Below are positions 1 through 64,000 of a stretch of 64,000 bases of DNA, in pieces. Below the pieces are notes generated by a model that was given only the letters and a program-made list of their open reading frames with translations, did no database searches and was not told the DNA's origin. How positions within the stretch are numbered: position 1 is the stretch's first letter; each line of letters starts with the position of its first letter. The position numbers and the translations under genes are program-made. The stretch comes from Calditrichota bacterium (GTDB taxonomy: Bacteria > Electryoneota > B3-LCP), in NCBI GenBank assembly GCA_020051775.1, contig JAGVQJ010000141.1, forward strand, positions 853 to 64,852, read 5' to 3'.

Positions 1-585
1 CCCTTCGATTAGAACTGGAATCGAACGATCCTGATGGAAACGCAATGTCATGGTGACAACCGCTTTAAGAGCATCGGAAAAGATCCCCACTTTACCGAGA
101 CCGGGGACTTCGGCGTAACTGCCATTATAGAATTGCCCCCCTGTAGCGTCACGGTTGACTCTGTCCCCCTCACCGTTATTTCCTTGCGCGGTGGATTTTT
201 CCTCGGGTGAGGCCAGGTTCACTTTCGCGGACATGCGCACCAAGGATTCGGCCAGTTCCTCGACATCTAAAGGTTTGCGCAGCAGGTCGCTTACTCCCAG
301 GCGGAGGGCTTCGATGGCGGTTTTAACATCGGCGTAAGGCGTAAAGAGTATGACGGCGCTCCGTCGGCCCTGAGGCATTTCGCGGAGATTCTTCAGTAGA
401 TCCAATCCGCTCATGCCGGGCATGCGGATGCTGGAAAGAACTAGGGGAAACGGTTCGGCAATGAATAAATTTAGCGCTTCCTGAGCAGAATTGCATTGAG
501 TCACCTGATGCCCCAATTGCTCACTTAAAAAATCGGCCACAGCCTCACGACTCAAGGCTTCGTCGTCAATCAGCAGGATTCTCAT
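1..585 (-). CDS. Response regulator with N-terminal receiver domain. It is partial: the C-terminal part runs off the window start.
   Basis: Reverse-complement translation from the ATG at 585-583 reads MRILLIDDEALSREAVADF...LVLSSIRMPGMSGLDLL...LGVSDLLRKPLD, a CheY-like receiver. There is no stop before position 1, so it is absent from the ORF track. Its first 20 nt overlap the upstream gene end at 566. Confidence 0.75.
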   Translation of the reverse strand, partial: MRILLIDDEALSREAVADFLSEQLGHQVTQCNSAQEALNLFIAEPFPLVLSSIRMPGMSGLDLLKNLREMPQGRRSAVILFTPYADVKTAIEALRLGVSDLLRKPLDVEELAESLVRMSAKVNLASPEEKSTAQGNNGEGDRVNRDATGGQFYNGSYAEVPGLGKVGIFSDALKAVVTMTLRFHQDRSIPVLIEG

Positions 586-2146
586 CCAGTTTCTCGGGTT
601 TTCTTTCCATTAAGGGGAATCGAACTGTATAGGTGGTGCCGTCAGGTGAACCACCAGCGACCTCAATTTGACCTTTTAATTCTTCCACAAACATTTTACT
701 AATAGCCAGTTTCAGTCCGTAGCCTTCATCGGTTTTCTGCTCGGTGAAGTAGGGGTTAAATACTTTGTCCAGAATGGCCTCGTCAACCGGCGGTCCGTTG
801 TCCTGAATTTCCAAACACGCCTGACCCTTCCGGCGTCGAGTGATAAGTCGCATCCATTTATCAGTTTGTTGGGCTCGGTCAAGCGAAGTGATAGCATTTG
901 TGATGAGATTGATGATCACCTGTTCCAGACGAATGGAGCTGCCCCGAATAGCCAAAGGTTCACGGTCAAATTCATGGATGAACCTGATACCGCGAGTTTG
1001 AATTTTACGGTCGAAGTGGGTCAGAGCGTTCCGTACCGCTTCATTCAAATCCACCACTTCGGATTCGTCTTGATCCGGAGCCAGCCAAAAACTATGGAGA
1101 TGGCGCACGATCTGATCAATCCGACCGGCATAGTCGGCGATATCATTAATCTTTTTAATGAATGTTTCGGGTAACACTCCCTGGTTGCGCTTGTGCCAGA
1201 ATAAGACGCTATTGGCGCTGACCAGAATGGCATGCAGCGGTTGATTGATTTCATGTGAAATGCCGGCCGCCATCACGCCCAGTGAGGCTAATTGTGCAGC
1301 TTGGGTAGCCAGTTGCTGAGGCTCGTGGAAAACTTCCACCCCATCCTTTTTACCCCGCTTTTTACCAGTCGTCACTCCGCCCAAGGCGTTTTCCCGGAAA
1401 ATCAGCACCGCCCCCGCGATATGCCCGGTTTCATCGCGAATCGGGGCTGCGCTGTTATCCACGAATCTTTCCTGCCCCTCGCGATCCACAAGAATCTTGT
1501 GTTCCACCGTGACGACCAGGCCCTTCTTGATCACTGTCAGGGCTATATTCCCCAGTGGCTGGCGTTTCTTTTCATGCAGCAGCCGTAAGATGCGTTCCAG
1601 ATCCTGCCCGGTGGCTTGTGTTGATGACCATTTAGTTAAACCTTCCGCGGTGGGATTCATGTAAATAATCTGGCCGCGAATGTCCGTTACCACCACGGCA
1701 TCGCCCATAGATTTCATGGTCGTGGAGAACCAGCGTTCGCTTTTGCGCAGCTTGGTCTCCAGATTGTGCCGATTTAGGGCGATTTCGATGGTGGGGCGTA
1801 GTTCTTTTTCGTCAAAAGGTTTAATGAGATAACCATAAGGAGCGGTCAATTTCGCACGCTCCAGAGTGTTTTCATCGGCGTAGGCGGTTAGATAGACAAC
1901 GGGGATATCGAAGCGCTCGTAGATCTGTTCTGCGGTATTAATGCCATCCATTTCACCGCGAATACGAATATCCATGAGCACCAGGTCGGGGCGCGTTCTC
2001 TCCGCTTCCTTCAGTGCCTGGGCCCTCGTATCCACGACCGCCGCAACTCTATAGCCCAGGCTCAGAAGGCTATTGCGAAGGTGCAATGCCAGGATGCCTT
2101 CATCTTCGACGATTAATACCAAGGGTGACGACATCGCAAGGCTCAC
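566..2146 (-). CDS. Hybrid response regulator / PAS sensor histidine kinase (REC-PAS-HisKA-HATPase)
   Basis: The N-terminus has a receiver (LVLIVEDEGILAL...DLVLMDIRIRG...KPFDEKEL). It continues into a PAS region, an H-box SHEINQPL and an HATPase_c with a G-box (DNGPPVD...GYGLKLA). Confidence 0.85.
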   Translation of the reverse strand: MSLAMSSPLVLIVEDEGILALHLRNSLLSLGYRVAAVVDTRAQALKEAERTRPDLVLMDIRIRGEMDGINTAEQIYERFDIPVVYLTAYADENTLERAKLTAPYGYLIKPFDEKELRPTIEIALNRHNLETKLRKSERWFSTTMKSMGDAVVVTDIRGQIIYMNPTAEGLTKWSSTQATGQDLERILRLLHEKKRQPLGNIALTVIKKGLVVTVEHKILVDREGQERFVDNSAAPIRDETGHIAGAVLIFRENALGGVTTGKKRGKKDGVEVFHEPQQLATQAAQLASLGVMAAGISHEINQPLHAILVSANSVLFWHKRNQGVLPETFIKKINDIADYAGRIDQIVRHLHSFWLAPDQDESEVVDLNEAVRNALTHFDRKIQTRGIRFIHEFDREPLAIRGSSIRLEQVIINLITNAITSLDRAQQTDKWMRLITRRRKGQACLEIQDNGPPVDEAILDKVFNPYFTEQKTDEGYGLKLAISKMFVEELKGQIEVAGGSPDGTTYTVRFPLMERKPEKLDENPAD

Positions 2147-2190
2147 TGATTGATTATCATTTGAAAAGTGTATACAAATCGTGGGAAAAT

Positions 2191-3225
2191 CTAATCTTTT
2201 AACAATCGGACACGGGGAAAAGTCAAGATGAAATGCGTGCCTTGCTCCTTATTGATTTCCAGATTGCCGCCGAGTTGTCCGGATAGCGCCTGTACCAATT
2301 GCAGACCCAGCGATTCGGTTTTTAGAACGTCGAAATTATGCGGAATGCCCACTCCGTTGTCGCTGACCATTAACATGATCTTATCATCATTTTCCGAACG
2401 CATTTCAATGTGTAAAGTGCCTGGCCGGTTGTTGGGGAAGGCGTGACGCAAGGCATTAGACACCAGTTCGTTGATAATAAGGCCGCAGGGCAAGGCGGAA
2501 TCAATGTCCAAATGCACATTACCCACCTCTACTGTCAAATTGATCTTTTCAGGATCAGCGCCGAAGGAGTAAAACAGATTGCCAGTCAGCAGTTGCAGGT
2601 ATTCCGCCAGATTGATATTGGCCAAATCAGGGGATCTATACAGGCGTTCATGCATCAGGGCGATCGAACGGATGCGGTTCTGGCTTTCGCGCAATAAACC
2701 GGCGGCCTTTCCACTCTTGACCCTCTGGGATTGCAACGCCAGAAGAGAATTGATCATCTGCAGGTTGTTCTTCACCCGATGGTGAACTTCCTTGATCAGA
2801 ACTTCCTTTTCGCGAATGGCGGTCTTGAGCTTTTCCTCCCCCTGTTTTCGCTCGATGGCGTAGCGAATGGATCTGACCAGCAGATTGCTTTCGTACTGCC
2901 CTTTGACCAGGTAATCCTGAGCGCCGCTACTGACTGTTTTCAGTCCCAGTTCCTCATCAGTGGTACCGGTCAAAACGATAATCGCCAGTCTGGGATCCGC
3001 CTGGCGAGCCATATCGAAGGTTTCAAAGCCGCTGCTGTCGGGCAGGGCTAAATCAAGAAGGAGAATGTCCAGACTGCCCTGTCGCAACCGTTCCAAACCC
3101 TCTTTCAAGTTCTCACGCCACTCAACCTTGATGGAAGAAAGCCCGCCTCTCTCGGTTAAAATCTCCCGGATGAGCCGCGCATCTCCCGGGTTATCTTCGA
3201 TGAGGAGAAGCCGGATGGAACCCAT
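2191..3225 (-). CDS. Hybrid response regulator-histidine kinase with a HisKA_2-type H-box
   Basis: The receiver reads IRLLLIEDNPGDARLI...ILLLDLALPD. The HisKA_2 motif is EVHHRVKNNLQMINSLLALQ, and the ATPase region is LIINELVSNALRHAF...DNGVGIP. Confidence 0.8.
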   Translation of the reverse strand: MGSIRLLLIEDNPGDARLIREILTERGGLSSIKVEWRENLKEGLERLRQGSLDILLLDLALPDSSGFETFDMARQADPRLAIIVLTGTTDEELGLKTVSSGAQDYLVKGQYESNLLVRSIRYAIERKQGEEKLKTAIREKEVLIKEVHHRVKNNLQMINSLLALQSQRVKSGKAAGLLRESQNRIRSIALMHERLYRSPDLANINLAEYLQLLTGNLFYSFGADPEKINLTVEVGNVHLDIDSALPCGLIINELVSNALRHAFPNNRPGTLHIEMRSENDDKIMLMVSDNGVGIPHNFDVLKTESLGLQLVQALSGQLGGNLEINKEQGTHFILTFPRVRLLKD

Positions 3226-3239
3226 AGTTTTACCCTAAG

Positions 3240-3686
3240 TCAATGTTCCGGAACTTTAACGACCGTTAACCAAAAATTACCTATGGATTTAATAACCGCC
3301 ATGAATTGATCCAAATCCAGCGGTTTATTTACATAGCTGTCGGCATGCAGCGTGAAGGTTTCCACAATATCGCGCTCTTCTTTGGAACCAGTGACAATGA
3401 CGACGGGGATGAACGACAATTCGGGATCGGCTTTAATCTCGGCCAAGACCTCCCGACCATCCTTGTTAGGCAGATTCAAATCCAAGAGGATCAAATCCGG
3501 CATGGGATCTTTGCTGATCTTCTTGTGATGCAGAGTCGCCATGGCTTCTTCACCGTCGCGGGCGATGCTGATATTGTTGTATAGTCTCAGATCGCGTAAT
3601 ATCTCAATCAAAAGGCGAATATCGCCGGGATTATCCTCTACGACTAAAATGTCAATGGCCTTGGCTGATTTACTCACTTTACCCAT
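3240..3686 (-). CDS. Single-domain response regulator, Rcp1/CheY-like
   Basis: Sequence IDILVVEDNPGDIRLL...[37 protein letters not shown]...[29 protein letters not shown]. The ORF-track start at 3749 is probably too long; the internal ATG at 3686 (MGKVSKS) fits the paralogs. Confidence 0.8.
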   Translation of the reverse strand: MGKVSKSAKAIDILVVEDNPGDIRLLIEILRDLRLYNNISIARDGEEAMATLHHKKISKDPMPDLILLDLNLPNKDGREVLAEIKADPELSFIPVVIVTGSKEERDIVETFTLHADSYVNKPLDLDQFMAVIKSIGNFWLTVVKVPEH

Positions 3687-3862
3687 TAAAATCATCCTTT
3701 CTCCCCACCGGAAGCAGCGCTTCCGACGGAATAATCCATCAAATATCACATTAATCTAACAAAAGTCACTTCACTATAGAATATAACCCTTCAGGGCATG
3801 AAATGATCCGAGAGCGGTGATATTGTTTCAAAATAGAACCCCGGCTTGACATCACCCGGTTC

Positions 3863-4303
3863 TTACGGCAATTTCACGACGGTCAACCAGAATTCCTCGA
3901 TGGATTTTATGACAGCCATGAATTGATCCAGATCCACGGGTTTGGTGATGTAGCAGTTGGCGTGCAGATTGTAAGATTTGAGAATGTCCTGCTCGGCCTG
4001 AGAGCTGGTGAGAATGACAACGGGGATATTGCATAGATCAGCATCAGCCTTTATCTCCGCCAACACTTCACGCCCATCTTTCCGGGGTAAATTTAAATCA
4101 AGCAAAATCAAGTCCGGTCGTGGCACAGCAGTAAAGCGGCCCCTTTTATACAGATAGTCGGTAGCCTCTTCCCCATCTTCGACGGAATGAAGCCGATTGG
4201 CGACCTTGAATTCGCGCAAGGCCTCAATAATCAAGCGCACGTCTCCAGGATTGTCTTCTACAATCAGGATATTAATAGGATTTCCCTTGCTTGGATCTAA
4301 CAT
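3863..4303 (-). CDS. Single-domain response regulator, Rcp1-like paralog
   Basis: Sequence [16 protein letters not shown]...[37 protein letters not shown]...[30 protein letters not shown]. It is near-identical in motif content to the genes at 3240 and 7342. Confidence 0.85.
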
Positions 4304-4317
4304 GTTTTCTGCTCCTT

Positions 4318-5880
4318 TCAGTTTGTCGGTAGAGTAAAATAAAAAGTCGCGCCTCGGCCCAATTCGGATTCCACCCAGATTCTGCCGCCATGTCGTTCCA
4401 CGATCCGCTTGCAGATGGACAGTCCGATGCCGGTCCCGGCATTCTTTCGGGATCGGTGAACCTGCTGGAAAATACCGAAAATGCGGGTAAAATGTTTGGA
4501 GTCAAGACCCAGGCCGTTATCGGCAATTGAAAAAACCCATTCGCCATCTTTGCGGCTCACGCCAATCAGAATCCGCGGCGGTTCGAGATGGTGGTATTTT
4601 ATGGCGTTATCTATCAAGTTCTGGAAGAGATGGACAAACTGACTCTCATCACCCACCACCTGCGGCAAAGCTCCGTATGTGATCTGGGTCTGGGTTTCAT
4701 GAATTTTTAAGGTTAAATTGGACAGCGCCTGATCCAGGGCTTCCTGTGCGCTGAATTGCGCGAACAGTTTCCCCTTGGTCTGAATCCGGGACAGTTCCAA
4801 CAGATCTTGGACCATCTGTTGCATGCGGGTAGCGCCATCCACGGCGTAGTGGATGAATTCATCGGCATCCTGATCCAGTTTCCCCTTATATCGTCTGGCC
4901 AACAGCGTGACGTAACTGGAGACCATGCGCAAAGGCTCCTGCAGATCGTGCGAGGCCACATAAGCAAATTGCTCCAGTTCCGCGTTGGAGCGCGTTAAAT
5001 TATTTACCGCCTCAAACAATTTCTCTTCGGCCACTTTGCGTTCGGTAATATCGTGCACCATGCCGATGGATCGAATAATACGGCCGGATTCATCACGGAT
5101 ATGCTCGCATTTTTCATGAACAAAACGGATTTCACCAGTAGATTTGCGCATCACCCGATGTTCAACCTCATAGGAATCCAACTTCTGGTGTATAGATCCT
5201 GAGTAAGCTTCATTCACAATCCGCCGATCATCGGGATGAACCGCCTCAAGGAAAGCTTCATAGGTGGCGTCGAATTCCTGTGGCGCCAATCCGAAAATCC
5301 GATAGACTTCATCTGACCATGTCAGGCGATTGTTCGTTAGATCCAGTTCCCAACTGCCCAAATGAGCGATCTCCTGAGCGCGATTCAGACGATTTTCGCT
5401 ATCGCGCAACGCAGCTTCAATGCGTTTGGATTCCGTGACGTTTTGGCCATAAACATTTATATAGTTTTGTTCTAAAATAGGCGTAAAGAGCAATTTAAAA
5501 GTCTGCTCATGGCAAACAAGCTCGGTTTCATACACTGACCCGCTACTGAATGCTTTTACAATCGCTCGGCGCCAAAATTCTGTGGCGGTCGTCCCTAAGC
5601 CGCCGATACAACCTGCCAGTTGGATTGTGCTGGTTGTATTGGCATAGAGAACCTTGCCTTCCCGAGAAAAGCGGATAATGGGGTTGGGATTTTCACCCGG
5701 AAAGCGGGCGATACTCCTAATCTCCTCTTCGGAACCCCGCAACTCTTCCACCGCCACCGAGAGATCCTCGGTTACCTGCTTTAAAGCTTGGTTCACTTCC
5801 AGTTTGCCGGTCAACAGATCTTCTTGAAGCCGGTCGAGTCTCAGAAGAAACTTCTCTATCCGAGTGTCTAAGTCTTTCAT
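4318..5880 (-). CDS. PAS/PAC sensor histidine kinase (cytoplasmic)
   Basis: It has coiled-coil and PAS regions, the H-box [19 protein letters not shown], and HATPase motifs [22 protein letters not shown]. Confidence 0.85.
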
Positions 5881-5914
5881 GTTCCAGAGATTAATTGGAA
5901 TATGAGCGCATCAT

Positions 5915-7345
5915 CTATCTTGGTAGCGTAAATTGGAATCGGGATCCCATGCCTGGTTCGGTTTCCACCCAGATCTTTCCGCCGTGTCTTTCTATGATTT
6001 TTTTACATATTGCCAGGCCGATGCCGGTGCCGGGATATTTTGCTTTGCTGTGAAGACGCTGAAAGACCAGAAAAATGCGGTCGAAATATTTGGGATCAAT
6101 ACCAATGCCATTATCTTGAACGGAAATCAACCAGTAATTGAGCTTATTCTGTGCGGAAACGTGAATGCAGGGCTGCCGATCTTTTCGAAACTTTAGGGCA
6201 TTATCCAGAAGATTTTGGAAAACCTGGACGAGTTGGCTTTCATCCCCATTCACTTGCGGTAATGCCTCGAAAGTTATAACGGCGTTGTTTTCGCGGATGG
6301 CCAGTTGGAGATTGTCGAGAGCCAGATTCAGGACGATGGCCAGATCCAGCGCCTTAAAGGCCTGCACCTGGGTTCCCACGCGGGAGAAGGTCAGCAGGTC
6401 TTCAATCAGCAGCTGCATACGCCTGGCGCCGTCGGTGGCATAGTTAATGAATTCGTCGGCTTCTTTATCCAGCTTACTCTGATAACGTTTTTGCAATAGT
6501 TGAACATAACTGGCGATCATCCTAAGGGGCTCTTGCAAATCGTGAGAGGCCACATAGGCGAATTGTTCCAACTCAGCGTTGCTGCGGGTGAGACTTTCCA
6601 CTGCCTTATTAAGCTCCTCTTCAGTTTGCTTGCGTTTCGTTATATCCCGCAAAAGTCCTGTGAACATGCGCTGATTGTTGAGGTTTACTTCGCTGACGGC
6701 CAGATCCAAAGGGAAAACCGAACCGTCCTTGCGTTTCCCCATCACCTCGCGACCAATCCCGATAATCTTCTTCTCGTTGGTTTCAAGATAATGGCGTAAA
6801 TACTGATCATGTTCATCGTGAAATGGTCCCGGCATGAGCATATTCACGTTTTGGTTGATCATCTCCTCCGGAGGGTAACCGAAGATGCGCGTGACAGCCG
6901 GATTAACAGACTGTATTATACCACGCTCATCAATAGTGATAATGCCGTCAACCGCAGCATCGAGAATGGCGCGCAGGCTTTCTTTCTGGTCATGCAGAAC
7001 TTCACTTTCATGCCGTCGTTGAATCAAGATAATGGTCAATATCCAGAGGACCAGAATTATAGCCAAACGATTGACAAACGCCATTTGAACGCTTACTCCC
7101 AATGGAGCATTGAATAAATCCACGACGGCGAGGAAAGTTACGATTCCCGCGTACAGAAAAATATACCCCGGACGAAAGACCCTGGCTACGAATACCAGCG
7201 CAAATAAAAATAATATCCAAACAATATAACCTGGCGGTAAGACCAGGTGTAATATGAAAGCGCCGCTAATATACAGCGCGGCAACCAATAGAATGACCTT
7301 TTTGGAAATAGGCGAAGATCTCATTTTCACCGGCGGGGTTTTCAT
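5915..7345 (-). CDS. Membrane-anchored PAS sensor histidine kinase
   Basis: The N-terminal about 120 aa are hydrophobic and multi-TM. A PAS region follows, then the H-box [19 protein letters not shown] and HATPase motifs. The start is placed at the ATG at 7345, which forms an ATGA overlap with the upstream response-regulator stop. Confidence 0.85.
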
Positions 7346-7803
7346 GGCAATACGACAATGGTGAACCAAAAATCTTCGATGGATTTGACCACGGCCATAA
7401 ATTGATCCAAGTCAACAGGTTTGGTAATGTAACAGTTGGCATGCAACTTGTAAGTATTAAGGACGTCCTGTTCGGCTGTGGAGCTGGTGAGTATGATCAC
7501 CGGGATCGTCCGCAGTTGGGGATCGGATTTAATTTCCGCCAAGACTTCCCGACCATCCTTGCGAGGCAGATTCAAGTCCAGCAATACCAAATCGGGGCGC
7601 GGTTTATCACTATAGCCACCGCTTTTAGTTAGGAATAGCATTGCCTCCTCGCCGTCCTCCGCAACGTTGACGGCATTTTTTATTTTACCCTGCTTCAATG
7701 CTTCCAGGATCAGCCGCACATCGCCCGGATTATCCTCCACCAACAATATCTCGAGAGGTTGGCCTATTATCTTTCGGTTCATCCTTATTTCCCCTAGTAT
7801 CAT
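7342..7803 (-). CDS. Single-domain response regulator, Rcp1-like paralog
   Basis: Sequence [14 protein letters not shown]...[37 protein letters not shown]...[30 protein letters not shown]. Confidence 0.85.
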
Positions 7804-7820
7804 CCCTTAATACTATATTA

Positions 7821-9863
7821 TTATACGACAGTAAAGTGGAAAATTGTGCCTTTACCCGAACCTGGCTGTACCCAAATTCGACCACCATGCCGCTCTACAA
7901 TTTTTTTACAGATGGCCAATCCGATGCCTGTGCCGGGGTATTTCCGGGCTCCATGCAGCCGCTGGAAAATCAAGAAGATGCGATTGTACTGCTTGGGATC
8001 AATGCCGATGCCGTTATCAGCAACCGAAATAACCCAGGAATTGTCTTTCCAGGAAGCGGAGATATGGATATGAGGAGGTTGGGAGTCTCGAAATTTTAAG
8101 GCATTATCTATCAGATTCTGAAAAAGTTGCACGAATTGGGACTCGTCGCCGTTGATGACCGGCAGGGTGTCGCTGGTGACACGCGCACCGGTTTCTTCGA
8201 TAATCACCTTGAGATTGGCCTGTGCCAAATCCAAAGCGCTCTGAATGCTAAACGGTTGGAGGGGCCGGCCCCCCATGCCCACCCGTGAAAAGTCCAACAG
8301 GTCGCGGATCAACCGTTGCATGCGATGGGCTCCGTCCACCGCATAACCGATAAATTCGTCGGCATCCGCATCCAGTTTTTGACCGTAGCGCTTGCTCAGC
8401 AGGGTTACATAACTGGCGACCATGCGCAGCGGTTCCTGCAAGTCGTGCGAGGCGACGTAGGCGAATTGTTCCAGCTCCTGATTAGAGCGGGAGAGCTCGA
8501 TGACGGCGGCCTTCAATTTTTCTTCCGTCTGTTTGCGCTCCGCAATCTCAGCTTGAAGCTCCTGATTCAGTTGTTTTAATTCTACGCTACGTTCCTCGAC
8601 CATTTCTTCCAAGTGATGGCGATGATGGTGAAGCTCCTCTTCGATCTTGAAAAGATGAAGAGCTTCTCCGATCAACAAAGCGATGGCTTCCATGAATTCC
8701 ATCATTCGCGGCGTTATCTTGCCGGACTGGACATCCGCTAAATGAATGGCGCCAATCGTCTTGTTCTGGTATTTAACCGGCACGATGGCCAATGAGGCGA
8801 AGCCGATGCTCATGCACTCGCCCCGGTAATGGCATTTCTCAGATTCGGTCAGATTCTTATGGAATCCGAGAGAATCGTTAGTGTTAAAAGAGCCGGCGGA
8901 TGACATTGCCCCGATCTCCTGGGGATCGGCCGATCCCAGGACAACGCGAATGCAGACGCATTTATCCGTATTGATGGATAACTGACTTTCTTTCTTGAGA
9001 AACTCCTCGCTAAAACCCACCGAAGCCTCGTAGGGGATCAATCCCTGATCGTTCAGTACCCGAATACCCACATTGTGGCATTCACTCCAGTTGGCCAACA
9101 ACTGAACAGCGCTGGCCAGGTATTCCTGACGGGTGGATTTCTCCATGAATAACCGCAACAGCGCATTGGTCGCGGTAGCGCGACTTTCGGCTTCCTGAAG
9201 CAGCAGATTGGCGGCAATCAGTTCCGCAGTGCGCTCCTGGACGCGAGTTTCCAGGGCGCTATGTGCTTTACGCAAAGCCTCTTCGGCAGTGCGCCGCGCA
9301 GTGATATCCGACCCGTACAGATTCGCGTATCCATGTTCGGGGAGAGGCACTACCACGAAATGAAAAGTTCGACTTCCAATAGAAGCGTCGCAACTGGTGC
9401 TCTGACGATTGACAAAAGTATCGTCCACGCATTGCCGCCAAAATTCAGGCGCCATTTCACCTACTCGACATTTCCACTCATGCAGAATCGTTTCGCTGGC
9501 ATCATTGGCGTAGAGGATATTACCGGAAGTATCAATGCGAAGCACGGGGTGAATGTTTTCGGCGGGAAATCTAGCAAGGCTTTCGATATGGTTTCGAATT
9601 TTTTCGCGTTGCTTGATAATTCTGGAGACGATAAAACTGAAACCGAGAACGCAAAATATGAAGATAATCCGCATTCCGATTTCATGTAGCGGCGGAGTAA
9701 AAATTAAGGCAAGGAGATTTTGCTGGGGATCATCCCAAAGACAGAAAACGACATCAAGGATCCATCCCAAAGTACTGATGGCAACAGCGATGAGGAAAAT
9801 TCTTCTCTCGATTTTCACGGCTATCCCGAACCTCCAAAATCCCCGTTTGTAACTGCCTCTCAA
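7821..9863 (-). CDS. Membrane PAS-GAF sensor histidine kinase
   Basis: It has N-terminal TM helices, a PAS-like region, a coiled coil, a GAF-like segment with conserved Cys, the H-box [19 protein letters not shown], and HATPase motifs [22 protein letters not shown]. Confidence 0.85.
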   Translation of the reverse strand: MRGSYKRGFWRFGIAVKIERRIFLIAVAISTLGWILDVVFCLWDDPQQNLLALIFTPPLHEIGMRIIFIFCVLGFSFIVSRIIKQREKIRNHIESLARFPAENIHPVLRIDTSGNILYANDASETILHEWKCRVGEMAPEFWRQCVDDTFVNRQSTSCDASIGSRTFHFVVVPLPEHGYANLYGSDITARRTAEEALRKAHSALETRVQERTAELIAANLLLQEAESRATATNALLRLFMEKSTRQEYLASAVQLLANWSECHNVGIRVLNDQGLIPYEASVGFSEEFLKKESQLSINTDKCVCIRVVLGSADPQEIGAMSSAGSFNTNDSLGFHKNLTESEKCHYRGECMSIGFASLAIVPVKYQNKTIGAIHLADVQSGKITPRMMEFMEAIALLIGEALHLFKIEEELHHHRHHLEEMVEERSVELKQLNQELQAEIAERKQTEEKLKAAVIELSRSNQELEQFAYVASHDLQEPLRMVASYVTLLSKRYGQKLDADADEFIGYAVDGAHRMQRLIRDLLDFSRVGMGGRPLQPFSIQSALDLAQANLKVIIEETGARVTSDTLPVINGDESQFVQLFQNLIDNALKFRDSQPPHIHISASWKDNSWVISVADNGIGIDPKQYNRIFLIFQRLHGARKYPGTGIGLAICKKIVERHGGRIWVQPGSGKGTIFHFTVV

Positions 9864-9928
9864 TACCCTTGCTAAGTTTTACGGGATACGTAAATCCACG
9901 GAGATTGTTGGCCGAAATTTCGGCTGAC

Positions 9929-11752
9929 TCATTTGTTACTGGCTCGCGAGGCCTGTTTGACAGCTTCAAAATTCAGCAAGCGCTTTCGCAAGCGGATGGC
10001 CCGGGGAGTGATCTCTACCAATTCGTCGTCGGCGATGAATTCCAACGCTTGTTCCAAGGATAATATTCGCGGCGGGTGCAAATGATAGCCCTCTTCAGAG
10101 TTGGAGGCACGCATATTGGTCAATTTCTTCTCTTTGGTGGGATTGACCCAAATGTCTACTGACCGTGAATTCTCTCCCACGACCATGCCGGAATAAACCT
10201 CATCACCGGGTGCAATGAACATCAGACCGCGCTCCTGAAGATTTTCGAGGGCATAGGCAGTGGTTCTCCCCGCCCGATCGGCTACCAGTGACCCGGATTG
10301 TCGGTCGCCGATTTCCCCCAGGTAGGGCAGCCAATCCAGAAAAATATGATTCAGGATGGCGGTGCCGCGGGTTTCTACCATGAGGAGAGAGCGCAACCCG
10401 ATCAGGCCGCGCATGGGGATGTCGGCTTCCAGCCGGATCCAGCCGGAGGAGTGGTTGACCATGCGGGTCATGCGACCTTTACGCATGCCCAGCGCCTGCG
10501 TAACCGCGCCGATGAAGGATTCCGGACAGTCAATCACCAGATGTTCGAAAGGTTCTAAGGTCTGATCGGCTTCCCGACGGGTTCGGACGGTGGGTTTGCT
10601 CACGGAGAGCTCGTAACCTTCGCGGCGCATGGTCTCGATCAGAATGGCGAACTGCAGTTCCCCTCTGCCCACAACTTTGAAAGCATCGAATGAATTTGTC
10701 TCTTCCACTTGGAAAGCAGGATTTCCCTGAATCTCGCGTTGCAGACGGTCGCGCAATTGGCGAGTCGTCAGGTAAGTTCCGTCTTTTCCAGAAAAAGGAG
10801 AGGTGTTAATGGAGAAAATCATCTCAAGTGAAGGTTCATCAATCTTCAAGGGCGGTAAGGGGCGGGGATCTTCCGGGTCGGTCAAGGTATCACCCAGGTG
10901 GATGCCTTCAATACCGGCAATGGCCACGATGTTTCCCGCCGCCGCTATATCAATGGGTACACGTTTCAAGCCGGAGAAGCCGTAGAGTTGGCTGATACGC
11001 GCGGATCGGGAGTTGTCAGAGCCGGCCATACGCACGGTCTGGCCTACGCGAAGGGTACCATTGGTGACGCGTCCGATGCCGATGCGCCCCAGGTAATCGC
11101 TGTAATCCAAGGTCGTGATTTGAAGTTGCAAGGGGTGCCCCTCGTCAAAGGAGGGCGGTGGAATCCTTTCCAGAATAAGGTCAAAAAGCGGCCGCAAGTC
11201 GGTTCCTGGCTGGGAAAGGTCGAGGGTGGCAGTTCCACGGCGCGCGTCCGTGAAGACAGTGGCGAAATTACACTGATCCTCACTGGCATCCAAATCCAAG
11301 AATAGCTCCAAGACCTCGTCGGCGACTTCGTCAATACGGGCATCCGGGCGGTCAATCTTATTGATGACGACGAGCGGTGACAGATGATGCGCCAAAGCGT
11401 TGGACAACACGTAGCGCGTCTGTGGCAGGGGACCCTCAGAGGCATCCACCAGCAGCAAGCAACCGTCCACCATCTTCAGGATGCGCTGCACTTCACCGCC
11501 GAAATCAGCGTGACCGGGAGTATCCACGATATTGATGGTCACGTCCTGATACTGCAGAGCGGTGTTTTTAGCCATAATGGTGATGCCCTTTTCACGTTCC
11601 AGATCGAGGCGATCCATGACGCGTTCGGCAACTTGTTCGTTTTCGCGAAAGATGCCCGTCTGCCGCAACATGGCATCCAATAGGGTAGTCTTGCCGTGGT
11701 CTACGTGCGCGATGATGGCTACGTTGCGGATATGAGGACAGGTCTGTTTCAT
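9929..11752 (-). CDS. typA: Translational GTPase TypA/BipA
   Basis: The N-terminus reads [24 protein letters not shown]; it has the [13 protein letters not shown]-domain motifs and is 607 aa with EF-G-like domains. Confidence 0.95.
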
Positions 11753-11892
11753 GAGTTTGTACTGGTTGTTAGTGATGGCTTTATTTTGGAAGGGGATAAA
11801 GAAAAGCGCCGGGTCGAATTTCCGGCGCCCTGCTAATCTTATTATAATTTAATACTTGAAATGCGTGAAGTCAAGTGATTTTTGATTCCATA

Positions 11893-11932
11893 CGCAAAAT
11901 TAAAGGGCGGCTTGCAGTGAGCAGGCCGCCCT
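11893..11932 (-). terminator. Rho-independent terminator of the beta-helix gene
   Basis: On the minus strand the sequence is AGGGCGGCCTGCTCACTGCAAGCCGCCCT, an 8-bp GC stem, followed by TTAATTTTG. Confidence 0.55.
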
Positions 11933-11979
11933 ATCTTCTTAGGCTTGACCGATTGGGTTGGTTAAAAGTCCCGCAAGGC

Positions 11980-13809
11980 CTATTTCGTCAGCACCATCTT
12001 CTGAGACTGAACCACGTTTCCAGCTTCCAGACGATAGAGATAGACGCCTGAAACCAGATTGGAGCCGTCGAACGTCACTTCATGCGCGCCGGCGTTCTGA
12101 TAGCCATTAACCAGAGTATTGACCAACTGCCCGGTAATGGTATAAACCGTCAATTTCACCATGCCGTCATGGGATAGATGGAAACGGATGGAGGTCGCTG
12201 GATTGAATGGATTAGGGCTGTTCTGCTCCAGGGTAACCAGACCTGGTAGAACTTTACTGGGCACCGCGCCATTGTTGGGATTGAAAGTCAACACATCGGT
12301 GGCAGGATCAACGGTCAAGTCCAACTCATCAGAGCCGACACCACTCAGACACAACACTGCCCCACTGTGTTCAAAGAGACCGCCCAGCGGATCACCGATA
12401 TTGGCCGTGCTGGAGCCGAATTCGTAAGCGCCGATATCCGGAGCCTGACCTACGTAGGGGAATCCCACCTGAGTGCCGGCATCAATGGCGGGACTGTTGG
12501 GTAGAAGTTGGAAGTTGGAATCCGGTGCCGAGACGAAGCCCGGACTCACATAGATGCTATTGTTTTCGGCGCTGGGCCAAGTGGCCTGCACTTCAGCCAG
12601 AGTTTTGTATGTGCCACCCGGACCAGGAGCTCCATACAACTTAAAGGGCTTATTATCGGGGAACGGCTGGCTGGAATTGGGGCACCAGTACAGGTTGTTG
12701 CTCCAAGTCTGGCTGGTGTAAGCCTGATACACTTCCGAGATGATCGCCCAGTGGTGGTCTTCCTGGCTGAGCATGTTGCAGATGATATTGTTGCGGAACA
12801 CACTGCTGGGATCATAGCTATCATAGAAGATGATCGTTGATTGATAGGGCGATCCGGGTACGGCAGTGTAGAAGACGTCCTTGTAGAGCGTGTTATTGTA
12901 GTAGTAGCATTGATCGCCCAACGGCGCGAGTTCCATGCCGCCACTCGATTTGATGATGTTGAAGGCAAAGGTCGTGTGGGAGCAGATCCCCTTCGCCATT
13001 ACGCCTTTATCGCCCCATTCACCAGATTCGGTATCGCGCTGGCCGTTGCGCGAGATGTAGTTATGACGCACGAAGGAGTTATCCGGGGAGAAATCCAGGC
13101 CGGACTCGTAATTGTTGATGATCATGTTGGAGTCAATCTGGGAGTTATCGCCGTCATACTGCGTCACATCGGATCCGTAGGCGATTCCCTTGTGCCAGTT
13201 GTTGGCGATCAGATTGTTTTTTACGACGAGCTGGCCGGAACTTCCGTAGATCACAATCCCGTGACCTTCTTCGTTCTGCGGCACGCCGTTCACTTCGCCA
13301 TTGAATTGGATTTCACAGTACCGAATTTGAATGCCACCGAAACCGCCACTCAAGTATATCCCGTCTTGCTCGTTGTGCGAGAAGGTGCACTTCATGACGG
13401 TCAGGAAATTGGCGGCATGGGTACCCGTTACTTCGAGGCCGCTGGAGCCGGAGTGCATAAATTTCAGCCCCCAGATTTTCCAGTGGTTGATTCCGCTCTC
13501 AAACCTAATTTTACCAGGGTCAATGGAAACTGATTCTTCTTTCAGCCTACGAATAACGATGGGTTGGGTAGGAGTTCCGCTGACCTCGGGAAAAATCTGT
13601 TCGGGGTAGTTACCCTGGCGGACGATGATGGTATCGCCCGCTTGAGCGCCACTGGAACTACTGACTGCGAAGCTGATGGTTCTCCAGGGCTGGGAGATGG
13701 TACCGGGGTTGTTGTTGTTACCGTTAAAGGCTACGTAGAGGTTGCGCGCGTCGGTTTGGGCAACCCATACCAACATAGCGCAGAGGAATGCTGACATTAT
13801 TGAGCGCAT
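11980..13809 (-). CDS. Secreted right-handed beta-helix (pectate-lyase-like fold) protein with a T9SS-type C-terminal sorting domain
   Basis: It has a signal peptide (FLCAMLVWVAQTDA) and repeated NNxxxG / beta-helix turns. The C-terminal tail is NPFNPATSIRF...VYTITGQLVNTL...GVYLYRLEA...KMVLTK. The start is set at the ATG at 13809 by alignment with the paralog at 29994. Confidence 0.8.
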   Translation of the reverse strand: MRSIMSAFLCAMLVWVAQTDARNLYVAFNGNNNNPGTISQPWRTISFAVSSSSGAQAGDTIIVRQGNYPEQIFPEVSGTPTQPIVIRRLKEESVSIDPGKIRFESGINHWKIWGLKFMHSGSSGLEVTGTHAANFLTVMKCTFSHNEQDGIYLSGGFGGIQIRYCEIQFNGEVNGVPQNEEGHGIVIYGSSGQLVVKNNLIANNWHKGIAYGSDVTQYDGDNSQIDSNMIINNYESGLDFSPDNSFVRHNYISRNGQRDTESGEWGDKGVMAKGICSHTTFAFNIIKSSGGMELAPLGDQCYYYNNTLYKDVFYTAVPGSPYQSTIIFYDSYDPSSVFRNNIICNMLSQEDHHWAIISEVYQAYTSQTWSNNLYWCPNSSQPFPDNKPFKLYGAPGPGGTYKTLAEVQATWPSAENNSIYVSPGFVSAPDSNFQLLPNSPAIDAGTQVGFPYVGQAPDIGAYEFGSSTANIGDPLGGLFEHSGAVLCLSGVGSDELDLTVDPATDVLTFNPNNGAVPSKVLPGLVTLEQNSPNPFNPATSIRFHLSHDGMVKLTVYTITGQLVNTLVNGYQNAGAHEVTFDGSNLVSGVYLYRLEAGNVVQSQKMVLTK

Positions 13810-14572
13810 ACTGACTCCGATTTGATTCATGTGTCGTTCTTGGCTTACTGTTTAAATGAGTATCAAGATGATCGGAAGTCAGTCTCCTTTTCGCTCAAGG
13901 TTTGAATTTTCGAGTTTTCTACAAAGGTCCAACCAATACCCTTCAGTTGATGGCCGGCGGCCAATGTTTGCCAGACTACGCTCCAGCGCCGACGGTGAAG
14001 ATCTGAAGTTCGAGGCGGCTCAGGTGGCCAAGGAAGACCGGGAAGCTTTATCAGTAGATGCCAATAACCCGGTCGGTAGCTGAATCAGAAGCAATCATAT
14101 CCATGTAATTGTAATCACATACTCAATTTAATTGGTTCATTCCGTTAAAGAAAGTATTGTTTTCATTATTTTCTGTGGTCGCTTTTCATATTAATGATAA
14201 TAATAAGGTTAACTATACTAACATTATCACATGTAATACTATAAGAAATATCCGCCATAATTACCTTTGATATAAATTTCGCTTTCATGTGCTGAAGATC
14301 ACACTGGTAAATTTGGCGCAGAAGTATTTTGGGAATTGCTGAGATTTTCTTTTTCATTTCCGACTTTCCACCTTCCAGATTTCGCGGCGCGCATGAGTTG
14401 TTTTTAAAAATTAATTTCAAATTATAATCATATATTAATTGTGAACAATATAATATAACGGACAGTTTATTACAAATGGATTTATTGATAAAAATACCCC
14501 TCCCCCAAGGGTATCTTCACTATAGGTCTACAAGGGGCAATTTTTGCTGCTTTAGGGGTTGGAGATCGCTTT

Positions 14573-15532
14573 TCAAGCACGCCGAGCAACGTCCAACTCC
14601 GCGTGGGCTGTGTCTCCTCGCAGGTGCTTTAAAGCATGAGGCAGAGCCGGCAGGATTACGCGCAGGTTTTCGACTGCGCCCTTTTCGCTGCCGGGAAGGT
14701 TGATGATGAGGGTGGATAAATAGAGGCCGCAGATTCCTCTCTGGAGCAAGGCGTGGGGCGTGTGGAGTGCAGATTCGCGGCGCATGGCTTCCGCCAGTCC
14801 AGGCACTTCCCTGGTGATTAGAGCCCGGGTGGCTTCCGGAGTTACGTCGCGCAGTGCGCAACCCGTGCCGCCGACTGTCACCACCAGATCCAAACCGCGC
14901 TCGGATAGATCCTTCAAGGTGGAGGTGATTTGATCGGCTTCATCGGGTACAATCGCCATCCCCGCGATGCGGGCTTCAAGCTCTTCCGTCAACAATCGTG
15001 CAGTCGCCGGACCGGCAGTATCCTGTGTCAAGCCGGCTGCACAGCGATCAGAAACGGTCAGTACCGCCGCCTGCAAAGTCGTTCGCGGTACGAGCACCAT
15101 TACTTCGATGCTCACACCAAGCTCGATCCGACCGCCTTGGCGCACTCGGGCAAACACACCAGCACGCGGCATAATGCAGTCGCCGCTCTGTTGATAAATT
15201 GCGCAACGTGCATGGCACACCTTGCCGATCTGGGTGAGTTCCAGTCGCGCCCGTCCTATTTGCAAGACCGTACCGATCCCCAATTCGCTGAGAGACAGCC
15301 CTTGGACGACCAGGTTTTCACCGAATGCGCCCGGCTTCAAATCCAGACCTTTGGAACTCATGAAAGCGATATCATCTGCGTCCAACAGACTGACCTGCCG
15401 GTGACCCGGACCGGCATGAGCGTCGTTCAACAACCCATAGTGTTCCCGCAACTCGGCTGACGGAACAGGATGCTTGACCGTCCCTTTCTGCTGAGATACG
15501 CAGACAGCTGTAATGATGCCGGATTTATTCAT
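14573..15532 (-). CDS. Fusion protein: MOSC domain (YiiM-like) + MogA/MoaB molybdopterin adenylyltransferase domain
   Basis: The N-terminal about 150 aa carry MOSC-like motifs (GLLNDAHAGPGHRQVSLL, GENLVVQGL). The C-terminal about 170 aa are MogA-like (DLVVTVGGTG, INLPGSEKGAVENL). The start at 15532 makes an ATGA overlap with the moaC stop. Confidence 0.75.
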   Translation of the reverse strand: MNKSGIITAVCVSQQKGTVKHPVPSAELREHYGLLNDAHAGPGHRQVSLLDADDIAFMSSKGLDLKPGAFGENLVVQGLSLSELGIGTVLQIGRARLELTQIGKVCHARCAIYQQSGDCIMPRAGVFARVRQGGRIELGVSIEVMVLVPRTTLQAAVLTVSDRCAAGLTQDTAGPATARLLTEELEARIAGMAIVPDEADQITSTLKDLSERGLDLVVTVGGTGCALRDVTPEATRALITREVPGLAEAMRRESALHTPHALLQRGICGLYLSTLIINLPGSEKGAVENLRVILPALPHALKHLRGDTAHAELDVARRA

Positions 15533-16017
15533 AGTTCCCGTTCCTGTCTTTGCCATTGACCGGAGCGACCACCTTCCTTGAAAATCAGGCGCACCTGTTC
15601 GATGGTTATCTCGTGCGACACGGCTTTGAGCATATCATACACAGTCAAGGCCGCAGCAGCGACGGCGGTGAGCGCTTCCATCTCCACTCCCGTAGAACCC
15701 ATTGCAGTCGTTTCCGCTGTTATCAGCAATTTGAGGTCGTCTTGCGAGAATTCAACCGTAACGCAGCTTAAGGTCACCGGATGGCACAGTGGAATCAGAT
15801 CGGAGGTTTTCTTGGCTGCCATGATACCCGCCAGACGCGCTGCCTCGAAGACGTTGCCTTTGGGTGTTCGGCCATCACGCAGGGCATGTGCTGCTTCGGC
15901 ACCCAGAGCAACTCGGCATTGTGCGATGGCTCGGCGCCTGGTCGGCGGCTTATCGCTGACGTCAACCATGCGCAGACGGCCGTCAGCATCCAAATGAGTC
16001 AGTTCATCATCAGGCAT
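15529..16017 (-). CDS. moaC: Cyclic pyranopterin monophosphate synthase MoaC
   Basis: MoaC-family motifs (THLDADGRLRMVDVSDK, KGNVFEAARLAGIMAAKKTSDLIPLCHP). Confidence 0.9.
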   Translation of the reverse strand: MPDDELTHLDADGRLRMVDVSDKPPTRRRAIAQCRVALGAEAAHALRDGRTPKGNVFEAARLAGIMAAKKTSDLIPLCHPVTLSCVTVEFSQDDLKLLITAETTAMGSTGVEMEALTAVAAAALTVYDMLKAVSHEITIEQVRLIFKEGGRSGQWQRQEREL

Positions 16018-16018
16018 A

Positions 16019-17020
16019 TTATCCTCCTACGGCGGCCATCGCCTCCGGCGTGATCATGCCTGACGGTGGCAGCTTCCTCTCAATATAAAGGCGCACCAGT
16101 TGGGTCGCTGAGGCAGGTGACAATTTTTTCAGGCAATCGGTCAGAGGAAAATAGAGAGGGTCCATCAGGCAGCGGCGCAGCCGGCCTCGAGCATCCAGAC
16201 GCAACCGGTCGCATCCTGCGCAAAAGCGTTGAGATTGAGGCGAAATCCATCCTACCACGATTCGTTCGCCCTGCCAATGCACAGCGGTTCTTCGTGCCGG
16301 TTCATTTCCTAATCTTGGAAGCGATTCAACAAGACTTTGTGTTTCCAACCAGGATCTCACCTCGCTATTTGAAATGTACTCGTTACGCGCCCAATCTGCC
16401 GCTACCCCCGTCTCCATCAATTCGATGAAGCGCAGCTCGAAACCCTTGCGGGCGGCATAATCCAAGAGTTGAGGCACATCTTCCCGCCAGCAGCTTCGAC
16501 GCAGCACTGCATTTAACTTGATTGGATTTAATCCGGCTGCGACAGCCGCGTCTATTCCCTCTAAAGTATCCTGCAAGCACCCGCCTGTCAATTCGCGGAA
16601 GCGGAGGGGATGCAACGAATCCAACGATACATTAACTCGACGAAGCCCCGCATCACACAATGCTTCTGCCGCCTTAGCCAGTCGAGATCCATTGGTGGTC
16701 ATGGAGAGGTCTTTCAGACCGGGAAGCGCGATAAGTTCTTGAACCAAGTTGGTGAGACCCTTGCGCAGCAGTGGTTCACCACCGGTTAGTTTGACCTTGA
16801 CCAACGGGAAAAGATTGTTCAACCAAGCGACGGTTTCGGCCAGTTCTTCCAGCGAGGGCATTTGCGAGGCCGATACGGGATTGTTCAGGCCCTGGGGCAT
16901 ACAATAATGGCAGCGTAGGTTGCAACGATCGGTGACGGACAGCCGCAAAACTGAGGGGATTGGGATTGTTCCGGGCTTGAAGGGTTCAGGGGAGAACACG
17001 GCGCGGTTTGTCCTCGTCAT
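16019..17020 (-). CDS. moaA: GTP 3',8-cyclase MoaA (radical SAM)
   Basis: The radical-SAM CxxxCxxC motif is CNLRCHYCMP; the C-terminal second-cluster motif is CAGCDRLRLDARGRLRRC. Confidence 0.9.
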   Translation of the reverse strand: MTRTNRAVFSPEPFKPGTIPIPSVLRLSVTDRCNLRCHYCMPQGLNNPVSASQMPSLEELAETVAWLNNLFPLVKVKLTGGEPLLRKGLTNLVQELIALPGLKDLSMTTNGSRLAKAAEALCDAGLRRVNVSLDSLHPLRFRELTGGCLQDTLEGIDAAVAAGLNPIKLNAVLRRSCWREDVPQLLDYAARKGFELRFIELMETGVAADWARNEYISNSEVRSWLETQSLVESLPRLGNEPARRTAVHWQGERIVVGWISPQSQRFCAGCDRLRLDARGRLRRCLMDPLYFPLTDCLKKLSPASATQLVRLYIERKLPPSGMITPEAMAAVGG

Positions 17021-18246
17021 AAACCCTCTAAGTAAAGCGGATAATAATCGGCTGTGTCACCGGCCATTGCGTATGTTTCGGCTCCAAGCCTTATCAAGGC
17101 GTTGGCACTGGCTGCCCCGGCGAGGTCGTGGGACCCCTTCCAGGGCAGTGGAATGATCTCGGATTCTCCTGATAAATTTAATACTCCCGGATGCAGCAGG
17201 GCGCGTTTTTCCCGATTCTCCAAAGGCGCGGTCAGAACGGCGCGATGAGGCGCTTCTCGCAATAGAGAGGCATTCCCCGCCAATGCCAGACCCAGTGGCA
17301 GTGCGAACATCCGCCAGCCAGTCAGCACAGACACGGGATTTCCCGGAAGGCCCAACAGCCAGGTTTCGCCAAGGCGAGCCGCCAGCACTGGTTTCCCCGG
17401 TTTGATGGCCACGCGGTGAAAAAGTATATTCCCGCCGATCTGGCGCACGGCTTCAGGTACGAAATCAAAATCTCCCACCGATACCCCGCCGCTGGTCACC
17501 ACTAAATCAGAAACCGAGGCGGCCTGCTCCAAAACGCGACAGGTTTGATCCAGGTCGTCGGTACAAGATAATTGCTGCACAAAGGTGAACCGCGCCTGAT
17601 TAACACAGGCTTCCAACAGAGGGCCATTGCTGTCACGGATGAAGCCCTTGGGAGGTTGTTGATCCGGGTTCACTAGTTCAGCTCCGGTCATGACCACGGC
17701 GATGCGCGGTTGGGGAATTACCGGAACCTCGCCGACTCCGGCTGCGGCCAGTAATGCAATTCGACCCGGCGTAAGAAGATCCCCCTTTATTCCGATTCGG
17801 ACGCCTTCGGTCAGCACTTCACCTTGGCGGCGGACGTGGCTGCCTTGGGGGAGCCATTCCAATCGGAACCGGCCATTGGGGTGAACCACCGTCTGTTCCT
17901 GAGGAATGACGGTGTCGGCGCCAGGTGGGACTAAAGCACCGGTGAAAATACGGCAGATTGAACCAGCCGGCAGCGGACCCGGATCGTCCCCGGCGCGCAC
18001 TTCAAACGCTACCGGCAGGGAATCCATCCCGATCAATTCGTTCCATCGAACAGCATAGCCATCCATCGCCGAGACATCGCCGGAGGGTAGGTTCGCGCGA
18101 GAGAAAATATCAGCGGCCAATCGCAACCCGCTTGCATTCCTAACCGAGACTCTTTGGGTCGTAAGTTCACCCACGGTCTCCGCCAAAATTTGCCGAGCGG
18201 CGTCCAAACTCAATAACGGGGCAGGTTTTTCAGGTATGGGTATCAT
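17017..18246 (-). CDS. moeA: Molybdopterin molybdenumtransferase MoeA
   Basis: MoeA-family motifs (DVSAMDGYAV, VVTSGGVSVGDFDFV). It has a 4-nt overlap with moaA. Confidence 0.9.
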   Translation of the reverse strand: MIPIPEKPAPLLSLDAARQILAETVGELTTQRVSVRNASGLRLAADIFSRANLPSGDVSAMDGYAVRWNELIGMDSLPVAFEVRAGDDPGPLPAGSICRIFTGALVPPGADTVIPQEQTVVHPNGRFRLEWLPQGSHVRRQGEVLTEGVRIGIKGDLLTPGRIALLAAAGVGEVPVIPQPRIAVVMTGAELVNPDQQPPKGFIRDSNGPLLEACVNQARFTFVQQLSCTDDLDQTCRVLEQAASVSDLVVTSGGVSVGDFDFVPEAVRQIGGNILFHRVAIKPGKPVLAARLGETWLLGLPGNPVSVLTGWRMFALPLGLALAGNASLLREAPHRAVLTAPLENREKRALLHPGVLNLSGESEIIPLPWKGSHDLAGAASANALIRLGAETYAMAGDTADYYPLYLEGL

Positions 18247-18456
18247 TAAGGAACCATTGGAAAGGTAATGCCCAAGCGTAATGATAATAAATTATGCCAA
18301 CCGGAAGACAGGAAAGCAAGGATTATTCTCCTTATTTTCCTTGAAGGTTACTTCCTTGTAAAGCCTACCGCATCAGAGGAAAATGGGGAAATTGCTTGAT
18401 TTAAGGCTTGTCCGGGTATAAGTTTTTACTGGGACTTTCATAAGTATTATAGAAAG

Positions 18457-19029
18457 ATGGACGACAGCATCACCGGGTATATCTTAGCGGGCGGCAGCAG
18501 CCGACGCATGGGACGCGATAAACGGCTGATCCGCTTCAATGGAAAGACACTGTTGGAAGGCGCTATCAGTCTTCTCGAGGCAGTTTGTCCTGGCTCGCCG
18601 ATCCTGGCGGGAAACAACCTTACCCGTATCGCTCCGAGCGGATATCGTATCCTACCCGACGCCCAGGCGGGATGCGGCCCGCTGGGGGGATTGGTCGCGG
18701 CGTTGGGAGATTGCCCTACTCCCTGGGCCTTGGTCATTGGGGTGGATATGCCGCTATTGACACCGAAGGTATTGAAATCCTTGATTCAGGCGCCGCGGAT
18801 GGGATTTCAAGGCGTATGTCTTTCATGCGGTGACATTTTGGAGCCACTCGCGGCGATCTATGCCAGGGAGGGATTGGAATACTGGCGTAAACGCTTGGAA
18901 GCTGGTGAGTTCAGTTTAACAAGCGGAATCGAAGAATTATGCTGGAAAAGTGTACTGATTCCTAATGGAAACCGAGCGATGTTAAACGTGAATCAGCAAC
19001 AGGATCTTGCTTCCCTTTTCGGGGAATAA
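18457..19029 (+). CDS. mobA: Molybdenum cofactor guanylyltransferase MobA
   Basis: MobA-family motifs (GYILAGGSSRRMGRDKRLIRFNGKTLLE, GCGPLGGL). It is divergent from the moa operon. Confidence 0.85.
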   Translation: MDDSITGYILAGGSSRRMGRDKRLIRFNGKTLLEGAISLLEAVCPGSPILAGNNLTRIAPSGYRILPDAQAGCGPLGGLVAALGDCPTPWALVIGVDMPLLTPKVLKSLIQAPRMGFQGVCLSCGDILEPLAAIYAREGLEYWRKRLEAGEFSLTSGIEELCWKSVLIPNGNRAMLNVNQQQDLASLFGE

Positions 19030-19087
19030 AAGAGCGCAGATCGTGCGATCTGCGCTGGTGATTCGGCGATATTAGCCGGGTGTTAGC

Positions 19088-19735
19088 TCAAGCATTGCTT
19101 TTGCGGTTTCGAGCGCGGTTGATTTTTGGGATCAAAAACAGCCTGGTGAGCAACCCAACGCGCACTTGTTTCATCCGCAGAGTAATTTCCATGTTATCGG
19201 GATCCATCGTATAAGCGGCCAGAAGGCGACGCCGCGCGCGACTACGGTGACCGGCCTGATGATGCATCTCGCCTAAGATCATGTTCGCCTTGGCGCGATG
19301 CTGCCGAGAGTTAGAGCCTCCATGCGCTTCGGCGGCATAACGAAGCACCTCTACCGCCTCGTCATGACGACCCGCCGCCACTAACGCCTCGCCGTAACCA
19401 CAGTAATACTTGGCGTTGGTGTTCTCAAAATCGCAGGCTGCCTTGAGATGCCGGAGAGCTTTTTCCGCCCGATTGTTCTTCAGCAATGCCATGCCCAACT
19501 TGTACTTCTGATCCGCACGTTTCAAGAGGTCATCGGGGCGAATATCCAGTTGTGTACCGGTTTCCTCCTGACCCACCAGCAGTTCCAGTAAGGGCTCGAA
19601 GTAAGCTGGGTCTTCCTCCAGGGACTGGCGAAATTCCTGCTCTGCTTCCAGCAGTGATCCGCTGTTCTTTAGTTCCATGCCGCGCTGATAATGTTCGTCA
19701 GCATTAGCGCGGCGTTCAAAAATTGTTTCAGCCAT
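19088..19735 (-). CDS. Tetratricopeptide-repeat protein
   Basis: It has repeated TPR-like helices (YQRGMELKNSGSLLEAEQEFRQSLEEDP, KYKLGMALLKNNRAEKALRHLKAA, YGEALVAAGRHDEAVEVLRYA). Confidence 0.7.
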   Translation of the reverse strand: MAETIFERRANADEHYQRGMELKNSGSLLEAEQEFRQSLEEDPAYFEPLLELLVGQEETGTQLDIRPDDLLKRADQKYKLGMALLKNNRAEKALRHLKAACDFENTNAKYYCGYGEALVAAGRHDEAVEVLRYAAEAHGGSNSRQHRAKANMILGEMHHQAGHRSRARRRLLAAYTMDPDNMEITLRMKQVRVGLLTRLFLIPKINRARNRKSNA

Positions 19736-20123
19736 TTCTTCTAGGTCTCCGGAGCCAATTATTTAGTATTTCGTGTAGCCCCTGTGCAATTTAAATGCCG
19801 AAGTTACTTTATCGAAAAATAAATAATTTAAGTATATTATTATCAGATATTAAGATATTTTTCTCACAAACGACGCACGTGCTACTGGCTCTTTTTTTTG
19901 CCGCCGCGGGGTTGGATTTTCCGGGGAAAGCGGCGAAATGTAGCCACCCCATAGCCGGTTGAGGATAAGCCAGCCCGATGATACGGCTAACGATACCTGT
20001 GAACCGGGAATGATAATGGAGAATCAATCGCGAACGAACCGGAATGATAGAAGTCCGTAAAAACGATTGACTTTTTTTATTTCTGTTATTATCTTAATTA
20101 GTTCTGGGTTTTTGATTGTTGCA

Positions 20124-20133
20124 TGGTATAAAT
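20124..20133 (+). promoter_or_regulatory. Possible extended -10 promoter element upstream of tRNA-Ala
   Basis: TGGTATAAAT lies about 75 nt upstream of the tRNA 5' end. No convincing -35 element is present, and promoter rules for this lineage are unknown. Confidence 0.25.
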
Positions 20134-20207
20134 TCCAGCATTGAAGTGATCCCTCCCCATGATTGAGGTTGCTTCGTTTCGATCATAATCGCCAATACCA
20201 TCCGCCT

Positions 20208-20280
20208 GGGGCTGTAGCTCAACTGGGAGAGCGATACGTTCGCAACGTATAGGTCGGCGGTTCGAGCCCGCTCAGCTCCA
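20208..20280 (+). tRNA. tRNA-Ala (anticodon CGC), CCA not encoded
   Basis: The sequence forms a manual cloverleaf: acceptor GGGGCTG/CAGCTCC with a G3:U70 pair, D-arm GCTC-AACTGGGA-GAGC, anticodon stem ATACG/CGTAT with loop TTCGCAA, T-arm GGCGG-TTCGAGC-CCGCT. Confidence 0.85.
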
Positions 20281-20381
20281 CAATCGGTACTTGCGAGTGA
20301 AGCGAAATAATCTGATCATTGGGTAGAGATTGCTTCGGAACTTTGTCCCTCGCAATGACACTTTCATGATTCATTGCAAGA

Positions 20382-20653
20382 GGCTGTGCTAGGCGGGGAG
20401 TCAGCGGTGCCCTGTAGCCCGAAATCCGCTATAGCGGGGCCGAAAACCCACCCAATAGAGGTTACCTTAACGCCCGGATCCTGTAAGCACGTGATGCTGA
20501 AGGCCAAGTCCCACGCAATGGGACCTCGCCCAACCCCGTCAGGCCTGGAAGGGAGCAGCGGTTAGCGAACGTTTCATGTGCCGTGGGGGAGCTTGACTGG
20601 AATCGGCGACTTTCGGGTGAACCGGCGCGGGTAATCGAAGGTGGGGCACAGCC
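20382..20653 (+). ncRNA. ffs: Signal recognition particle RNA, large (Bacillus-type, Alu-domain-containing) form
   Basis: The 5' end GGCTGTGCTAGGCGGGGAG...GTGCCCTGTAGCC matches the Alu-domain consensus. The domain IV motif GTCAGGCCTGGAAGGGAGCAGC is present. The 5'/3' ends pair (GGCTGTGCT / GGCACAGCC) and are followed by TTTTT. It sits upstream of dnaX, as in the scr-dnaX-ybaB-recR arrangement of Firmicutes. Confidence 0.8.
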
Positions 20654-20699
20654 TTTTTAAGTCGTTGATCGTAAGTCGTTACTCATTGGTCATTGGAAA

Positions 20700-22349
20700 T
20701 TGTCCTTCTTAGTTACAGCTCGGAAGTGGCGGCCACAGACCTTTGAACAGGTCGTCGGCCAGGAGGGCGCGGCACGCACTCTGCAGAACGCATTGCGAGC
20801 GGGCCGGATTGCTCACGCCTTCATTTTTGCGGGTCCGCGTGGAGTCGGCAAAACCACTACGGCGCGGCTGCTGGCCAAGGCCATCAATTGCATAAAAGGC
20901 CCTACTCCGGAACCCTGCAATCAATGCGTTTCCTGCCAGGAGATCGCAGAAGGCCGATCTCTGGATGTTCTGGAGATTGACGGAGCTTCCAATCGCGGCG
21001 TCGGCGAAATCCGCAATCTGCGCGAGAACATCCGCTTCAATCCGGTAGGATCGCGCAAGCGGATCTACATCATTGATGAAGTTCACATGCTCACTATCGA
21101 AGCCTTCAACGCATTATTGAAGACTTTGGAAGAGCCGCCTGAACACGCCATTTTCATCTTCGCCACCACGGAGATGAACCGCGTGCCGGCCACCATTCTG
21201 TCGCGCTGCCAACGTTTCGATTTCCGCCGCTTGACCGCGCCGGAGATTGCCGGGCAATTGCGGCATATTGCCGACCATGAAGGTCTCAAGGCCGATGACG
21301 AAGCCCTGGGATTGCTGGCTCGCCGCGCCGATGGCGCCATGCGCGACGGCCAAAGTTTATTAGATCAAATGGCTACTTTCGCACCTGAGGGCATCACCGC
21401 CGAACAGGTGCGCACCGCGCTGGGCATCGTGCCCGAAGATTTATATTTTCGCGCTTCCGACCTGGTATTTGGCCGGGATATGGCGGTTGTTTTCGAGATC
21501 GTGGACGAGATTGACACTCGCGGCCACAGCCCGCGCGAATTCCTGCGCGGTCTGTGCGATCATTTTATTAATTTCTTAAAAGCCCGAGATGCGAAATCCG
21601 CCGCTTTCATCGAAGCGCCGTTAGATGTTGCCAAACGGTATCAAGAGGTCGCCCGGAAGCTTGAGCTAAATGACCTGTTGCGGGTGCTGGCCATCTTACA
21701 AGAGGCCTTCACCGACATTCGCCGCCACCCCAATCCTCGGCTGAAGTTGGAGCTTACCTTACTACGTCTAGCCTCGCTGGAACACACCGAGCAAATCGAA
21801 GAGTTGTTGGCGAATCTGAGGGGGGAGAATCCACAGCCATCGCGAGGCTTTCAGGGGAATCAAACCCCGCCGCGCAGCGGAATCAAACCCAAGCCTGCGG
21901 CTGAGTCAACCCCCAAACCGCTGGAACCAGAATCGAAAACCACTGCTGCGACAGCGCCTACACCCAGACCTGCAGTAGCAATCTCAACCGCAACCTGGGA
22001 TTTAGATTACATTCGGCAGTATTGGCACCAGATCGTGGATCAAGTATGTGAAGGTCGCGGAGTGTTGGCTTGCCAATTGAAGTTGGGACGGCCGGAACGC
22101 TTGGAAGAGGGCTTTATCGTGACCAGTTTCGGGTCCGATCTGCACGACCTGCAACTGGAACGGTTGCAAAAGGTGGCGGTATCGGGGGGATTCGACCAGG
22201 GATTACAAACCGCCTTTGGTTCGCCGGTGCGGTTGCGCTTCGAACGCCATGCCGCCTTCAGTCCCCAGGAAACGACTGCCAGCACTCAGGAAGCCGATCC
22301 ACTGGATCAAGAGGTGATGCGCCGCTTGGGCGCTCGGCCTATCGGTTGA
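20700..22349 (+). CDS. dnaX: DNA polymerase III subunit gamma/tau
   Basis: It has the AAA+ clamp-loader Walker A (GPRGVGKTT), SRC motif (LSRCQRF) and a Zn module (CNQCVSCQEI). The start appears to be TTG. Confidence 0.95.
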   Translation: MSFLVTARKWRPQTFEQVVGQEGAARTLQNALRAGRIAHAFIFAGPRGVGKTTTARLLAKAINCIKGPTPEPCNQCVSCQEIAEGRSLDVLEIDGASNRGVGEIRNLRENIRFNPVGSRKRIYIIDEVHMLTIEAFNALLKTLEEPPEHAIFIFATTEMNRVPATILSRCQRFDFRRLTAPEIAGQLRHIADHEGLKADDEALGLLARRADGAMRDGQSLLDQMATFAPEGITAEQVRTALGIVPEDLYFRASDLVFGRDMAVVFEIVDEIDTRGHSPREFLRGLCDHFINFLKARDAKSAAFIEAPLDVAKRYQEVARKLELNDLLRVLAILQEAFTDIRRHPNPRLKLELTLLRLASLEHTEQIEELLANLRGENPQPSRGFQGNQTPPRSGIKPKPAAESTPKPLEPESKTTAATAPTPRPAVAISTATWDLDYIRQYWHQIVDQVCEGRGVLACQLKLGRPERLEEGFIVTSFGSDLHDLQLERLQKVAVSGGFDQGLQTAFGSPVRLRFERHAAFSPQETTASTQEADPLDQEVMRRLGARPIG

Positions 22350-22400
22350 AACATGATTGATGTAGTATAGTTTAATCAAGGGGTTTAGAGGTCTTAAACC

Positions 22401-22739
22401 ATGAAGAAATCCGGAATGGCCGGGCTGCTGAAACAAGCCCAAAAGCTGCAAGATGATATGGCCAGAATCCAAGCCGAATTGGAGACGCTGACGGTCGAAG
22501 CCAGTTCGGGCGGAGGCGTCGTCACCGCCAGGGCTACGGGCAAGCAGGAGATCATCGAAATCAAGATGGACCCCGATGTAGTGGATCCCAAGGACACCGA
22601 GATGCTGGAAGACCTCGTGGTAGCCGCCGTTAATCAAGCTCTGAAAAAGTCGCGAGAATTGGCTGACGAGAAGATGTCTCAAGCGGCCGGCGGATTGATG
22701 GGCGGCCTGCCGGGTGGGTTCAAGTTGCCGGGGTTCTAA
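22401..22739 (+). CDS. ybaB: Nucleoid-associated protein YbaB/EbfC
   Basis: YbaB/EbfC-family motifs (MAGLLKQAQKLQDDMARIQAELE, GGGVVTARATG) in a 112-aa ORF. Confidence 0.9.
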   Translation: MKKSGMAGLLKQAQKLQDDMARIQAELETLTVEASSGGGVVTARATGKQEIIEIKMDPDVVDPKDTEMLEDLVVAAVNQALKKSRELADEKMSQAAGGLMGGLPGGFKLPGF

Positions 22740-22909
22740 GCAGATAGCCTCCCGACGCCCGCCCCTAAAGGAACGGGCTACGGCAAACACAAAGCCCTGT
22801 AAACAGGGCTCGACCGAAGAGAATAGCCCCCTTCAGGGGGGTTGAAATAGATGTAGCCCACTGCTTTAGCGGTGGGTGGACGCGAGTGGTATTATCCAGC
22901 GTTGTTAAC

Positions 22910-23509
22910 ATGACCTCCCTCCCTTCCACTTTGCAATCGCTTATTGACGAGCTGGCTCGCCTACCCGGCGTCGGCAAGAAGTCGGCGCAGCGCATGGCTC
23001 TCTATATATTGAAAGCTCCGCGCGAGAAAGCTCAGAATCTGGCTGATGCGGTCATGGGGGTGAAGGATCGCCTGTCTCTGTGCCGTACCTGTCATAACAT
23101 CGCAGAAGGAGAGCAATGCCCCATCTGCGCCGATCCCAAACGCGACGCGAGCATCATCTGTGTGGTGGAGCAGCCCGCTGACATCCTGACACTGGAAAAA
23201 TCCGGCGCGTTTCGAGGCTTGTATCATGTACTGGGCGGGGTCCTGTCGCCTTTAGATCATCAAAATAGCGGCGATCTGAACCTGAACGACCTGGTGCGGC
23301 GCGTGAAAGACGGCAACGTGCGAGAAGTTATTCTGGCCACGAACCCCACTACCGAAGGCGAAACTACAGCGCTCTTGGTGGCGCAGATGCTGAAGACTAC
23401 CGTCGTGAAGGTCACGCGCATTGCGCGCGGGGTGCCGGTGGGATCGGATCTTGAGTTCGCCGACGAGGCCACGCTGGCGAGAGCGCTAGAAGGGCGAGGG
23501 GAGTTGTAA
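22910..23509 (+). CDS. recR: Recombination protein RecR
   Basis: It has a helix-hairpin-helix (LPGVGKKSAQRMALY), a C4 zinc finger (CRTCHNIAEGEQCPICAD) and a Toprim domain. The internal ATG at 22910 is the likely start. Confidence 0.9.
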   Translation: MTSLPSTLQSLIDELARLPGVGKKSAQRMALYILKAPREKAQNLADAVMGVKDRLSLCRTCHNIAEGEQCPICADPKRDASIICVVEQPADILTLEKSGAFRGLYHVLGGVLSPLDHQNSGDLNLNDLVRRVKDGNVREVILATNPTTEGETTALLVAQMLKTTVVKVTRIARGVPVGSDLEFADEATLARALEGRGEL

Positions 23510-23521
23510 TCTCCGTCGTAA

Positions 23522-23547
23522 TGTCATTCCCGCGTAAACGGGAATCC
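23522..23547. repeat. REP-like palindromic element, copy E1, reverse orientation
   Basis: The sequence is TGTCATTCCCG-cgtaaa-CGGGAATCC. It is the reverse complement of the family consensus GGATTCCSGG...CCSGGAATGACA and lies 12 nt after the recR stop. Confidence 0.6.
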
Positions 23548-23587
23548 AGACGGTAGAGCGGCAGCTTGCTGCCGCCAGGATAACGAT

Positions 23588-24784
23588 ATGAATGGCTTTG
23601 ACAGAATTACCTTCGACCCAAACGTAATGGGCGGGCAAGCTTGTATACGGACGACGGGAATTCCAGTGTCGGCGATATTGAATTTGCTGGCGAATTGTAA
23701 AAATAAAGATGAGATACTAGCTGAGTATCCAGATCTCGAAATGGTAGATATTCAGCAGGCGTTGGGGTGGGCAGCGAGGGCCACTATTGACAAGCACCAA
23801 ATAGAAATGCGACTTAGCGCAGATTATTTGTTTCATTACACCAAACGACTTGATGTTATCAAAAATATCCTTAGAATTGGATTTCGATATTATCTCATTC
23901 AGGAAAAGATCCCTTACAAGGAAACCTATCAGGAAAATTTCGCAATATGTTTCTGTGATCTAAGAATCGAGGATACTGTTGTTCATAGAAAACGATATGG
24001 TAATAATTCTATAGTCCTATCGAAAGAATGGGGTATCAAAAATTGCATTCAACCAGTTAACTATATTCATGAAAACTCATCAGTGGTTTCAACCAAATAT
24101 ATCGCAATGCGAAGCAGATTCCGAGAGATTCACCAAAATCATCCACATAAAGATGATGTACTACAGGCAATGATGGATTATTTAATTTTCTCCAGGCTAC
24201 TAGATAAAGAGAAGTTAAATCATGAGATGATAAAAATTGACATTGATGAGAATCCGAATTTGCCAAATGAATTTGCAATTCATGAACAGGAATTCTTGGA
24301 ATTTATGGGGGATTTAGAAAGGATTAACCGAAAAGTTCTTTGCTGTGAATATATTTTTTCAATGTTTAAAAGAATCAATGACCTACATTTAGAGTTGGAA
24401 AAAAGGGATGCCTTTGCGAGAATATATTTTGACAATTATTCCCATAAAATTCTCTATGACGAGAGAGAGTGGCGAGCGATAAAATTCACGGATGATGCTT
24501 TCAACGTGGAAGAAAACGCGGCACGACAAATTACACTTTATGAGTATTTTAATACAAAAGCAGACGAAAACAAGGATATTGCGCCAACAACTAGAAATGA
24601 GCATTTACCTGATTCTGAAAATCTGATATTTTCCGATGACGATATCGTCGCCATCCTCGTCCAAGACGAAAAATCCGTAGATGAAATAAAGGAATTCCTC
24701 AGCAAACCAGAAAATCAGAAATTATTGAACTACGAAGCCGTTAAAGATAAAATTCGTTCGATGGATAGTTTTTCAGAAGGATAA
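23588..24784 (+). CDS. Hypothetical protein: N-terminal DUF433 (antitoxin-like) domain fused to a roughly 330-aa uncharacterised AT-rich domain
   Basis: The N-terminus (FDPNVMGGQACIRTTGIPVSAILNLLANCKNKDEILAEYPDLEMVDIQQALGWAA) matches the DUF433 consensus. The rest has no domain I recognise; it contains RFREIH (Rx4H). Its GC is visibly lower than the flanks. Confidence 0.7.
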   Translation: MNGFDRITFDPNVMGGQACIRTTGIPVSAILNLLANCKNKDEILAEYPDLEMVDIQQALGWAARATIDKHQIEMRLSADYLFHYTKRLDVIKNILRIGFRYYLIQEKIPYKETYQENFAICFCDLRIEDTVVHRKRYGNNSIVLSKEWGIKNCIQPVNYIHENSSVVSTKYIAMRSRFREIHQNHPHKDDVLQAMMDYLIFSRLLDKEKLNHEMIKIDIDENPNLPNEFAIHEQEFLEFMGDLERINRKVLCCEYIFSMFKRINDLHLELEKRDAFARIYFDNYSHKILYDEREWRAIKFTDDAFNVEENAARQITLYEYFNTKADENKDIAPTTRNEHLPDSENLIFSDDDIVAILVQDEKSVDEIKEFLSKPENQKLLNYEAVKDKIRSMDSFSEG

Positions 24785-24795
24785 ACACATTTTCT

Positions 24796-24930
24796 GGATT
24801 CCGGGTCAAACCCGGAATGACAAAGTGTCGGGGTCGGGGACGACCCCGACTACGGACGCGACGAAGCGCGTCCCTGCAGGATTCCCGCTTTCGCCCCGAA
24901 GGGGCGTCCCTTCGGGACGCGGGAATGACA
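24796..24930. repeat. Hairpin-dense block containing REP-like copies E2 and E3 plus two GC hairpins
   Basis: E2 at 24796-24822 is GGATTCCGGGT-caa-ACCCGGAATGACA. Two hairpins follow: GTCGGGGTCG-ggga-CGACCCCGAC and GGACGCG-acgaa-GCGCGTCC. E3 at 24879-24930 is GGATTCCCGC...GCGGGAATGACA with two nested hairpins. Confidence 0.65.
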
Positions 24931-25011
24931 CGACTGAATCCCGTATCCAGAATCCTGAATCCCATTATTCATAACCCGCTTATCACCCCCATACACATAA
25001 CTGAGGAACGC

Positions 25012-25593
25012 ATGAATACAGAAAAGCACATGCTGGAGATTCGCTGGCACGGGCGTGGAGGCCAGGGAGCGGTGACCGCTTCCAAAATGTTGGCCGAATC
25101 CGCCATGACGCTGGGGAAGTTCATCCAGGCTTTCCCTGAGTACGGCTCGGAGCGTCAGGGCGCTCCAGTTAAATCGTTCACCCGGATTTCCGACCAGAAA
25201 ATCAGGTATCATTCTCAGGTCAACACTCCGGATGTGGTGCTGGTCTTAGATCCCACGCTGCTGGGCGTAGTTGACGTTACTGAGGGCTTGGGAGAGGATG
25301 GCATCCTGATCATCAACACCCCGGCTCAGCCTGCTGAGATCCGCAAGCAGTTGAATCTGAAGGGTCGCAAGATCTTCACCGTAGACGCCACGGGGATCAG
25401 CCTGCGCCACCTGGGCAAATCCATTCCCAATACTCCCATGGTGGGAGCCATCGTGGGTATTACCAAAATGCTTTCAGCGCAAGCTGTGGCCGACGACTTC
25501 CGCGTCAAGTTCAAGGACAAGTTCCGGCCTGAGATCGTGGAAGGCAACGTCAAGTGCATCATGGACGCCACTACGGAGGTAAAATCAGAATGA
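25012..25593 (+). CDS. porG: 2-oxoacid (pyruvate/ketoisovalerate):ferredoxin oxidoreductase, gamma subunit
   Basis: Sequence LEIRWHGRGGQGAVTASKMLAESA. The ATG at 25012 is preceded by GAGGAA. The ORF-track 5' extension translates the hairpin region and is rejected. Confidence 0.85.
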   Translation: MNTEKHMLEIRWHGRGGQGAVTASKMLAESAMTLGKFIQAFPEYGSERQGAPVKSFTRISDQKIRYHSQVNTPDVVLVLDPTLLGVVDVTEGLGEDGILIINTPAQPAEIRKQLNLKGRKIFTVDATGISLRHLGKSIPNTPMVGAIVGITKMLSAQAVADDFRVKFKDKFRPEIVEGNVKCIMDATTEVKSE

Positions 25594-25880
25594 AGAAATA
25601 TATCGAAGGGACCGTAAAATCACTTCCCCTGGCCGGTCTGATCGAAGAGGCGGGCACAGCGAAGAAATATAATACCGGCACCTGGGGAACGTTCAAGCCG
25701 GTTTTTCTGGAAGAACACTGCATCCAATGCTTTTTCTGCTGGGTCTACTGCCCGGATTCCGCCGTCACGGTGAACGAAGGCAAAGTCGTCGGTTTTGACT
25801 ACGACCACTGTAAGGGTTGTGCCATCTGCGCTTACGAATGCCCCACCAAACCGAAATCCATCGTCATGGAAAAGAAGTAA
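25590..25880 (+). CDS. porD: 2-oxoacid:ferredoxin oxidoreductase delta subunit (2x[4Fe-4S] ferredoxin)
   Basis: It has two Cys clusters, CIQCFFCWVYCP and CKGCAICAYECP. The start has an ATGA overlap with the porG stop. Confidence 0.85.
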   Translation: MKKYIEGTVKSLPLAGLIEEAGTAKKYNTGTWGTFKPVFLEEHCIQCFFCWVYCPDSAVTVNEGKVVGFDYDHCKGCAICAYECPTKPKSIVMEKK

Positions 25881-25905
25881 ACAATAATGACCCGAGGATA
25901 AAATA

Positions 25906-27117
25906 ATGCCTGAACTATTAGCTTTAACGGGCAACGACGCTGTGGCCTACGCCATGAAACAGATCAATCCCGACGTCGTGGCCGCCTACCCCATCACACC
26001 GCAGACTTCGCTGATGCAGAAGTTCGCCGATTATGTGGCGGATGGCGAAGTGGATACCGAGCTGGTCTTGGTGGAATCCGAGCATTCCGCCATGTCGGCT
26101 ACATTGGGATCCCAGGCCGCCGGCGCCCGTTCCATGACCGCGACTTCGGCCTGTGGGTTGGCTCTGATGTGGGAGATACTGGGGATCACCTCCGCCTACC
26201 GGTTGCCCGTCGTCATGCCGGTCGTCAACCGGGCCCTGTCCGGTCCCATCAACATCCAGGGCGACCATTCCGATACCATGGGCGCCCGCGATTGTGGGTG
26301 GATCCAGATCTTCAGCGAAAACGCTCAAGAAGCCTATGAGAACACATTGCAGGCCATCCGCATCGCCGAACACCCGGACGTGCTGACCCCCATCATGGTC
26401 ACCTTAGATGGTTTTATCATCAGCCACGGTCTGGAAACCGTGAAGGTCTATGATGACGCGCCGGTGAAGAAATTCCTGCGCGATTACCAGGCGCGCTACA
26501 CGCTCTTGGATCCCAGCAAGCCGCTCACGTTAGGCGCTCTGGATTTCTCCGACTACTACTTCGAGCATAAAGTGTCGCAACTCCAGGGTATGCTCAAGTC
26601 ACCCCAGGTGATTCTCGACGTGGGCAAGGAGTTTTACAAGACCTTTGACGGCGATTGCTGCTACGGTTTCTATGAAGCTCATGAAATGAAGGACGCCGAG
26701 ATGGCGGTGATCGTTCTGGGATCAACCGCCGGAGCCACTCGCATGGTGGTGGATGACCTGCGTTCGCGCGGCGTGGCCGCCGGGATGATTAAAATCCGCA
26801 GTTACCGGCCCTTCCCGTACGACGAGATCGCCCGCGAACTGGCAAACGTCAAGGCGGTGGCGGTATTGGATCGTTCCATTGCTTACGGCGCCGACGGCGG
26901 GCCGGTGCACGGCGATGTGCGCGCCGCATTATACGGCAAACATCCAGTGCCGGTCATGAGCAACTACATCTACGGCCTGGGCGGCAAACCCATTGACATG
27001 GAACACATCATGGGCGTCTTCGACGACTTGAAGGAATCCATTGTCAAGGGCCACCCCAAGCGCCGGGTTGGTTACATAAACCTGAAGGAAGGCAATACCC
27101 CCAGCCTCGTCGGCTAA
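25906..27117 (+). CDS. porA: 2-oxoacid:ferredoxin oxidoreductase alpha subunit
   Basis: The N-terminus LTGNDAVAYAMKQINPDVVAAYPITPQT is typical of PorA/VorA. Confidence 0.9.
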   Translation: MPELLALTGNDAVAYAMKQINPDVVAAYPITPQTSLMQKFADYVADGEVDTELVLVESEHSAMSATLGSQAAGARSMTATSACGLALMWEILGITSAYRLPVVMPVVNRALSGPINIQGDHSDTMGARDCGWIQIFSENAQEAYENTLQAIRIAEHPDVLTPIMVTLDGFIISHGLETVKVYDDAPVKKFLRDYQARYTLLDPSKPLTLGALDFSDYYFEHKVSQLQGMLKSPQVILDVGKEFYKTFDGDCCYGFYEAHEMKDAEMAVIVLGSTAGATRMVVDDLRSRGVAAGMIKIRSYRPFPYDEIARELANVKAVAVLDRSIAYGADGGPVHGDVRAALYGKHPVPVMSNYIYGLGGKPIDMEHIMGVFDDLKESIVKGHPKRRVGYINLKEGNTPSLVG

Positions 27118-27160
27118 CCATTAGGGGATCGTACACAAGATTATTCCGATTGGAGATACA

Positions 27161-28093
27161 ATGGCGAAATTAAAAGACCTGGTCATGGAACCGGAGCACC
27201 TGTCTCCCGGCCATCGCCTCTGTCCCGGCTGCGGCGTGCCCGCCTTTATGCGGTTGGCATTGCACATGGCTGGCAAGAACAATGTGGTGGTTTGCGGCGC
27301 GACCGGCTGTCTGGAAGTATCCAGCACCATCTTTCCCTACACTGCCTGGAACTGCAGTTTCATTCACAATGCCTTCGAAAACGCCGCGGCTACCATGTCG
27401 GGGGTGGAAACGGCTTACCGGGCGTTATCCAAACGCGGCAAGGTGAAGGCTCCGTACAAATTCTTGGCCTTTGGCGGCGACGGCGGCACCTATGACATCG
27501 GCTTGCAGTCACTTTCCGGTGCTATGGAACGCGGCCACAACATGGTTTACGTCTGCTACGACAATGAAGCCTATCAGAACACCGGAAACCAGCGCTCTTC
27601 TTCCACGCCGATGGGTAGTAATACGACAACGACTCCGGTGGGCAAGAACAGCTATGGCCGCAAGGGGTTTCGCAAGGATCTAACCGGCATCCTGATCGCT
27701 CACCATATTCCTTATGTTGCGCAAGCGACCGTGGACAACTGGAAAGACATGATGCGCAAATTCGAGCGCGCCTTCGAAGTCGAAGGGCCTGCCTTCATTA
27801 ACGTGCTGGCGCCCTGCGTACCCGGTTGGAAATACGACGAAAAGCTGACCATCGAAATTTCCCGCCTGGCCGCCAAAACCTGCTTCTGGCCCGCCTTCGA
27901 GGTGGACAACGGCAAGTGGAAGTTGAATTACAAACCCAAAGAGAAGTTGCCGGTGGAAGAGTTCCTGAAACCGCAGGGACGTTTTCGCCACCTGTTCCGT
28001 CCCGAAAACCGCCATGTTATTGACATGCTTCAGGCGGAAGTTGACGAGCGGTGGGCGGATATCGTCGCGCGGTGCGAAACCTCACCGTCGTAA
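27161..28093 (+). CDS. porB: 2-oxoacid:ferredoxin oxidoreductase beta subunit (TPP-binding)
   Basis: It has the Cys motif CPGCG...C and the TPP fold motif GGDGGTYDIG...YDNEAYQNTG. Confidence 0.9.
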   Translation: MAKLKDLVMEPEHLSPGHRLCPGCGVPAFMRLALHMAGKNNVVVCGATGCLEVSSTIFPYTAWNCSFIHNAFENAAATMSGVETAYRALSKRGKVKAPYKFLAFGGDGGTYDIGLQSLSGAMERGHNMVYVCYDNEAYQNTGNQRSSSTPMGSNTTTTPVGKNSYGRKGFRKDLTGILIAHHIPYVAQATVDNWKDMMRKFERAFEVEGPAFINVLAPCVPGWKYDEKLTIEISRLAAKTCFWPAFEVDNGKWKLNYKPKEKLPVEEFLKPQGRFRHLFRPENRHVIDMLQAEVDERWADIVARCETSPS

Positions 28094-28105
28094 CGGCACA
28101 ATATT

Positions 28106-28744
28106 ATGACCGAATCCCAGCAAAAGGAAAGTTGGTTGAACCTACCCAACTTCCTGACCGTGTTGCGGTTTCTGTTCGTTCCCTTGATCTTGATGATACT
28201 CTATCGGCAAGGGATCATGTGGCAGATGCTGGGGACGGCTCTGTTCATCTTGGCGGCGTTGACGGATACGCTCGATGGGGCGATTGCCCGTCGGCGCCGC
28301 CAGATTACTGAGTTTGGCAAATTTGCCGATCCATTGGCCGATAAACTGCTCACCCTCTCCATCTTCACGGCCATCGCCTTGCGAAGCGAATTCGCTTCGG
28401 TATCGGTGTACCTTTTTATCTGGATTGCCATTATCGCCCTGCGCGAATTGGGAATCACGGTGATGCGGGTCTGGGCAATCAATCGGGGCACTCCCGTGAT
28501 AACCAGCTTCTGGGGCAAGGCCAAGACTACGATTCAATTGATCACCATCATCTCGACCCTGGCGCTGCTGAATTTCCGTGAAGTCGTCCAACACTGGAGT
28601 GCGGTGCGAGAATATTATCCTGGCGATCAATTCGTCGTGTACGTCGTACACACGCTGATCTTCCTGTGCATGCTTATAACGGTGATTTCCGGGATCTTAT
28701 ATTTTAACGAAAGCCGGTTGGAAAAAGCCGGGGAGACTGTTTGA
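28106..28744 (+). CDS. pgsA: CDP-diacylglycerol--glycerol-3-phosphate 3-phosphatidyltransferase (CDP-alcohol phosphatidyltransferase family)
   Basis: It has the CDP-OH_P_transf motif DTLDGAIARRRRQITEFGKFADPLADKLL and multiple TM helices. Confidence 0.8.
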   Translation: MTESQQKESWLNLPNFLTVLRFLFVPLILMILYRQGIMWQMLGTALFILAALTDTLDGAIARRRRQITEFGKFADPLADKLLTLSIFTAIALRSEFASVSVYLFIWIAIIALRELGITVMRVWAINRGTPVITSFWGKAKTTIQLITIISTLALLNFREVVQHWSAVREYYPGDQFVVYVVHTLIFLCMLITVISGILYFNESRLEKAGETV

Positions 28745-29184
28745 GATTTTTACTGAGGTTAGTCGGCAGTGGACTGGGTTCCGGTTATGCACCAGTCGCC
28801 TCAGGTACGGTGGGCAGCGCTATTGGGTTGTTGATTTGGATTCTGCTACCGTCTCTGACTGCGTATCAACAGATCGCGTTTGTAGGTGTCACTTTCCTGA
28901 TAGGCGTGCCCATCTGCACGCAGATGGAAAAGACCTACGGGTACGATCCATCACAAGCCACGTTCGATGAATTTGTAGGCCAGTGGACTGCACTGATTCT
29001 CCTGCCCAAAACACTGCCCTACCTGGCTGCCTCCTTTCTCATCTTCCGCGCTTTGGACGTATGGAAGCCGTTCCCGGCGCGAGGATCGCAAAAGCTGCCG
29101 GGCGGCTGGGGGATTATGATTGACGATTTGATCGTGGGAGTTTATACGTGTCTGTTGCTGCACGGGGTTAAGATGTTAATCTAA
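28741..29184 (+). CDS. pgpA: Phosphatidylglycerophosphatase A
   Basis: PgpA-family motifs (GLGSGYAPVASGTVGSAIG, FDEFVGQW). It has a 4-nt overlap with pgsA. Confidence 0.85.
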   Translation: MRFLLRLVGSGLGSGYAPVASGTVGSAIGLLIWILLPSLTAYQQIAFVGVTFLIGVPICTQMEKTYGYDPSQATFDEFVGQWTALILLPKTLPYLAASFLIFRALDVWKPFPARGSQKLPGGWGIMIDDLIVGVYTCLLLHGVKMLI

Positions 29185-29210
29185 ATTCAGAATGGAGAAT
29201 GAAGAAGGGA

Positions 29211-29238
29211 AGCGATCCGCGGAGATCGCTTTTGTGTC
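29211..29238 (+). terminator. Rho-independent terminator after pgpA
   Basis: AGCGATC-cgcgga-GATCGCT is followed by TTTGTGTC; the REP-like fragment TGTCATTCCGG at 29247-29257 sits just downstream. Confidence 0.6.
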
Positions 29239-29993
29239 TCTATCCATGTCATTCCGGCAAGGGTTTTCCCAGAGGGACTACATTGTGGTAGCCCGCGCTC
29301 CGGAAACAGACTACGGCTGTTTAATCCCCTTAGGGATCCGATTGAATCAAACCCAACCGCAGCTCCTGAAACCATGCCTTCAACCCCCACTAAGCTTCAA
29401 TAATTAACATTTTACCAGGTTACCCCCGAAGCCCAGGTCAAGGTTTTTTTACTCGCCACTGAGGAAGGTTCCACAAAGAATGGCATAAAAAGGAAAAATT
29501 TCTTAATAGAAATTATATCTATGATCGCGATCGCAAAGAATTCCATTTATATCATCTGCCAATATCGCGACTATTTCTATTTGTATGACATGTGAACATG
29601 ATAGCATGGTTAACTTCATTATTATCATTAATATGAAAGAGTTCATAAAAAATAGTTCAATCAATGCTTTCATTATGGGATCCAACTTAGTACATTGAAC
29701 GTAGAATCACAAGAGCAAGAGCAAGTGAATACGGTACAAGCATTTAAACTGATGACCGGGCTATTTGAGAACCTAGACCTTCCCCGGTCTTCTTTGGCCA
29801 CCTTAAGCCACAATGCAATTCAGAGCGAACTTCCTGAGCATGGAAACAGCGATTTGAAAGATCTATCTGGCCAATTCCCAATCCGTATGAATATCTAACC
29901 GAACACACTTCTAGTAGCTGACTTCCGATCGTCTTGATAACTGTCTAAAAACAGTAAGCCAAAGAACGATAGTTGAATTAAATCGGAGTCAGC

Positions 29994-31823
29994 ATGAGAA
30001 TCACATTGACATCCCTCCTCTGCGCTCTCCTGGTCTGGGCTATCCAGGCCGACGCGCGCAATCTCTACGTAGCGATAAACGGCAACAACAACAATCCGGG
30101 TACCATTACTCAGCCTTGGAGAACGATCGGCTATGCCGTCAGCAGTGCCAGCGGTGTCCACTCGGGCGATACCATCGTCGTCCGTCAGGGCAATTACCCC
30201 GAAGAAGTTTTTCCCGAGGTCAGCGGAACTGCCACTCAGCCGATCATCCTGCGCCGGCTGAAGAACGAAACGGTCTCTCTCGACCCAGGTAAAATCCGCT
30301 TCGAAAGCGGTGTCAACCACTGGAAAATCTACGGCATGGTGATCAAGCACTCCAGCTCCAGCGGACTGGAAATTAACGGTACCCATGCTGCCAATTTCCT
30401 GACTGTCTTGAAGTGCACCTTCTCGCACAATGAGCAGGATGGGATTTACCTGAGCGGCAGCTTCGGTGGCATTCAAATTCGCAGCTGCGACATCCAATTC
30501 AATGGAGAAGTGAACGGCGTACCGCAGAACGAAGAAGGTCACGGGATTGTGATTTACGGGAGTTCCGGCCAGCTCATCGTTAAAAACAGCCTGATCGCCA
30601 ACAACTGGCACAAGGGAATTGCCTACGGATCCGACGTGACTCAGTATGATGGAGACAATTCCCAGATTGATTCCAACATGATCATCAACAATTACGAATC
30701 CGGCCTGGACTTCTCCCCGGACAACTCCTTCGTGCGTCACAACTACATCTCGCGCAACGGACAGCGCGATATCGAATCAGGCGAATGGGGAGATAAAGGC
30801 GTTATGGCAAAAGGCATCTGCTCCCACACCACCTTTGCCTTCAACGTCATCAAGTCCAGCGGCGGCATGGAACTCGCGCCTTTGGGGGACCAGTGCTACT
30901 ACTACAACAACACGCTCTACAAGGACATCTTCTACACTGCCGTACCTGGATCGCCCTATCAGTCAACGATTATGTTCTACGACAGCTATGATCCCAGCAG
31001 CGTGTTCCGCAACAATATCATTTGCAACATGCTGAGCCAGGAAGATCACCACTGGGCGATCATCGCTGAAGTCTACCAAGCGTATACCAGCCAAACCTGG
31101 AGTAATAACTTGTACTGGGCGCCTAATTCCAGCCAGCAGTCCCCCGACAACAAACCTTTTAAATTGTATGGCGCCCCGGGTCCCGGTGGTAATATGAAAA
31201 CCCTGGCCGAAGTGCAGGCTACCTGGCCCAACGCAGAGAACAACAGCATTTATGTAAATCCGAGCTTCATTTCCTCGCCGGATTCCAACTTCCAACTGCT
31301 GCCCAACAGCCCTGCCATTGATGCTGGTTACAACGTGGGATTCCCCTACGTAGGCCAGGCCCCGGACATCGGAGCCTACGAATTCAGCACCAGATCTGCC
31401 AATGTCGGCCATCCTTATGGAGGCCTCTTTGAAAATAGCGGGGCGGTGTTGAGATTGAGTGGTGTCGGCGCGGACGAGATGGACCTGTCCGTTGATCCCG
31501 CCACGGATGAGTTGACTTTCGACGCCGATAATGGCTCCGTGCCAAGTGACGCTCTGCCGGGAATGGTTACCCTTGCGCAGAACAATCCCAATCCCTTCAA
31601 TCCGACCACCAGCATCATCTTCAACCTTCCCAATGATGGTATGGTGAAACTAACCGTTTACTCGATCACCGGCCAATTTGTCAAGACCTTGGTCAACAGC
31701 CATCAAACTGCCGGCGCACATGAGGTGACATTCGACGGTTCCAACCTGGCCTCTGGCGTCTACCTCTACCGTTTGGAAGCCGACGGCTTATCACAAACCC
31801 AGAAGATGATGCTGACCAAGTAG
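29994..31823 (+). CDS. Secreted beta-helix protein with T9SS-type C-terminal sorting domain; paralog of 11980-13809
   Basis: It shares about 85% protein identity with the inverted copy. It has a signal peptide (ALLVWAIQADA) and the tail NPFNPTTSIIFNLPNDGMVKLTVYSITGQFVKTL...GVYLYRLEADG...KMMLTK. Confidence 0.8.
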   Translation: MRITLTSLLCALLVWAIQADARNLYVAINGNNNNPGTITQPWRTIGYAVSSASGVHSGDTIVVRQGNYPEEVFPEVSGTATQPIILRRLKNETVSLDPGKIRFESGVNHWKIYGMVIKHSSSSGLEINGTHAANFLTVLKCTFSHNEQDGIYLSGSFGGIQIRSCDIQFNGEVNGVPQNEEGHGIVIYGSSGQLIVKNSLIANNWHKGIAYGSDVTQYDGDNSQIDSNMIINNYESGLDFSPDNSFVRHNYISRNGQRDIESGEWGDKGVMAKGICSHTTFAFNVIKSSGGMELAPLGDQCYYYNNTLYKDIFYTAVPGSPYQSTIMFYDSYDPSSVFRNNIICNMLSQEDHHWAIIAEVYQAYTSQTWSNNLYWAPNSSQQSPDNKPFKLYGAPGPGGNMKTLAEVQATWPNAENNSIYVNPSFISSPDSNFQLLPNSPAIDAGYNVGFPYVGQAPDIGAYEFSTRSANVGHPYGGLFENSGAVLRLSGVGADEMDLSVDPATDELTFDADNGSVPSDALPGMVTLAQNNPNPFNPTTSIIFNLPNDGMVKLTVYSITGQFVKTLVNSHQTAGAHEVTFDGSNLASGVYLYRLEADGLSQTQKMMLTK

Positions 31824-31864
31824 ACATCCATTTACTGAAACCAGTAACCAGTACGCCAAAGCAT

Positions 31865-31898
31865 AGCGGGGCGGTCCAAGAGGCCGCCCCGCTTTATT
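31865..31898 (+). terminator. Rho-independent terminator of the beta-helix paralog
   Basis: AGCGGGGCGG-tccaagag-CCGCCCCGCT is followed by TTATTAAG. Confidence 0.6.
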
Positions 31899-31994
31899 AA
31901 GTAAAACTGACAATAATGGAATTATTGTTAAACCGCTATTAATCCCAGTCGTTTGGTTGCGCGCCATTTATTTTCAGCGGCCATGATTCTCAGT

Positions 31995-32345
31995 TTACGG
32001 ATTATCCGGCGGGCGGAAGCCGTACTCGCGGTTGTCCTGATGCAAACCTTCCAGTTTAATCTCGCCGAAGCGGTCTTCATAGAGCTTCACGTTCTCCTGA
32101 ATTGCCTTGGCGAAGCCTTTTAGGTGCTGGGGTGTCATGATGATGCGCGACTGCACTTTGGCCTTGGGCACGCCGGGCATCACGCGCGCGAAGTCCATGA
32201 CGAATTCGGCGGCGGTGTGAGCGATCAGCACCAGGTTGGCGTAGATGCCTTCGCCCACGGTTTCATCAATGGAAATGTTCAACTGTTGCGGCCCCATGGG
32301 CGGCATGGGACGGGGTGGTTGGGGGGATGTTTTCTGGTCTGCCAT
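31995..32345 (-). CDS. DUF3467-family protein
   Basis: Sequence QQLNISIDETVGEGIYANLVLIAHTAAEFVMDFARVMPGVPKAKVQSRIIMTPQHLKGF. Matches the DUF3467 family as I recall its consensus, which begins with a Q-rich low-complexity N-terminus. Confidence 0.6.
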   Translation of the reverse strand: MADQKTSPQPPRPMPPMGPQQLNISIDETVGEGIYANLVLIAHTAAEFVMDFARVMPGVPKAKVQSRIIMTPQHLKGFAKAIQENVKLYEDRFGEIKLEGLHQDNREYGFRPPDNP

Positions 32346-32520
32346 CGGATCCTCAGGATTTTTCCAAGAATAATACTCAAAATTGCCCGCAATTGCAAGG
32401 AAATTCGCTAAAAGCTGCGATTCCCGCTTGCGTTTGGCGGGATTTTTTCATATCTTTTCAGCCACAGGCTGATTCTGCAAGCTTAGTCTGAATCAGTGCC
32501 ATTTAAACGTTGAGATTACT

Positions 32521-34200
32521 TTGAGACCAAGAATAATTTTTGTGGCGGCCTTTCTCGCGGCTATAGCTTGCTTTCAGCCGGTTTGGGGATCGGGCCGCAC
32601 CTGGGTCATCTTCCGGGATCGGGGATACACCGGTGCTGATCAGATCCGCCAGGCAGTTGACCGGGAAATCGCGACCTTGCTACCCGCCACCCGACAACGG
32701 CTGTTGAAAGTGCGCGCGCCGCAGGATTTGTTGTCCGAGGCCGACTTACCAATATCTCCCGGATATTTACAGGAGATCGAACGAATTACCGGATTGAAAC
32801 CGCATGCGCTGTCCCGCGCCCTCAACGGAGCCAGTTACGCGTTTACTGCGGAACAGATCGTCCAAGCGCGGTCACTCCCCTTCGTAAAAGAGACGAGACC
32901 GGTGCGGGGGTTCCAGTATGATCCTGAAATTCAACGGGAACCAATTTCGCCCCTAAAGCAGGGATATCGGTCAGTTCAGGATTCCGCCGAATATGGGAAT
33001 TCGTGGTTGCAGAATGCCTTAGAGAATTTCATCCCAGCGCATGAAGCGGGATACTCGGGGGCCGGGGTGTTCGTAGGCCAGTTGGATAACGGCTGGAATA
33101 ATCTGGGTCATCGCTGCTTTAATACCTTGGAAGTGGTGGCGCAATGGGATTTCGTGCACGGCGATTCCATCGCCTCGGGCGATCCGGGCGGAGGCACACA
33201 CGGGACGCGAACGCTCTCGTGCTTTGCCGGGTATGACCCTGGATATTTTATTGGTACCGCTCATGGAGTTCACGTCGCGCTGGCCGAGACGGAATCCGAC
33301 CAATACGAACTCCCCATCGAAGAGGACAACTGGGCGGCGGGTATCGAATGGCTGGATTCGTTGGGAGTAGTCATAGCCACCAGTTCCGTGTCCTACGGGA
33401 CGCTACACTCCTACTGGGAGCTTGACGGCAACACGACGGTCATTACCATCGCTGCTGACAATGCGGTGGCTCGGGGGATAGTGGTGCTGAACTCCGCCGG
33501 AAATCACGGCGGTTGGGGTTACCCCGGTGAAAAGATGAGCCCGCCGGCGGACGGCGACAGCGTGTTGGCTATCGGTGCCGTGCAGGGGGATTCAACTCGC
33601 GCGAGCTTCTCCTCCATCGGGCCCACCTATGATGGTCGTATCAAGCCGGATCTGATGGCTCTGGGCACGAGTGTTTTGGTGGCGTCGCCGGGGGATACCA
33701 TCAATTACACCTACGGGAGCGGCACCTCGTTTTCCACGCCGCTGACTGCCGGAGCATGCGCCTTGTTATTGGAAGCCAACCCCAGCTTGACACCCATGCA
33801 GGTGCATGAGTTGCTGAAAGCCAGCGCCACTCAAGCGACTAATCCGGATACACTGAACGGTTGGGGGATCTACAATGTCTGGCAAGCGATCCAGGTGGCG
33901 GGGATCGCGCCTCAGCCTCCGGGTTCGTTGGTTCCATCAGATTTCCAGTTGATCGGAGTGCACCCGAATCCGTTCAATGCCATGACGACCATCAGCTATC
34001 AGATCTCAGCTTTCAGCCAGGTGAAGTTGACAGTTTGGGATGCTGGTGGGAGATTCCTCACGACCTTGGCGAACGAGTATCAGGCCGCCGGGAAGCACTC
34101 CGTAATGTTCCATAGATCAGATTTAGCTTCGGGAATATACTTGGTGAAACTGGAAGTTGATGATGGAGAAACTTCACAGAAACTGGTATTGCTGAAATAG
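32521..34200 (+). CDS. Subtilisin-like serine protease (peptidase S8) with T9SS-type C-terminal sorting domain
   Basis: Catalytic-triad context matches (VGQLDNGWN, GGTHGTRT, GSGTSFSTPLTAGACALL). It has a signal peptide and the tail NPFNAMTTISYQI...GIYLVKLEV...KLVLLK. Confidence 0.85.
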   Translation: MRPRIIFVAAFLAAIACFQPVWGSGRTWVIFRDRGYTGADQIRQAVDREIATLLPATRQRLLKVRAPQDLLSEADLPISPGYLQEIERITGLKPHALSRALNGASYAFTAEQIVQARSLPFVKETRPVRGFQYDPEIQREPISPLKQGYRSVQDSAEYGNSWLQNALENFIPAHEAGYSGAGVFVGQLDNGWNNLGHRCFNTLEVVAQWDFVHGDSIASGDPGGGTHGTRTLSCFAGYDPGYFIGTAHGVHVALAETESDQYELPIEEDNWAAGIEWLDSLGVVIATSSVSYGTLHSYWELDGNTTVITIAADNAVARGIVVLNSAGNHGGWGYPGEKMSPPADGDSVLAIGAVQGDSTRASFSSIGPTYDGRIKPDLMALGTSVLVASPGDTINYTYGSGTSFSTPLTAGACALLLEANPSLTPMQVHELLKASATQATNPDTLNGWGIYNVWQAIQVAGIAPQPPGSLVPSDFQLIGVHPNPFNAMTTISYQISAFSQVKLTVWDAGGRFLTTLANEYQAAGKHSVMFHRSDLASGIYLVKLEVDDGETSQKLVLLK

Positions 34201-34243
34201 CAATTCGCATTGCCAGCAATTAATAGCCTATGCAGGAGCTACT

Positions 34244-36655
34244 ATGCGAACCCTATGCCTGATCACCCTGATGCTCATTTTGGCCGCCACTCTATTCGCT
34301 GCCGAAAGTGAGCGCCACCCAGCCAGCCAATCTCTCGCTTCAGGTTCAGCGGTGACGGCTTCTCGCACCGCCAATCCGATAGTGCCTGCGGGGATAGACG
34401 AGACCGACACCACGTTGTTCAGCGAGAATTTCGAGTCCGGCGGGACCGGCTGGACGTCTCAGGATCTGACCGACATCGGACCGCAATGGCATCCCAGCCC
34501 ATTTAACGGGTACTCGGGCAATTCCTGGTGGTGTGGAGATTCCACGGACGCTTTTGTCGGCTATTATAATTGCTGGCTGCAATACCTGGTCACGCCGACG
34601 ATTGACTTGCAGGGGATATCCAACCCGCAGCTCACCTTTCGCGTGCGCTGGGCGGTGGAAAATCCAGGCGTTTCCGGGCAATACAATGGCTACGATGGTT
34701 GCAATGTGTGGATTTCCACAGACAATGGCTCAAACTGGCAGGTGCTGAATCCGCTGTCGCCGGCTTATAACGCCAGCAGCTTGAAATCCTTCGGCGCGGT
34801 GTTCGGCATGGGCCCCAACATCCCCGGTTGGGTGGATTCGACCTCCGGGCTGAATTGGCAGACGGCGACGTTCAATCTGTCGGCCTTCCCTTCGCGAAAC
34901 GTGAAGATTCGCTGGGCGCTCTGTTCTGATGGAGCGGTCTGTTCCTTTCTGCATCCCGGGATGACCGGCTACTTCGTGGATAACATCCTGGTTTCTTCGG
35001 GGGCGGACACGCTGCTCTTCAACGATGCCGACGGGAACCAAATTGGAGGACCACTCACAACCGCCGCCGGGCCGGGCATGGGCGATTACTGGGCTTTAAG
35101 CACCCTCAGCTCTCACTCTCCGACTCACAGCGAGCGCGTGGACAATGACCATTATTACTTGAGCGACATGCTGATTTCCCCGCCCATTCCCATTCCTGTT
35201 GGATACACAACCAAGTTTCGCTATTGGGTGTTATGCGATCTACCCGATTCCACCCACCCCAGTTCGACCAATCCCAACATGTTGCGGGACTTCTATGTAG
35301 TCTGGGCGCGCCCGATCGGCGGTGAATGGGACACACTGTTCTTCGATTACGCTCGCGGTGGAGCCGGCTATCCGGGCTGGTCTCAGATGGTTCCCGGCAT
35401 TCCCTACAACGGCAATATAGACATGGATCTGAGCGCTTTTGCCGGCCTGAATATTCAACTCGGTTGGCAAGTGGTTCTGGATGGTGATGACCTCAATGGC
35501 CACGGGCAGGGGCTCTTCATTGACGATGTGGAAGTCTACGCCACGGGCGGGCTGCCGAACGACGTCGGCATTAAAAGCCTCCACATACCATTTCCCACGA
35601 CGCTTTATGACACCTTGCAGGGGACGGCGACTATCAGTAATTTCGGCGGCAATAGCAATGCTTTTTATGCGTTCTGGCGAACCGATCTATTAGTTCATAC
35701 TTTCGGTCTAGGCCCCAGTTGGTACCTACCCGGTCTGACCGATTCCAGCGTCAGCTTTGCCTACTTGCCAACGGAGACGGGTGCGATATTTATGGACGCT
35801 TACACCGTTTTTGCCGGAGATCAGAATCACGCCAATGACACCAGTTGGGCCGGTGCGGTAGAAATTTTCCCTATTGGCGAGTGGTTGAGCGAACTGGGGT
35901 ACGACGCTCGTGGATACTCTTACGAAGACACACTGCTATCCCTGCATTATAACCAGGGACATGGTCCCATGGTGCACTTCCTCCAAAATCCCCATACGGG
36001 CTGGAGCTGGGTGCGGGTATTTTTCTGGCAGACAGGCAGTTTCACGGCACATTTCTACAATGGCGACTTCACACAAACTGTCGGATCTGAAATGGGCAGC
36101 ATGACCATTGACATTGGCGCTGATGAAATCTATCCCAACTGGAAAGTGATCACCATTGATCCCTCGGCCGTACCCGGCATGGAATATCGCATGATGCCCT
36201 TCTGGATCTGGTTCGAGATGACGCAGCCCGGCGGAGGCCCCAATATTGTAGGCGATGTGGAGCATTTCGGACAAGGCCATTACTTCGATTATACCAGCAG
36301 TGCTCTCACTGCCATCCCCTACGAAGTATATATGCGCGCCCTTCAGAACGACGCCATAGGCGTGTTGCCTGGAAACGATCCTACGCAGCCATCAAGTTTC
36401 CGTCTGGAAACGCCGCACCCCAATCCGTTCAATCCAACTATGCGTATCGCTTTCACCTTGCCGGGATCAGGTGACATAACGCTGTCGGTTTATGATCTTT
36501 CCGGCCGCCAGGTAGCGGTAATCTCACAGGGGCAATACACATCTGGCCATCATGAGGAAACCTGGGAGGCCGGGACACTCAGTTCGGGGATCTACTTGAT
36601 AAAATTGGAATCGCCCTTTGGTGCGCAAATTCAAAAAGCGGTGCTGGTAAAATGA
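34244..36655 (+). CDS. Large secreted protein of unknown function with T9SS-type C-terminal sorting domain (possible MAM / choice-of-anchor-J-like N-terminal domain)
   Basis: It has a signal peptide (LITLMLILAATLFA) and a Trp/Asn-rich N-terminal region (GWTSQDL...WWCGDS...NVWISTDNGSNWQ). The tail is NPFNPTMRIAFTLPGSGDITLSVYDLSGRQV...GIYLIKLES...KAVLVK. Confidence 0.7.
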   Translation: MRTLCLITLMLILAATLFAAESERHPASQSLASGSAVTASRTANPIVPAGIDETDTTLFSENFESGGTGWTSQDLTDIGPQWHPSPFNGYSGNSWWCGDSTDAFVGYYNCWLQYLVTPTIDLQGISNPQLTFRVRWAVENPGVSGQYNGYDGCNVWISTDNGSNWQVLNPLSPAYNASSLKSFGAVFGMGPNIPGWVDSTSGLNWQTATFNLSAFPSRNVKIRWALCSDGAVCSFLHPGMTGYFVDNILVSSGADTLLFNDADGNQIGGPLTTAAGPGMGDYWALSTLSSHSPTHSERVDNDHYYLSDMLISPPIPIPVGYTTKFRYWVLCDLPDSTHPSSTNPNMLRDFYVVWARPIGGEWDTLFFDYARGGAGYPGWSQMVPGIPYNGNIDMDLSAFAGLNIQLGWQVVLDGDDLNGHGQGLFIDDVEVYATGGLPNDVGIKSLHIPFPTTLYDTLQGTATISNFGGNSNAFYAFWRTDLLVHTFGLGPSWYLPGLTDSSVSFAYLPTETGAIFMDAYTVFAGDQNHANDTSWAGAVEIFPIGEWLSELGYDARGYSYEDTLLSLHYNQGHGPMVHFLQNPHTGWSWVRVFFWQTGSFTAHFYNGDFTQTVGSEMGSMTIDIGADEIYPNWKVITIDPSAVPGMEYRMMPFWIWFEMTQPGGGPNIVGDVEHFGQGHYFDYTSSALTAIPYEVYMRALQNDAIGVLPGNDPTQPSSFRLETPHPNPFNPTMRIAFTLPGSGDITLSVYDLSGRQVAVISQGQYTSGHHEETWEAGTLSSGIYLIKLESPFGAQIQKAVLVK

Positions 36656-37083
36656 CCCGGGAAGAATTCTTCAACCTGCAGCCCCTGGCCATTTTCGGAG
36701 TATCCTCACGCGGGACTGGATTTGGCGTAGCGGCCTTTAAGGACTTGACCAAGCTGGGGATTAAAAGCTACCCCATCAATCCGAAGAATGGTAAGCTGGG
36801 CGACCAAACAATTTACTCCTCGCTGAGCGACCTGCCCGAAAAGCCCAAAGCGGCGGTCATTCTAACCAAAGGCGAGGGTGCTTTAGCCGCCGTGGAGGAA
36901 TGTTCCCGCCACGCCATTGACTGGGTCTGGTTACAGGGCGGTTCCGACGTGCCGGAAGTACAGCGGCTCTGTTCAGAATTAGGCATCAATGCTCTGCGCG
37001 GCCAGTGCATCATGATGCGCCGCGGCATGTTTCCCCATAGCCTGCACAGGTTCTTCCACGACCTTTTCGGCGGAAAATCATAA
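36652..37083 (+). CDS. CoA-binding domain protein (YccU-like)
   Basis: Sequence LAIFGVSSRGTGFGVAAFKDLTKLGIKSYPINPK...AVILTK. It has an ATGA overlap with the upstream gene. Confidence 0.7.
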   Translation: MTREEFFNLQPLAIFGVSSRGTGFGVAAFKDLTKLGIKSYPINPKNGKLGDQTIYSSLSDLPEKPKAAVILTKGEGALAAVEECSRHAIDWVWLQGGSDVPEVQRLCSELGINALRGQCIMMRRGMFPHSLHRFFHDLFGGKS

Positions 37084-37194
37084 TAAAGTTTGGGTGTGGC
37101 GCGAAGTTCAGCACCGAAACAATTCATACGTTAGCAAGGGGTTGAAACCCCTTGTTGCTTCACTTCGTTCGCATTAATTTGCGAAGGAGAGCCC

Positions 37195-37545
37195 ATGACC
37201 GGCATGACGCTGGAAATCCGCGAGAGAAACGGCGGCGCTATCTTTGAAGTAGGCGGCCGCCTGATGTACGAGAACGATTCGCAGGTCTTCCATGAGAAAA
37301 TGGACGAGCAGATTCAGAGCGGTCGTAAGTGGATCATCCTTGACCTCTCGCGGGTCATCGGCATGTCCTCCACCGGCTTAGGAATCCTGATCTGGGCGCA
37401 CCGAACCGCCAAGGAAAAAGGAGTGCTCTTGAAAATCGCTCATCTGTCGGAAAAAGTGCGGTCGGTTTTACAGATCACTCGACTTAACAGTGTGTTCGAG
37501 ATATACGACAGTGTTGAGGCAGCGATTCAAACCACTAAAGGATAA
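37195..37545 (+). CDS. STAS-domain protein (anti-sigma-factor antagonist, SpoIIAA-like)
   Basis: Sequence WIILDLSRVIGMSSTGLGILIWAHRTAKEKGVLLKIAHLSEKVRSVLQITRLNSVFEIY. It is preceded by the RBS AAGGAGAG. Confidence 0.8.
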   Translation: MTGMTLEIRERNGGAIFEVGGRLMYENDSQVFHEKMDEQIQSGRKWIILDLSRVIGMSSTGLGILIWAHRTAKEKGVLLKIAHLSEKVRSVLQITRLNSVFEIYDSVEAAIQTTKG

Positions 37546-37548
37546 GCC

Positions 37549-38886
37549 ATGAAAGCCTATTTGTTATTTATCGGAGTGATTGTTATGGCAACCACCGCCG
37601 TCAGCCAGGTGACCATCACCGTCTATAATCAGAACCTGGGATTGGTCAAGGAAACTCGCACCGTGGAAGTTAAAAAGGGCGCTTTCACCTACGAAGCCGC
37701 CGATGTGGCGGCTTTGATAGACCCCACTTCCGTGCATTTAAAATTGAACGGCGCGGCGGTATTCGAGCAGGATTTCGAGTACGATTTGGTATCCCGCGAC
37801 AGGTTGCTGGAACGCTACCTGGATCAAACCATTCAGGTTTTCACTGACAAGGGCGACATGTTCGAAGGCACGCTGCTGTCGGCCTCAAGTTCCGAACTGA
37901 TACTGCGCTCGGCGGAGGGCCGTGTGCAGGCCGTGGCGCCTACTTTTGTGCGCGACGTGCGTTTCGGCGACCTTCCGGGAGGACTGCGCACCCGTCCCAC
38001 TTTGGTTTGGTCGCTGTTCGGCGATAAAGCGGGAAAGCAGTCGGCGGAACTGAGCTATCTGACGAGCGGCATGAACTGGCACGCCGAATACGTGGCGATC
38101 ATCGCCGAAAAATCACCCAAGCTGGAATTGTCCTCGTGGGTGTCCATTGACAATCGCTGCGGGACTTCGTATGAGAACGCCAAGCTCAAGCTCATGGCAG
38201 GGGACGTGCAAATCGTTCAACCAGTTTATAGCGCTGACAGGCTAAGAAATGCACCTATGGCGGAGATGCAGCTTTCCACCGGCGCGCCTAAATTCGAGGA
38301 AAAGGCATTTTTCGAATATCACCTGTATACCCTCGACAGACCGGTCACGTTGAAAGACCGCCAGACCAAACAGATCAGCCTCTTTTCCCCGGCCACGGTA
38401 AATTCCCACCGCGAGTACGTTTACGACCCCACCCGCAACGCGGAGAAGGTCAGCGCCAAAGTGGTCTTCAAAAATGAGGAGAAAGAGGGACTGGGGATTC
38501 CGTTACCCTCCGGCAAGGTGCGGCTATACCAGCGCGATGACGACGGCGGTCTGGAGTTCGTGGGTGAAGACATGCTGGATCACACGCCTACAGCCAAAGA
38601 GGTGCGCCTGACTGCGGGTATGGCCTTCGATATCTCCGCCAAGTATGAGGTGACCGACCACCAGCGCATCTCTGATCGAATTTACGAGGAGTCTTTCAAA
38701 GTGACGTTGCATAACAGCAAGAAAGATGACGTGACGGTGATCGTCGTGGCCCGCCAGTATGGGGATTGGACTGTTTTGGAACCATCCCTGCCCTACGAGA
38801 AAAAAGACGCCTACACCATGGAATTCAAAGTATCGGTCCCGGCTGACAAGGAAATCGTCCTCACCTACCGTGTGCGCAGACAATAA
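37549..38886 (+). CDS. DUF4139 / DUF4140-family secreted protein (mucoidy-inhibitor MuiA-like)
   Basis: It has a signal peptide, and VTITVYNQNLGLVKETRTVEVKKGAFTYEAADVAALIDPTSVHL matches the family N-terminus. Confidence 0.75.
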   Translation: MKAYLLFIGVIVMATTAVSQVTITVYNQNLGLVKETRTVEVKKGAFTYEAADVAALIDPTSVHLKLNGAAVFEQDFEYDLVSRDRLLERYLDQTIQVFTDKGDMFEGTLLSASSSELILRSAEGRVQAVAPTFVRDVRFGDLPGGLRTRPTLVWSLFGDKAGKQSAELSYLTSGMNWHAEYVAIIAEKSPKLELSSWVSIDNRCGTSYENAKLKLMAGDVQIVQPVYSADRLRNAPMAEMQLSTGAPKFEEKAFFEYHLYTLDRPVTLKDRQTKQISLFSPATVNSHREYVYDPTRNAEKVSAKVVFKNEEKEGLGIPLPSGKVRLYQRDDDGGLEFVGEDMLDHTPTAKEVRLTAGMAFDISAKYEVTDHQRISDRIYEESFKVTLHNSKKDDVTVIVVARQYGDWTVLEPSLPYEKKDAYTMEFKVSVPADKEIVLTYRVRRQ

Positions 38887-38947
38887 GACTGTACCGCAAT
38901 CCCAAGCACCGCCGCCTCGAAAAGAAATCTACGCCCCCAAGGGAGCC

Positions 38948-41035
38948 TTGGAGACCCAGGCGCAGTACATCCCCGGAGTGGGGCCGCGCCGCGCCCGCGA
39001 ACTGGAGAAGGTCGGCGTCTTCACTCTGGAAGGTCTGCTTTACTACCTGCCTCGGCGTTATCTGGATCGTTCGTTGGTCGTGCCCATCGCCGACCTCGAA
39101 CTGACCGAACGCGAAGTAACAGTGGTGGGGAAGGTGACCAGTTTCCAGGTCATCGGTGGAGGACCCAACAGCCGCCGGTTCGAATTGAATGTTTCCGATG
39201 GGACCGGCGTCTTGTGCGCGGTCTGGTTCGGCGGTGTGCCCTTCTGGAGCAAGGCGTTTGAGCGCGGACAGACGGTGGCTTTCAGCGGCAAAGTTCGCTT
39301 GTTTCGAGACAGGGTGCAGATGACGCACCCGGCCGTGGATTTCCTGACGGAGGACGAACGCCGCGATCTTAAAGGCAAAACCGGCCGCATCATCTCGCTG
39401 TATTCTTCCGGCGATCCTTTAACGCGTGTAGGCTTGGATAGCGCCGGGTTCCGCCGGCTGATCGCTGATTCCATCCTGCTGGCCAAGGGGAAGATTCCGG
39501 AAACACTCCCTCCGGAATTGATCCGTAAACACGACCTCGTCAGGCGCGAACAAGCGCTGTTCCAGGTGCATTTCCCGGAAGACTTCGATCAAGTCGCCAA
39601 GGCGCTGCGGCGGTTGAAGTTCGAGGAGATCTTTCTCCTACAACTCTCTCTGGCGCTGCGCGAACATCGGCGCAAGACCCGCGACAAGGGAATCGCCTTT
39701 CCTCACCCCGGGACGTTGACACGGCAGGCTTTAAAGCAGTTCCCCTTCGAACTGACTAAGGGGCAGCTTCAGGTCTTGACCGATATTCGGCAGGATATGG
39801 AAGCCGAATATCCCATGAACCGGTTACTGCAAGGGGACGTGGGTGCAGGCAAAACCGCCGTAGTGATGATCGCTCTGGCGATAGCCGTGGAAGGCGGCTA
39901 CCAGGGCGCCGTCATGGCGCCGACGGAAGTCCTGGCGGAGCAGCACTTCCGCACCATGGAGACGTTCTTTGACAAGTTAGGCATACGCACGACACTCCTG
40001 TTGGGAGGGTTGACGGCCGCCGTGCGCCGTTCCCGCCTGGAGGAGATTGCTTCCGGGAAAGCTCAGGTGGTCATCGGCACACATGCCTTGATCCAGGAGG
40101 GCGTTGAATTCCACAAGCTGGGTTTGGTGGTCATTGACGAGCAGCACCGTTTTGGAGTAGCGCAGAGGCTGGGATTGCGCCGCAAGGGCAAAACTCCCGA
40201 CGTGCTGGTGCTGACCGCCACGCCCATCCCCCGATCGCTGGCGCTGACCATGTACGGCGATCTGGACGTTTCACTGTTAAAAGAACGACCGCACAACCGC
40301 AAACCGATCCAGACCAAAATCTATGGCGGTAAAAGGCGCGAGGAGCTCTTTGAAAAAATCCGACTGGAAATGAGCAAGGGGCGGCAGGCGTTCATCGTCT
40401 ACCCGTTGGTGGAAGAATCGGAGAAATTGGACTTGCAGGCGGCGGTGAAAGCTCACGGCGAACTGAGTGCCGGGCCGTTTAAGAATTTCAAGTTGGGATT
40501 GCTGCACGGGCGCATGACCACCGAAGAAAAAGACCGGGTGATGAAGGCCTTCATCGCGCACGAGTATGATCTGCTGGTATCCACGACGGTCATCGAACTG
40601 GGTATTGACGTGCCCAACGCCACGGTGATGGCGGTCATGGGAGCGCAACGCTTCGGGCTGTCAGCGCTGCACCAACTGCGGGGCCGAGTGGGGCGCGGCG
40701 AACATCGCGGCGTCTGCGTCCTGGTGGTGGACCCGCCCATGACCAATGAAGCTCGCGACCGCCTGTCCGTGCTGGAACGCACCGAAGACGGCTTCATCAT
40801 CGCGGATGAGGATCTGCGCATTCGCGGCGGCGGGGAATTCTTCGGCACGCGGCAGTCCGGCGCGCCGGACTTCAAGATCGCCGATCCGGTGGAAGACCGC
40901 GAACTCTTAGAGGTCGCCCGATTCGAGGCCTTTGCCTGGGTCGCCCACGACCCGGATCTAAAAGCCTATCTGCCTCTGCAAGCCTTCTTCGAGCGAGCCT
41001 ATGGGCCGAAGATGGAGCTGATGGACGTGGGGTGA
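38948..41035 (+). CDS. recG: ATP-dependent DNA helicase RecG
   Basis: It has a wedge/OB N-terminus (LPRRYLDRS), helicase motifs (GDVGAGKTAV, VVIDEQHRFGV, LTATPIPRSL, LHGRM, QLRGRVGRG) and a RecG C-terminus. There is no in-frame ATG downstream of the preceding gene's stop. The start is provisionally the TTG at 38948; the ORF-track start at 38759 would overlap the previous gene by 128 nt. Confidence 0.85.
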   Translation: METQAQYIPGVGPRRARELEKVGVFTLEGLLYYLPRRYLDRSLVVPIADLELTEREVTVVGKVTSFQVIGGGPNSRRFELNVSDGTGVLCAVWFGGVPFWSKAFERGQTVAFSGKVRLFRDRVQMTHPAVDFLTEDERRDLKGKTGRIISLYSSGDPLTRVGLDSAGFRRLIADSILLAKGKIPETLPPELIRKHDLVRREQALFQVHFPEDFDQVAKALRRLKFEEIFLLQLSLALREHRRKTRDKGIAFPHPGTLTRQALKQFPFELTKGQLQVLTDIRQDMEAEYPMNRLLQGDVGAGKTAVVMIALAIAVEGGYQGAVMAPTEVLAEQHFRTMETFFDKLGIRTTLLLGGLTAAVRRSRLEEIASGKAQVVIGTHALIQEGVEFHKLGLVVIDEQHRFGVAQRLGLRRKGKTPDVLVLTATPIPRSLALTMYGDLDVSLLKERPHNRKPIQTKIYGGKRREELFEKIRLEMSKGRQAFIVYPLVEESEKLDLQAAVKAHGELSAGPFKNFKLGLLHGRMTTEEKDRVMKAFIAHEYDLLVSTTVIELGIDVPNATVMAVMGAQRFGLSALHQLRGRVGRGEHRGVCVLVVDPPMTNEARDRLSVLERTEDGFIIADEDLRIRGGGEFFGTRQSGAPDFKIADPVEDRELLEVARFEAFAWVAHDPDLKAYLPLQAFFERAYGPKMELMDVG

Positions 41036-41041
41036 AAGAAG

Positions 41042-41069
41042 TTATGAATTATGAGTTATGAGTTATGAA
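41042..41069. repeat. Left copy of a perfect 28-bp terminal inverted repeat (TTATGAATTATGAGTTATGAGTTATGAA)
   Basis: It is exactly the reverse complement of 42953-42980. It consists of four tandem heptamers, TTATGAA/TTATGAG, and starts 6 bp after the recG stop. Confidence 0.9.
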
Positions 41070-41346
41070 AACAATTGTCATCGCTGCACTATTCGGCACG
41101 TAGGGGTCGGGTTTGCCCCGAACCATTGATCCCCCCCTTCCCCCCTTGACAAGGGGGGTGACTGCAGGGTGAGGAAATCGTTGGATTACGCTTCGCTAAT
41201 CCAACCTACTTTACTGAATCACGCAGATTTCACTGATTACGCTGATTATTTACTCTTGTCTGAATCACAGATTCACGCAGATTAAGCAGATTGCGCGGAT
41301 TTTCATCTCCGAAGGGGATGAAAATCGAGCGCTACCGGCACGGATT

Positions 41347-42450
41347 GTGGGACAATTGAATTCAATCAATAGAATGAAGGAGAAGAAGATGCCAACTCCG
41401 CAAGAAAAGCAAATTCTAATCAATATTCAGAAAGATCTCGAGACTCTCGCATTGTATGACGATGGAAAAATGACTCGAAAGGATTTGGCACCTGAGTTAG
41501 AATTTTCATATGTTTCAATTTATATCCAACGATCCTTGGCAATATACAGAAAATTAAAAGATGCACCTCTTGAGTGCTTAGTTGAACAATCATTAAAGCA
41601 AGTTCAACAAAGAGTAGCTCAAGCGGCTGGTAGATATAAGGAGCTAGCAGAGTTTTCAATCGCTAAATATCCCGACAATGTAATGCAAAAGAGAAATAAC
41701 ATAATTCAAGCAATTGTGTCTGAATATTTTGAAGACATAAAGATTCTGCAACCTATAATTGATCTTCTTGTACCAATTGATTCCGAAATAATCAAAATCA
41801 CTAAGGAACAAAAAAAATCTTTGAAATCAATTGAAACAGAGAGATTAAATATTAAGAGTAAATCAGAAGAATTACAGAAAGAAATTGAATTGACTCTGAG
41901 TAACCTACAAAAGGAGAGTAACGAAGCATTGATGGCGGTACGCAGTATTGCTGGTGAGGCTGGAGTTTCTCACCATGCACAAATTTTTGCTCAACAAGCG
42001 AATCAGCATAAAAAGTACGCAAATATTTGGTTGAGTATTTCAGTGGCGGTACTTGTCCTTGCCGTATTTGCAATATCTTGGATTACGAAAACATACATAG
42101 AGGAAATAAAAGATCTAGATGAAATAATTAAGGTACTTCCAATCACAATATCTAGATTAGTCATGGTGACGATTTCTCTATATGCAGTATTGTGGAGCAC
42201 AAAGAATTATAATGCGCATCGACACAATGAAGTGATTAATCGCCATAGGCAAAATGCCTTAAGTACGTTTAAATCATTCGTAGAGGCGGCGAAAGATGAC
42301 CCAGCAACAAAGAATACAATTTTAATACAAGCTACTCAGTGTATTTTTTCTGTGCAAAGGTGTGGTTATTTAAAAGGCGATAGTGATTCAATGATGCCAA
42401 ATAATCTAATTAATATTCCATTGCCTGCATCTCCAAAATTAAAAGACTAA
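41347..42450 (+). CDS. Hypothetical protein: long coiled-coil N-terminal region followed by a two-TM helical hairpin and a short C-terminal domain (SLATT-like architecture)
   Basis: The ORF is AT-rich. Residues 1 to about 215 are K/E/Q-rich helical. The TM helices are IWLSISVAVLVLAVFAISWI and LVMVTISLYAVLWSTKNY. The C-terminus NAHRHNEVINRHRQNALSTFKSFVEAAKDD matches no known family that I recognise. Confidence 0.6.
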   Translation: MGQLNSINRMKEKKMPTPQEKQILINIQKDLETLALYDDGKMTRKDLAPELEFSYVSIYIQRSLAIYRKLKDAPLECLVEQSLKQVQQRVAQAAGRYKELAEFSIAKYPDNVMQKRNNIIQAIVSEYFEDIKILQPIIDLLVPIDSEIIKITKEQKKSLKSIETERLNIKSKSEELQKEIELTLSNLQKESNEALMAVRSIAGEAGVSHHAQIFAQQANQHKKYANIWLSISVAVLVLAVFAISWITKTYIEEIKDLDEIIKVLPITISRLVMVTISLYAVLWSTKNYNAHRHNEVINRHRQNALSTFKSFVEAAKDDPATKNTILIQATQCIFSVQRCGYLKGDSDSMMPNNLINIPLPASPKLKD

Positions 42451-42511
42451 ATACTGTGATTTTTCTTGTCTTTCAATCCGTCTCCGCGGTCGTGCAGGTT
42501 GGCGGGGATCT

Positions 42512-42536
42512 CATTCCGGGGGTTTGATACCCCCGG
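42512..42536. repeat. REP-like palindromic element copy E5
   Basis: CATTCCGGGGG-tttgata-CCCCCGG is followed by CCATTC. Confidence 0.5.
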
Positions 42537-42600
42537 CCATTCAAGCTCATCCACTGCGGGGTTGATGAAGCGTCCACTTTAGTGGACTGAAAGAAGGTAG

Positions 42601-42620
42601 CCCGGGAATTCATTCCCGGG
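42601..42620. repeat. REP-like palindromic element copy E6
   Basis: CCCGGGAAT-tc-ATTCCCGGG is a 9-bp palindrome sharing the GGAAT/ATTCC core. Confidence 0.5.
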
Positions 42621-42642
42621 ATTCGGTTGCGGTCATATTCCC

Positions 42643-42858
42643 ATGCAAGTCTTCAAAACTTTTCTCATCCTCGGGAGCGTGTTCGGCGCCATCGGCGCGG
42701 CGATGGCGTATGTCATCATGTATCATGAGTATCTGGATCATTATCCGGACAAAAAGCAACCGCGCAAGATTGCCTTGGAGGCGGCGATCATCACCTTCTT
42801 GATCTTCTTTGGTTTGTCCGCCGGGTTTGGATATTTCCTGGCGCGGCTGCAAGGATAG
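42643..42858 (+). CDS. Small hypothetical membrane protein (two TM helices, 71 aa)
   Basis: The helices are FLILGSVFGAIGAAMAYVIM and AAIITFLIFFGLSAGFGYFLA. Its codon usage is GC-rich, unlike the neighbouring AT-rich gene. There is no obvious RBS. Confidence 0.4.
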   Translation: MQVFKTFLILGSVFGAIGAAMAYVIMYHEYLDHYPDKKQPRKIALEAAIITFLIFFGLSAGFGYFLARLQG

Positions 42859-42952
42859 GAAGTGAAATTTAATTGGAACATGCGGCAAGCAGTGACGCTT
42901 GCTCTACTAAATTGGGTCGGGGCATGCCCGAACCCTACGAGATGTTTTTTGA

Positions 42953-42980
42953 TTCATAACTCATAACTCATAATTCATAA
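42953..42980. repeat. Right copy of the perfect 28-bp terminal inverted repeat
   Basis: TTCATAACTCATAACTCATAATTCATAA is the reverse complement of 41042-41069. It ends 6 bp before the parA start codon. Confidence 0.9.
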
Positions 42981-42986
42981 TTCCTA

Positions 42987-43751
42987 ATGTCTCGCATCAT
43001 CGCCATAGCCAACCAAAAGGGCGGGGTGGGCAAAACCACCACGGCCGTCAACCTGGCCTGCTTTTTAGCCGCCGCCGAGAAGAAGACTCTGCTGGTGGAT
43101 ATTGACCCGCAGGCCAACGCCACTTCCGGCATGGGTTTAGGCTCGGAGAAACGCGGCAAGACCATCTATGAGGTGCTGATCCAGGAGATGGACCCGCGTG
43201 AAGCCGTCCAGGACACCGATCTGGAATTCCTGAAGATCCTGCCGTCCGACGTCAAGTTGGTGGGCGCGGAGATCGAACTGGTGCCCATGATGAGCCGCGA
43301 GCAGATCTTGCGGCGCGCTCTGACGCCCCTGAAAGCGGAATACGATTACCTGATCATGGACTGCCCGCCGTCTTTGGGGCTGTTGACTCTGAACGCTCTG
43401 ACCTCCGCCGATTCCGTGTTGATCCCCATCCAGTGCGAATACTACGCGCTGGAAGGCATCACCCAGCTTCTGGGCACAGTGCGACTCGTGCAGAAGCATT
43501 TAAACAACGCCCTGGAGATTGAGGGCGTCCTGCTAACCATGTACGACAACCGTCTGAAACTATCCAAACAGGTGCGGACGGATGTGCAGGAATTTTTCCG
43601 CGAAAAAGTCTTTCGCAGCGTCATCACCCGCAACGTCAAACTTTCGGAGGCGCCGTCCTTCGGTCAACCCATCATCTTTTACGATATTGCCTCGCGCGGG
43701 GCGCAAAATTATCTTTCTTTGGCGCAGGAGATCATCAACAATGAACGGTAA
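42987..43751 (+). CDS. parA: Chromosome partitioning ATPase ParA/Soj
   Basis: It has the deviant Walker [22 protein letters not shown] and ParA motifs ([17 protein letters not shown]). Confidence 0.9.
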
Positions 43752-44646
43752 GGAAACCGGAAAAGAGAGCAAAGAGCTTCGCAAAGAGAGCCGCCTGGGA
43801 CGGGGTCTGGCAGCTCTACTACCCGAAGGGGCCGATTTGGGCGGACGTTCGCCCAAATACGCCGAAATCGAGGTGGATCTGGTGCATGCCAATCCGCAGC
43901 AGCCTCGAACCACGTTTGACGAGGAGGCCTTAAAAGACCTGTCCGATTCCATCCGCGCCAAGGGGGTGGTACAGCCCATCATCGTGCGGCGCGTAAACGG
44001 GGAGTACGAGCTGATCGCGGGAGAACGACGGCTGCGGGCTTCGCGCATGGCCGGATTAACCCGCATCCCCGCTTACATCGCCGACGTGGCCGACGGATCG
44101 GAGGCTCTGGAACTGGCCTTGATCGAAAACCTGCAACGTGAAGATCTGAACGCGCTGGAAATGGCTGAAGGCTTTCTGAAACTGGCACAGAACTACGGCT
44201 TGACGCAGGAGGAGATTTCCCACCGTGTGGGCAAGAGCCGCGCGGCTGTGGCCAACACCCTGCGCCTGCTGAACCTGGCTCCGCAGGTGCAGGAATCATT
44301 GCGCTCCGGACAGATTACCGCCGGGCATGCGCGAGCCATTTTGTCTTTCGATGACCGCGATCGCCAGACCACGCTTTGGAAACGTATCCTGAAGGACGGA
44401 CTGTCGGTGCGCAAGGCTGAGAGCCTGGCCCGGAAGATGACCGAACCCACGGCCAAGACGCACCACGTTCGCAAACGATCACCGCACGTCAGCCATGTAG
44501 AAGACCGCTTGCGCAACCTGCTGGGTACTCACGTGCGTCTGCACCACAAGCCCGGCAAGGGCGGCAGCATCGAAATCGAGTACTACACCGACGAGGATTT
44601 GGAGCGGATCTTAGAGCTGTTCGAGCTCATGGAGGGGAGCGGGTGA
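43741..44646 (+). CDS. parB: Chromosome partitioning protein ParB/Spo0J
   Basis: It has the ParB box [12 protein letters not shown] and an HTH ([22 protein letters not shown]). The start is the ATG at 43741, an 11-nt overlap with parA; the ORF-track 5' extension is rejected. Confidence 0.9.
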
Positions 44647-45566
44647 GCGGGGGGTTAAAACGTGCCTTTGGCAGAATAATCTTCTCCCGCCCGATCTTCG
44701 AGATCTTCCAGAAGGCCGGAATTCACATTACCCGGAGGCACTTTTACAGCCCCATTCCGGATACGAGGGATCTGGCGATACGGCGGGATTTGTGGGAAGG
44801 CGAATACGACCTACCGGGAGTGGATTTAAATCCAGCCCGGCAACTGGAGATACTGGAATCCGTCATCCCAAAATATATAACCGAGTGTAATTTCCCCGAA
44901 GAGAAAACGGCCAATACTCACGAATATTACGTCAACAATGGATCATTCGGGCTGGTGTCGGCGGTGACGCTTCACGGCATGATCCGGCACTTTCAGCCTC
45001 GCACGATTATCGAAGTGGGGTCGGGATTTTCCACGCTGGTGTCGGCTCGTGCGGCGCTGATGAACAAAGCGGAAAGCCACCCGGTGAACCTTATCGCCGT
45101 CGAGCCATTTCCTTCAGCACAGCATAAAGCGGGGTTTCCGGGTTTAACCGAGCTGATTCCCCGTCGCGTCGAGGATTTGGGCGTTGGTTTCTTCGAGCGG
45201 TTGCAGAGCGGCGATATCCTGTTCATTGATTCCAGCCACGTCTTGAGGATCGGCGGGGACGTTGCGTTTCTATATCTTGAAGTCCTGCCACGCTTAAAAT
45301 CCGGCGTGGTGGTGCATATTCACGACATCCTCTGGCCGAGGCATTATGCGCGAGACATGGTCATCAACCAGCGAATGTTCTGGAACGAGCAGTATCTCCT
45401 GCAGGCGTTCCTGGCGTTCAATCATGATTTCGAAGTGCTCATGAGCGCCTCCTGGCTGCACGCGAAACACCCGGAAAAAGTGAAGGCAGTCATCCCTCCA
45501 CCGAAATCCAAACCGAAGCTTGAGAATTACGTCTCCAGCAGTTTTTGGATGAGGAGGGTAGGATGA
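44643..45566 (+). CDS. Class I SAM-dependent methyltransferase (TylF/MycF-like O-methyltransferase fold)
   Basis: Motif I is IIEVGSGFST and the post-motif is ILFIDSSH. The GTG start overlaps the parB stop. Confidence 0.7.
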   Translation: MSGGLKRAFGRIIFSRPIFEIFQKAGIHITRRHFYSPIPDTRDLAIRRDLWEGEYDLPGVDLNPARQLEILESVIPKYITECNFPEEKTANTHEYYVNNGSFGLVSAVTLHGMIRHFQPRTIIEVGSGFSTLVSARAALMNKAESHPVNLIAVEPFPSAQHKAGFPGLTELIPRRVEDLGVGFFERLQSGDILFIDSSHVLRIGGDVAFLYLEVLPRLKSGVVVHIHDILWPRHYARDMVINQRMFWNEQYLLQAFLAFNHDFEVLMSASWLHAKHPEKVKAVIPPPKSKPKLENYVSSSFWMRRVG

Positions 45567-45710
45567 CGATTATCTTTAAGTTGAGCACCCGATTAAAATC
45601 GGATGCTCGCCAAAATTAAAGTCGTTAAAACGACTGAAACTAATAGTGGTTTCAACCACTTTACTATGAGCGAGCACTGGAATTTATTCCGGTGTGAAAC
45701 AGGAGATTCC

Positions 45711-47186
45711 ATGAAGCGGATTCAACACTGGCTGCCAGTCACACTTCTCATTATTCTCACTGTCTCATGGCTCGCAGCCCCCTCCTCCGCCTGCTACACT
45801 GTCGTCGTAGGCAAGGACGCTTCGACCCAGGGGTGCGTGATCGTGGGGCACAACGAGGACGACGCCGCTCCGCAGGTGGTCAACCATCACAAGATCGGTC
45901 GGGTGAAACATCCGCCCGGCGCGAAGGTTAAACTCCTTGGCGGGGGCGAAGTGGATCAAGTCCCCGAAACCTGGGCATACTTCTGGGAAGAGATGCCCGG
46001 GATGCTCTTTTCCGACAGTTTCCTGAATGAATGGGGCGTCTGCGTGACTTCGGATAATTGCCCTTCGCGCGAAGACAAACCAGTGCTGACCGATGGCGGC
46101 ATTAGCAAGGATCTGCGCTTTTTAATCGCGCAGCGCGCCACTACCGCTCGCGAAGGCGTAGCCCTCGCCGCCCAACTGGTGGAACGCTTCGGCTACGACC
46201 ACCCCGGCCGCACGTACATCATCGCCGACCCGAAGGAAGGGTGGCTTTTCTGCGCCGTCAACGGCAAACATTGGCTGGCGCAGCGCGTTCCAGACGACCA
46301 GGTGGCCATGGTGGCCAACACATATAGCATCCGCCAGGTAGATCTTAAGGACACTGCCAACGTCAAAGCCAGCACCGACATCGTCCGGTATGCGAAAAAG
46401 CGCGGCTGGTATAATCCCAAGAAGGAAGCCTTCGACTTTGCCGCCGCTTACGCAGATCCAGAAGTGGCAACAGACTCCTCCAACGTCTGCCGGCAGTGGG
46501 CGGGATTGAATTACCTCACGACCAAGCCTCGTTCGCCGCACCAGGAACTGCCTTTCTCCCTGGTCCCCAAGGGTAAACTGGGTGTAGCCGAGGTGACCAA
46601 CATCCTGCGTGATCACTATACCGGGACTGATTTTTATCAACCCGGCCAGGATGCCAATCCGCATAGTGGCAGCATTGGAACGATTTGCAACGAAACGACG
46701 CAAACCAGCTTCGTGGCAGAGTTACGAGGTGATGGCAGTAAGGTCCCGGTTGAGATGGGGCTGGTGTACTGGGTTACTCTGGGGCCGCCCTGCACTTCGG
46801 TTTACTTGCCTTTCCACTTCGGCATGGAGGATTTCCCGTCGTGCTATGTTACAGCGACTGAATCCCCAACGATTTCCAATTGGCAAGCGCGAGTCAGCAC
46901 GCCCTTCGAGGCTGATGCCAGACAGGCATACTGGACCTTCAGCGGCTTTCATCATTGGGTGTTTGAAGATTACACCAATCTCAGAAAGCCGATGGGAGAA
47001 TTCGTAAGACAGTTTCAGAATCGCGCCTTCATTATGCGCGACAATCTGGAGGCGACGTGGTTGCGACCGAATCACGCGCCCGGCTTAACTCAACCGGCCT
47101 TGTTTCAGGCGATGGTGACCAATTATAATTACGGCTTGTACCTGCAGGCCATCGAAGGTATGAGGGAAGTTTTACCAGAGAAATAA
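45711..47186 (+). CDS. Secreted Ntn-hydrolase, peptidase C69 (dipeptidase)-like
   Basis: It has a signal peptide ending AAPSSA, then the nucleophile Cys in CYTVVVGKDASTQGCVIVGHNEDD. The start is the ATG at 45711 with SD AGGAGA. Confidence 0.75.
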   Translation: MKRIQHWLPVTLLIILTVSWLAAPSSACYTVVVGKDASTQGCVIVGHNEDDAAPQVVNHHKIGRVKHPPGAKVKLLGGGEVDQVPETWAYFWEEMPGMLFSDSFLNEWGVCVTSDNCPSREDKPVLTDGGISKDLRFLIAQRATTAREGVALAAQLVERFGYDHPGRTYIIADPKEGWLFCAVNGKHWLAQRVPDDQVAMVANTYSIRQVDLKDTANVKASTDIVRYAKKRGWYNPKKEAFDFAAAYADPEVATDSSNVCRQWAGLNYLTTKPRSPHQELPFSLVPKGKLGVAEVTNILRDHYTGTDFYQPGQDANPHSGSIGTICNETTQTSFVAELRGDGSKVPVEMGLVYWVTLGPPCTSVYLPFHFGMEDFPSCYVTATESPTISNWQARVSTPFEADARQAYWTFSGFHHWVFEDYTNLRKPMGEFVRQFQNRAFIMRDNLEATWLRPNHAPGLTQPALFQAMVTNYNYGLYLQAIEGMREVLPEK

Positions 47187-47267
47187 ACGTCGGGATATGG
47201 GACGATCCCGATTATCAAAATTGATCTAATTACCATACTATCAAATTCATCTAATCAGGAGAGTATC

Positions 47268-47768
47268 ATGAAGAAATTCTTACCCTTACTGCTGATCTTA
47301 TCCCTGATCGTGTTGGGATGTGGCGGCAAGAAGCAGACGGACCAATCCGGAACGGATGCCGGAAAAGCTGAGGGCCAGACGGAGGAACGCGCCAAATCAC
47401 CCGATATGCCGACGGAATCATCGGCTCCAGTCGTCACCACAGAGGGTGGCGTGCAGGTCCAGGACATCAAAGAAGGTACGGGTGACATGGCCGAAGCGGG
47501 CAAGTCGGTTTCCGTGCACTACACCGGCTGGCTGATTGACGGTAAAAAGTTTGACAGCTCCATTGACCGCAACTCGCCGTTCAGCTTCAAGCTGGGCACC
47601 GGCCAGGTCATCAAGGGATGGGACGAAGGTGTAGCCGGGATGAAGGTCGGCGGTATCCGCAAGCTGACCATTCCACCGGATATGGGTTATGGCGATAAAG
47701 GCGCCGGCGGTAGGATTCCACCGGGAGCCACGCTGATTTTCCAGGTGGACCTGCTGGAAGTAAAGTAA
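47268..47768 (+). CDS. FKBP-type peptidyl-prolyl cis-trans isomerase (lipoprotein)
   Basis: It has a lipobox (LIVLGCGG) and the FKBP domain [60 protein letters not shown]. Confidence 0.85.
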
Positions 47769-47784
47769 TCTGGAAATCGCCGTC

Positions 47785-47888
47785 GGGGTGGCATGCTTCT
47801 GGCCCCATGGGGGACGAAGCATGTTACTCATACGCTATTTAAGCATGCTTCGTCCAACAAAACCTGTCGGCCTGAAGCATGCCACCCC
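47785..47888. repeat. Nested palindromic element, about 104 nt, in the FKBP-aldolase intergenic region
   Basis: The outer 15-bp arms are GGGGTGGCATGCTTC (47785-47799) and GAAGCATGCCACCCC (47874-47888). The inner 12-bp arms are GGACGAAGCATG (47812-47823) and CATGCTTCGTCC (47844-47855). All share a GAAGCATGC core. Confidence 0.7.
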
Positions 47889-47929
47889 AATATCTTTGCT
47901 TAGTGCCGAAAGTGGAGAGCGATAATCCT

Positions 47930-48718
47930 ATGCCTTCTGATGCTGATTTGACCACTGACTTGTTGGACGTCTGCCATCGTCTTTATACTGCGGGTATGGT
48001 GGCGGCTAATGACGGAAACGTATCGGCTCGCACCGACTCCGGCAACCTGCTGACTTCGGTGACCAACGTCTCGAAAGGGGCCATGACCGCCAAGGACGTG
48101 GTGAAAGTCACCAGCGATGGGGCCTGCATGGAAGAGGGCAAAAAAGCCTCATCCGAACTGCCCATGCACCTGGCCATCTACCGCGACCGGCCCGACGTGC
48201 GCGCCGTCGTGCACGCTCACCCGCCCTACGCCACCGGATTTGCCGCCGCCGGTCTGGCCTTGGATCAGTGTGTGCTGCCGGAAATAGTCATGACCCTGGG
48301 CAGCGTGCCTCTGGCCGACTACGGAACACCTTCCACCCAGGAGGTTCCTGAGGCAGTGGCGCGCTGGATCGGCAAGGCTGACGCTCTGCTGCTGTCCAAC
48401 CACGGAGCGGTTACGGTGGGGTCTACGCTCATGGAGGCGTTCTATCGCATGGAACGCATCGAGCATTACGCCAAGATCTGTTTTATTGCCCAGCAGTTGG
48501 GAGGCGCCCGGCTGCTGACGCCGCAAGAAGTGAACAAACTTTACCAGTTGCGGGAAAAGGCCGGGATTCCCAATCGCAATCCCGGCTGCTGGTCCTGCGA
48601 TCAGTTGCTGGCGGGGTCCTGCCTGGGTGAATCCTGCGTGTACTTCCCACCCGGAGAATCGTTCGAGCAGGCGGTGCAGAGAATGGTGAAGGAAGCGGTA
48701 AAAAAGATAGAGGACTGA
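47930..48718 (+). CDS. Class II aldolase/adducin-family protein (L-fuculose-phosphate aldolase-like) with Cys-rich C-terminal extension
   Basis: Sequence HRLYTAGMVAANDGNVSAR...VHAHPPYATGFAA...SNHGAVTVGSTLMEAFYRMERIE. The C-terminus reads NPGCWSCDQLLAGSCLGESC. The ATG at 47930 is preferred because of SD GGAGAG, and the upstream ATG lies inside the palindrome. Confidence 0.75.
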   Translation: MPSDADLTTDLLDVCHRLYTAGMVAANDGNVSARTDSGNLLTSVTNVSKGAMTAKDVVKVTSDGACMEEGKKASSELPMHLAIYRDRPDVRAVVHAHPPYATGFAAAGLALDQCVLPEIVMTLGSVPLADYGTPSTQEVPEAVARWIGKADALLLSNHGAVTVGSTLMEAFYRMERIEHYAKICFIAQQLGGARLLTPQEVNKLYQLREKAGIPNRNPGCWSCDQLLAGSCLGESCVYFPPGESFEQAVQRMVKEAVKKIED

Positions 48719-48719
48719 G

Positions 48720-51443
48720 ATGAACGAAATCCTTCGATTCCCACAAGAAATCCAGAAAGAAATCGAAGATCAGATTTCCGTTGAGTCATGGAAGAATAAA
48801 CCTGTCAAGCCGCTTGAATCTCCGGTCATGGCACTGCCACATACTGCAATCTACAAAATGCACCGGTATTATGCCCGCAGACCCTATAATGTATTTGATG
48901 AAATTATTCAACGATACACAAATCCTGGCGATTTAATTCTTGATCCTTTCTGTGGAGGCGGAGTAACCGTTGTGGAGGCCATGAAACTCCGGCGGCGGGT
49001 TATTGGCGTTGACTTGAATCCTCTGGCCACATGGATTACTCAAGTTGAAGTTGAGTCGGTAGATCTGAACGAATTGGACCAAGCTTTTACAATCTGGTTG
49101 GAGGCCGTACAAAAACAAATCAATCCGCTCTTCGAGGCAACCTGCGGCGCTTGTGGAAAGATAGGATCGGCGGAGTGGTTTGAGTGGTCAAATGTTGTCC
49201 GCTGCCCAAGTTGCGGGAAATCCAATATCTTAGGCAAATGCCAAAAGATTAGAGGAGGCCATTACCTCTGTACCAATAAGCGTTGCCAATCACTGATTGA
49301 AGCAGACAAGTGTGAACGACAACCGGATGAAATGCTCACCGCGTTGGTGAACTGCCCGCATTGCGGCGAAAGAAATATCCGCGATATTAATGCTGATGAC
49401 GCGGATCGAGTTAAACAGATTAAATCAAATTTTAATAGAATCGTAAAACAAGAAAAATTGAGTATCCCCGACGACGACTTCCCTGATATGAATTCGGTGC
49501 GGGAAAACAATCTCTTTGGCAAAGGCTTTCTGAAATTTAGAGATTACTTCACAACGAGGCATCTTCTCGCCATAGCAAGAATGAAATCATCCCTGCGTGA
49601 GTTGAAATCCGATAAGAGAACCATCAATTCTCTATATAATATATTTTCTGCGACTCTAAGATTTACAAACAAAATGGTCATTAGGAGCGAAGCGTGGCGT
49701 GGTGATAATCCACTCGAATGGCCAGGGCACATTTATTGGCCTCCTTATACATATCTCGAAGCAAACCCGGTTAAACCGCTTCTAAAACGGTATAAAGCTC
49801 AAGTTGCCGGTAAATTGGAGCAAAAGGAGAAAATAGGGGATTTCTGCCGATTCCCCAAGATTTATCGGCCCTGGGAGGATATGCAGAGCAGCGCCACCTG
49901 CTGGATCATCAACCAGTCCAGTCATGATTTACCCATACCTGATAAATCGGTGGATGCTGTGATTACCGATCCACCCTTTGGCGGCAATGTCCAATATGCC
50001 GAATTATCAGATTTTTACCTGGTGTGGCTAAAGGACTTTTTGAAGTTGCCCGATGGCGCCGGCAAAGAACAGGAGGCTATAGAAACTCGCCATCAAGGTT
50101 TTGATGGCGCGAAGGATCGTGATTTTTACGAGAATATGCTCTTTAAAATTTTCAAGGAATGCCGACGAGTAATCAAACCTGACGGCTGGATGGCGCTAAC
50201 TTTCCACAATCGTGATATCGGTGTTTGGATGTCCATGAATCGCGCAGCGATTAGGGCCGGTTTCAGGTTACCACCTGCATCAGAGTCTCTAAATCGCGGG
50301 ATGATTTACCAGCCTCCCATCCAAAATTACACCCAGACAATTCATCAAAAGCGCACTGGCTCTATGCTCGGTGATTTTGTCCTATCATTCCGACCGGTAG
50401 ATGAACCGGTGTACCTGGGACCGGTTCTGCAAGAATTACCCACGGAAGAGGAAAAAGGCATATATGCTAAAGCAGATGAGATCATCCGGTTTCATGGCGG
50501 CGCCGATGAAACGACCCTGATGACCGGGTTGCTACCCTATTTACAAGAAAAAGGGTTGCTGGCGCGATTAGCCAGATTCGATCTGCGTTCTCTGTTGAGT
50601 GGCGGACAATTTGTATTCCGCAAAGACCAGAAGAAGTGGTATGCGGCTGACATGATCGAACCATCTGGCGGCATTAAACCCATTGACGTTATTCAGGCTG
50701 AACATCTCGTGCAGGAGCTGATCTTTGAGTACCTTTTGGAACACAAACATGCCAGTAATGATGATCTATTACGGTTGGTTTATACCGCACTGGTTAATGC
50801 TCATAGACCGCAGATTGATGCTATTGAGAAGGTTCTGGGCAAGTACTGCAAGAGAATCAATGTGAAAGGTCAGAAAAGAGAACAATATCAATGGACAACA
50901 GGGGTGCCATCCCCTTTGAAAGTACAACAAGAAAAACAAAAACAGACAGACTTGATGATGGGCGAGAGTGTCTCTCCGACACACAATGGCATTATTTTTA
51001 CCATCGCACAAGAAGCGATTACAAAAGGATATTTCGCGCATGTCGGCGCGACGGAACAACGAAAAAACGGATCTCTGGATCACGTCAGTCTCAAACTCAC
51101 TTATCATGAATTGGGAGTGCCTAAAAAGGCGTTTGATATCATTCGTCAAATTGACTTGCTGTTACTGAAGGAATATTCAGTAATTGCAGCCATTGAAGTT
51201 GTAACCAGCCTCAGTACGCTTAACAAGGCGGTTAATGACCGTTTCAGGAATCTACTTAGCGTAATTCCTAACTTAAATTTCAGGTTGTACATCGTCGTCA
51301 ACGATGAAGATTTCATGGCGGCACGCGCAGAAATACATTCACCGGTAAATCAACGTGAAGGTTTGGCAGACCGCATAAGACTCCTCAAGGTGTCTGAAGT
51401 AACCGAGGGAAAAATCACAACGTATTGGCCTTTCCAAGAGTAG
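48720..51443 (+). CDS. DUF1156/COG1743-family adenine-specific DNA methyltransferase with Zn-ribbon; solitary
   Basis: The N-terminal motif HRYYARRP matches the HxWWARRP signature. Motif I is DPFCGGGVTVVEA...VIGVDLNP. The Zn-ribbons are CGACGK...CPSCGK and CTNKRC...CPHCGE. Catalytic motif IV is ITDPPFGGNVQY. The protein is 907 aa. The gene is AT-richer than its flanks. Its ATG follows the upstream TGA by 1 nt. Confidence 0.8.
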   Translation: MNEILRFPQEIQKEIEDQISVESWKNKPVKPLESPVMALPHTAIYKMHRYYARRPYNVFDEIIQRYTNPGDLILDPFCGGGVTVVEAMKLRRRVIGVDLNPLATWITQVEVESVDLNELDQAFTIWLEAVQKQINPLFEATCGACGKIGSAEWFEWSNVVRCPSCGKSNILGKCQKIRGGHYLCTNKRCQSLIEADKCERQPDEMLTALVNCPHCGERNIRDINADDADRVKQIKSNFNRIVKQEKLSIPDDDFPDMNSVRENNLFGKGFLKFRDYFTTRHLLAIARMKSSLRELKSDKRTINSLYNIFSATLRFTNKMVIRSEAWRGDNPLEWPGHIYWPPYTYLEANPVKPLLKRYKAQVAGKLEQKEKIGDFCRFPKIYRPWEDMQSSATCWIINQSSHDLPIPDKSVDAVITDPPFGGNVQYAELSDFYLVWLKDFLKLPDGAGKEQEAIETRHQGFDGAKDRDFYENMLFKIFKECRRVIKPDGWMALTFHNRDIGVWMSMNRAAIRAGFRLPPASESLNRGMIYQPPIQNYTQTIHQKRTGSMLGDFVLSFRPVDEPVYLGPVLQELPTEEEKGIYAKADEIIRFHGGADETTLMTGLLPYLQEKGLLARLARFDLRSLLSGGQFVFRKDQKKWYAADMIEPSGGIKPIDVIQAEHLVQELIFEYLLEHKHASNDDLLRLVYTALVNAHRPQIDAIEKVLGKYCKRINVKGQKREQYQWTTGVPSPLKVQQEKQKQTDLMMGESVSPTHNGIIFTIAQEAITKGYFAHVGATEQRKNGSLDHVSLKLTYHELGVPKKAFDIIRQIDLLLLKEYSVIAAIEVVTSLSTLNKAVNDRFRNLLSVIPNLNFRLYIVVNDEDFMAARAEIHSPVNQREGLADRIRLLKVSEVTEGKITTYWPFQE

Positions 51444-51452
51444 TACATTCCC

Positions 51453-51851
51453 ATGACCTGGCGCAGAGTCTTTTTCGACAATTACAAAGCCAAGCTGGCG
51501 CTTTTTCTGATGGCCGCCTTCATGTGGTTTTTTGTGGTTTCCAGCCGAGATTATGTGGAAACTGTGAAAATCCCCGTGCGGGTCATCAACTTGCCCCAGA
51601 ACCGCGTGCTGCTGCAGCCCTTACCCACTCAAGCCCAGGTACGTTTCCGGGGTAAAGGCACCAGCTTGTTGCTCCTGGGGCTTTTCGGCGATCCGCACCT
51701 GGATGTAGACCTTTCACATCCCAACTATGTGTACTATTTCCGCCCGGGACTCGATCAGGTGGATTGGAGCCCGGCCATTGAAGTGCAGCCCTTGGACATT
51801 CTGTTGCCGGATACGATTTTTGTGCAGATGGAAGAACGACACAAGCCATAG
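51453..51851 (+). CDS. YbbR-like (CdaR-like) domain protein, short single-domain form
   Basis: It has an N-terminal TM helix (KLALFLMAAFMWFFVV) and then one YbbR-like beta-rich repeat. The call is weak. Confidence 0.45.
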   Translation: MTWRRVFFDNYKAKLALFLMAAFMWFFVVSSRDYVETVKIPVRVINLPQNRVLLQPLPTQAQVRFRGKGTSLLLLGLFGDPHLDVDLSHPNYVYYFRPGLDQVDWSPAIEVQPLDILLPDTIFVQMEERHKP

Positions 51852-51865
51852 GATACCAAACTCTT

Positions 51866-52876
51866 TTGATCGTTTTAAGCATAGAGACTTCGTGTGATGA
51901 AACCGCCGCCGCCATCCTGGATGAGGGCGCGGTGCTCTCTTCGGTCGTCGCCACTCACTGGATGCACGCCCGTTTCGGCGGCGTGGTCCCGGAGCTGGCT
52001 TCACGCGCGCACTTGAACCTGCTGTTGCCCATTCTTGATCAAGTGATGGCAGACTCAGCCGTAGCCTTGGAGAATGTCGAGGCCGTGGCCGTAACCCGAG
52101 GACCGGGCTTAATTGGATCACTGCTGGTGGGCATTTCGCTGGCCAAGAGCGTGGCGTTCGCCCGTAATATTCCGTTGATCGGGGTGAACCATTTGGAAGG
52201 CCACATGTGGAGCGCCGGTTTCGACAACCCGGACTTGGAGCCGCCATTCCTGGCTCTACTGGTCTCAGGAGGCCACACTCTGCTGGTGGGCGTCGAGGGT
52301 TTCGGCGATTACCGCCTGATCGGGCAGACTCGCGACGATGCCGCCGGCGAAGCATTTGATAAAGTGGCGGTGCTGTGCGGGTTGGGGTATCCGGGAGGCG
52401 CGGCTGTGGAGAAGCTGTCCGCCGAGGGCAACCGCGAATTCCACTCCTTTCCCGTGGGCATGAGCGGCCAACAAGGGTACGATTTCTCATTCTCCGGATT
52501 GAAGACCGCCGTCGCTAATTTCATGCGCCGTAATCCCACCGTGGTCAGCGATCATCTGTCCGACATATTGGCCGGTTTTCAAGAAGCTGCGGTAAATTCC
52601 CTCCTGGAACCAACACTGCGGGCCTTTGACGCCTTCGGATACCGCACTTTAACGCTTTCCGGGGGCGTGGCGGCCAACGGACGGCTTCGGCAACAGTTGA
52701 CACAGGCGGTTGAAGCTCGCGGCGGGAAATTCCTATTTCCTGGATTCGCTCTATGCACCGACAACGCCGCCATGACCGGTTGGGTGGGCTGGCGTCGTTT
52801 GGCCTTGGGTCAGCGCGACGACTTCGACTTGAGCGGCGAGGCTAATCTACCGCTGCCGGGATTGAGACATGTTTAA
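51866..52876 (+). CDS. tsaD: tRNA N6-adenosine threonylcarbamoyltransferase TsaD
   Basis: TsaD/Kae1-family motifs (LSIETSCDETAAAI, LIGVNHLEGH, SGGVAANGRLR). It has a TTG start. Confidence 0.9.
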   Translation: MIVLSIETSCDETAAAILDEGAVLSSVVATHWMHARFGGVVPELASRAHLNLLLPILDQVMADSAVALENVEAVAVTRGPGLIGSLLVGISLAKSVAFARNIPLIGVNHLEGHMWSAGFDNPDLEPPFLALLVSGGHTLLVGVEGFGDYRLIGQTRDDAAGEAFDKVAVLCGLGYPGGAAVEKLSAEGNREFHSFPVGMSGQQGYDFSFSGLKTAVANFMRRNPTVVSDHLSDILAGFQEAAVNSLLEPTLRAFDAFGYRTLTLSGGVAANGRLRQQLTQAVEARGGKFLFPGFALCTDNAAMTGWVGWRRLALGQRDDFDLSGEANLPLPGLRHV

Positions 52877-55052
52877 TTTCGCGTGTATTATCGCTGGAAC
52901 CGGCATATCTTTGGACTTCCACGGGTCCACCATTCTGCTAATATTATTAATTCTATTCGGGCTGGGTTGGACCGTTTTAGCTTACCGCCAAACAGTTCCG
53001 CCCACACGCTTGTCGCTGCGAATCCTTCTGGGCAGCCTGCGTGCTCTGGCGCTCCTGCTGGTCATCTTCCTGATTTTCGAACCATCCCTTTCCTTGCGCC
53101 GCGAGCGCCATTTGAAACCGCTGGTGGCAGTCATCTTCGATGACACTCAGTCTATGGCGTTGCCGGATGCTTCCGGGCCGCGCCAGGCCAAGCTGGAACG
53201 GTTGATGCGCGACCCCGCCTGGAAAGAACTCGGCCGGCAGTTCGATCTGAAGGCATTCGCCGCGGGGGATTCCCTGCGCGATATTGGCGGGGTGGTCTTT
53301 GATTCCATGCGCTTTAAAGCCATCGGCACGGACCTGGTTGCGAGTTGGGAGCAAGCGTTACGACAACAAGATGCGGATACCTTTGGAGCCATCATTCTGG
53401 TCAGCGACGGAGGGGATAACGCCGGTAGAAATCCGGTTAAGGCAGCACAAGAATTGTCCCTTCCCCTCTACGTCGTCGGCATAGGAGATACGGCGGCGAT
53501 TCAGGATGCTTCGATCGCTTCGGTCAGCAGCGGCCAGGTGGCTTACCGAGGCAAAGAGACTCAGATAGCGGTGCGCTTAAAAGCTCGGGGGATGGAAGGA
53601 CAAAATGCCGCGTTGGAACTGACCGAGACGAACGGCCGAGTATTAGCCCGAGAAGAAGTGCGACTGCCGATGGATGAGCTGGAAGCCGAAGTCTCGTTAA
53701 AATTTACGCCACAACAGGTGGGCACGCTTCCCTTAAACGTGCGAATGACATCTCCAGCTAATGAATGGTCAAGCGCCAACAATCAAAGGGGATTTCCGCT
53801 GGAGGTGCGAGAAAGCCGCATCCGAGCTCTCGTCATCAGCGCCACGCCTGGATTCGAAGCGATGTTTCTGGCGCGAACCATGGCCGGGCTACCCGACGTG
53901 GAAGTGAAAACTTTTAGTTTCCGTCAAGACGGCAATTTTTATGGGAGTGGAAACGAGCAACTGGTTAAGGATTTCGCCGAGGCAGACGTTTTGTTATTGA
54001 TCGGGTTGCTCGATCAGAACAATCCCACCGCAATCCGCGACCGAATGCGTCGTTTATTAGTGGAACGCACCTTGCCGATCTGGGTTTGGGCGGGATCGCA
54101 CCCCAGTTTGGAGGATTTGAAAGCGACAATGGGTGAAGCTCCTTTTCAGATGCTTCCCGGTAGCGCTCAGCGTACCGGAGCGTCCATTCCATTGCGATAT
54201 TACGCAGAACTTGATCCTGACGCCGAAAGCGCGGAGAGCAGTTTGTGGAACGATCTGCCACCCTTGAACTTACCTGGATTCAGGGTATTGGCGGGACTGG
54301 GCGCCCAATCTCTGATCGGCTTGCGAGATCCGACGACCGGCGCTGATTTGGGACCGGCGCTGCTTACTTGGGAAAGCGGTGGGAAACGATCAGCGATCTC
54401 GTTCGGGTCTGGTTATTGGAAGTGGAGTTTTCTGGCCGGAGGCCTTGAAGGCAGCGATAATCTCTATCGCAACTACCTGGGGCAAATGCTGCGCTGGCTG
54501 GCGGCCAGTTCCAGGTCGCGGCCTCTGAAGTTTATTTTGGATCGCAAATTGTACGCTTCAGGAGAGCCGGTCAGATTGGAAGCGCAAGTTATGGGGGGCG
54601 AAGGCCGGTTCATTTCCAGCGCTCAGGTGGAGGCAACCTTACAAGGGCCGGAGGGCGCGTCGCGGGTTATCCTGGAACCAGACGGCTCCGGACGGTACTC
54701 CGGCGTCTTCCATCCTGAAACTGTTGGACCCTATACCTATCGTGGTGTGGCGTCTATTAACAGCGATACACTCGGATCAGATTCCGGCAATTTTATGGTG
54801 GAAGCGTATAACATAGAGAAGGAGGCCTTGAATCAGAATCAGAAACTTCTGCAACAGATCGCACAGGTCAGTGGTGGGGATTATTTCGCAGCAGATTCTG
54901 TTTCAAGATTAAACAACCGAATCCAAGCGCCACCACGCGTGATGATGGCGGGCTGGACACGCCGATTTTTCCTGAATTGGGATATCTGGATGCTTTTAGT
55001 GGGAGCTTTATCGTTGGAATGGTTAATTCGCAAACGTAAAGGGATGCTGTAA
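52869..55052 (+). CDS. BatA-like membrane protein: N-terminal double-TM domain + VWA-like domain + C-terminal anchor
   Basis: It has two N-terminal TM helices, a MIDAS-like motif (VAVIFDDTQSM, ILVSDGGDNAG) and a C-terminal TM (IWMLLVGALSLEWLIRKRK). Confidence 0.6.
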   Translation: MFNFACIIAGTGISLDFHGSTILLILLILFGLGWTVLAYRQTVPPTRLSLRILLGSLRALALLLVIFLIFEPSLSLRRERHLKPLVAVIFDDTQSMALPDASGPRQAKLERLMRDPAWKELGRQFDLKAFAAGDSLRDIGGVVFDSMRFKAIGTDLVASWEQALRQQDADTFGAIILVSDGGDNAGRNPVKAAQELSLPLYVVGIGDTAAIQDASIASVSSGQVAYRGKETQIAVRLKARGMEGQNAALELTETNGRVLAREEVRLPMDELEAEVSLKFTPQQVGTLPLNVRMTSPANEWSSANNQRGFPLEVRESRIRALVISATPGFEAMFLARTMAGLPDVEVKTFSFRQDGNFYGSGNEQLVKDFAEADVLLLIGLLDQNNPTAIRDRMRRLLVERTLPIWVWAGSHPSLEDLKATMGEAPFQMLPGSAQRTGASIPLRYYAELDPDAESAESSLWNDLPPLNLPGFRVLAGLGAQSLIGLRDPTTGADLGPALLTWESGGKRSAISFGSGYWKWSFLAGGLEGSDNLYRNYLGQMLRWLAASSRSRPLKFILDRKLYASGEPVRLEAQVMGGEGRFISSAQVEATLQGPEGASRVILEPDGSGRYSGVFHPETVGPYTYRGVASINSDTLGSDSGNFMVEAYNIEKEALNQNQKLLQQIAQVSGGDYFAADSVSRLNNRIQAPPRVMMAGWTRRFFLNWDIWMLLVGALSLEWLIRKRKGML

Positions 55053-55066
55053 TTTTTAGGTGTATT

Positions 55067-56338
55067 ATGTCAGAATCAGAACACATTATGGCACGCGCCC
55101 GGGAGATCATACCGGGCGGCGTGAACTCGCCCGTACGGGCGTTTAAATCTGTAGGTGGAACACCGCCGGTCATGGCCTCGGCTGAAGGCTGCACCCTGAC
55201 CGATGTAGATGGTCGCCGTTTTGTGGACTACCTAGGATCCTGGGGGCCGATGATCGCCGGACACGCTCACCCCCGTGTGGTAGCGGCAATCGAAGAAACG
55301 GCTCGCAAGGGGACGAGTTTTGGCGCTCCGGCGTTGCTGGAGTTGGAACTGGCGGAAGAGATTGTGCGACGTGTGTCGTCGGTGGAGATGGTGCGGATGG
55401 TCAATTCCGGGACGGAAGCTACCATGAGCGCTATCCGATTGGCGCGCGCCGCGACGCATCGGGACGTCATCGTCAAATTTGCGGGGGCTTATCATGGCCA
55501 TGCCGATAGCTTCCTGATTCAGGCGGGATCGGGCGCCGCCACATTGGGATTGCCCGACAGCCCGGGCGTCACCCCGGGAGCGGCCAAGGATACGCGCGTC
55601 GCGCGTTACAACGACCTGGACGCGGTTGAAGGAATCTTCAAAAAAGAGGGCAAGAAGGTGGCGGCAGTGATTGTCGAGCCGGTGGCCGGTAACATGGGAG
55701 TCGTCCCCCCCGCTCCCGGGTTTTTGCAAGGGTTGTGCGTGATTTGCAAAAAACACGACGCCTTGTTGATATTCGATGAAGTAATGACTGGTTTTCGAGT
55801 GCATCCGGCTGGAGCTCAGGGATTATTTGGCATCAGACCCGATCTGACGACCTTCGGTAAAATCATCGGAGGTGGCTTGCCGGTAGGGGCTTATGGAGGC
55901 CGCAAGGACCTCATGAACATGATCGCGCCGGCAGGGCCGGTTTACCAGGCAGGAACACTATCCGGCAATCCGTTGGCTATGGCCGCGGGTTTAGCCACTT
56001 TATCGCTGCTGGACGACGCCGCTTACGGGCACTTGGAGAGAATTTCAGCGGCGTTGGTGCGCGGGTTGGCCCAGGCCTGCCACGAAGCGGGGATCAAGGC
56101 CGCTCTGCAGCGAGTGGGCTCGATGTTCACCCTCTTCTTCAGCGACAAACCGGTGATGAACATGGAGGACGCCAAAGCAGCCGACCACCAGCGCTTCACC
56201 AGCTTCTTTCAAGGTATGTTGGAACGAGGCGTGTATCTTCCGCCTTCGGGTTATGAGGCGTGGTTTGTCTCGCTGGCACACGATGATAGGGCCGTGGAAC
56301 ATACGCTGGAAGCGGCGAGGCAAGCGCTGCGCCTCTAA
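55067..56338 (+). CDS. hemL: Glutamate-1-semialdehyde 2,1-aminomutase
   Basis: Sequence IIPGGVNSPVRAFKSVGG...DYLGSWGPMIAGHAHP...FDEVMTGFRV...TFGKIIGGGLPVGAYGG. The ORF is 423 aa. Confidence 0.95.
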   Translation: MSESEHIMARAREIIPGGVNSPVRAFKSVGGTPPVMASAEGCTLTDVDGRRFVDYLGSWGPMIAGHAHPRVVAAIEETARKGTSFGAPALLELELAEEIVRRVSSVEMVRMVNSGTEATMSAIRLARAATHRDVIVKFAGAYHGHADSFLIQAGSGAATLGLPDSPGVTPGAAKDTRVARYNDLDAVEGIFKKEGKKVAAVIVEPVAGNMGVVPPAPGFLQGLCVICKKHDALLIFDEVMTGFRVHPAGAQGLFGIRPDLTTFGKIIGGGLPVGAYGGRKDLMNMIAPAGPVYQAGTLSGNPLAMAAGLATLSLLDDAAYGHLERISAALVRGLAQACHEAGIKAALQRVGSMFTLFFSDKPVMNMEDAKAADHQRFTSFFQGMLERGVYLPPSGYEAWFVSLAHDDRAVEHTLEAARQALRL

Positions 56339-56519
56339 CCAAACGAAACATTTCACTTAATCGTATATTTTAACACTTTCACAATCAAGCGATCATTCCT
56401 ACTCTCCTACCGATACGGGTCGCTACAATGAATCACATCTCGCTTGATACTTCCTAACCCTGGCGCTACCAACTTCATCATATTGTCCCATCTTTATCTG
56501 TCGCTGGCAGGAGGTTACC

Positions 56520-58760
56520 ATGCATCGGCATTGCCTTTTATCCTTGCTCACGGCCTTGGTGGCATGGTCCGTTGTCCACGCCGAAACCATTATCCCCGGT
56601 GGAAACGTGACCGGAACATGGACTGCGGATGGATCGCCGTTTATCATCACGGCTGATATAACGGTCCAGAACAATGATTCCCTTCTGATCGGGCCGGGAG
56701 TGCGCGTGCAGTTCGATTCCAACGTAACTCTGGGTGTCTTAGGACGACTAATTGCGGACGGATCAGTGCAACCCGGAGTGGGTGATACTATTTTCTTCAC
56801 TAGCAATGGCACCCCCAATTGGGGGGGAATTTTCACGCAAAATGCCGATGATACAATACGATTTACTTTCTGCGTATTGGAATACGGCGAAGGGTTCAGT
56901 TTCAGCAGCCACAATGATCCCTTGGTCATGCATGACTGCCGTTTATCCATGCCTTTTATTGGGGAAGGTGACTGCAGCATGTGGCTGAAGCGCTGTTTGG
57001 TCACAGGCGACCTTTATGCTCTCTCTTGGAGTGCCCATGTAAGCCCGTGCTATATCATGAACTGTACAATACTGGGAAATGTCAATTTCCCGGATTTTGC
57101 TTATAACACGCATATAGATTCAAGCTTGATCACCGGGAATTTCGGTTCAACCTACCTGGGCAATCTTTGGATCGAAGAGACGACGATTCAGGGAAATCTG
57201 CAAGCGACTCATAATGATGATATGCATCTATATGTGACGAATAGTGCTATTTATGGCGATATGCCCAGCGTTGGCAACCTCGAAATGGATCATTCCATCG
57301 TTTACGGGTCTGTGGTTGCTTATGGTATCCCCACAGACGTTACCAATCTCTATATCAGCAACAATAGCATAATTCATGGCCCCATTTGCTTAGGCACACA
57401 ATTGACGGTGAGCATCACCAATAGCGCTTTGTTGGGTCATATTAATTTGGATGATCTAAACAGGGAATGCACCTTCTGGCAAAATGTCATTTGTGATTCA
57501 GTCTGGGGTCAACCGAGTCCCGGGTTAGGTTATTTCCCCATCAATTTCACTGAGAATAAATTTTGGGGAGGCAGCATAAATTTAGCCGGCTATTTCTTCT
57601 ACGATTCACATTTTTCAGCCACTAATAATTGGATAATCAACAGCGAGGTCAATGGGATACAACTTACTGATTTAAGTGGTTTCGGTTCGGGTTCGATCGT
57701 CATTGGAAATAATACCATCAATAATTGCGCCGGGCATGGGATTTCGATTATTGACGCAAATCCATTTGCAACGGCTCAGGTTATGCTCGCCAATAATATC
57801 GTCACCTCCAACGGCGGTTACGGAATCAGTGTCTCACCAATGATTCCGACGCAGGCCACTTACAACGACATCTGGGACAACGAGTTGGGAAATTACTCCG
57901 GTGTGATTCCTGGCGAAGGAGCTCTCAGCGTAGATCCCACTTTCGTGGACACAATATGGAGCGATTGCCGCCTTGATTGGGGTTCGCCGTGTATTGACTC
58001 TGGTGATCCGGGGCATGTGCTGGATCCCGACAGTACGCAATCGGATCGGGGCGCGTTCTTTTTCGATCAGAGTCATCCTGTGCGAGTGTTGCTCACCGGG
58101 CACAGTCAGCCGATCCTGATTCTCGAAGGCGGCGGCAGTTTCGATTATACCATTCGATTGACCAACATCACTTCCAATATCCAGCAACATCAATTTTGGG
58201 TGGAAGGACTACTGCCGGACAGCGGAAATGCCAGAACGCTAATCGCACCGATCTGGTTGGCTGTGCCTCCGAATACAACTTTAAGCGCAATCCGTACCCA
58301 GAGCCTCGCAGCCGAGGGTCCGGCGGGTCTGTACCGAGCTATCGGCCGCATGTCAACTACAACGGATACTTCAGAAGACAGTTTCCCGGTGATCAAGCTG
58401 GGGTCAATCGGTGATCGGGCTCTACAGGCGGTAAATTGGTGGGATTTTGGTGACGTTTTCAACCCAGAAAATTCCCTTTCATTAGATACTCAAAATACCC
58501 CCATCATGCTATACCCGTCTCACCCCAATCCTTTCAACGCTTCTACCGTCATAAGATACCAGATACCAGGGGCCGGCCAGGTCAGTTTGAAAGTCTACGA
58601 TACTGCCGGAAGGCCGGTGGCTACGTTGGTGGAAGGCTGGCGGGACGCGGGAGTGCACGCGGTGACGTTTGAGGGATCAAAGTTGGCGTCGGGGGTGTAT
58701 TTTCTCAGGATGCAGACAAGTGATTATAAGGCCGTGCAGAAGATGATGTTGCTAAAATAG
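56520..58760 (+). CDS. Secreted beta-helix repeat protein with T9SS-type C-terminal sorting domain
   Basis: It has a signal peptide (LLTALVAWSVVHA) and many N/G/T-rich beta-helix turns (NNTINNCAGHGISII). The tail is NPFNASTVIRYQIPGAGQVSLKVYDTAGRPVATL...GVYFLRMQT...KMMLLK. Confidence 0.75.
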   Translation: MHRHCLLSLLTALVAWSVVHAETIIPGGNVTGTWTADGSPFIITADITVQNNDSLLIGPGVRVQFDSNVTLGVLGRLIADGSVQPGVGDTIFFTSNGTPNWGGIFTQNADDTIRFTFCVLEYGEGFSFSSHNDPLVMHDCRLSMPFIGEGDCSMWLKRCLVTGDLYALSWSAHVSPCYIMNCTILGNVNFPDFAYNTHIDSSLITGNFGSTYLGNLWIEETTIQGNLQATHNDDMHLYVTNSAIYGDMPSVGNLEMDHSIVYGSVVAYGIPTDVTNLYISNNSIIHGPICLGTQLTVSITNSALLGHINLDDLNRECTFWQNVICDSVWGQPSPGLGYFPINFTENKFWGGSINLAGYFFYDSHFSATNNWIINSEVNGIQLTDLSGFGSGSIVIGNNTINNCAGHGISIIDANPFATAQVMLANNIVTSNGGYGISVSPMIPTQATYNDIWDNELGNYSGVIPGEGALSVDPTFVDTIWSDCRLDWGSPCIDSGDPGHVLDPDSTQSDRGAFFFDQSHPVRVLLTGHSQPILILEGGGSFDYTIRLTNITSNIQQHQFWVEGLLPDSGNARTLIAPIWLAVPPNTTLSAIRTQSLAAEGPAGLYRAIGRMSTTTDTSEDSFPVIKLGSIGDRALQAVNWWDFGDVFNPENSLSLDTQNTPIMLYPSHPNPFNASTVIRYQIPGAGQVSLKVYDTAGRPVATLVEGWRDAGVHAVTFEGSKLASGVYFLRMQTSDYKAVQKMMLLK

Positions 58761-58796
58761 GACGGAAGTTCTCGTCTCGCAGCCCCAATAAAAAGA

Positions 58797-58855
58797 GCGA
58801 AACCAACCCTGTCCCGGAGGTCCGACCGAGAAACAGGGCTCTGGTTTCGCTTTTT
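58797..58855. terminator. Bidirectional terminator between convergent genes
   Basis: A 9-bp outer stem GCGAAACCA/TGGTTTCGC with an inner CTGT...ACAG stem is followed by TTTTTGCTT. Confidence 0.55.
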
Positions 58856-58874
58856 GCTTGGATCAATCCGACAA

Positions 58875-59369
58875 TCATCTCTTGGACGCCAAGGTAGCCA
58901 GGTAGTACACATTGGCCACGATGGCGATCTGAGATACAACTTGCACGACTGTGGAAAATATGTACCACATGGAACCTGAAACGAGGATAGTATCTTCCGG
59001 TTTCAGGTCTGGAATTAGGCTGCGTTCACCGGTCTTAAGATACTTTTTGATATTCACTTCGATAACCTCTTCCGTACCTTCACTGCCGACACGCACCACA
59101 CGCACGTTGTCAATGCGGCTCTTATCTGCCGGGCCGCCGGCTACCGAGATGAGCGTGATCAGATCGGTATCCGAAGGAACGAAATATTGCCCCGGCTTTT
59201 CCACTCGGCCCCAAATGTTGACTTTCATGATCAACTGGTTCTCGTCGCCGATATAGTACTGGGCGCCCCGTTCGATTTGCGCGGGCAGAGTCGGGGGCGT
59301 ACCCGCAGCCCATGCTGCACCGGTAGAAAGCTGCGCCAGGCACAGTAAAATTGCGATTTTCTTCGTCAT
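58875..59369 (-). CDS. Polysaccharide export (Wza-like, Poly_export/SLBB domain) periplasmic protein
   Basis: It has a signal peptide, then YYIGDENQLIMKVNIWGRVEKPGQYFVPSDTDLITLISVAGG, which matches Poly_export, and a C-terminal hydrophobic helix. Confidence 0.65.
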   Translation of the reverse strand: MTKKIAILLCLAQLSTGAAWAAGTPPTLPAQIERGAQYYIGDENQLIMKVNIWGRVEKPGQYFVPSDTDLITLISVAGGPADKSRIDNVRVVRVGSEGTEEVIEVNIKKYLKTGERSLIPDLKPEDTILVSGSMWYIFSTVVQVVSQIAIVANVYYLATLASKR

Positions 59370-59444
59370 GGTTCATCAACCTGATTTATACAGATTACAA
59401 CTGACTTCAGCTTACTGGTGTAAGCCCAGGAACTGACATCACTT

Positions 59445-60203
59445 TCAATTTACAGTAAACTCCACTGCTGCTTCGCTGCCGGAAGGGTCCGCCGACGATC
59501 CCACCACATCCACCTGATAGAGATAATTGCCCGCCGCCAAAGATATCGGACACACAACCTGCAAGGGATCGAACAGGGCATGTTGTTGCAGCCAGAAGGG
59601 GATCCATCCAGAACCGGTTAAGCTGTCCAACCGCACCACGAACATGTCCACCTGAAAAATGGACGCCAGCGAATAGCTCCAGGAGAGTAACAGCGAATCC
59701 CCTTGCGCCACCGGACTCGAAAGATTCGCCTTGGGCATGAGTTGGTAATAGGTCGGCGTAGACAGGAGGCTCTCATTGCCTGATTGATCGTAGGCGCTGA
59801 CCCAGTAGTAGTATCCGTGGGATATCCCTGTCAAGGGATCGGGAGCCAGGAGGGTGTCGGTGTCCAGGTAAAATGGTATCGCCAGGCCAGCCAAATCTTG
59901 CAAAGTTCTATCGGCAATCAACGCCGGAGGAAGGAAAGTCGAATCTTCGCGCTGGCGGTAGAGCCGATATCCGGCCAGGTCTTCATCGTTCACCGCCTGC
60001 CAGACGACACGAATAAAGTCGCCTTCCGGTACGGCGTCAATACCCTGTTCCACCAGCACGGTGTCATCGGTGCGAGGCACGAACTGCGGGGTGGTGGGAG
60101 GGGTAAGGTCTAAAGCGACCTCTTCTTTTCCACAGCCGAAAAAGAGGGTGCAAATTATCAGAATCAATCCCGCTGATGCTCGGCTTTTCATCTTAAAACT
60201 CAT
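59445..60203 (-). CDS. Lipoprotein of unknown function (possible FN3-like fold)
   Basis: It has a lipobox (LFFGCG). Sequences GYRLYRQ and YYWVSAYDQSGNES are FN3-like. Confidence 0.5.
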   Translation of the reverse strand: MSFKMKSRASAGLILIICTLFFGCGKEEVALDLTPPTTPQFVPRTDDTVLVEQGIDAVPEGDFIRVVWQAVNDEDLAGYRLYRQREDSTFLPPALIADRTLQDLAGLAIPFYLDTDTLLAPDPLTGISHGYYYWVSAYDQSGNESLLSTPTYYQLMPKANLSSPVAQGDSLLLSWSYSLASIFQVDMFVVRLDSLTGSGWIPFWLQQHALFDPLQVVCPISLAAGNYLYQVDVVGSSADPSGSEAAVEFTVN

Positions 60204-61254
60204 AATTTATAGATAAGCGGTGCACATTGCCCAATTCCATCTTCAGGAAGGCGTAATCGGTAGTCAGGTGTTTATAACGAAGCCCGGCGCCGGCCGTCCA
60301 GGCGGTGAAATCAACTTCGTGCCAGTGACCGGAAACGAAATTTCCCCAATCCAGCCGGGTGAATCCGAAGCGAAGGGAGAGCTTTTTATCCCATATATAT
60401 TCCAATCCCAACCGGCCGTCGTTGGGGTAACGGGTGTTGGACACGCGCTCGATATTGAGTTCACTCTTCCAACGAGTAATGGGTTGATGATAGCCTACTC
60501 CAACGCGCAGGTTTTGGGTGATGACATCCTTATTGCCGCTGTGCCAGTCCAACTCTGTCTTGGTGAAATCCTGATAGGTCACGCCGATGGCAACCTGACC
60601 GGCAAAAGGTTTGCCGAACATATCGAAAAGTGACCAGCGCACCTGAATACCGGCATCGGCCCCGATACCGAAGGATTCGCTGGTGTAAAGCTTCTGCCGG
60701 ATCATCTTCAGGTTAAGACCGATGGGAATTTCAATCGGCAATTCAAAGAAAGACCAACCCAAATCCAACACAACATTGTTCATGCGCGCCAGAGTGATGA
60801 ACAGAGCGTCTTCAGAATCGGTGAAGTAACCGTCGGGGATGCCGTTGATCTGGTTTTTACGATAATCGAACGAGGAGTCTGAGTAATCCGGAAAGAGCGG
60901 AATCTGATCCACCGCCAAACGCACCCAGTGAATGCCCAGCACGGATCCGGTGATGGGAATGGCAGCTCCTACCACGGAGTGTTGCGCCAGCGGGTCGCCC
61001 AGTTTGCCAAATTGGTTGGCGTACATTCCCCAAACGGTAATGGCGGGGACGCGACCCAAACCGGCGGGGTTCCAGTAAAAGGAGGCGGGATCTTCCGCGA
61101 GTGCGCACCAGGCTCCGCCCATTCCCAGGGGTCTCCCCCCTACGCCGATTTCCAAAAACTCTCCCGCATAGCGGGTCGCGCTTACCGGCAGAGATGACAG
61201 GATTATCACCAGCGCCGCCAGGGCCAAATTTGAACTTTTCGTTAATGAGGGCAC
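60193..61254 (-). CDS. Outer-membrane beta-barrel protein, PorV/PorQ (FadL-like) family candidate
   Basis: It has a signal peptide and the motif GGRPLGMGGAWCALAEDPASFYWNPAGL, typical of FadL-like/PorV barrels. It has alternating beta-strand periodicity to the C-terminal F. It lies adjacent to a PorU-like gene. Confidence 0.55.
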   Translation of the reverse strand: MPSLTKSSNLALAALVIILSSLPVSATRYAGEFLEIGVGGRPLGMGGAWCALAEDPASFYWNPAGLGRVPAITVWGMYANQFGKLGDPLAQHSVVGAAIPITGSVLGIHWVRLAVDQIPLFPDYSDSSFDYRKNQINGIPDGYFTDSEDALFITLARMNNVVLDLGWSFFELPIEIPIGLNLKMIRQKLYTSESFGIGADAGIQVRWSLFDMFGKPFAGQVAIGVTYQDFTKTELDWHSGNKDVITQNLRVGVGYHQPITRWKSELNIERVSNTRYPNDGRLGLEYIWDKKLSLRFGFTRLDWGNFVSGHWHEVDFTAWTAGAGLRYKHLTTDYAFLKMELGNVHRLSINYEF

Positions 61255-61264
61255 AGATTACATC

Positions 61265-64000
61265 CTATCGAAGTATAGCCAGCTTCATCGTGCGCTCGAT
61301 TTTTTCATCGCCGCGCCGCGCCGTAAATTTGTAAAAATATACCCCATTGGCGATCATGACGCCTTCCTCGTCGCGGCCATCCCAGTAAATTTCGCCATAG
61401 TTGATTTCTTCCGCAGACGAGCTGAACAAGGTCCGCACCAACCGTCCCGATACCGTGTATATGCGGATTTGTACCGGTTCGGTGGTCTGTTCGGTCAGGC
61501 TGTAGGCGAAATAGGTTTGATTCTTGACTGGATTGGGGTAATTGCCCAAGAATCCCAGATTGAACTGACCGGCCACCTGGAAAACGATGGAAGCCGATCC
61601 CATATTGCCGGATAGATCACGGGCATCCACACGGACGGAGTGTTGGCCGGTGGCAAATACGGGATTGATGGATAAGGTTAGGGTCTGACCGTTGCCGCCG
61701 GGATTAACGCTGATTAAACTGGAGTCCAGCGATTGGTTGTCCACCGACATCCAGTAACTCCCCGGGGTTAAGCTTACACCACCCTGATCCTGCACGATGG
61801 CTGAGATCTTAGGCTCAGTCGGAATAAAACCGCTATCCGTGTAAGTCTGACCCTCGACGGTAATTTCGATATTGGGCCCTTGATGGTCGCCATTTTGGAG
61901 TAAGCTATAGAACCCGGTTTGATGGGACTTAGTCCAGTAATTTTGTTGCGAAGAGTCCGTCAGGGTGGCCAGCTTGCGCCAGGTGTTTTGATCCGGCTCC
62001 ATCAAATGCAAGGATATATCGGGATCGAGAGGGAAGGAGGCCGCCATATACAGCGAGTCTCCGGCTACGGTGACACCGCCCAGGAAACCGATTTCCAGAC
62101 CATAGCCGCCAGAGGTGTCTTGCGCGGCAAAACTTAAGCCCTGTTGCGAAGGAATAACCAAATCATTCCTGGCGCGCAACGTGAGAACGCCGGTTGATCC
62201 GATGATCCCGCCAGGCGGGAGGTATACGCGGAAGCTGTCCGCAACGACCAGCGTATCCGCAGTTCCGGTCGCTGCCGAAACGCTGAAATGATCCACGATC
62301 AAGTTCCCTGCATACGCAATCTCGGGCGAAGCTTGATTGACCCAGGCGCTGTCGTTCTTGCGAATTTCAAATTCCGCGAATCCCGGTTGAAGGTCTGAAG
62401 GGATCCAAACTTCAGCCGTCGCGTCGGGCAGTAGATCCCTCAAGATCGTCGTGGCAAGTAGTTGCGGGTCAGGATCAAGCCGAAAGAAACTAACATCCAG
62501 GGAATCGGCAATGGCGTTGCCTTCATTGCGCAGTTCGATAATCAGGGCGGCTTGATTCGACCGCATCCCCAATTGCAGCGATCCTGAAACCCAGGCGACA
62601 TCGGCGCGACCGTCGTCAAAGACATAGGCAACGCTGAACTCGCTGGTGAACGTATCTCCGCCGGTGTCGGTCGCCTTGATCCAGAATAGGATGCGGTCGC
62701 TCACCGAGTAATGGTACAGAGCGCTGTCAATGGCGGCGGCGGTTTGATACCAGTGATCCTGCTGTGCAGGACTCATGGGCAAAGAGTCTTCTTCGACGAT
62801 GACAACACCTTCATCGGTCTCAATATGAAAATGCGCCCAGGCCGCAGCTATTCCCTCGACATCCAGAATGCGGGCCTGTACACCAAAAGGAACGTTGGCG
62901 TATAGTGGATAAGGGTAGGGAGTCAGAGAATCAACACTCGTGCTATCACCGTAGGCCGACAACAGGAAATACGCAGCGGCGCTGCGCTGGGTGCTTTCAC
63001 CGGCGGGATCCCATAGCGAGAGCCGGTATGTGCCTTCGGCGGGTTGAGTGGTATCGCCTAAGGTCGGCATCATGAAATCAACAGTAGCGCCCAGGGAAGT
63101 AGTCGTCAAGGGGATTTCATACGGCTCGGAGAATTGCAGGGCGGGATAGTCATGATCTTCATAGACGCGCAGGACGCCTTCGTAGCCGGAATAATTGCCG
63201 GGTAGGGTTACCTGGACGGAATCTCCCGATTGCACGAATTGGGGATTCGAGGCGGCGGGTTGAACTGAACTCGCGTGCGCCAAGGGCAGCGAAGGATCGC
63301 CTAACAAGTTCATCAGGTGAATGGTATCGAACGACTCAGCGCCCCAGAACCAGCTATAGTATGAATAATAGGTGATTTTAGAGGTGTTGACCAAGTCACC
63401 GAGTGTCAACTCTGGTTGGGTGTAGGTTTGGTGAACCAATTGTTCCTGCAGCAAACAACCGTTGATGAACCATCCCAAGCCCGTCGAACCAAGTACTGCA
63501 ATGGCGCCTTTTTCCGGCTCGAAGATAAAGCCTTCGCCAAGAATGGAGTTGGGTTGCGGAGTGTCAAAGGCGCCGATAAAACAGGTAAAGTTGGTGACAA
63601 AGGGATAGCGCCCCTGATTGGAAAGCTGGGGAAGATCTTCAATGCGGAATAGCGAATTATCCGACCAGACGGCGCCGGCACCGTGGCCGTTATAGTTGAC
63701 AATTAACGCACCGGCGTCGAAGAAGTCAACCAAGTCCGTAGTCCCGCCATAGAACGGATTGCTCAAGGGTTCGGTCGCCAGTCTTTCGATCATGATGTTG
63801 TCAGGAACCAGACCGATGATCTCCTGACTCTTTTCAAGAAAGGTGGTATTTTCGGCGCCGCCCGTACCGCTGACGAAGAGGTGCGTGCCGCACCACTGGC
63901 CACTCTGGGGAGTGGTTTCGTATTCTTCCAGTTTGCGGAGATAAGCGCCCAGCTCATCATTGTTACGGCAAGAAACCCTACCTACCGCCAGATCCGGGAT
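61265..64000 (-). CDS. PorU-like peptidase C25 (gingipain-fold) protein with T9SS C-terminal domain; partial, N-terminus beyond window end
   Basis: The ORF is open in-frame upstream to position 64000. A C25-like region (NYNGHGAGAVWSDN, FVTNFTCFIGAFD) is present. The C-terminal tail reads GVYFYKFTA...KLAILR. Confidence 0.65.
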   Translation of the reverse strand: MPDLAVGRVSCRNNDELGAYLRKLEEYETTPQSGQWCGTHLFVSGTGGAENTTFLEKSQEIIGLVPDNIMIERLATEPLSNPFYGGTTDLVDFFDAGALIVNYNGHGAGAVWSDNSLFRIEDLPQLSNQGRYPFVTNFTCFIGAFDTPQPNSILGEGFIFEPEKGAIAVLGSTGLGWFINGCLLQEQLVHQTYTQPELTLGDLVNTSKITYYSYYSWFWGAESFDTIHLMNLLGDPSLPLAHASSVQPAASNPQFVQSGDSVQVTLPGNYSGYEGVLRVYEDHDYPALQFSEPYEIPLTTTSLGATVDFMMPTLGDTTQPAEGTYRLSLWDPAGESTQRSAAAYFLLSAYGDSTSVDSLTPYPYPLYANVPFGVQARILDVEGIAAAWAHFHIETDEGVVIVEEDSLPMSPAQQDHWYQTAAAIDSALYHYSVSDRILFWIKATDTGGDTFTSEFSVAYVFDDGRADVAWVSGSLQLGMRSNQAALIIELRNEGNAIADSLDVSFFRLDPDPQLLATTILRDLLPDATAEVWIPSDLQPGFAEFEIRKNDSAWVNQASPEIAYAGNLIVDHFSVSAATGTADTLVVADSFRVYLPPGGIIGSTGVLTLRARNDLVIPSQQGLSFAAQDTSGGYGLEIGFLGGVTVAGDSLYMAASFPLDPDISLHLMEPDQNTWRKLATLTDSSQQNYWTKSHQTGFYSLLQNGDHQGPNIEITVEGQTYTDSGFIPTEPKISAIVQDQGGVSLTPGSYWMSVDNQSLDSSLISVNPGGNGQTLTLSINPVFATGQHSVRVDARDLSGNMGSASIVFQVAGQFNLGFLGNYPNPVKNQTYFAYSLTEQTTEPVQIRIYTVSGRLVRTLFSSSAEEINYGEIYWDGRDEEGVMIANGVYFYKFTARRGDEKIERTMKLAILR

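What the first reader, a model, noticed from the sequence alone, without database searches (positions are those of the whole stretch)
48720..51443. Solitary DUF1156/COG1743 Zn-ribbon adenine methyltransferase embedded between housekeeping genes
The protein has the HRYYARRP signature, the split beta-class motifs (DPFCGGG ... DPPF about 340 aa later), two CxxC-pair Zn-ribbons and a roughly 450-aa C-terminal region. This family is usually encoded in multi-gene defence operons with a DUF499 ATPase and a helicase or nuclease. Here no partner gene is present: upstream is an aldolase, with ATG 1 nt after its TGA, and downstream are ybbR-like and tsaD. The gene is AT-shifted. It is either an orphan methyltransferase kept for epigenetic regulation or anti-restriction, a remnant of a decayed defence island, or a single-chain system whose C-terminal half carries the effector function.
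Basis: partly seen in the sequence, partly recalled or inferred. Interest (0 to 1): 0.55.

Follow-up and report, generated by a model that had tools for sequence, protein, structure and literature searches.

The report
Single-chain methylase–nuclease restriction enzyme candidate
This lone gene encodes one large protein that joins a DNA-marking enzyme to a DNA-cutting-type domain, so it looks like a whole restriction-modification system in one chain with an unusual layout, but a change at one probable catalytic residue leaves open whether it still cuts DNA.

Summary
The 907-aa ORF, its motifs, its neighbours and its low GC are all real. The DUF1156 label fails: there is no PF06634 hit, and NF042963 scores 60 bits against a cut-off of 1000. 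The N-terminal 560 aa are a BrxXI/PglXI-type N6-adenine methyltransferase with a Zn-finger TRD insert (PADLOC PglXI, 9e-47). After two winged-helix-like units, the last ~160 aa are homologous to the C-terminal domain of NmeDI-type Type II restriction endonucleases (hhalign 99.1%). In Helicobacter bilis and a Patescibacteria genome the same two modules are adjacent genes in an M1–R–M2 cluster. The window protein aligns collinearly to M1 and then to R, so it is an M·R fusion with no M2. That explains why it has no partner genes. Close relatives have it or lack it in the same aldolase|ybbR slot, which in one relative holds a toxin–antitoxin-like pair instead. One caveat remains. A glutamate conserved in 97% of the nuclease family is valine here (A/V/T in 103 of 119 fusions), while the other signature residues are invariant. 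A sister clade keeps the glutamate and always has an uncharacterised P-loop NTPase downstream. Best reading: a self-contained Type IIC/IIS-like R-M enzyme (about 0.5). Main rival: an orphan methylase with a dead nuclease domain.

The parts
48720..51443 (+). Whole gene: 907-aa M·R fusion protein (methyltransferase, TRD, winged helices, nuclease-type domain)
   Evidence: ORF. 742 homologues, most of the best 120 full-length at 840-940 aa. AF2 model pLDDT 87, pTM 0.78.
48831..49064 (+). Methyltransferase core, N-terminal part (aa 38-115), with HRYYARRP (aa 48-55; 48861-48884) and the AdoMet motif DPFCGGG (aa 75-81; 48942-48962)
   Evidence: Pfam N6_N4_Mtase aa 39-101 matches profile positions 159-213. 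R49, A52, R53, R54, D75, F77, G79, G80 and G81 are invariant in 80 sequences.
49065..49901 (+). Insert target-recognition domain (aa ~116-394), with Zn cluster 1 (C142..C165; 49143-49214) and Zn cluster 2 (C184..C215; 49269-49364)
   Evidence: The PADLOC PglXI hit aa 91-515 spans the insert (8.7e-47). The cysteines are invariant or at least 96% conserved. This is the least conserved region, with mean pairwise identity 0.36, as expected for a specificity module. The layout matches the BrxXI description in PMC12839542.
49902..50399 (+). Methyltransferase core, C-terminal part (aa 395-560), with catalytic motif IV DPPF (aa 417-420; 49968-49979)
   Evidence: D417, P418 and P419 are invariant; position 420 is F or Y. 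This part aligns to the separate M1 of L086 up to that protein's C-terminus (29% identity, 5e-27).
50427..50945 (+). Two winged-helix-like units (aa ~575-645 and ~659-725) plus a connecting helix
   Evidence: Secondary structure of the AF2 model. Weak winged-helix Pfam hits in homologues (Stork_head, Cullin_Nedd8). Aligns with the N-terminal half of the separate R protein of L086.
50946..50969 (+). Low-confidence linker (aa 743-750) between the winged-helix region and the nuclease-type domain
   Evidence: pLDDT below 50 for residues 743-750 in the full-length model.
50973..51404 (+). NmeDI_C-type PD-(D/E)xK-like domain (aa 752-895). Signature residues: H755, E779, K782, D812 (51153-51155), E826 (51195-51197), V828 (51201-51203, where the wider family has E), D840-R841 (51237-51242), R843, N877
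   Evidence: Profile A2 retrieves only PF27126 proteins. hhalign 99.1%, E 1.4e-18 against standalone REase-type members. Those members hit PADLOC REase_II PDLC03534 over its C-terminal half. [quoted passage not shown] Motif table.
47879..48718 (+). Upstream flank: class II aldolase, left border of the variable slot
   Evidence: Pfam Aldolase_II 1.8e-47. Used as the anchor that showed the slot is polymorphic in relatives.
51453..51851 (+). Downstream flank: short (132-aa) YbbR-like gene, right border of the slot
   Evidence: tblastn to the YbbR genes of L001/L008 (46-52% identity, N-terminal 128 aa only). The same short form occurs in L092, L093 and L099.
51866..52876 (+). tsaD (housekeeping gene, not part of the element)
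   Evidence: TIGR03723 1.1e-115.

Best explanation
The gene encodes a self-contained, single-polypeptide restriction-modification enzyme. In REBASE terms it is Type IIC (combined) with Type IIS-like logic, and it arose by end-to-end fusion of the M1 methyltransferase and the R endonuclease of an M1-R-M2 system.

Shown here:
- Residues 1-560 are a BrxXI/PglXI-type DNA methyltransferase with an AdoMet motif, a DPPF motif IV and a Zn-finger TRD inserted in the Rossmann core.
- Residues 570-745 form two winged-helix-like units.
- After a flexible linker, residues 752-895 are homologous to the C-terminal domain of NmeDI-type Type II endonucleases.
- The gene is an accessory cassette in a variable slot and has no conserved partner in its clade.

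Inferred:
- The methyltransferase/TRD (helped by the winged helices) recognises a specific, probably asymmetric, DNA sequence and makes N6-methyladenine on host DNA. This could be on one strand only, because no M2 is present, as in MmeI-type enzymes.
- On unmodified incoming DNA the tethered C-terminal PD-(D/E)xK-type domain cuts at a distance from the site. It probably needs transient pairing of nuclease domains from two bound molecules, as proposed for FokI and for Type IIC enzymes.
- In this clade the usual D...E-x-E centre is changed (E828 to V, plus an inserted D840 next to the invariant R841). Cleavage would therefore rely on a rewired active site.
For: - Domain homology of the methyltransferase: PADLOC PglXI 8.7e-47 over aa 91-515, and Type II MTase models down to 8.8e-41. 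Pfam N6_N4_Mtase 1.4e-20.
- Domain homology of the tail: the C-terminal profile hits only PF27126 (NmeDI_C) proteins, several named 'type II restriction enzyme'. hhalign gives 99.1% using the window clade alone. Family members hit PADLOC REase_II over model positions ~160-350 of 351.
- Literature on NmeDI: it is a characterised Type II REase that cuts 12/7 on both sides of RCCGGY (PMC2095814). It is described as a symmetric Type IIS enzyme, a class built from a recognition domain plus a C-terminal cleavage domain (PMC4081073). Its family was assigned to the PD-(D/E)XK superfamily (PMC2441816).
- Effector-domain behaviour: the domain sits at the extreme C-terminus of about 2,255 cluster representatives, behind variable heads including EVE, Mrr_N, HEPN_Swt1 and a methyltransferase.
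- Rosetta stone: L083 (Helicobacter bilis) and L086 (Patescibacteria) have a PglXI-like M1, an NmeDI_C-type R and a small M2 as abutting co-directional genes. Window aa 241-558 align to M1 up to its C-terminus, and window aa 570-880 align to the whole R.
- Conservation: H755, E779, D812, E826 and R841 are invariant in all 118 methyltransferase fusions whose domain aligned (119 retrieved; one is gapped at D812, E826 and R841). The nuclease domain is more conserved than the TRD and the winged-helix region. The full length is kept across several phyla.
- Accessory-gene behaviour: presence/absence polymorphism at one slot, which in L093 holds a DUF2283/DUF4258 pair; low GC; no recurrent neighbour in 15 or more loci of the clade.
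- Precedents: solitary Type IIC enzymes exist (MmeI), and the M-then-R order is known from BtgZI (PMC4081073).
Against: - E828 is glutamate in 178 of 183 short family members, but V in the window protein and A/V/T in 103 of 119 fusions. In BamHI-like D...E-x-E sites the second glutamate is catalytically important (my own knowledge), so the nuclease may be dead.
- The sister clade that keeps E828 always has a P-loop NTPase immediately downstream. The window clade lacks both. This suggests a functional shift and possibly loss of restriction.
- Fold support from solved structures is weak. No Foldseek PDB hit reaches E<=1e-3; the best is BsaWI at probability 0.77 and TMq 0.49.
- PF27126 is not among the precomputed Pfam hits of the identical protein P0001, and the window tail does not hit the PADLOC REase model directly. 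The link is at profile level only.
- The pairwise alignment to the L086 R protein is weak on its own (21% identity, E 1e-3).
- The gene diverges at the same rate as its housekeeping flanks (65-69% against 47-75%), which is also compatible with a domesticated function.
- No methylation or cleavage data exist.
Confidence: 0.5

Rival explanations
1. An orphan N6-adenine methyltransferase descended from an M·R fusion. The nuclease-type domain is catalytically dead because the second glutamate is lost, and it is kept only for DNA binding, dimerisation or positioning. The protein then only methylates. It could serve epigenetic regulation, or it could protect the host genome against incoming R-M elements of the same specificity.
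For: - E828 is replaced by A/V/T throughout the window clade, against 97% E in the wider family.
- This coincides with loss of the NTPase partner seen in the E828-intact clade.
- The gene is syntenic and diverges like its housekeeping flanks within the LCP-89-like lineage.
- The ratio of nuclease-domain to methyltransferase-core conservation is somewhat lower than in the intact clade (0.70 against 0.83).
- Relatives that lack the nuclease domain exist (L031 and L032), so the methyltransferase module can stand alone.
Against: - A dead domain would be expected to lose its acidic residues or be truncated. Instead H755, E779, D812, E826, R841, R843 and N877 are invariant or nearly so across about 100 diverged members, and the full length is kept across phyla.
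- The insertion next to the invariant R841 is acidic (D or E) in 85 of the 101 fusions that carry it. That looks more like compensation than decay.
- The gene is not fixed in its lineage. Close relatives lack it (L092, L093, L096, L097, L099), unlike regulatory orphans such as Dam or CcrM.
- The conservation ratio is confounded by the different depths of the two clades.
Confidence: 0.35
2. A component of a multi-gene BREX-type-3 or DUF499/DUF1156 ('BR') defence system whose ATPase and helicase partners lie elsewhere in the genome, or a leftover of such an island.
For: - The methyltransferase module is homologous to PglXI and, more weakly, to the DUF1156 models.
- A Paenibacillus relative of the module sits in a multi-gene locus with a 919-aa DEAH-motif helicase and a 327-aa upstream protein (L090; those ORFs were read from the translations and not scanned against the libraries).
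- PMC12839542 describes the shared core of these methyltransferases.
Against: - PF06634 gives no hit, and NF042963 scores 60 bits against a cut-off of 1000.
- The PglXI model is matched only over positions 188-588 of 919, so the C-terminus is different.
- No DUF499, PglZ, BrxC or SNF2 gene is in the window or in any of 15 or more loci of the clade.
- Empty-site relatives show a clean single-gene difference with no remnants of an island.
Confidence: 0.07
3. Not a DNA enzyme at all, but an RNA or protein methyltransferase whose C-terminal domains serve another substrate.
For: Weak Pfam and Foldseek similarities to rRNA and tRNA methyltransferases (UPF0020, Trm11, Bud23, RsmF), and a location among translation-related genes such as tsaD.
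Against: - These are generic Rossmann-core matches.
- The best specific matches are DNA N6/N4 methyltransferases and PglXI.
- The D-P-P-[FY] motif is invariant.
- The protein carries winged helices and a restriction-endonuclease-type domain, and its modules occur in M1-R-M2 gene clusters.
- The tsaD linkage is not conserved outside close relatives.
Confidence: 0.03

Closest known systems
BtgZI (Type IIC/IIS; GCGATG 10/14), as described in Pingoud et al. 2014 (PMC4081073)
   Same: It is the only named enzyme in that review with the same gross order: an N-terminal alpha-class methyltransferase followed by a C-terminal variant PD-(D/E)XK cleavage domain in one chain, cutting away from its site.
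   Different: Homology could not be tested because no BtgZI sequence was available here. BtgZI's variant motif has Q in place of E. The window domain belongs to the NmeDI_C family (D...E-x-E) and has V at the second E. The window methyltransferase is of the BrxXI/PglXI type with a Zn-finger insert TRD.
NmeDI Type II restriction endonuclease family (Pfam PF27126 NmeDI_C; PADLOC REase_II PDLC03534)
   Same: The C-terminal ~150 aa are homologous at profile level. [quoted passage not shown]
   Different: There is no NmeDI N-terminal recognition domain; model positions 1-160 are never matched. The domain is fused to a methyltransferase. E828 is replaced. NmeDI works with a separate C5-cytosine methyltransferase on a palindromic site (PMC2095814).
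BREX type 3 methyltransferase BrxXI/PglXI and the DUF1156 'BR' methyltransferases (PMC12839542)
   Same: A Rossmann core with a large insert TRD carrying 4-Cys Zn binding, D-P-P-[FY] adenine-type chemistry, and HTH/winged-helix domains after the core. It is the best PADLOC hit (8.7e-47; description).
   Different: No BREX or BR partner genes. No DUF1156 N-terminal domain by HMM. The C-terminus ends in a nuclease-type domain and not a third HTH. That paper reports no homologues of the insert TRD outside BREX, whereas this family lies outside BREX.
Canonical Type IIG/IIC enzymes (MmeI, BpuSI, Eco57I)
   Same: One chain carries both methylation and cleavage modules. They can be solitary genes without a separate methyltransferase, as with MmeI. 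Cleavage is presumed to need transient dimerisation (PMC4081073; PMC3185434).
   Different: Those have the opposite order (an N-terminal PD-ExK nuclease, then a gamma-class NPPY methyltransferase, then a C-terminal TRD) and are unrelated in sequence.
Type IIS M1-R-M2 systems found here in Helicobacter bilis (L083) and Patescibacteria (L086)
   Same: The same methyltransferase clade (PglXI model 1e-36 to 2e-42) and the same winged-helix plus NmeDI_C endonuclease. The window protein aligns collinearly to M1 and then to R.
   Different: There the modules are separate genes, a second small methyltransferase (M2) is present, and the R protein keeps the full D...E-x-E motif (FEIENS).

Membership tests
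DUF1156 / anti-phage-associated DUF1156 methyltransferase (PF06634; NCBIfam NF042963; PADLOC DUF1156_MTase) | N-terminal DUF1156 domain detected by PF06634 | tested here: not met
   No hit at E<=0.01 on the full protein, at E<=10 on close and distant homologues, or at E<=10 on the N-terminal 130 aa.
DUF1156 / anti-phage-associated DUF1156 methyltransferase (PF06634; NCBIfam NF042963; PADLOC DUF1156_MTase) | Whole-protein score above the NF042963 cut-off (1000 bits) | tested here: not met
   60.3 bits, confined to aa 408-516. PADLOC DUF1156_MTase gives only 3.9e-10 on aa 398-509.
DUF1156 / anti-phage-associated DUF1156 methyltransferase (PF06634; NCBIfam NF042963; PADLOC DUF1156_MTase) | Operon with a DUF499 ATPase and an SNF2 helicase(-nuclease) | tested here: not met
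   No such genes in the window or in the clade's loci.
DUF1156 / anti-phage-associated DUF1156 methyltransferase (PF06634; NCBIfam NF042963; PADLOC DUF1156_MTase) | COG1743 assignment | not testable with these tools
   No COG library was available.
BREX type 3 BrxXI/PglXI methyltransferase | Match to the PglXI profile across the core and the insert TRD | tested here: met
   PDLC02541 at 8.7e-47; aa 91-515 match model positions 188-588 of 919. The match is partial: the model's N- and C-termini are not matched.
BREX type 3 BrxXI/PglXI methyltransferase | 4-Cys Zn finger in the insert TRD | tested here: met
   Two 4-Cys clusters, with the cysteines invariant or at least 96% conserved.
BREX type 3 BrxXI/PglXI methyltransferase | Three C-terminal HTH-like domains | tested here: inconclusive
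   The model shows two winged-helix-like units followed by a nuclease-type domain. No structural comparison with BrxXI was possible.
BREX type 3 BrxXI/PglXI methyltransferase | Locus with BrxC, PglZ and the BrxHII helicase | tested here: not met
   Absent from the window and from related loci.
Type IIC (combined R-M in one polypeptide) | Methyltransferase catalytic motifs (AdoMet motif and D/N-P-P-[YF]) in the chain | tested here: met
   DPFCGGG and DPPF are invariant in the family.
Type IIC (combined R-M in one polypeptide) | A restriction-endonuclease domain in the same chain | tested here: met
   Homology to NmeDI_C / REase_II members at profile level, and a collinear alignment to a separate R protein.
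Type IIC (combined R-M in one polypeptide) | Complete catalytic signature of that endonuclease family | tested here: not met
   H755, E779, D812, E826 and R841 are present, but the 97%-conserved E828 is V.
Type IIC (combined R-M in one polypeptide) | Demonstrated DNA cleavage and methylation by the one protein | not testable with these tools
   This needs biochemistry or methylome data.
Type IIC (combined R-M in one polypeptide) | [quoted passage not shown] | tested here: not met
   The order is methyltransferase then nuclease, and motif IV is DPPF. Only the atypical BtgZI-like layout fits.
NmeDI-type Type II REase (PF27126 NmeDI_C) | C-terminal domain homologous to NmeDI_C | tested here: met
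   All 41 hits of the A2 profile but one (a 112-aa fragment, P0133) carry PF27126. hhalign gives 99.1%.
NmeDI-type Type II REase (PF27126 NmeDI_C) | Direct PF27126 (or PADLOC REase_II) HMM hit on this protein | tested here: not met
   The precomputed Pfam list of the identical protein P0001 lacks PF27126. There is no PADLOC REase_II hit on the window tail at E<=1. PF27126 is not in the local Pfam copy.
NmeDI-type Type II REase (PF27126 NmeDI_C) | NmeDI N-terminal recognition domain | tested here: not met
   Only model positions ~160-350 of PDLC03534 are ever matched by relatives. The window N-terminus is a methyltransferase.
Lineage-fixed regulatory orphan methyltransferase (Dam/CcrM-like) | Presence in all close relatives at a conserved locus | tested here: not met
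   Five aldolase-anchored relatives lack the gene at the same site (L092, L093, L096, L097, L099).

The most novel reading that the evidence does not exclude
BrxXI-type methyltransferase fused to an NmeDI-type nuclease defines a previously undescribed family of single-chain R-M enzymes with two forms. One form is an NTP-dependent two-gene system, in which the fusion is always followed by an uncharacterised P-loop NTPase that has no Pfam domain. The other form is a streamlined, NTPase-independent derivative, and the window gene belongs to it. In this second form the catalytic centre has been rewired: the beta-strand glutamate E828 is lost and an acidic residue is inserted next to the invariant R841. 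If so, the window protein would be an active M-then-R Type IIS-like enzyme with an unconventional active site.
Probability: 0.3. Interest if true: 0.65.

Novelty: new variant of a known kind. Interest (0 to 1): 0.5.

Why it matters
It explains an apparently partnerless defence-type methyltransferase without assuming missing genes: the partner is fused into the same chain.

It links three things that are usually treated separately. These are the BREX-type-3/DUF1156 methyltransferase clade, the NmeDI-type cleavage domain, and Type IIS M1-R-M2 systems. One methyltransferase/TRD module appears to have been reused in four settings:
- multi-gene BREX-like systems;
- classical three-gene R-M systems;
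- M·R fusions with an NTPase;
- solitary M·R fusions.

A recent survey reported no homologues of the BrxXI insert TRD outside BREX (PMC12839542), and this family is one.

If the protein is active, the family has hundreds of members, mostly in uncultivated phyla. It would be a source of Type IIS-like cutters with new specificities, and a natural experiment in active-site migration in PD-(D/E)xK nucleases. If it is inactive, it is a clear case of how a fused R-M enzyme becomes an orphan methylase.

Tried and rejected
- A sequence-profile search of PDB with the C-terminal domain found nothing meaningful.
- Foldseek against PDB gave only weak nuclease-fold hits for the C-terminal domain and generic Rossmann hits for the full-length model.
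- Model coordinates are not exposed, so the distance from D840 to D812/E826 could not be measured.
- The window's own protein is not indexed for contig look-up, and its cluster record gives no organism.
- The contexts of two standalone NmeDI_C proteins (L009, L010) were uninformative.
- Promoter and terminator scans around the gene were at chance level.
- No full-length relative exists in the plasmid or phage collections.
- The 818-aa partner of the sister clade has no homologue in the window or in FCB-type loci and no informative annotation.
- L016's downstream methyltransferase looked like a possible M2, but it appears to belong to an independent neighbouring R-M-type cluster.
- The Haloferax HVO_A0006 paper concerns canonical Type IIG enzymes with an N-terminal nuclease and is unrelated.
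- The BtgZI literature in the library is application-only.
- The domain-wise conservation ratio did not separate an active from an inactive nuclease, because the two clades differ in depth.
- I considered a window-specific truncation of ybbR and rejected it: the short form is shared by relatives.
- I considered recent horizontal arrival as the cause of the low GC and judged it unlikely: the GC3 deficit persists in syntenic relatives at 65-69% identity.

Full report
**1. The observation**

The window has an ATG-initiated ORF at 48720-51443 (+) encoding 907 aa.
- MHRYYARRP at aa 47-55;
- DPFCGGG at aa 75-81;
- DPPF at aa 417-420;
- eight cysteines forming two clusters, C142/C145/C162/C165 and C184/C189/C212/C215.

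These residues are invariant or nearly invariant in an alignment of 80 full-length homologues.

The upstream gene (47879-48718) is a class II aldolase. Its TGA is followed after one base by the ATG. Downstream are a 132-aa YbbR-like ORF (51453-51851) and tsaD.

The gene has 45.2% GC and GC3 0.46. Its neighbours have 53-60% GC and GC3 0.66-0.71.

The rest of the 64 kb is housekeeping (RecG, DnaX, BipA, ParAB, peptidases, T9SS cargo) and holds no defence-type partner.

- The part beyond the methyltransferase is about 350 aa, not 450.
- One Cys pair is Cx4C.
- The motif order (AdoMet motif, then insert, then DPPF) is the alpha-class-like arrangement.

**2. The family label**

The DUF1156 label does not hold up:
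- Pfam PF06634 gives no hit on the protein, on its homologues, or on the isolated N-terminus even at E<=10.
- NCBIfam's DUF1156_antiphage model scores 60 bits against a cut-off of 1000.

The best specific matches are the PADLOC PglXI model (8.7e-47, aa 91-515, spanning the whole insert) and several REBASE-derived Type II methyltransferase models.

A 2026 survey (PMC12839542) describes the BREX type-3 methyltransferase BrxXI/PglXI and the DUF1156 'BR' methyltransferases as sharing one core:
- a Rossmann fold;
- an insert TRD of about 250 aa between strands 2 and 3;
- a 4-Cys Zn finger;
- HTH-like domains after the core.

The window protein has this core but not the DUF1156 N-terminal domain. 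Adenine specificity is inferred from the invariant D-P-P-[FY] motif and from that paper. It has not been shown.

**3. The C-terminal third**

No library model hits aa 560-907 directly. The region is nonetheless conserved, with invariant H755, G776, E779, D812, E826 and R841, and near-invariant K782, R843 and N877.

AlphaFold models are confident (full length pLDDT 87, pTM 0.78; aa 745-907 alone pLDDT 89, pTM 0.85). They show:
- two winged-helix-like units;
- a low-confidence linker at aa 743-750;

Evidence that this last domain is a restriction-endonuclease domain:
- A profile of it retrieved 41 proteins from 5.8 billion. All but one (a 112-aa fragment) carry the precomputed Pfam family PF27126, 'NmeDI_C', and several are called 'type II restriction enzyme' by their source.
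- A profile-profile comparison using only window-clade sequences against standalone members gave 99.1% probability (E 1.4e-18, 144 columns).
- Standalone members hit PADLOC's 351-position REase_II model PDLC03534 over positions ~160-350. R.NmeDI is 351 aa.
- R.NmeDI is a characterised enzyme that cuts 12/7 on both sides of RCCGGY (PMC2095814).
- It is described as a symmetric Type IIS enzyme, a class with an N-terminal recognition domain and a C-terminal cleavage domain (PMC4081073).
- Its family was placed in the PD-(D/E)XK superfamily with low reliability (PMC2441816).

Structure searches add only weak support. The best non-methyltransferase Foldseek hits are PD-(D/E)xK nucleases (BsaWI, MUS81/XPF/Hef, Card1), and none reaches E<=1e-3.

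An exhaustive HMM search found the domain in about 2,255 cluster representatives. In nearly all of the 150 listed hits it lies at the extreme C-terminus of 220-480-aa proteins with variable N-terminal heads. Sampled heads include EVE, Mrr_N, a PD-T4-1-like domain, HEPN_Swt1 and PglXI-type methyltransferases. That is how an effector nuclease module behaves.

**4. The Rosetta stone**

A search of 80 loci from reference genomes for the domain found NmeDI-sized ORFs in Helicobacter bilis (L083) and a Patescibacteria MAG (L086). In both, three abutting co-directional genes encode:
- a PglXI-type methyltransferase of 399-447 aa (PglXI model 1e-36 and 2e-42);
- an endonuclease of 329-333 aa with the NmeDI_C domain and an intact FEIENS motif;
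- a small N6_N4 methyltransferase of 280-289 aa.

Window aa 241-558 align with M1 right up to its C-terminus (29% identity, 5e-27). Window aa 570-880 align collinearly with residues 5-293 of the 329-aa R protein (21% identity, E 1e-3 pairwise). This second alignment is backed by the profile evidence above.

The window protein is therefore an end-to-end M1·R fusion. No M2-like gene is in the window or in the clade's loci.

**5. Genomic behaviour**

The nearest reference genome is a candidate division LCP-89 MAG (65% identity). In it and in a 69% relative the gene sits in the same place: ParA-ParB-FKBP-C69-FKBP-aldolase-[gene]-TrkA-TrkH-YbbR-TsaD. It diverges like its neighbours (65-69%, against aldolase 70-73%, TsaD 65-67%, C69 51%).

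Metagenome contigs anchored on the aldolase show that the slot is polymorphic:
- Carriers: L095 and L098.
- L092 and L099 have the aldolase 10 nt from the short ybbR.
- L096 and L097 go from the aldolase straight to TrkA.
- L093 has a low-GC DUF2283/DUF4258-like pair in the slot.

The gene is therefore an accessory cassette in a small variable slot.

The full architecture is spread patchily across phyla: LCP-89, Zixibacteria, Ignavibacteria, UBP2, Chloroflexota and Planctomycetota. It is absent from the plasmid and phage collections. The GC3 deficit recurs in syntenic relatives and is unexplained.

**6. Two clades**

Clustering the neighbours of 22 full-length loci found no recurrent partner for the window's clade. 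It found an invariable co-directional gene, 1-171 nt downstream (818 aa where complete), in the Planctomycetota-type clade. That protein has a Walker A motif (GAPGTGKT) and no Pfam family. Its 1,257 homologues are all 'hypothetical'. It has no homologue in the window.

The two clades also differ at the nuclease signature:
- In 183 short family members the pattern is H755, [D/E]779, D812, E826, E828 (97%), R841.
- The NTPase-linked fusions keep E828 followed by K or R.
- The window clade (103 of 119 fusions) has A, V or T at 828 (V in the window) and mostly T at 829. It also has a one-residue insertion next to the invariant R841, which is D in 81 fusions and D840 in the window.
- Every other signature residue stays invariant.

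Within the window clade the nuclease domain (mean pairwise identity 0.46) is better conserved than the TRD (0.36) and the winged-helix region (0.42). It is less conserved than the methyltransferase core (0.66).

**7. Interpretation**

Shown:
- the domain composition;
- the M1·R fusion origin;
- the accessory and solitary status;
- the clade-specific change in the signature.

Inferred:
- The protein methylates adenine at a TRD-defined site. This may be on one strand only, as in solitary Type IIC enzymes such as MmeI.
- The tethered domain cleaves unmodified DNA at a distance.

The replaced glutamate is the main uncertainty. On one side, in BamHI-type D...E-x-E sites the second glutamate matters, and its loss coincides with loss of the NTPase. 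On the other side:
- the remaining acidic and basic signature residues are strictly invariant over deep divergence;
- a mostly acidic residue has been inserted beside R841;
- PD-(D/E)xK enzymes are known to tolerate relocation or replacement of the third residue (for example BglII and BstYI, and Cfr10I's helix-borne glutamate). This last point is from my own knowledge and was not tested here.

I put an active single-chain R-M enzyme at about 0.5. I put an orphan methylase with a dead but retained nuclease domain at about 0.35. A BREX/BR component with remote partners gets about 0.07. A non-DNA methyltransferase gets about 0.03.

**8. Comparison and novelty**

Combined R-M enzymes are well known, but almost all have an N-terminal nuclease followed by a gamma-class methyltransferase. 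The only named exception in the 2014 review is BtgZI, which has an N-terminal alpha-class methyltransferase and a C-terminal variant PD-(D/E)XK domain.

The combination found here is a BrxXI/PglXI-type methyltransferase with a Zn-finger insert TRD, winged helices and an NmeDI-type domain. I found no description of it. The BREX survey states that the insert TRD has no homologues outside BREX.

I rate it a new variant of a known kind, of moderate interest. It also exposes a large uncharacterised family, a possible active-site rewiring, and an unstudied NTPase-linked sister system.

Noticed in passing
window 41000-42500 (ORF 41347-42450, +): A second, stronger low-GC island (34.8% GC, GC3 0.29) between RecG and ParA. 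It encodes a 367-aa protein with no family hit above threshold (weak DUF6161, 1.7e-4). It is probably another accessory insertion.
   Followed up: partly
window 51453-51851: The YbbR-like gene is only 132 aa, corresponding to the N-terminal ~128 aa of the 307-312-aa YbbR of relatives. The same short form occurs in L092, L093 and L099, and all of these lack TrkA/TrkH between the aldolase and ybbR. It is a lineage variant, not a truncation specific to this window.
   Followed up: partly
L093 6805-7382: The same aldolase|ybbR slot holds a low-GC (46% against 60%) cassette with a DUF2283 ORF (31.8 bits, above the cut-off) and a frameshifted DUF4258-like ORF. This is a toxin-antitoxin-like pair, so the slot is a small hotspot for accessory cargo.
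   Followed up: yes
L007 10725-13181; L026 8704-11160; L029 8692-11148; also L025, L027 and L057: An uncharacterised P-loop NTPase (818-aa form, with a ~564-aa form elsewhere; Walker A GAPGTGKT; no Pfam domain; 1,257 homologues, all 'hypothetical'). It always lies directly downstream of the E828-intact methyltransferase-nuclease fusions. This is a candidate two-gene defence system.
   Followed up: partly
L083 6001-9250 (Helicobacter bilis); L086 6189-9217 (Patescibacteria): M1-R-M2 clusters: a PglXI-type methyltransferase, an NmeDI_C-type endonuclease (FEIENS motif intact) and a small N6_N4 methyltransferase. They look like uncharacterised Type IIS-like R-M systems.
   Followed up: yes
L016 8866-12438: In 'Candidatus Hatepunaea meridiana' the fusion gene is followed by an SPPY-motif (N4-cytosine-type) methyltransferase, a 265-aa protein that may be a restriction endonuclease, and a P-loop ATPase. 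These were read from the translations only. They look like a separate R-M or defence cluster, so the fusion gene sits in a defence island there.
   Followed up: partly
L090 4812-12479 (Paenibacillus sp.): A 1,115-aa 'SKWWARRR' methyltransferase flanked by a 327-aa protein, a 174-aa ORF and a 919-aa helicase carrying a DEAH motif. It looks like a BREX-related multi-gene locus (not scanned against the family libraries).
   Followed up: partly
window 48720-51443 compared with L008 5729-8455, L001 414-3152 and L005 8001-10733: The fusion gene keeps a GC3 deficit of about 0.10-0.25 relative to its flanks in several genomes, although it diverges at the same rate as the flanking housekeeping genes. 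The cause is unknown.
   Followed up: partly
window 11980-13830 (-), 29994-31823, 32521-34200, 34244-36655, 56520-58760: Several proteins carry T9SS C-terminal sorting domains (beta-helix proteins and a subtilase). This is consistent with an FCB-group host. The last of them also has lower GC (49%).
   Followed up: no
window 42987-43751 and 43582-44646: Two + strand ORFs overlap by about 170 nt between ParA and ParB. The listed start of the second ORF is probably too far upstream.
   Followed up: no
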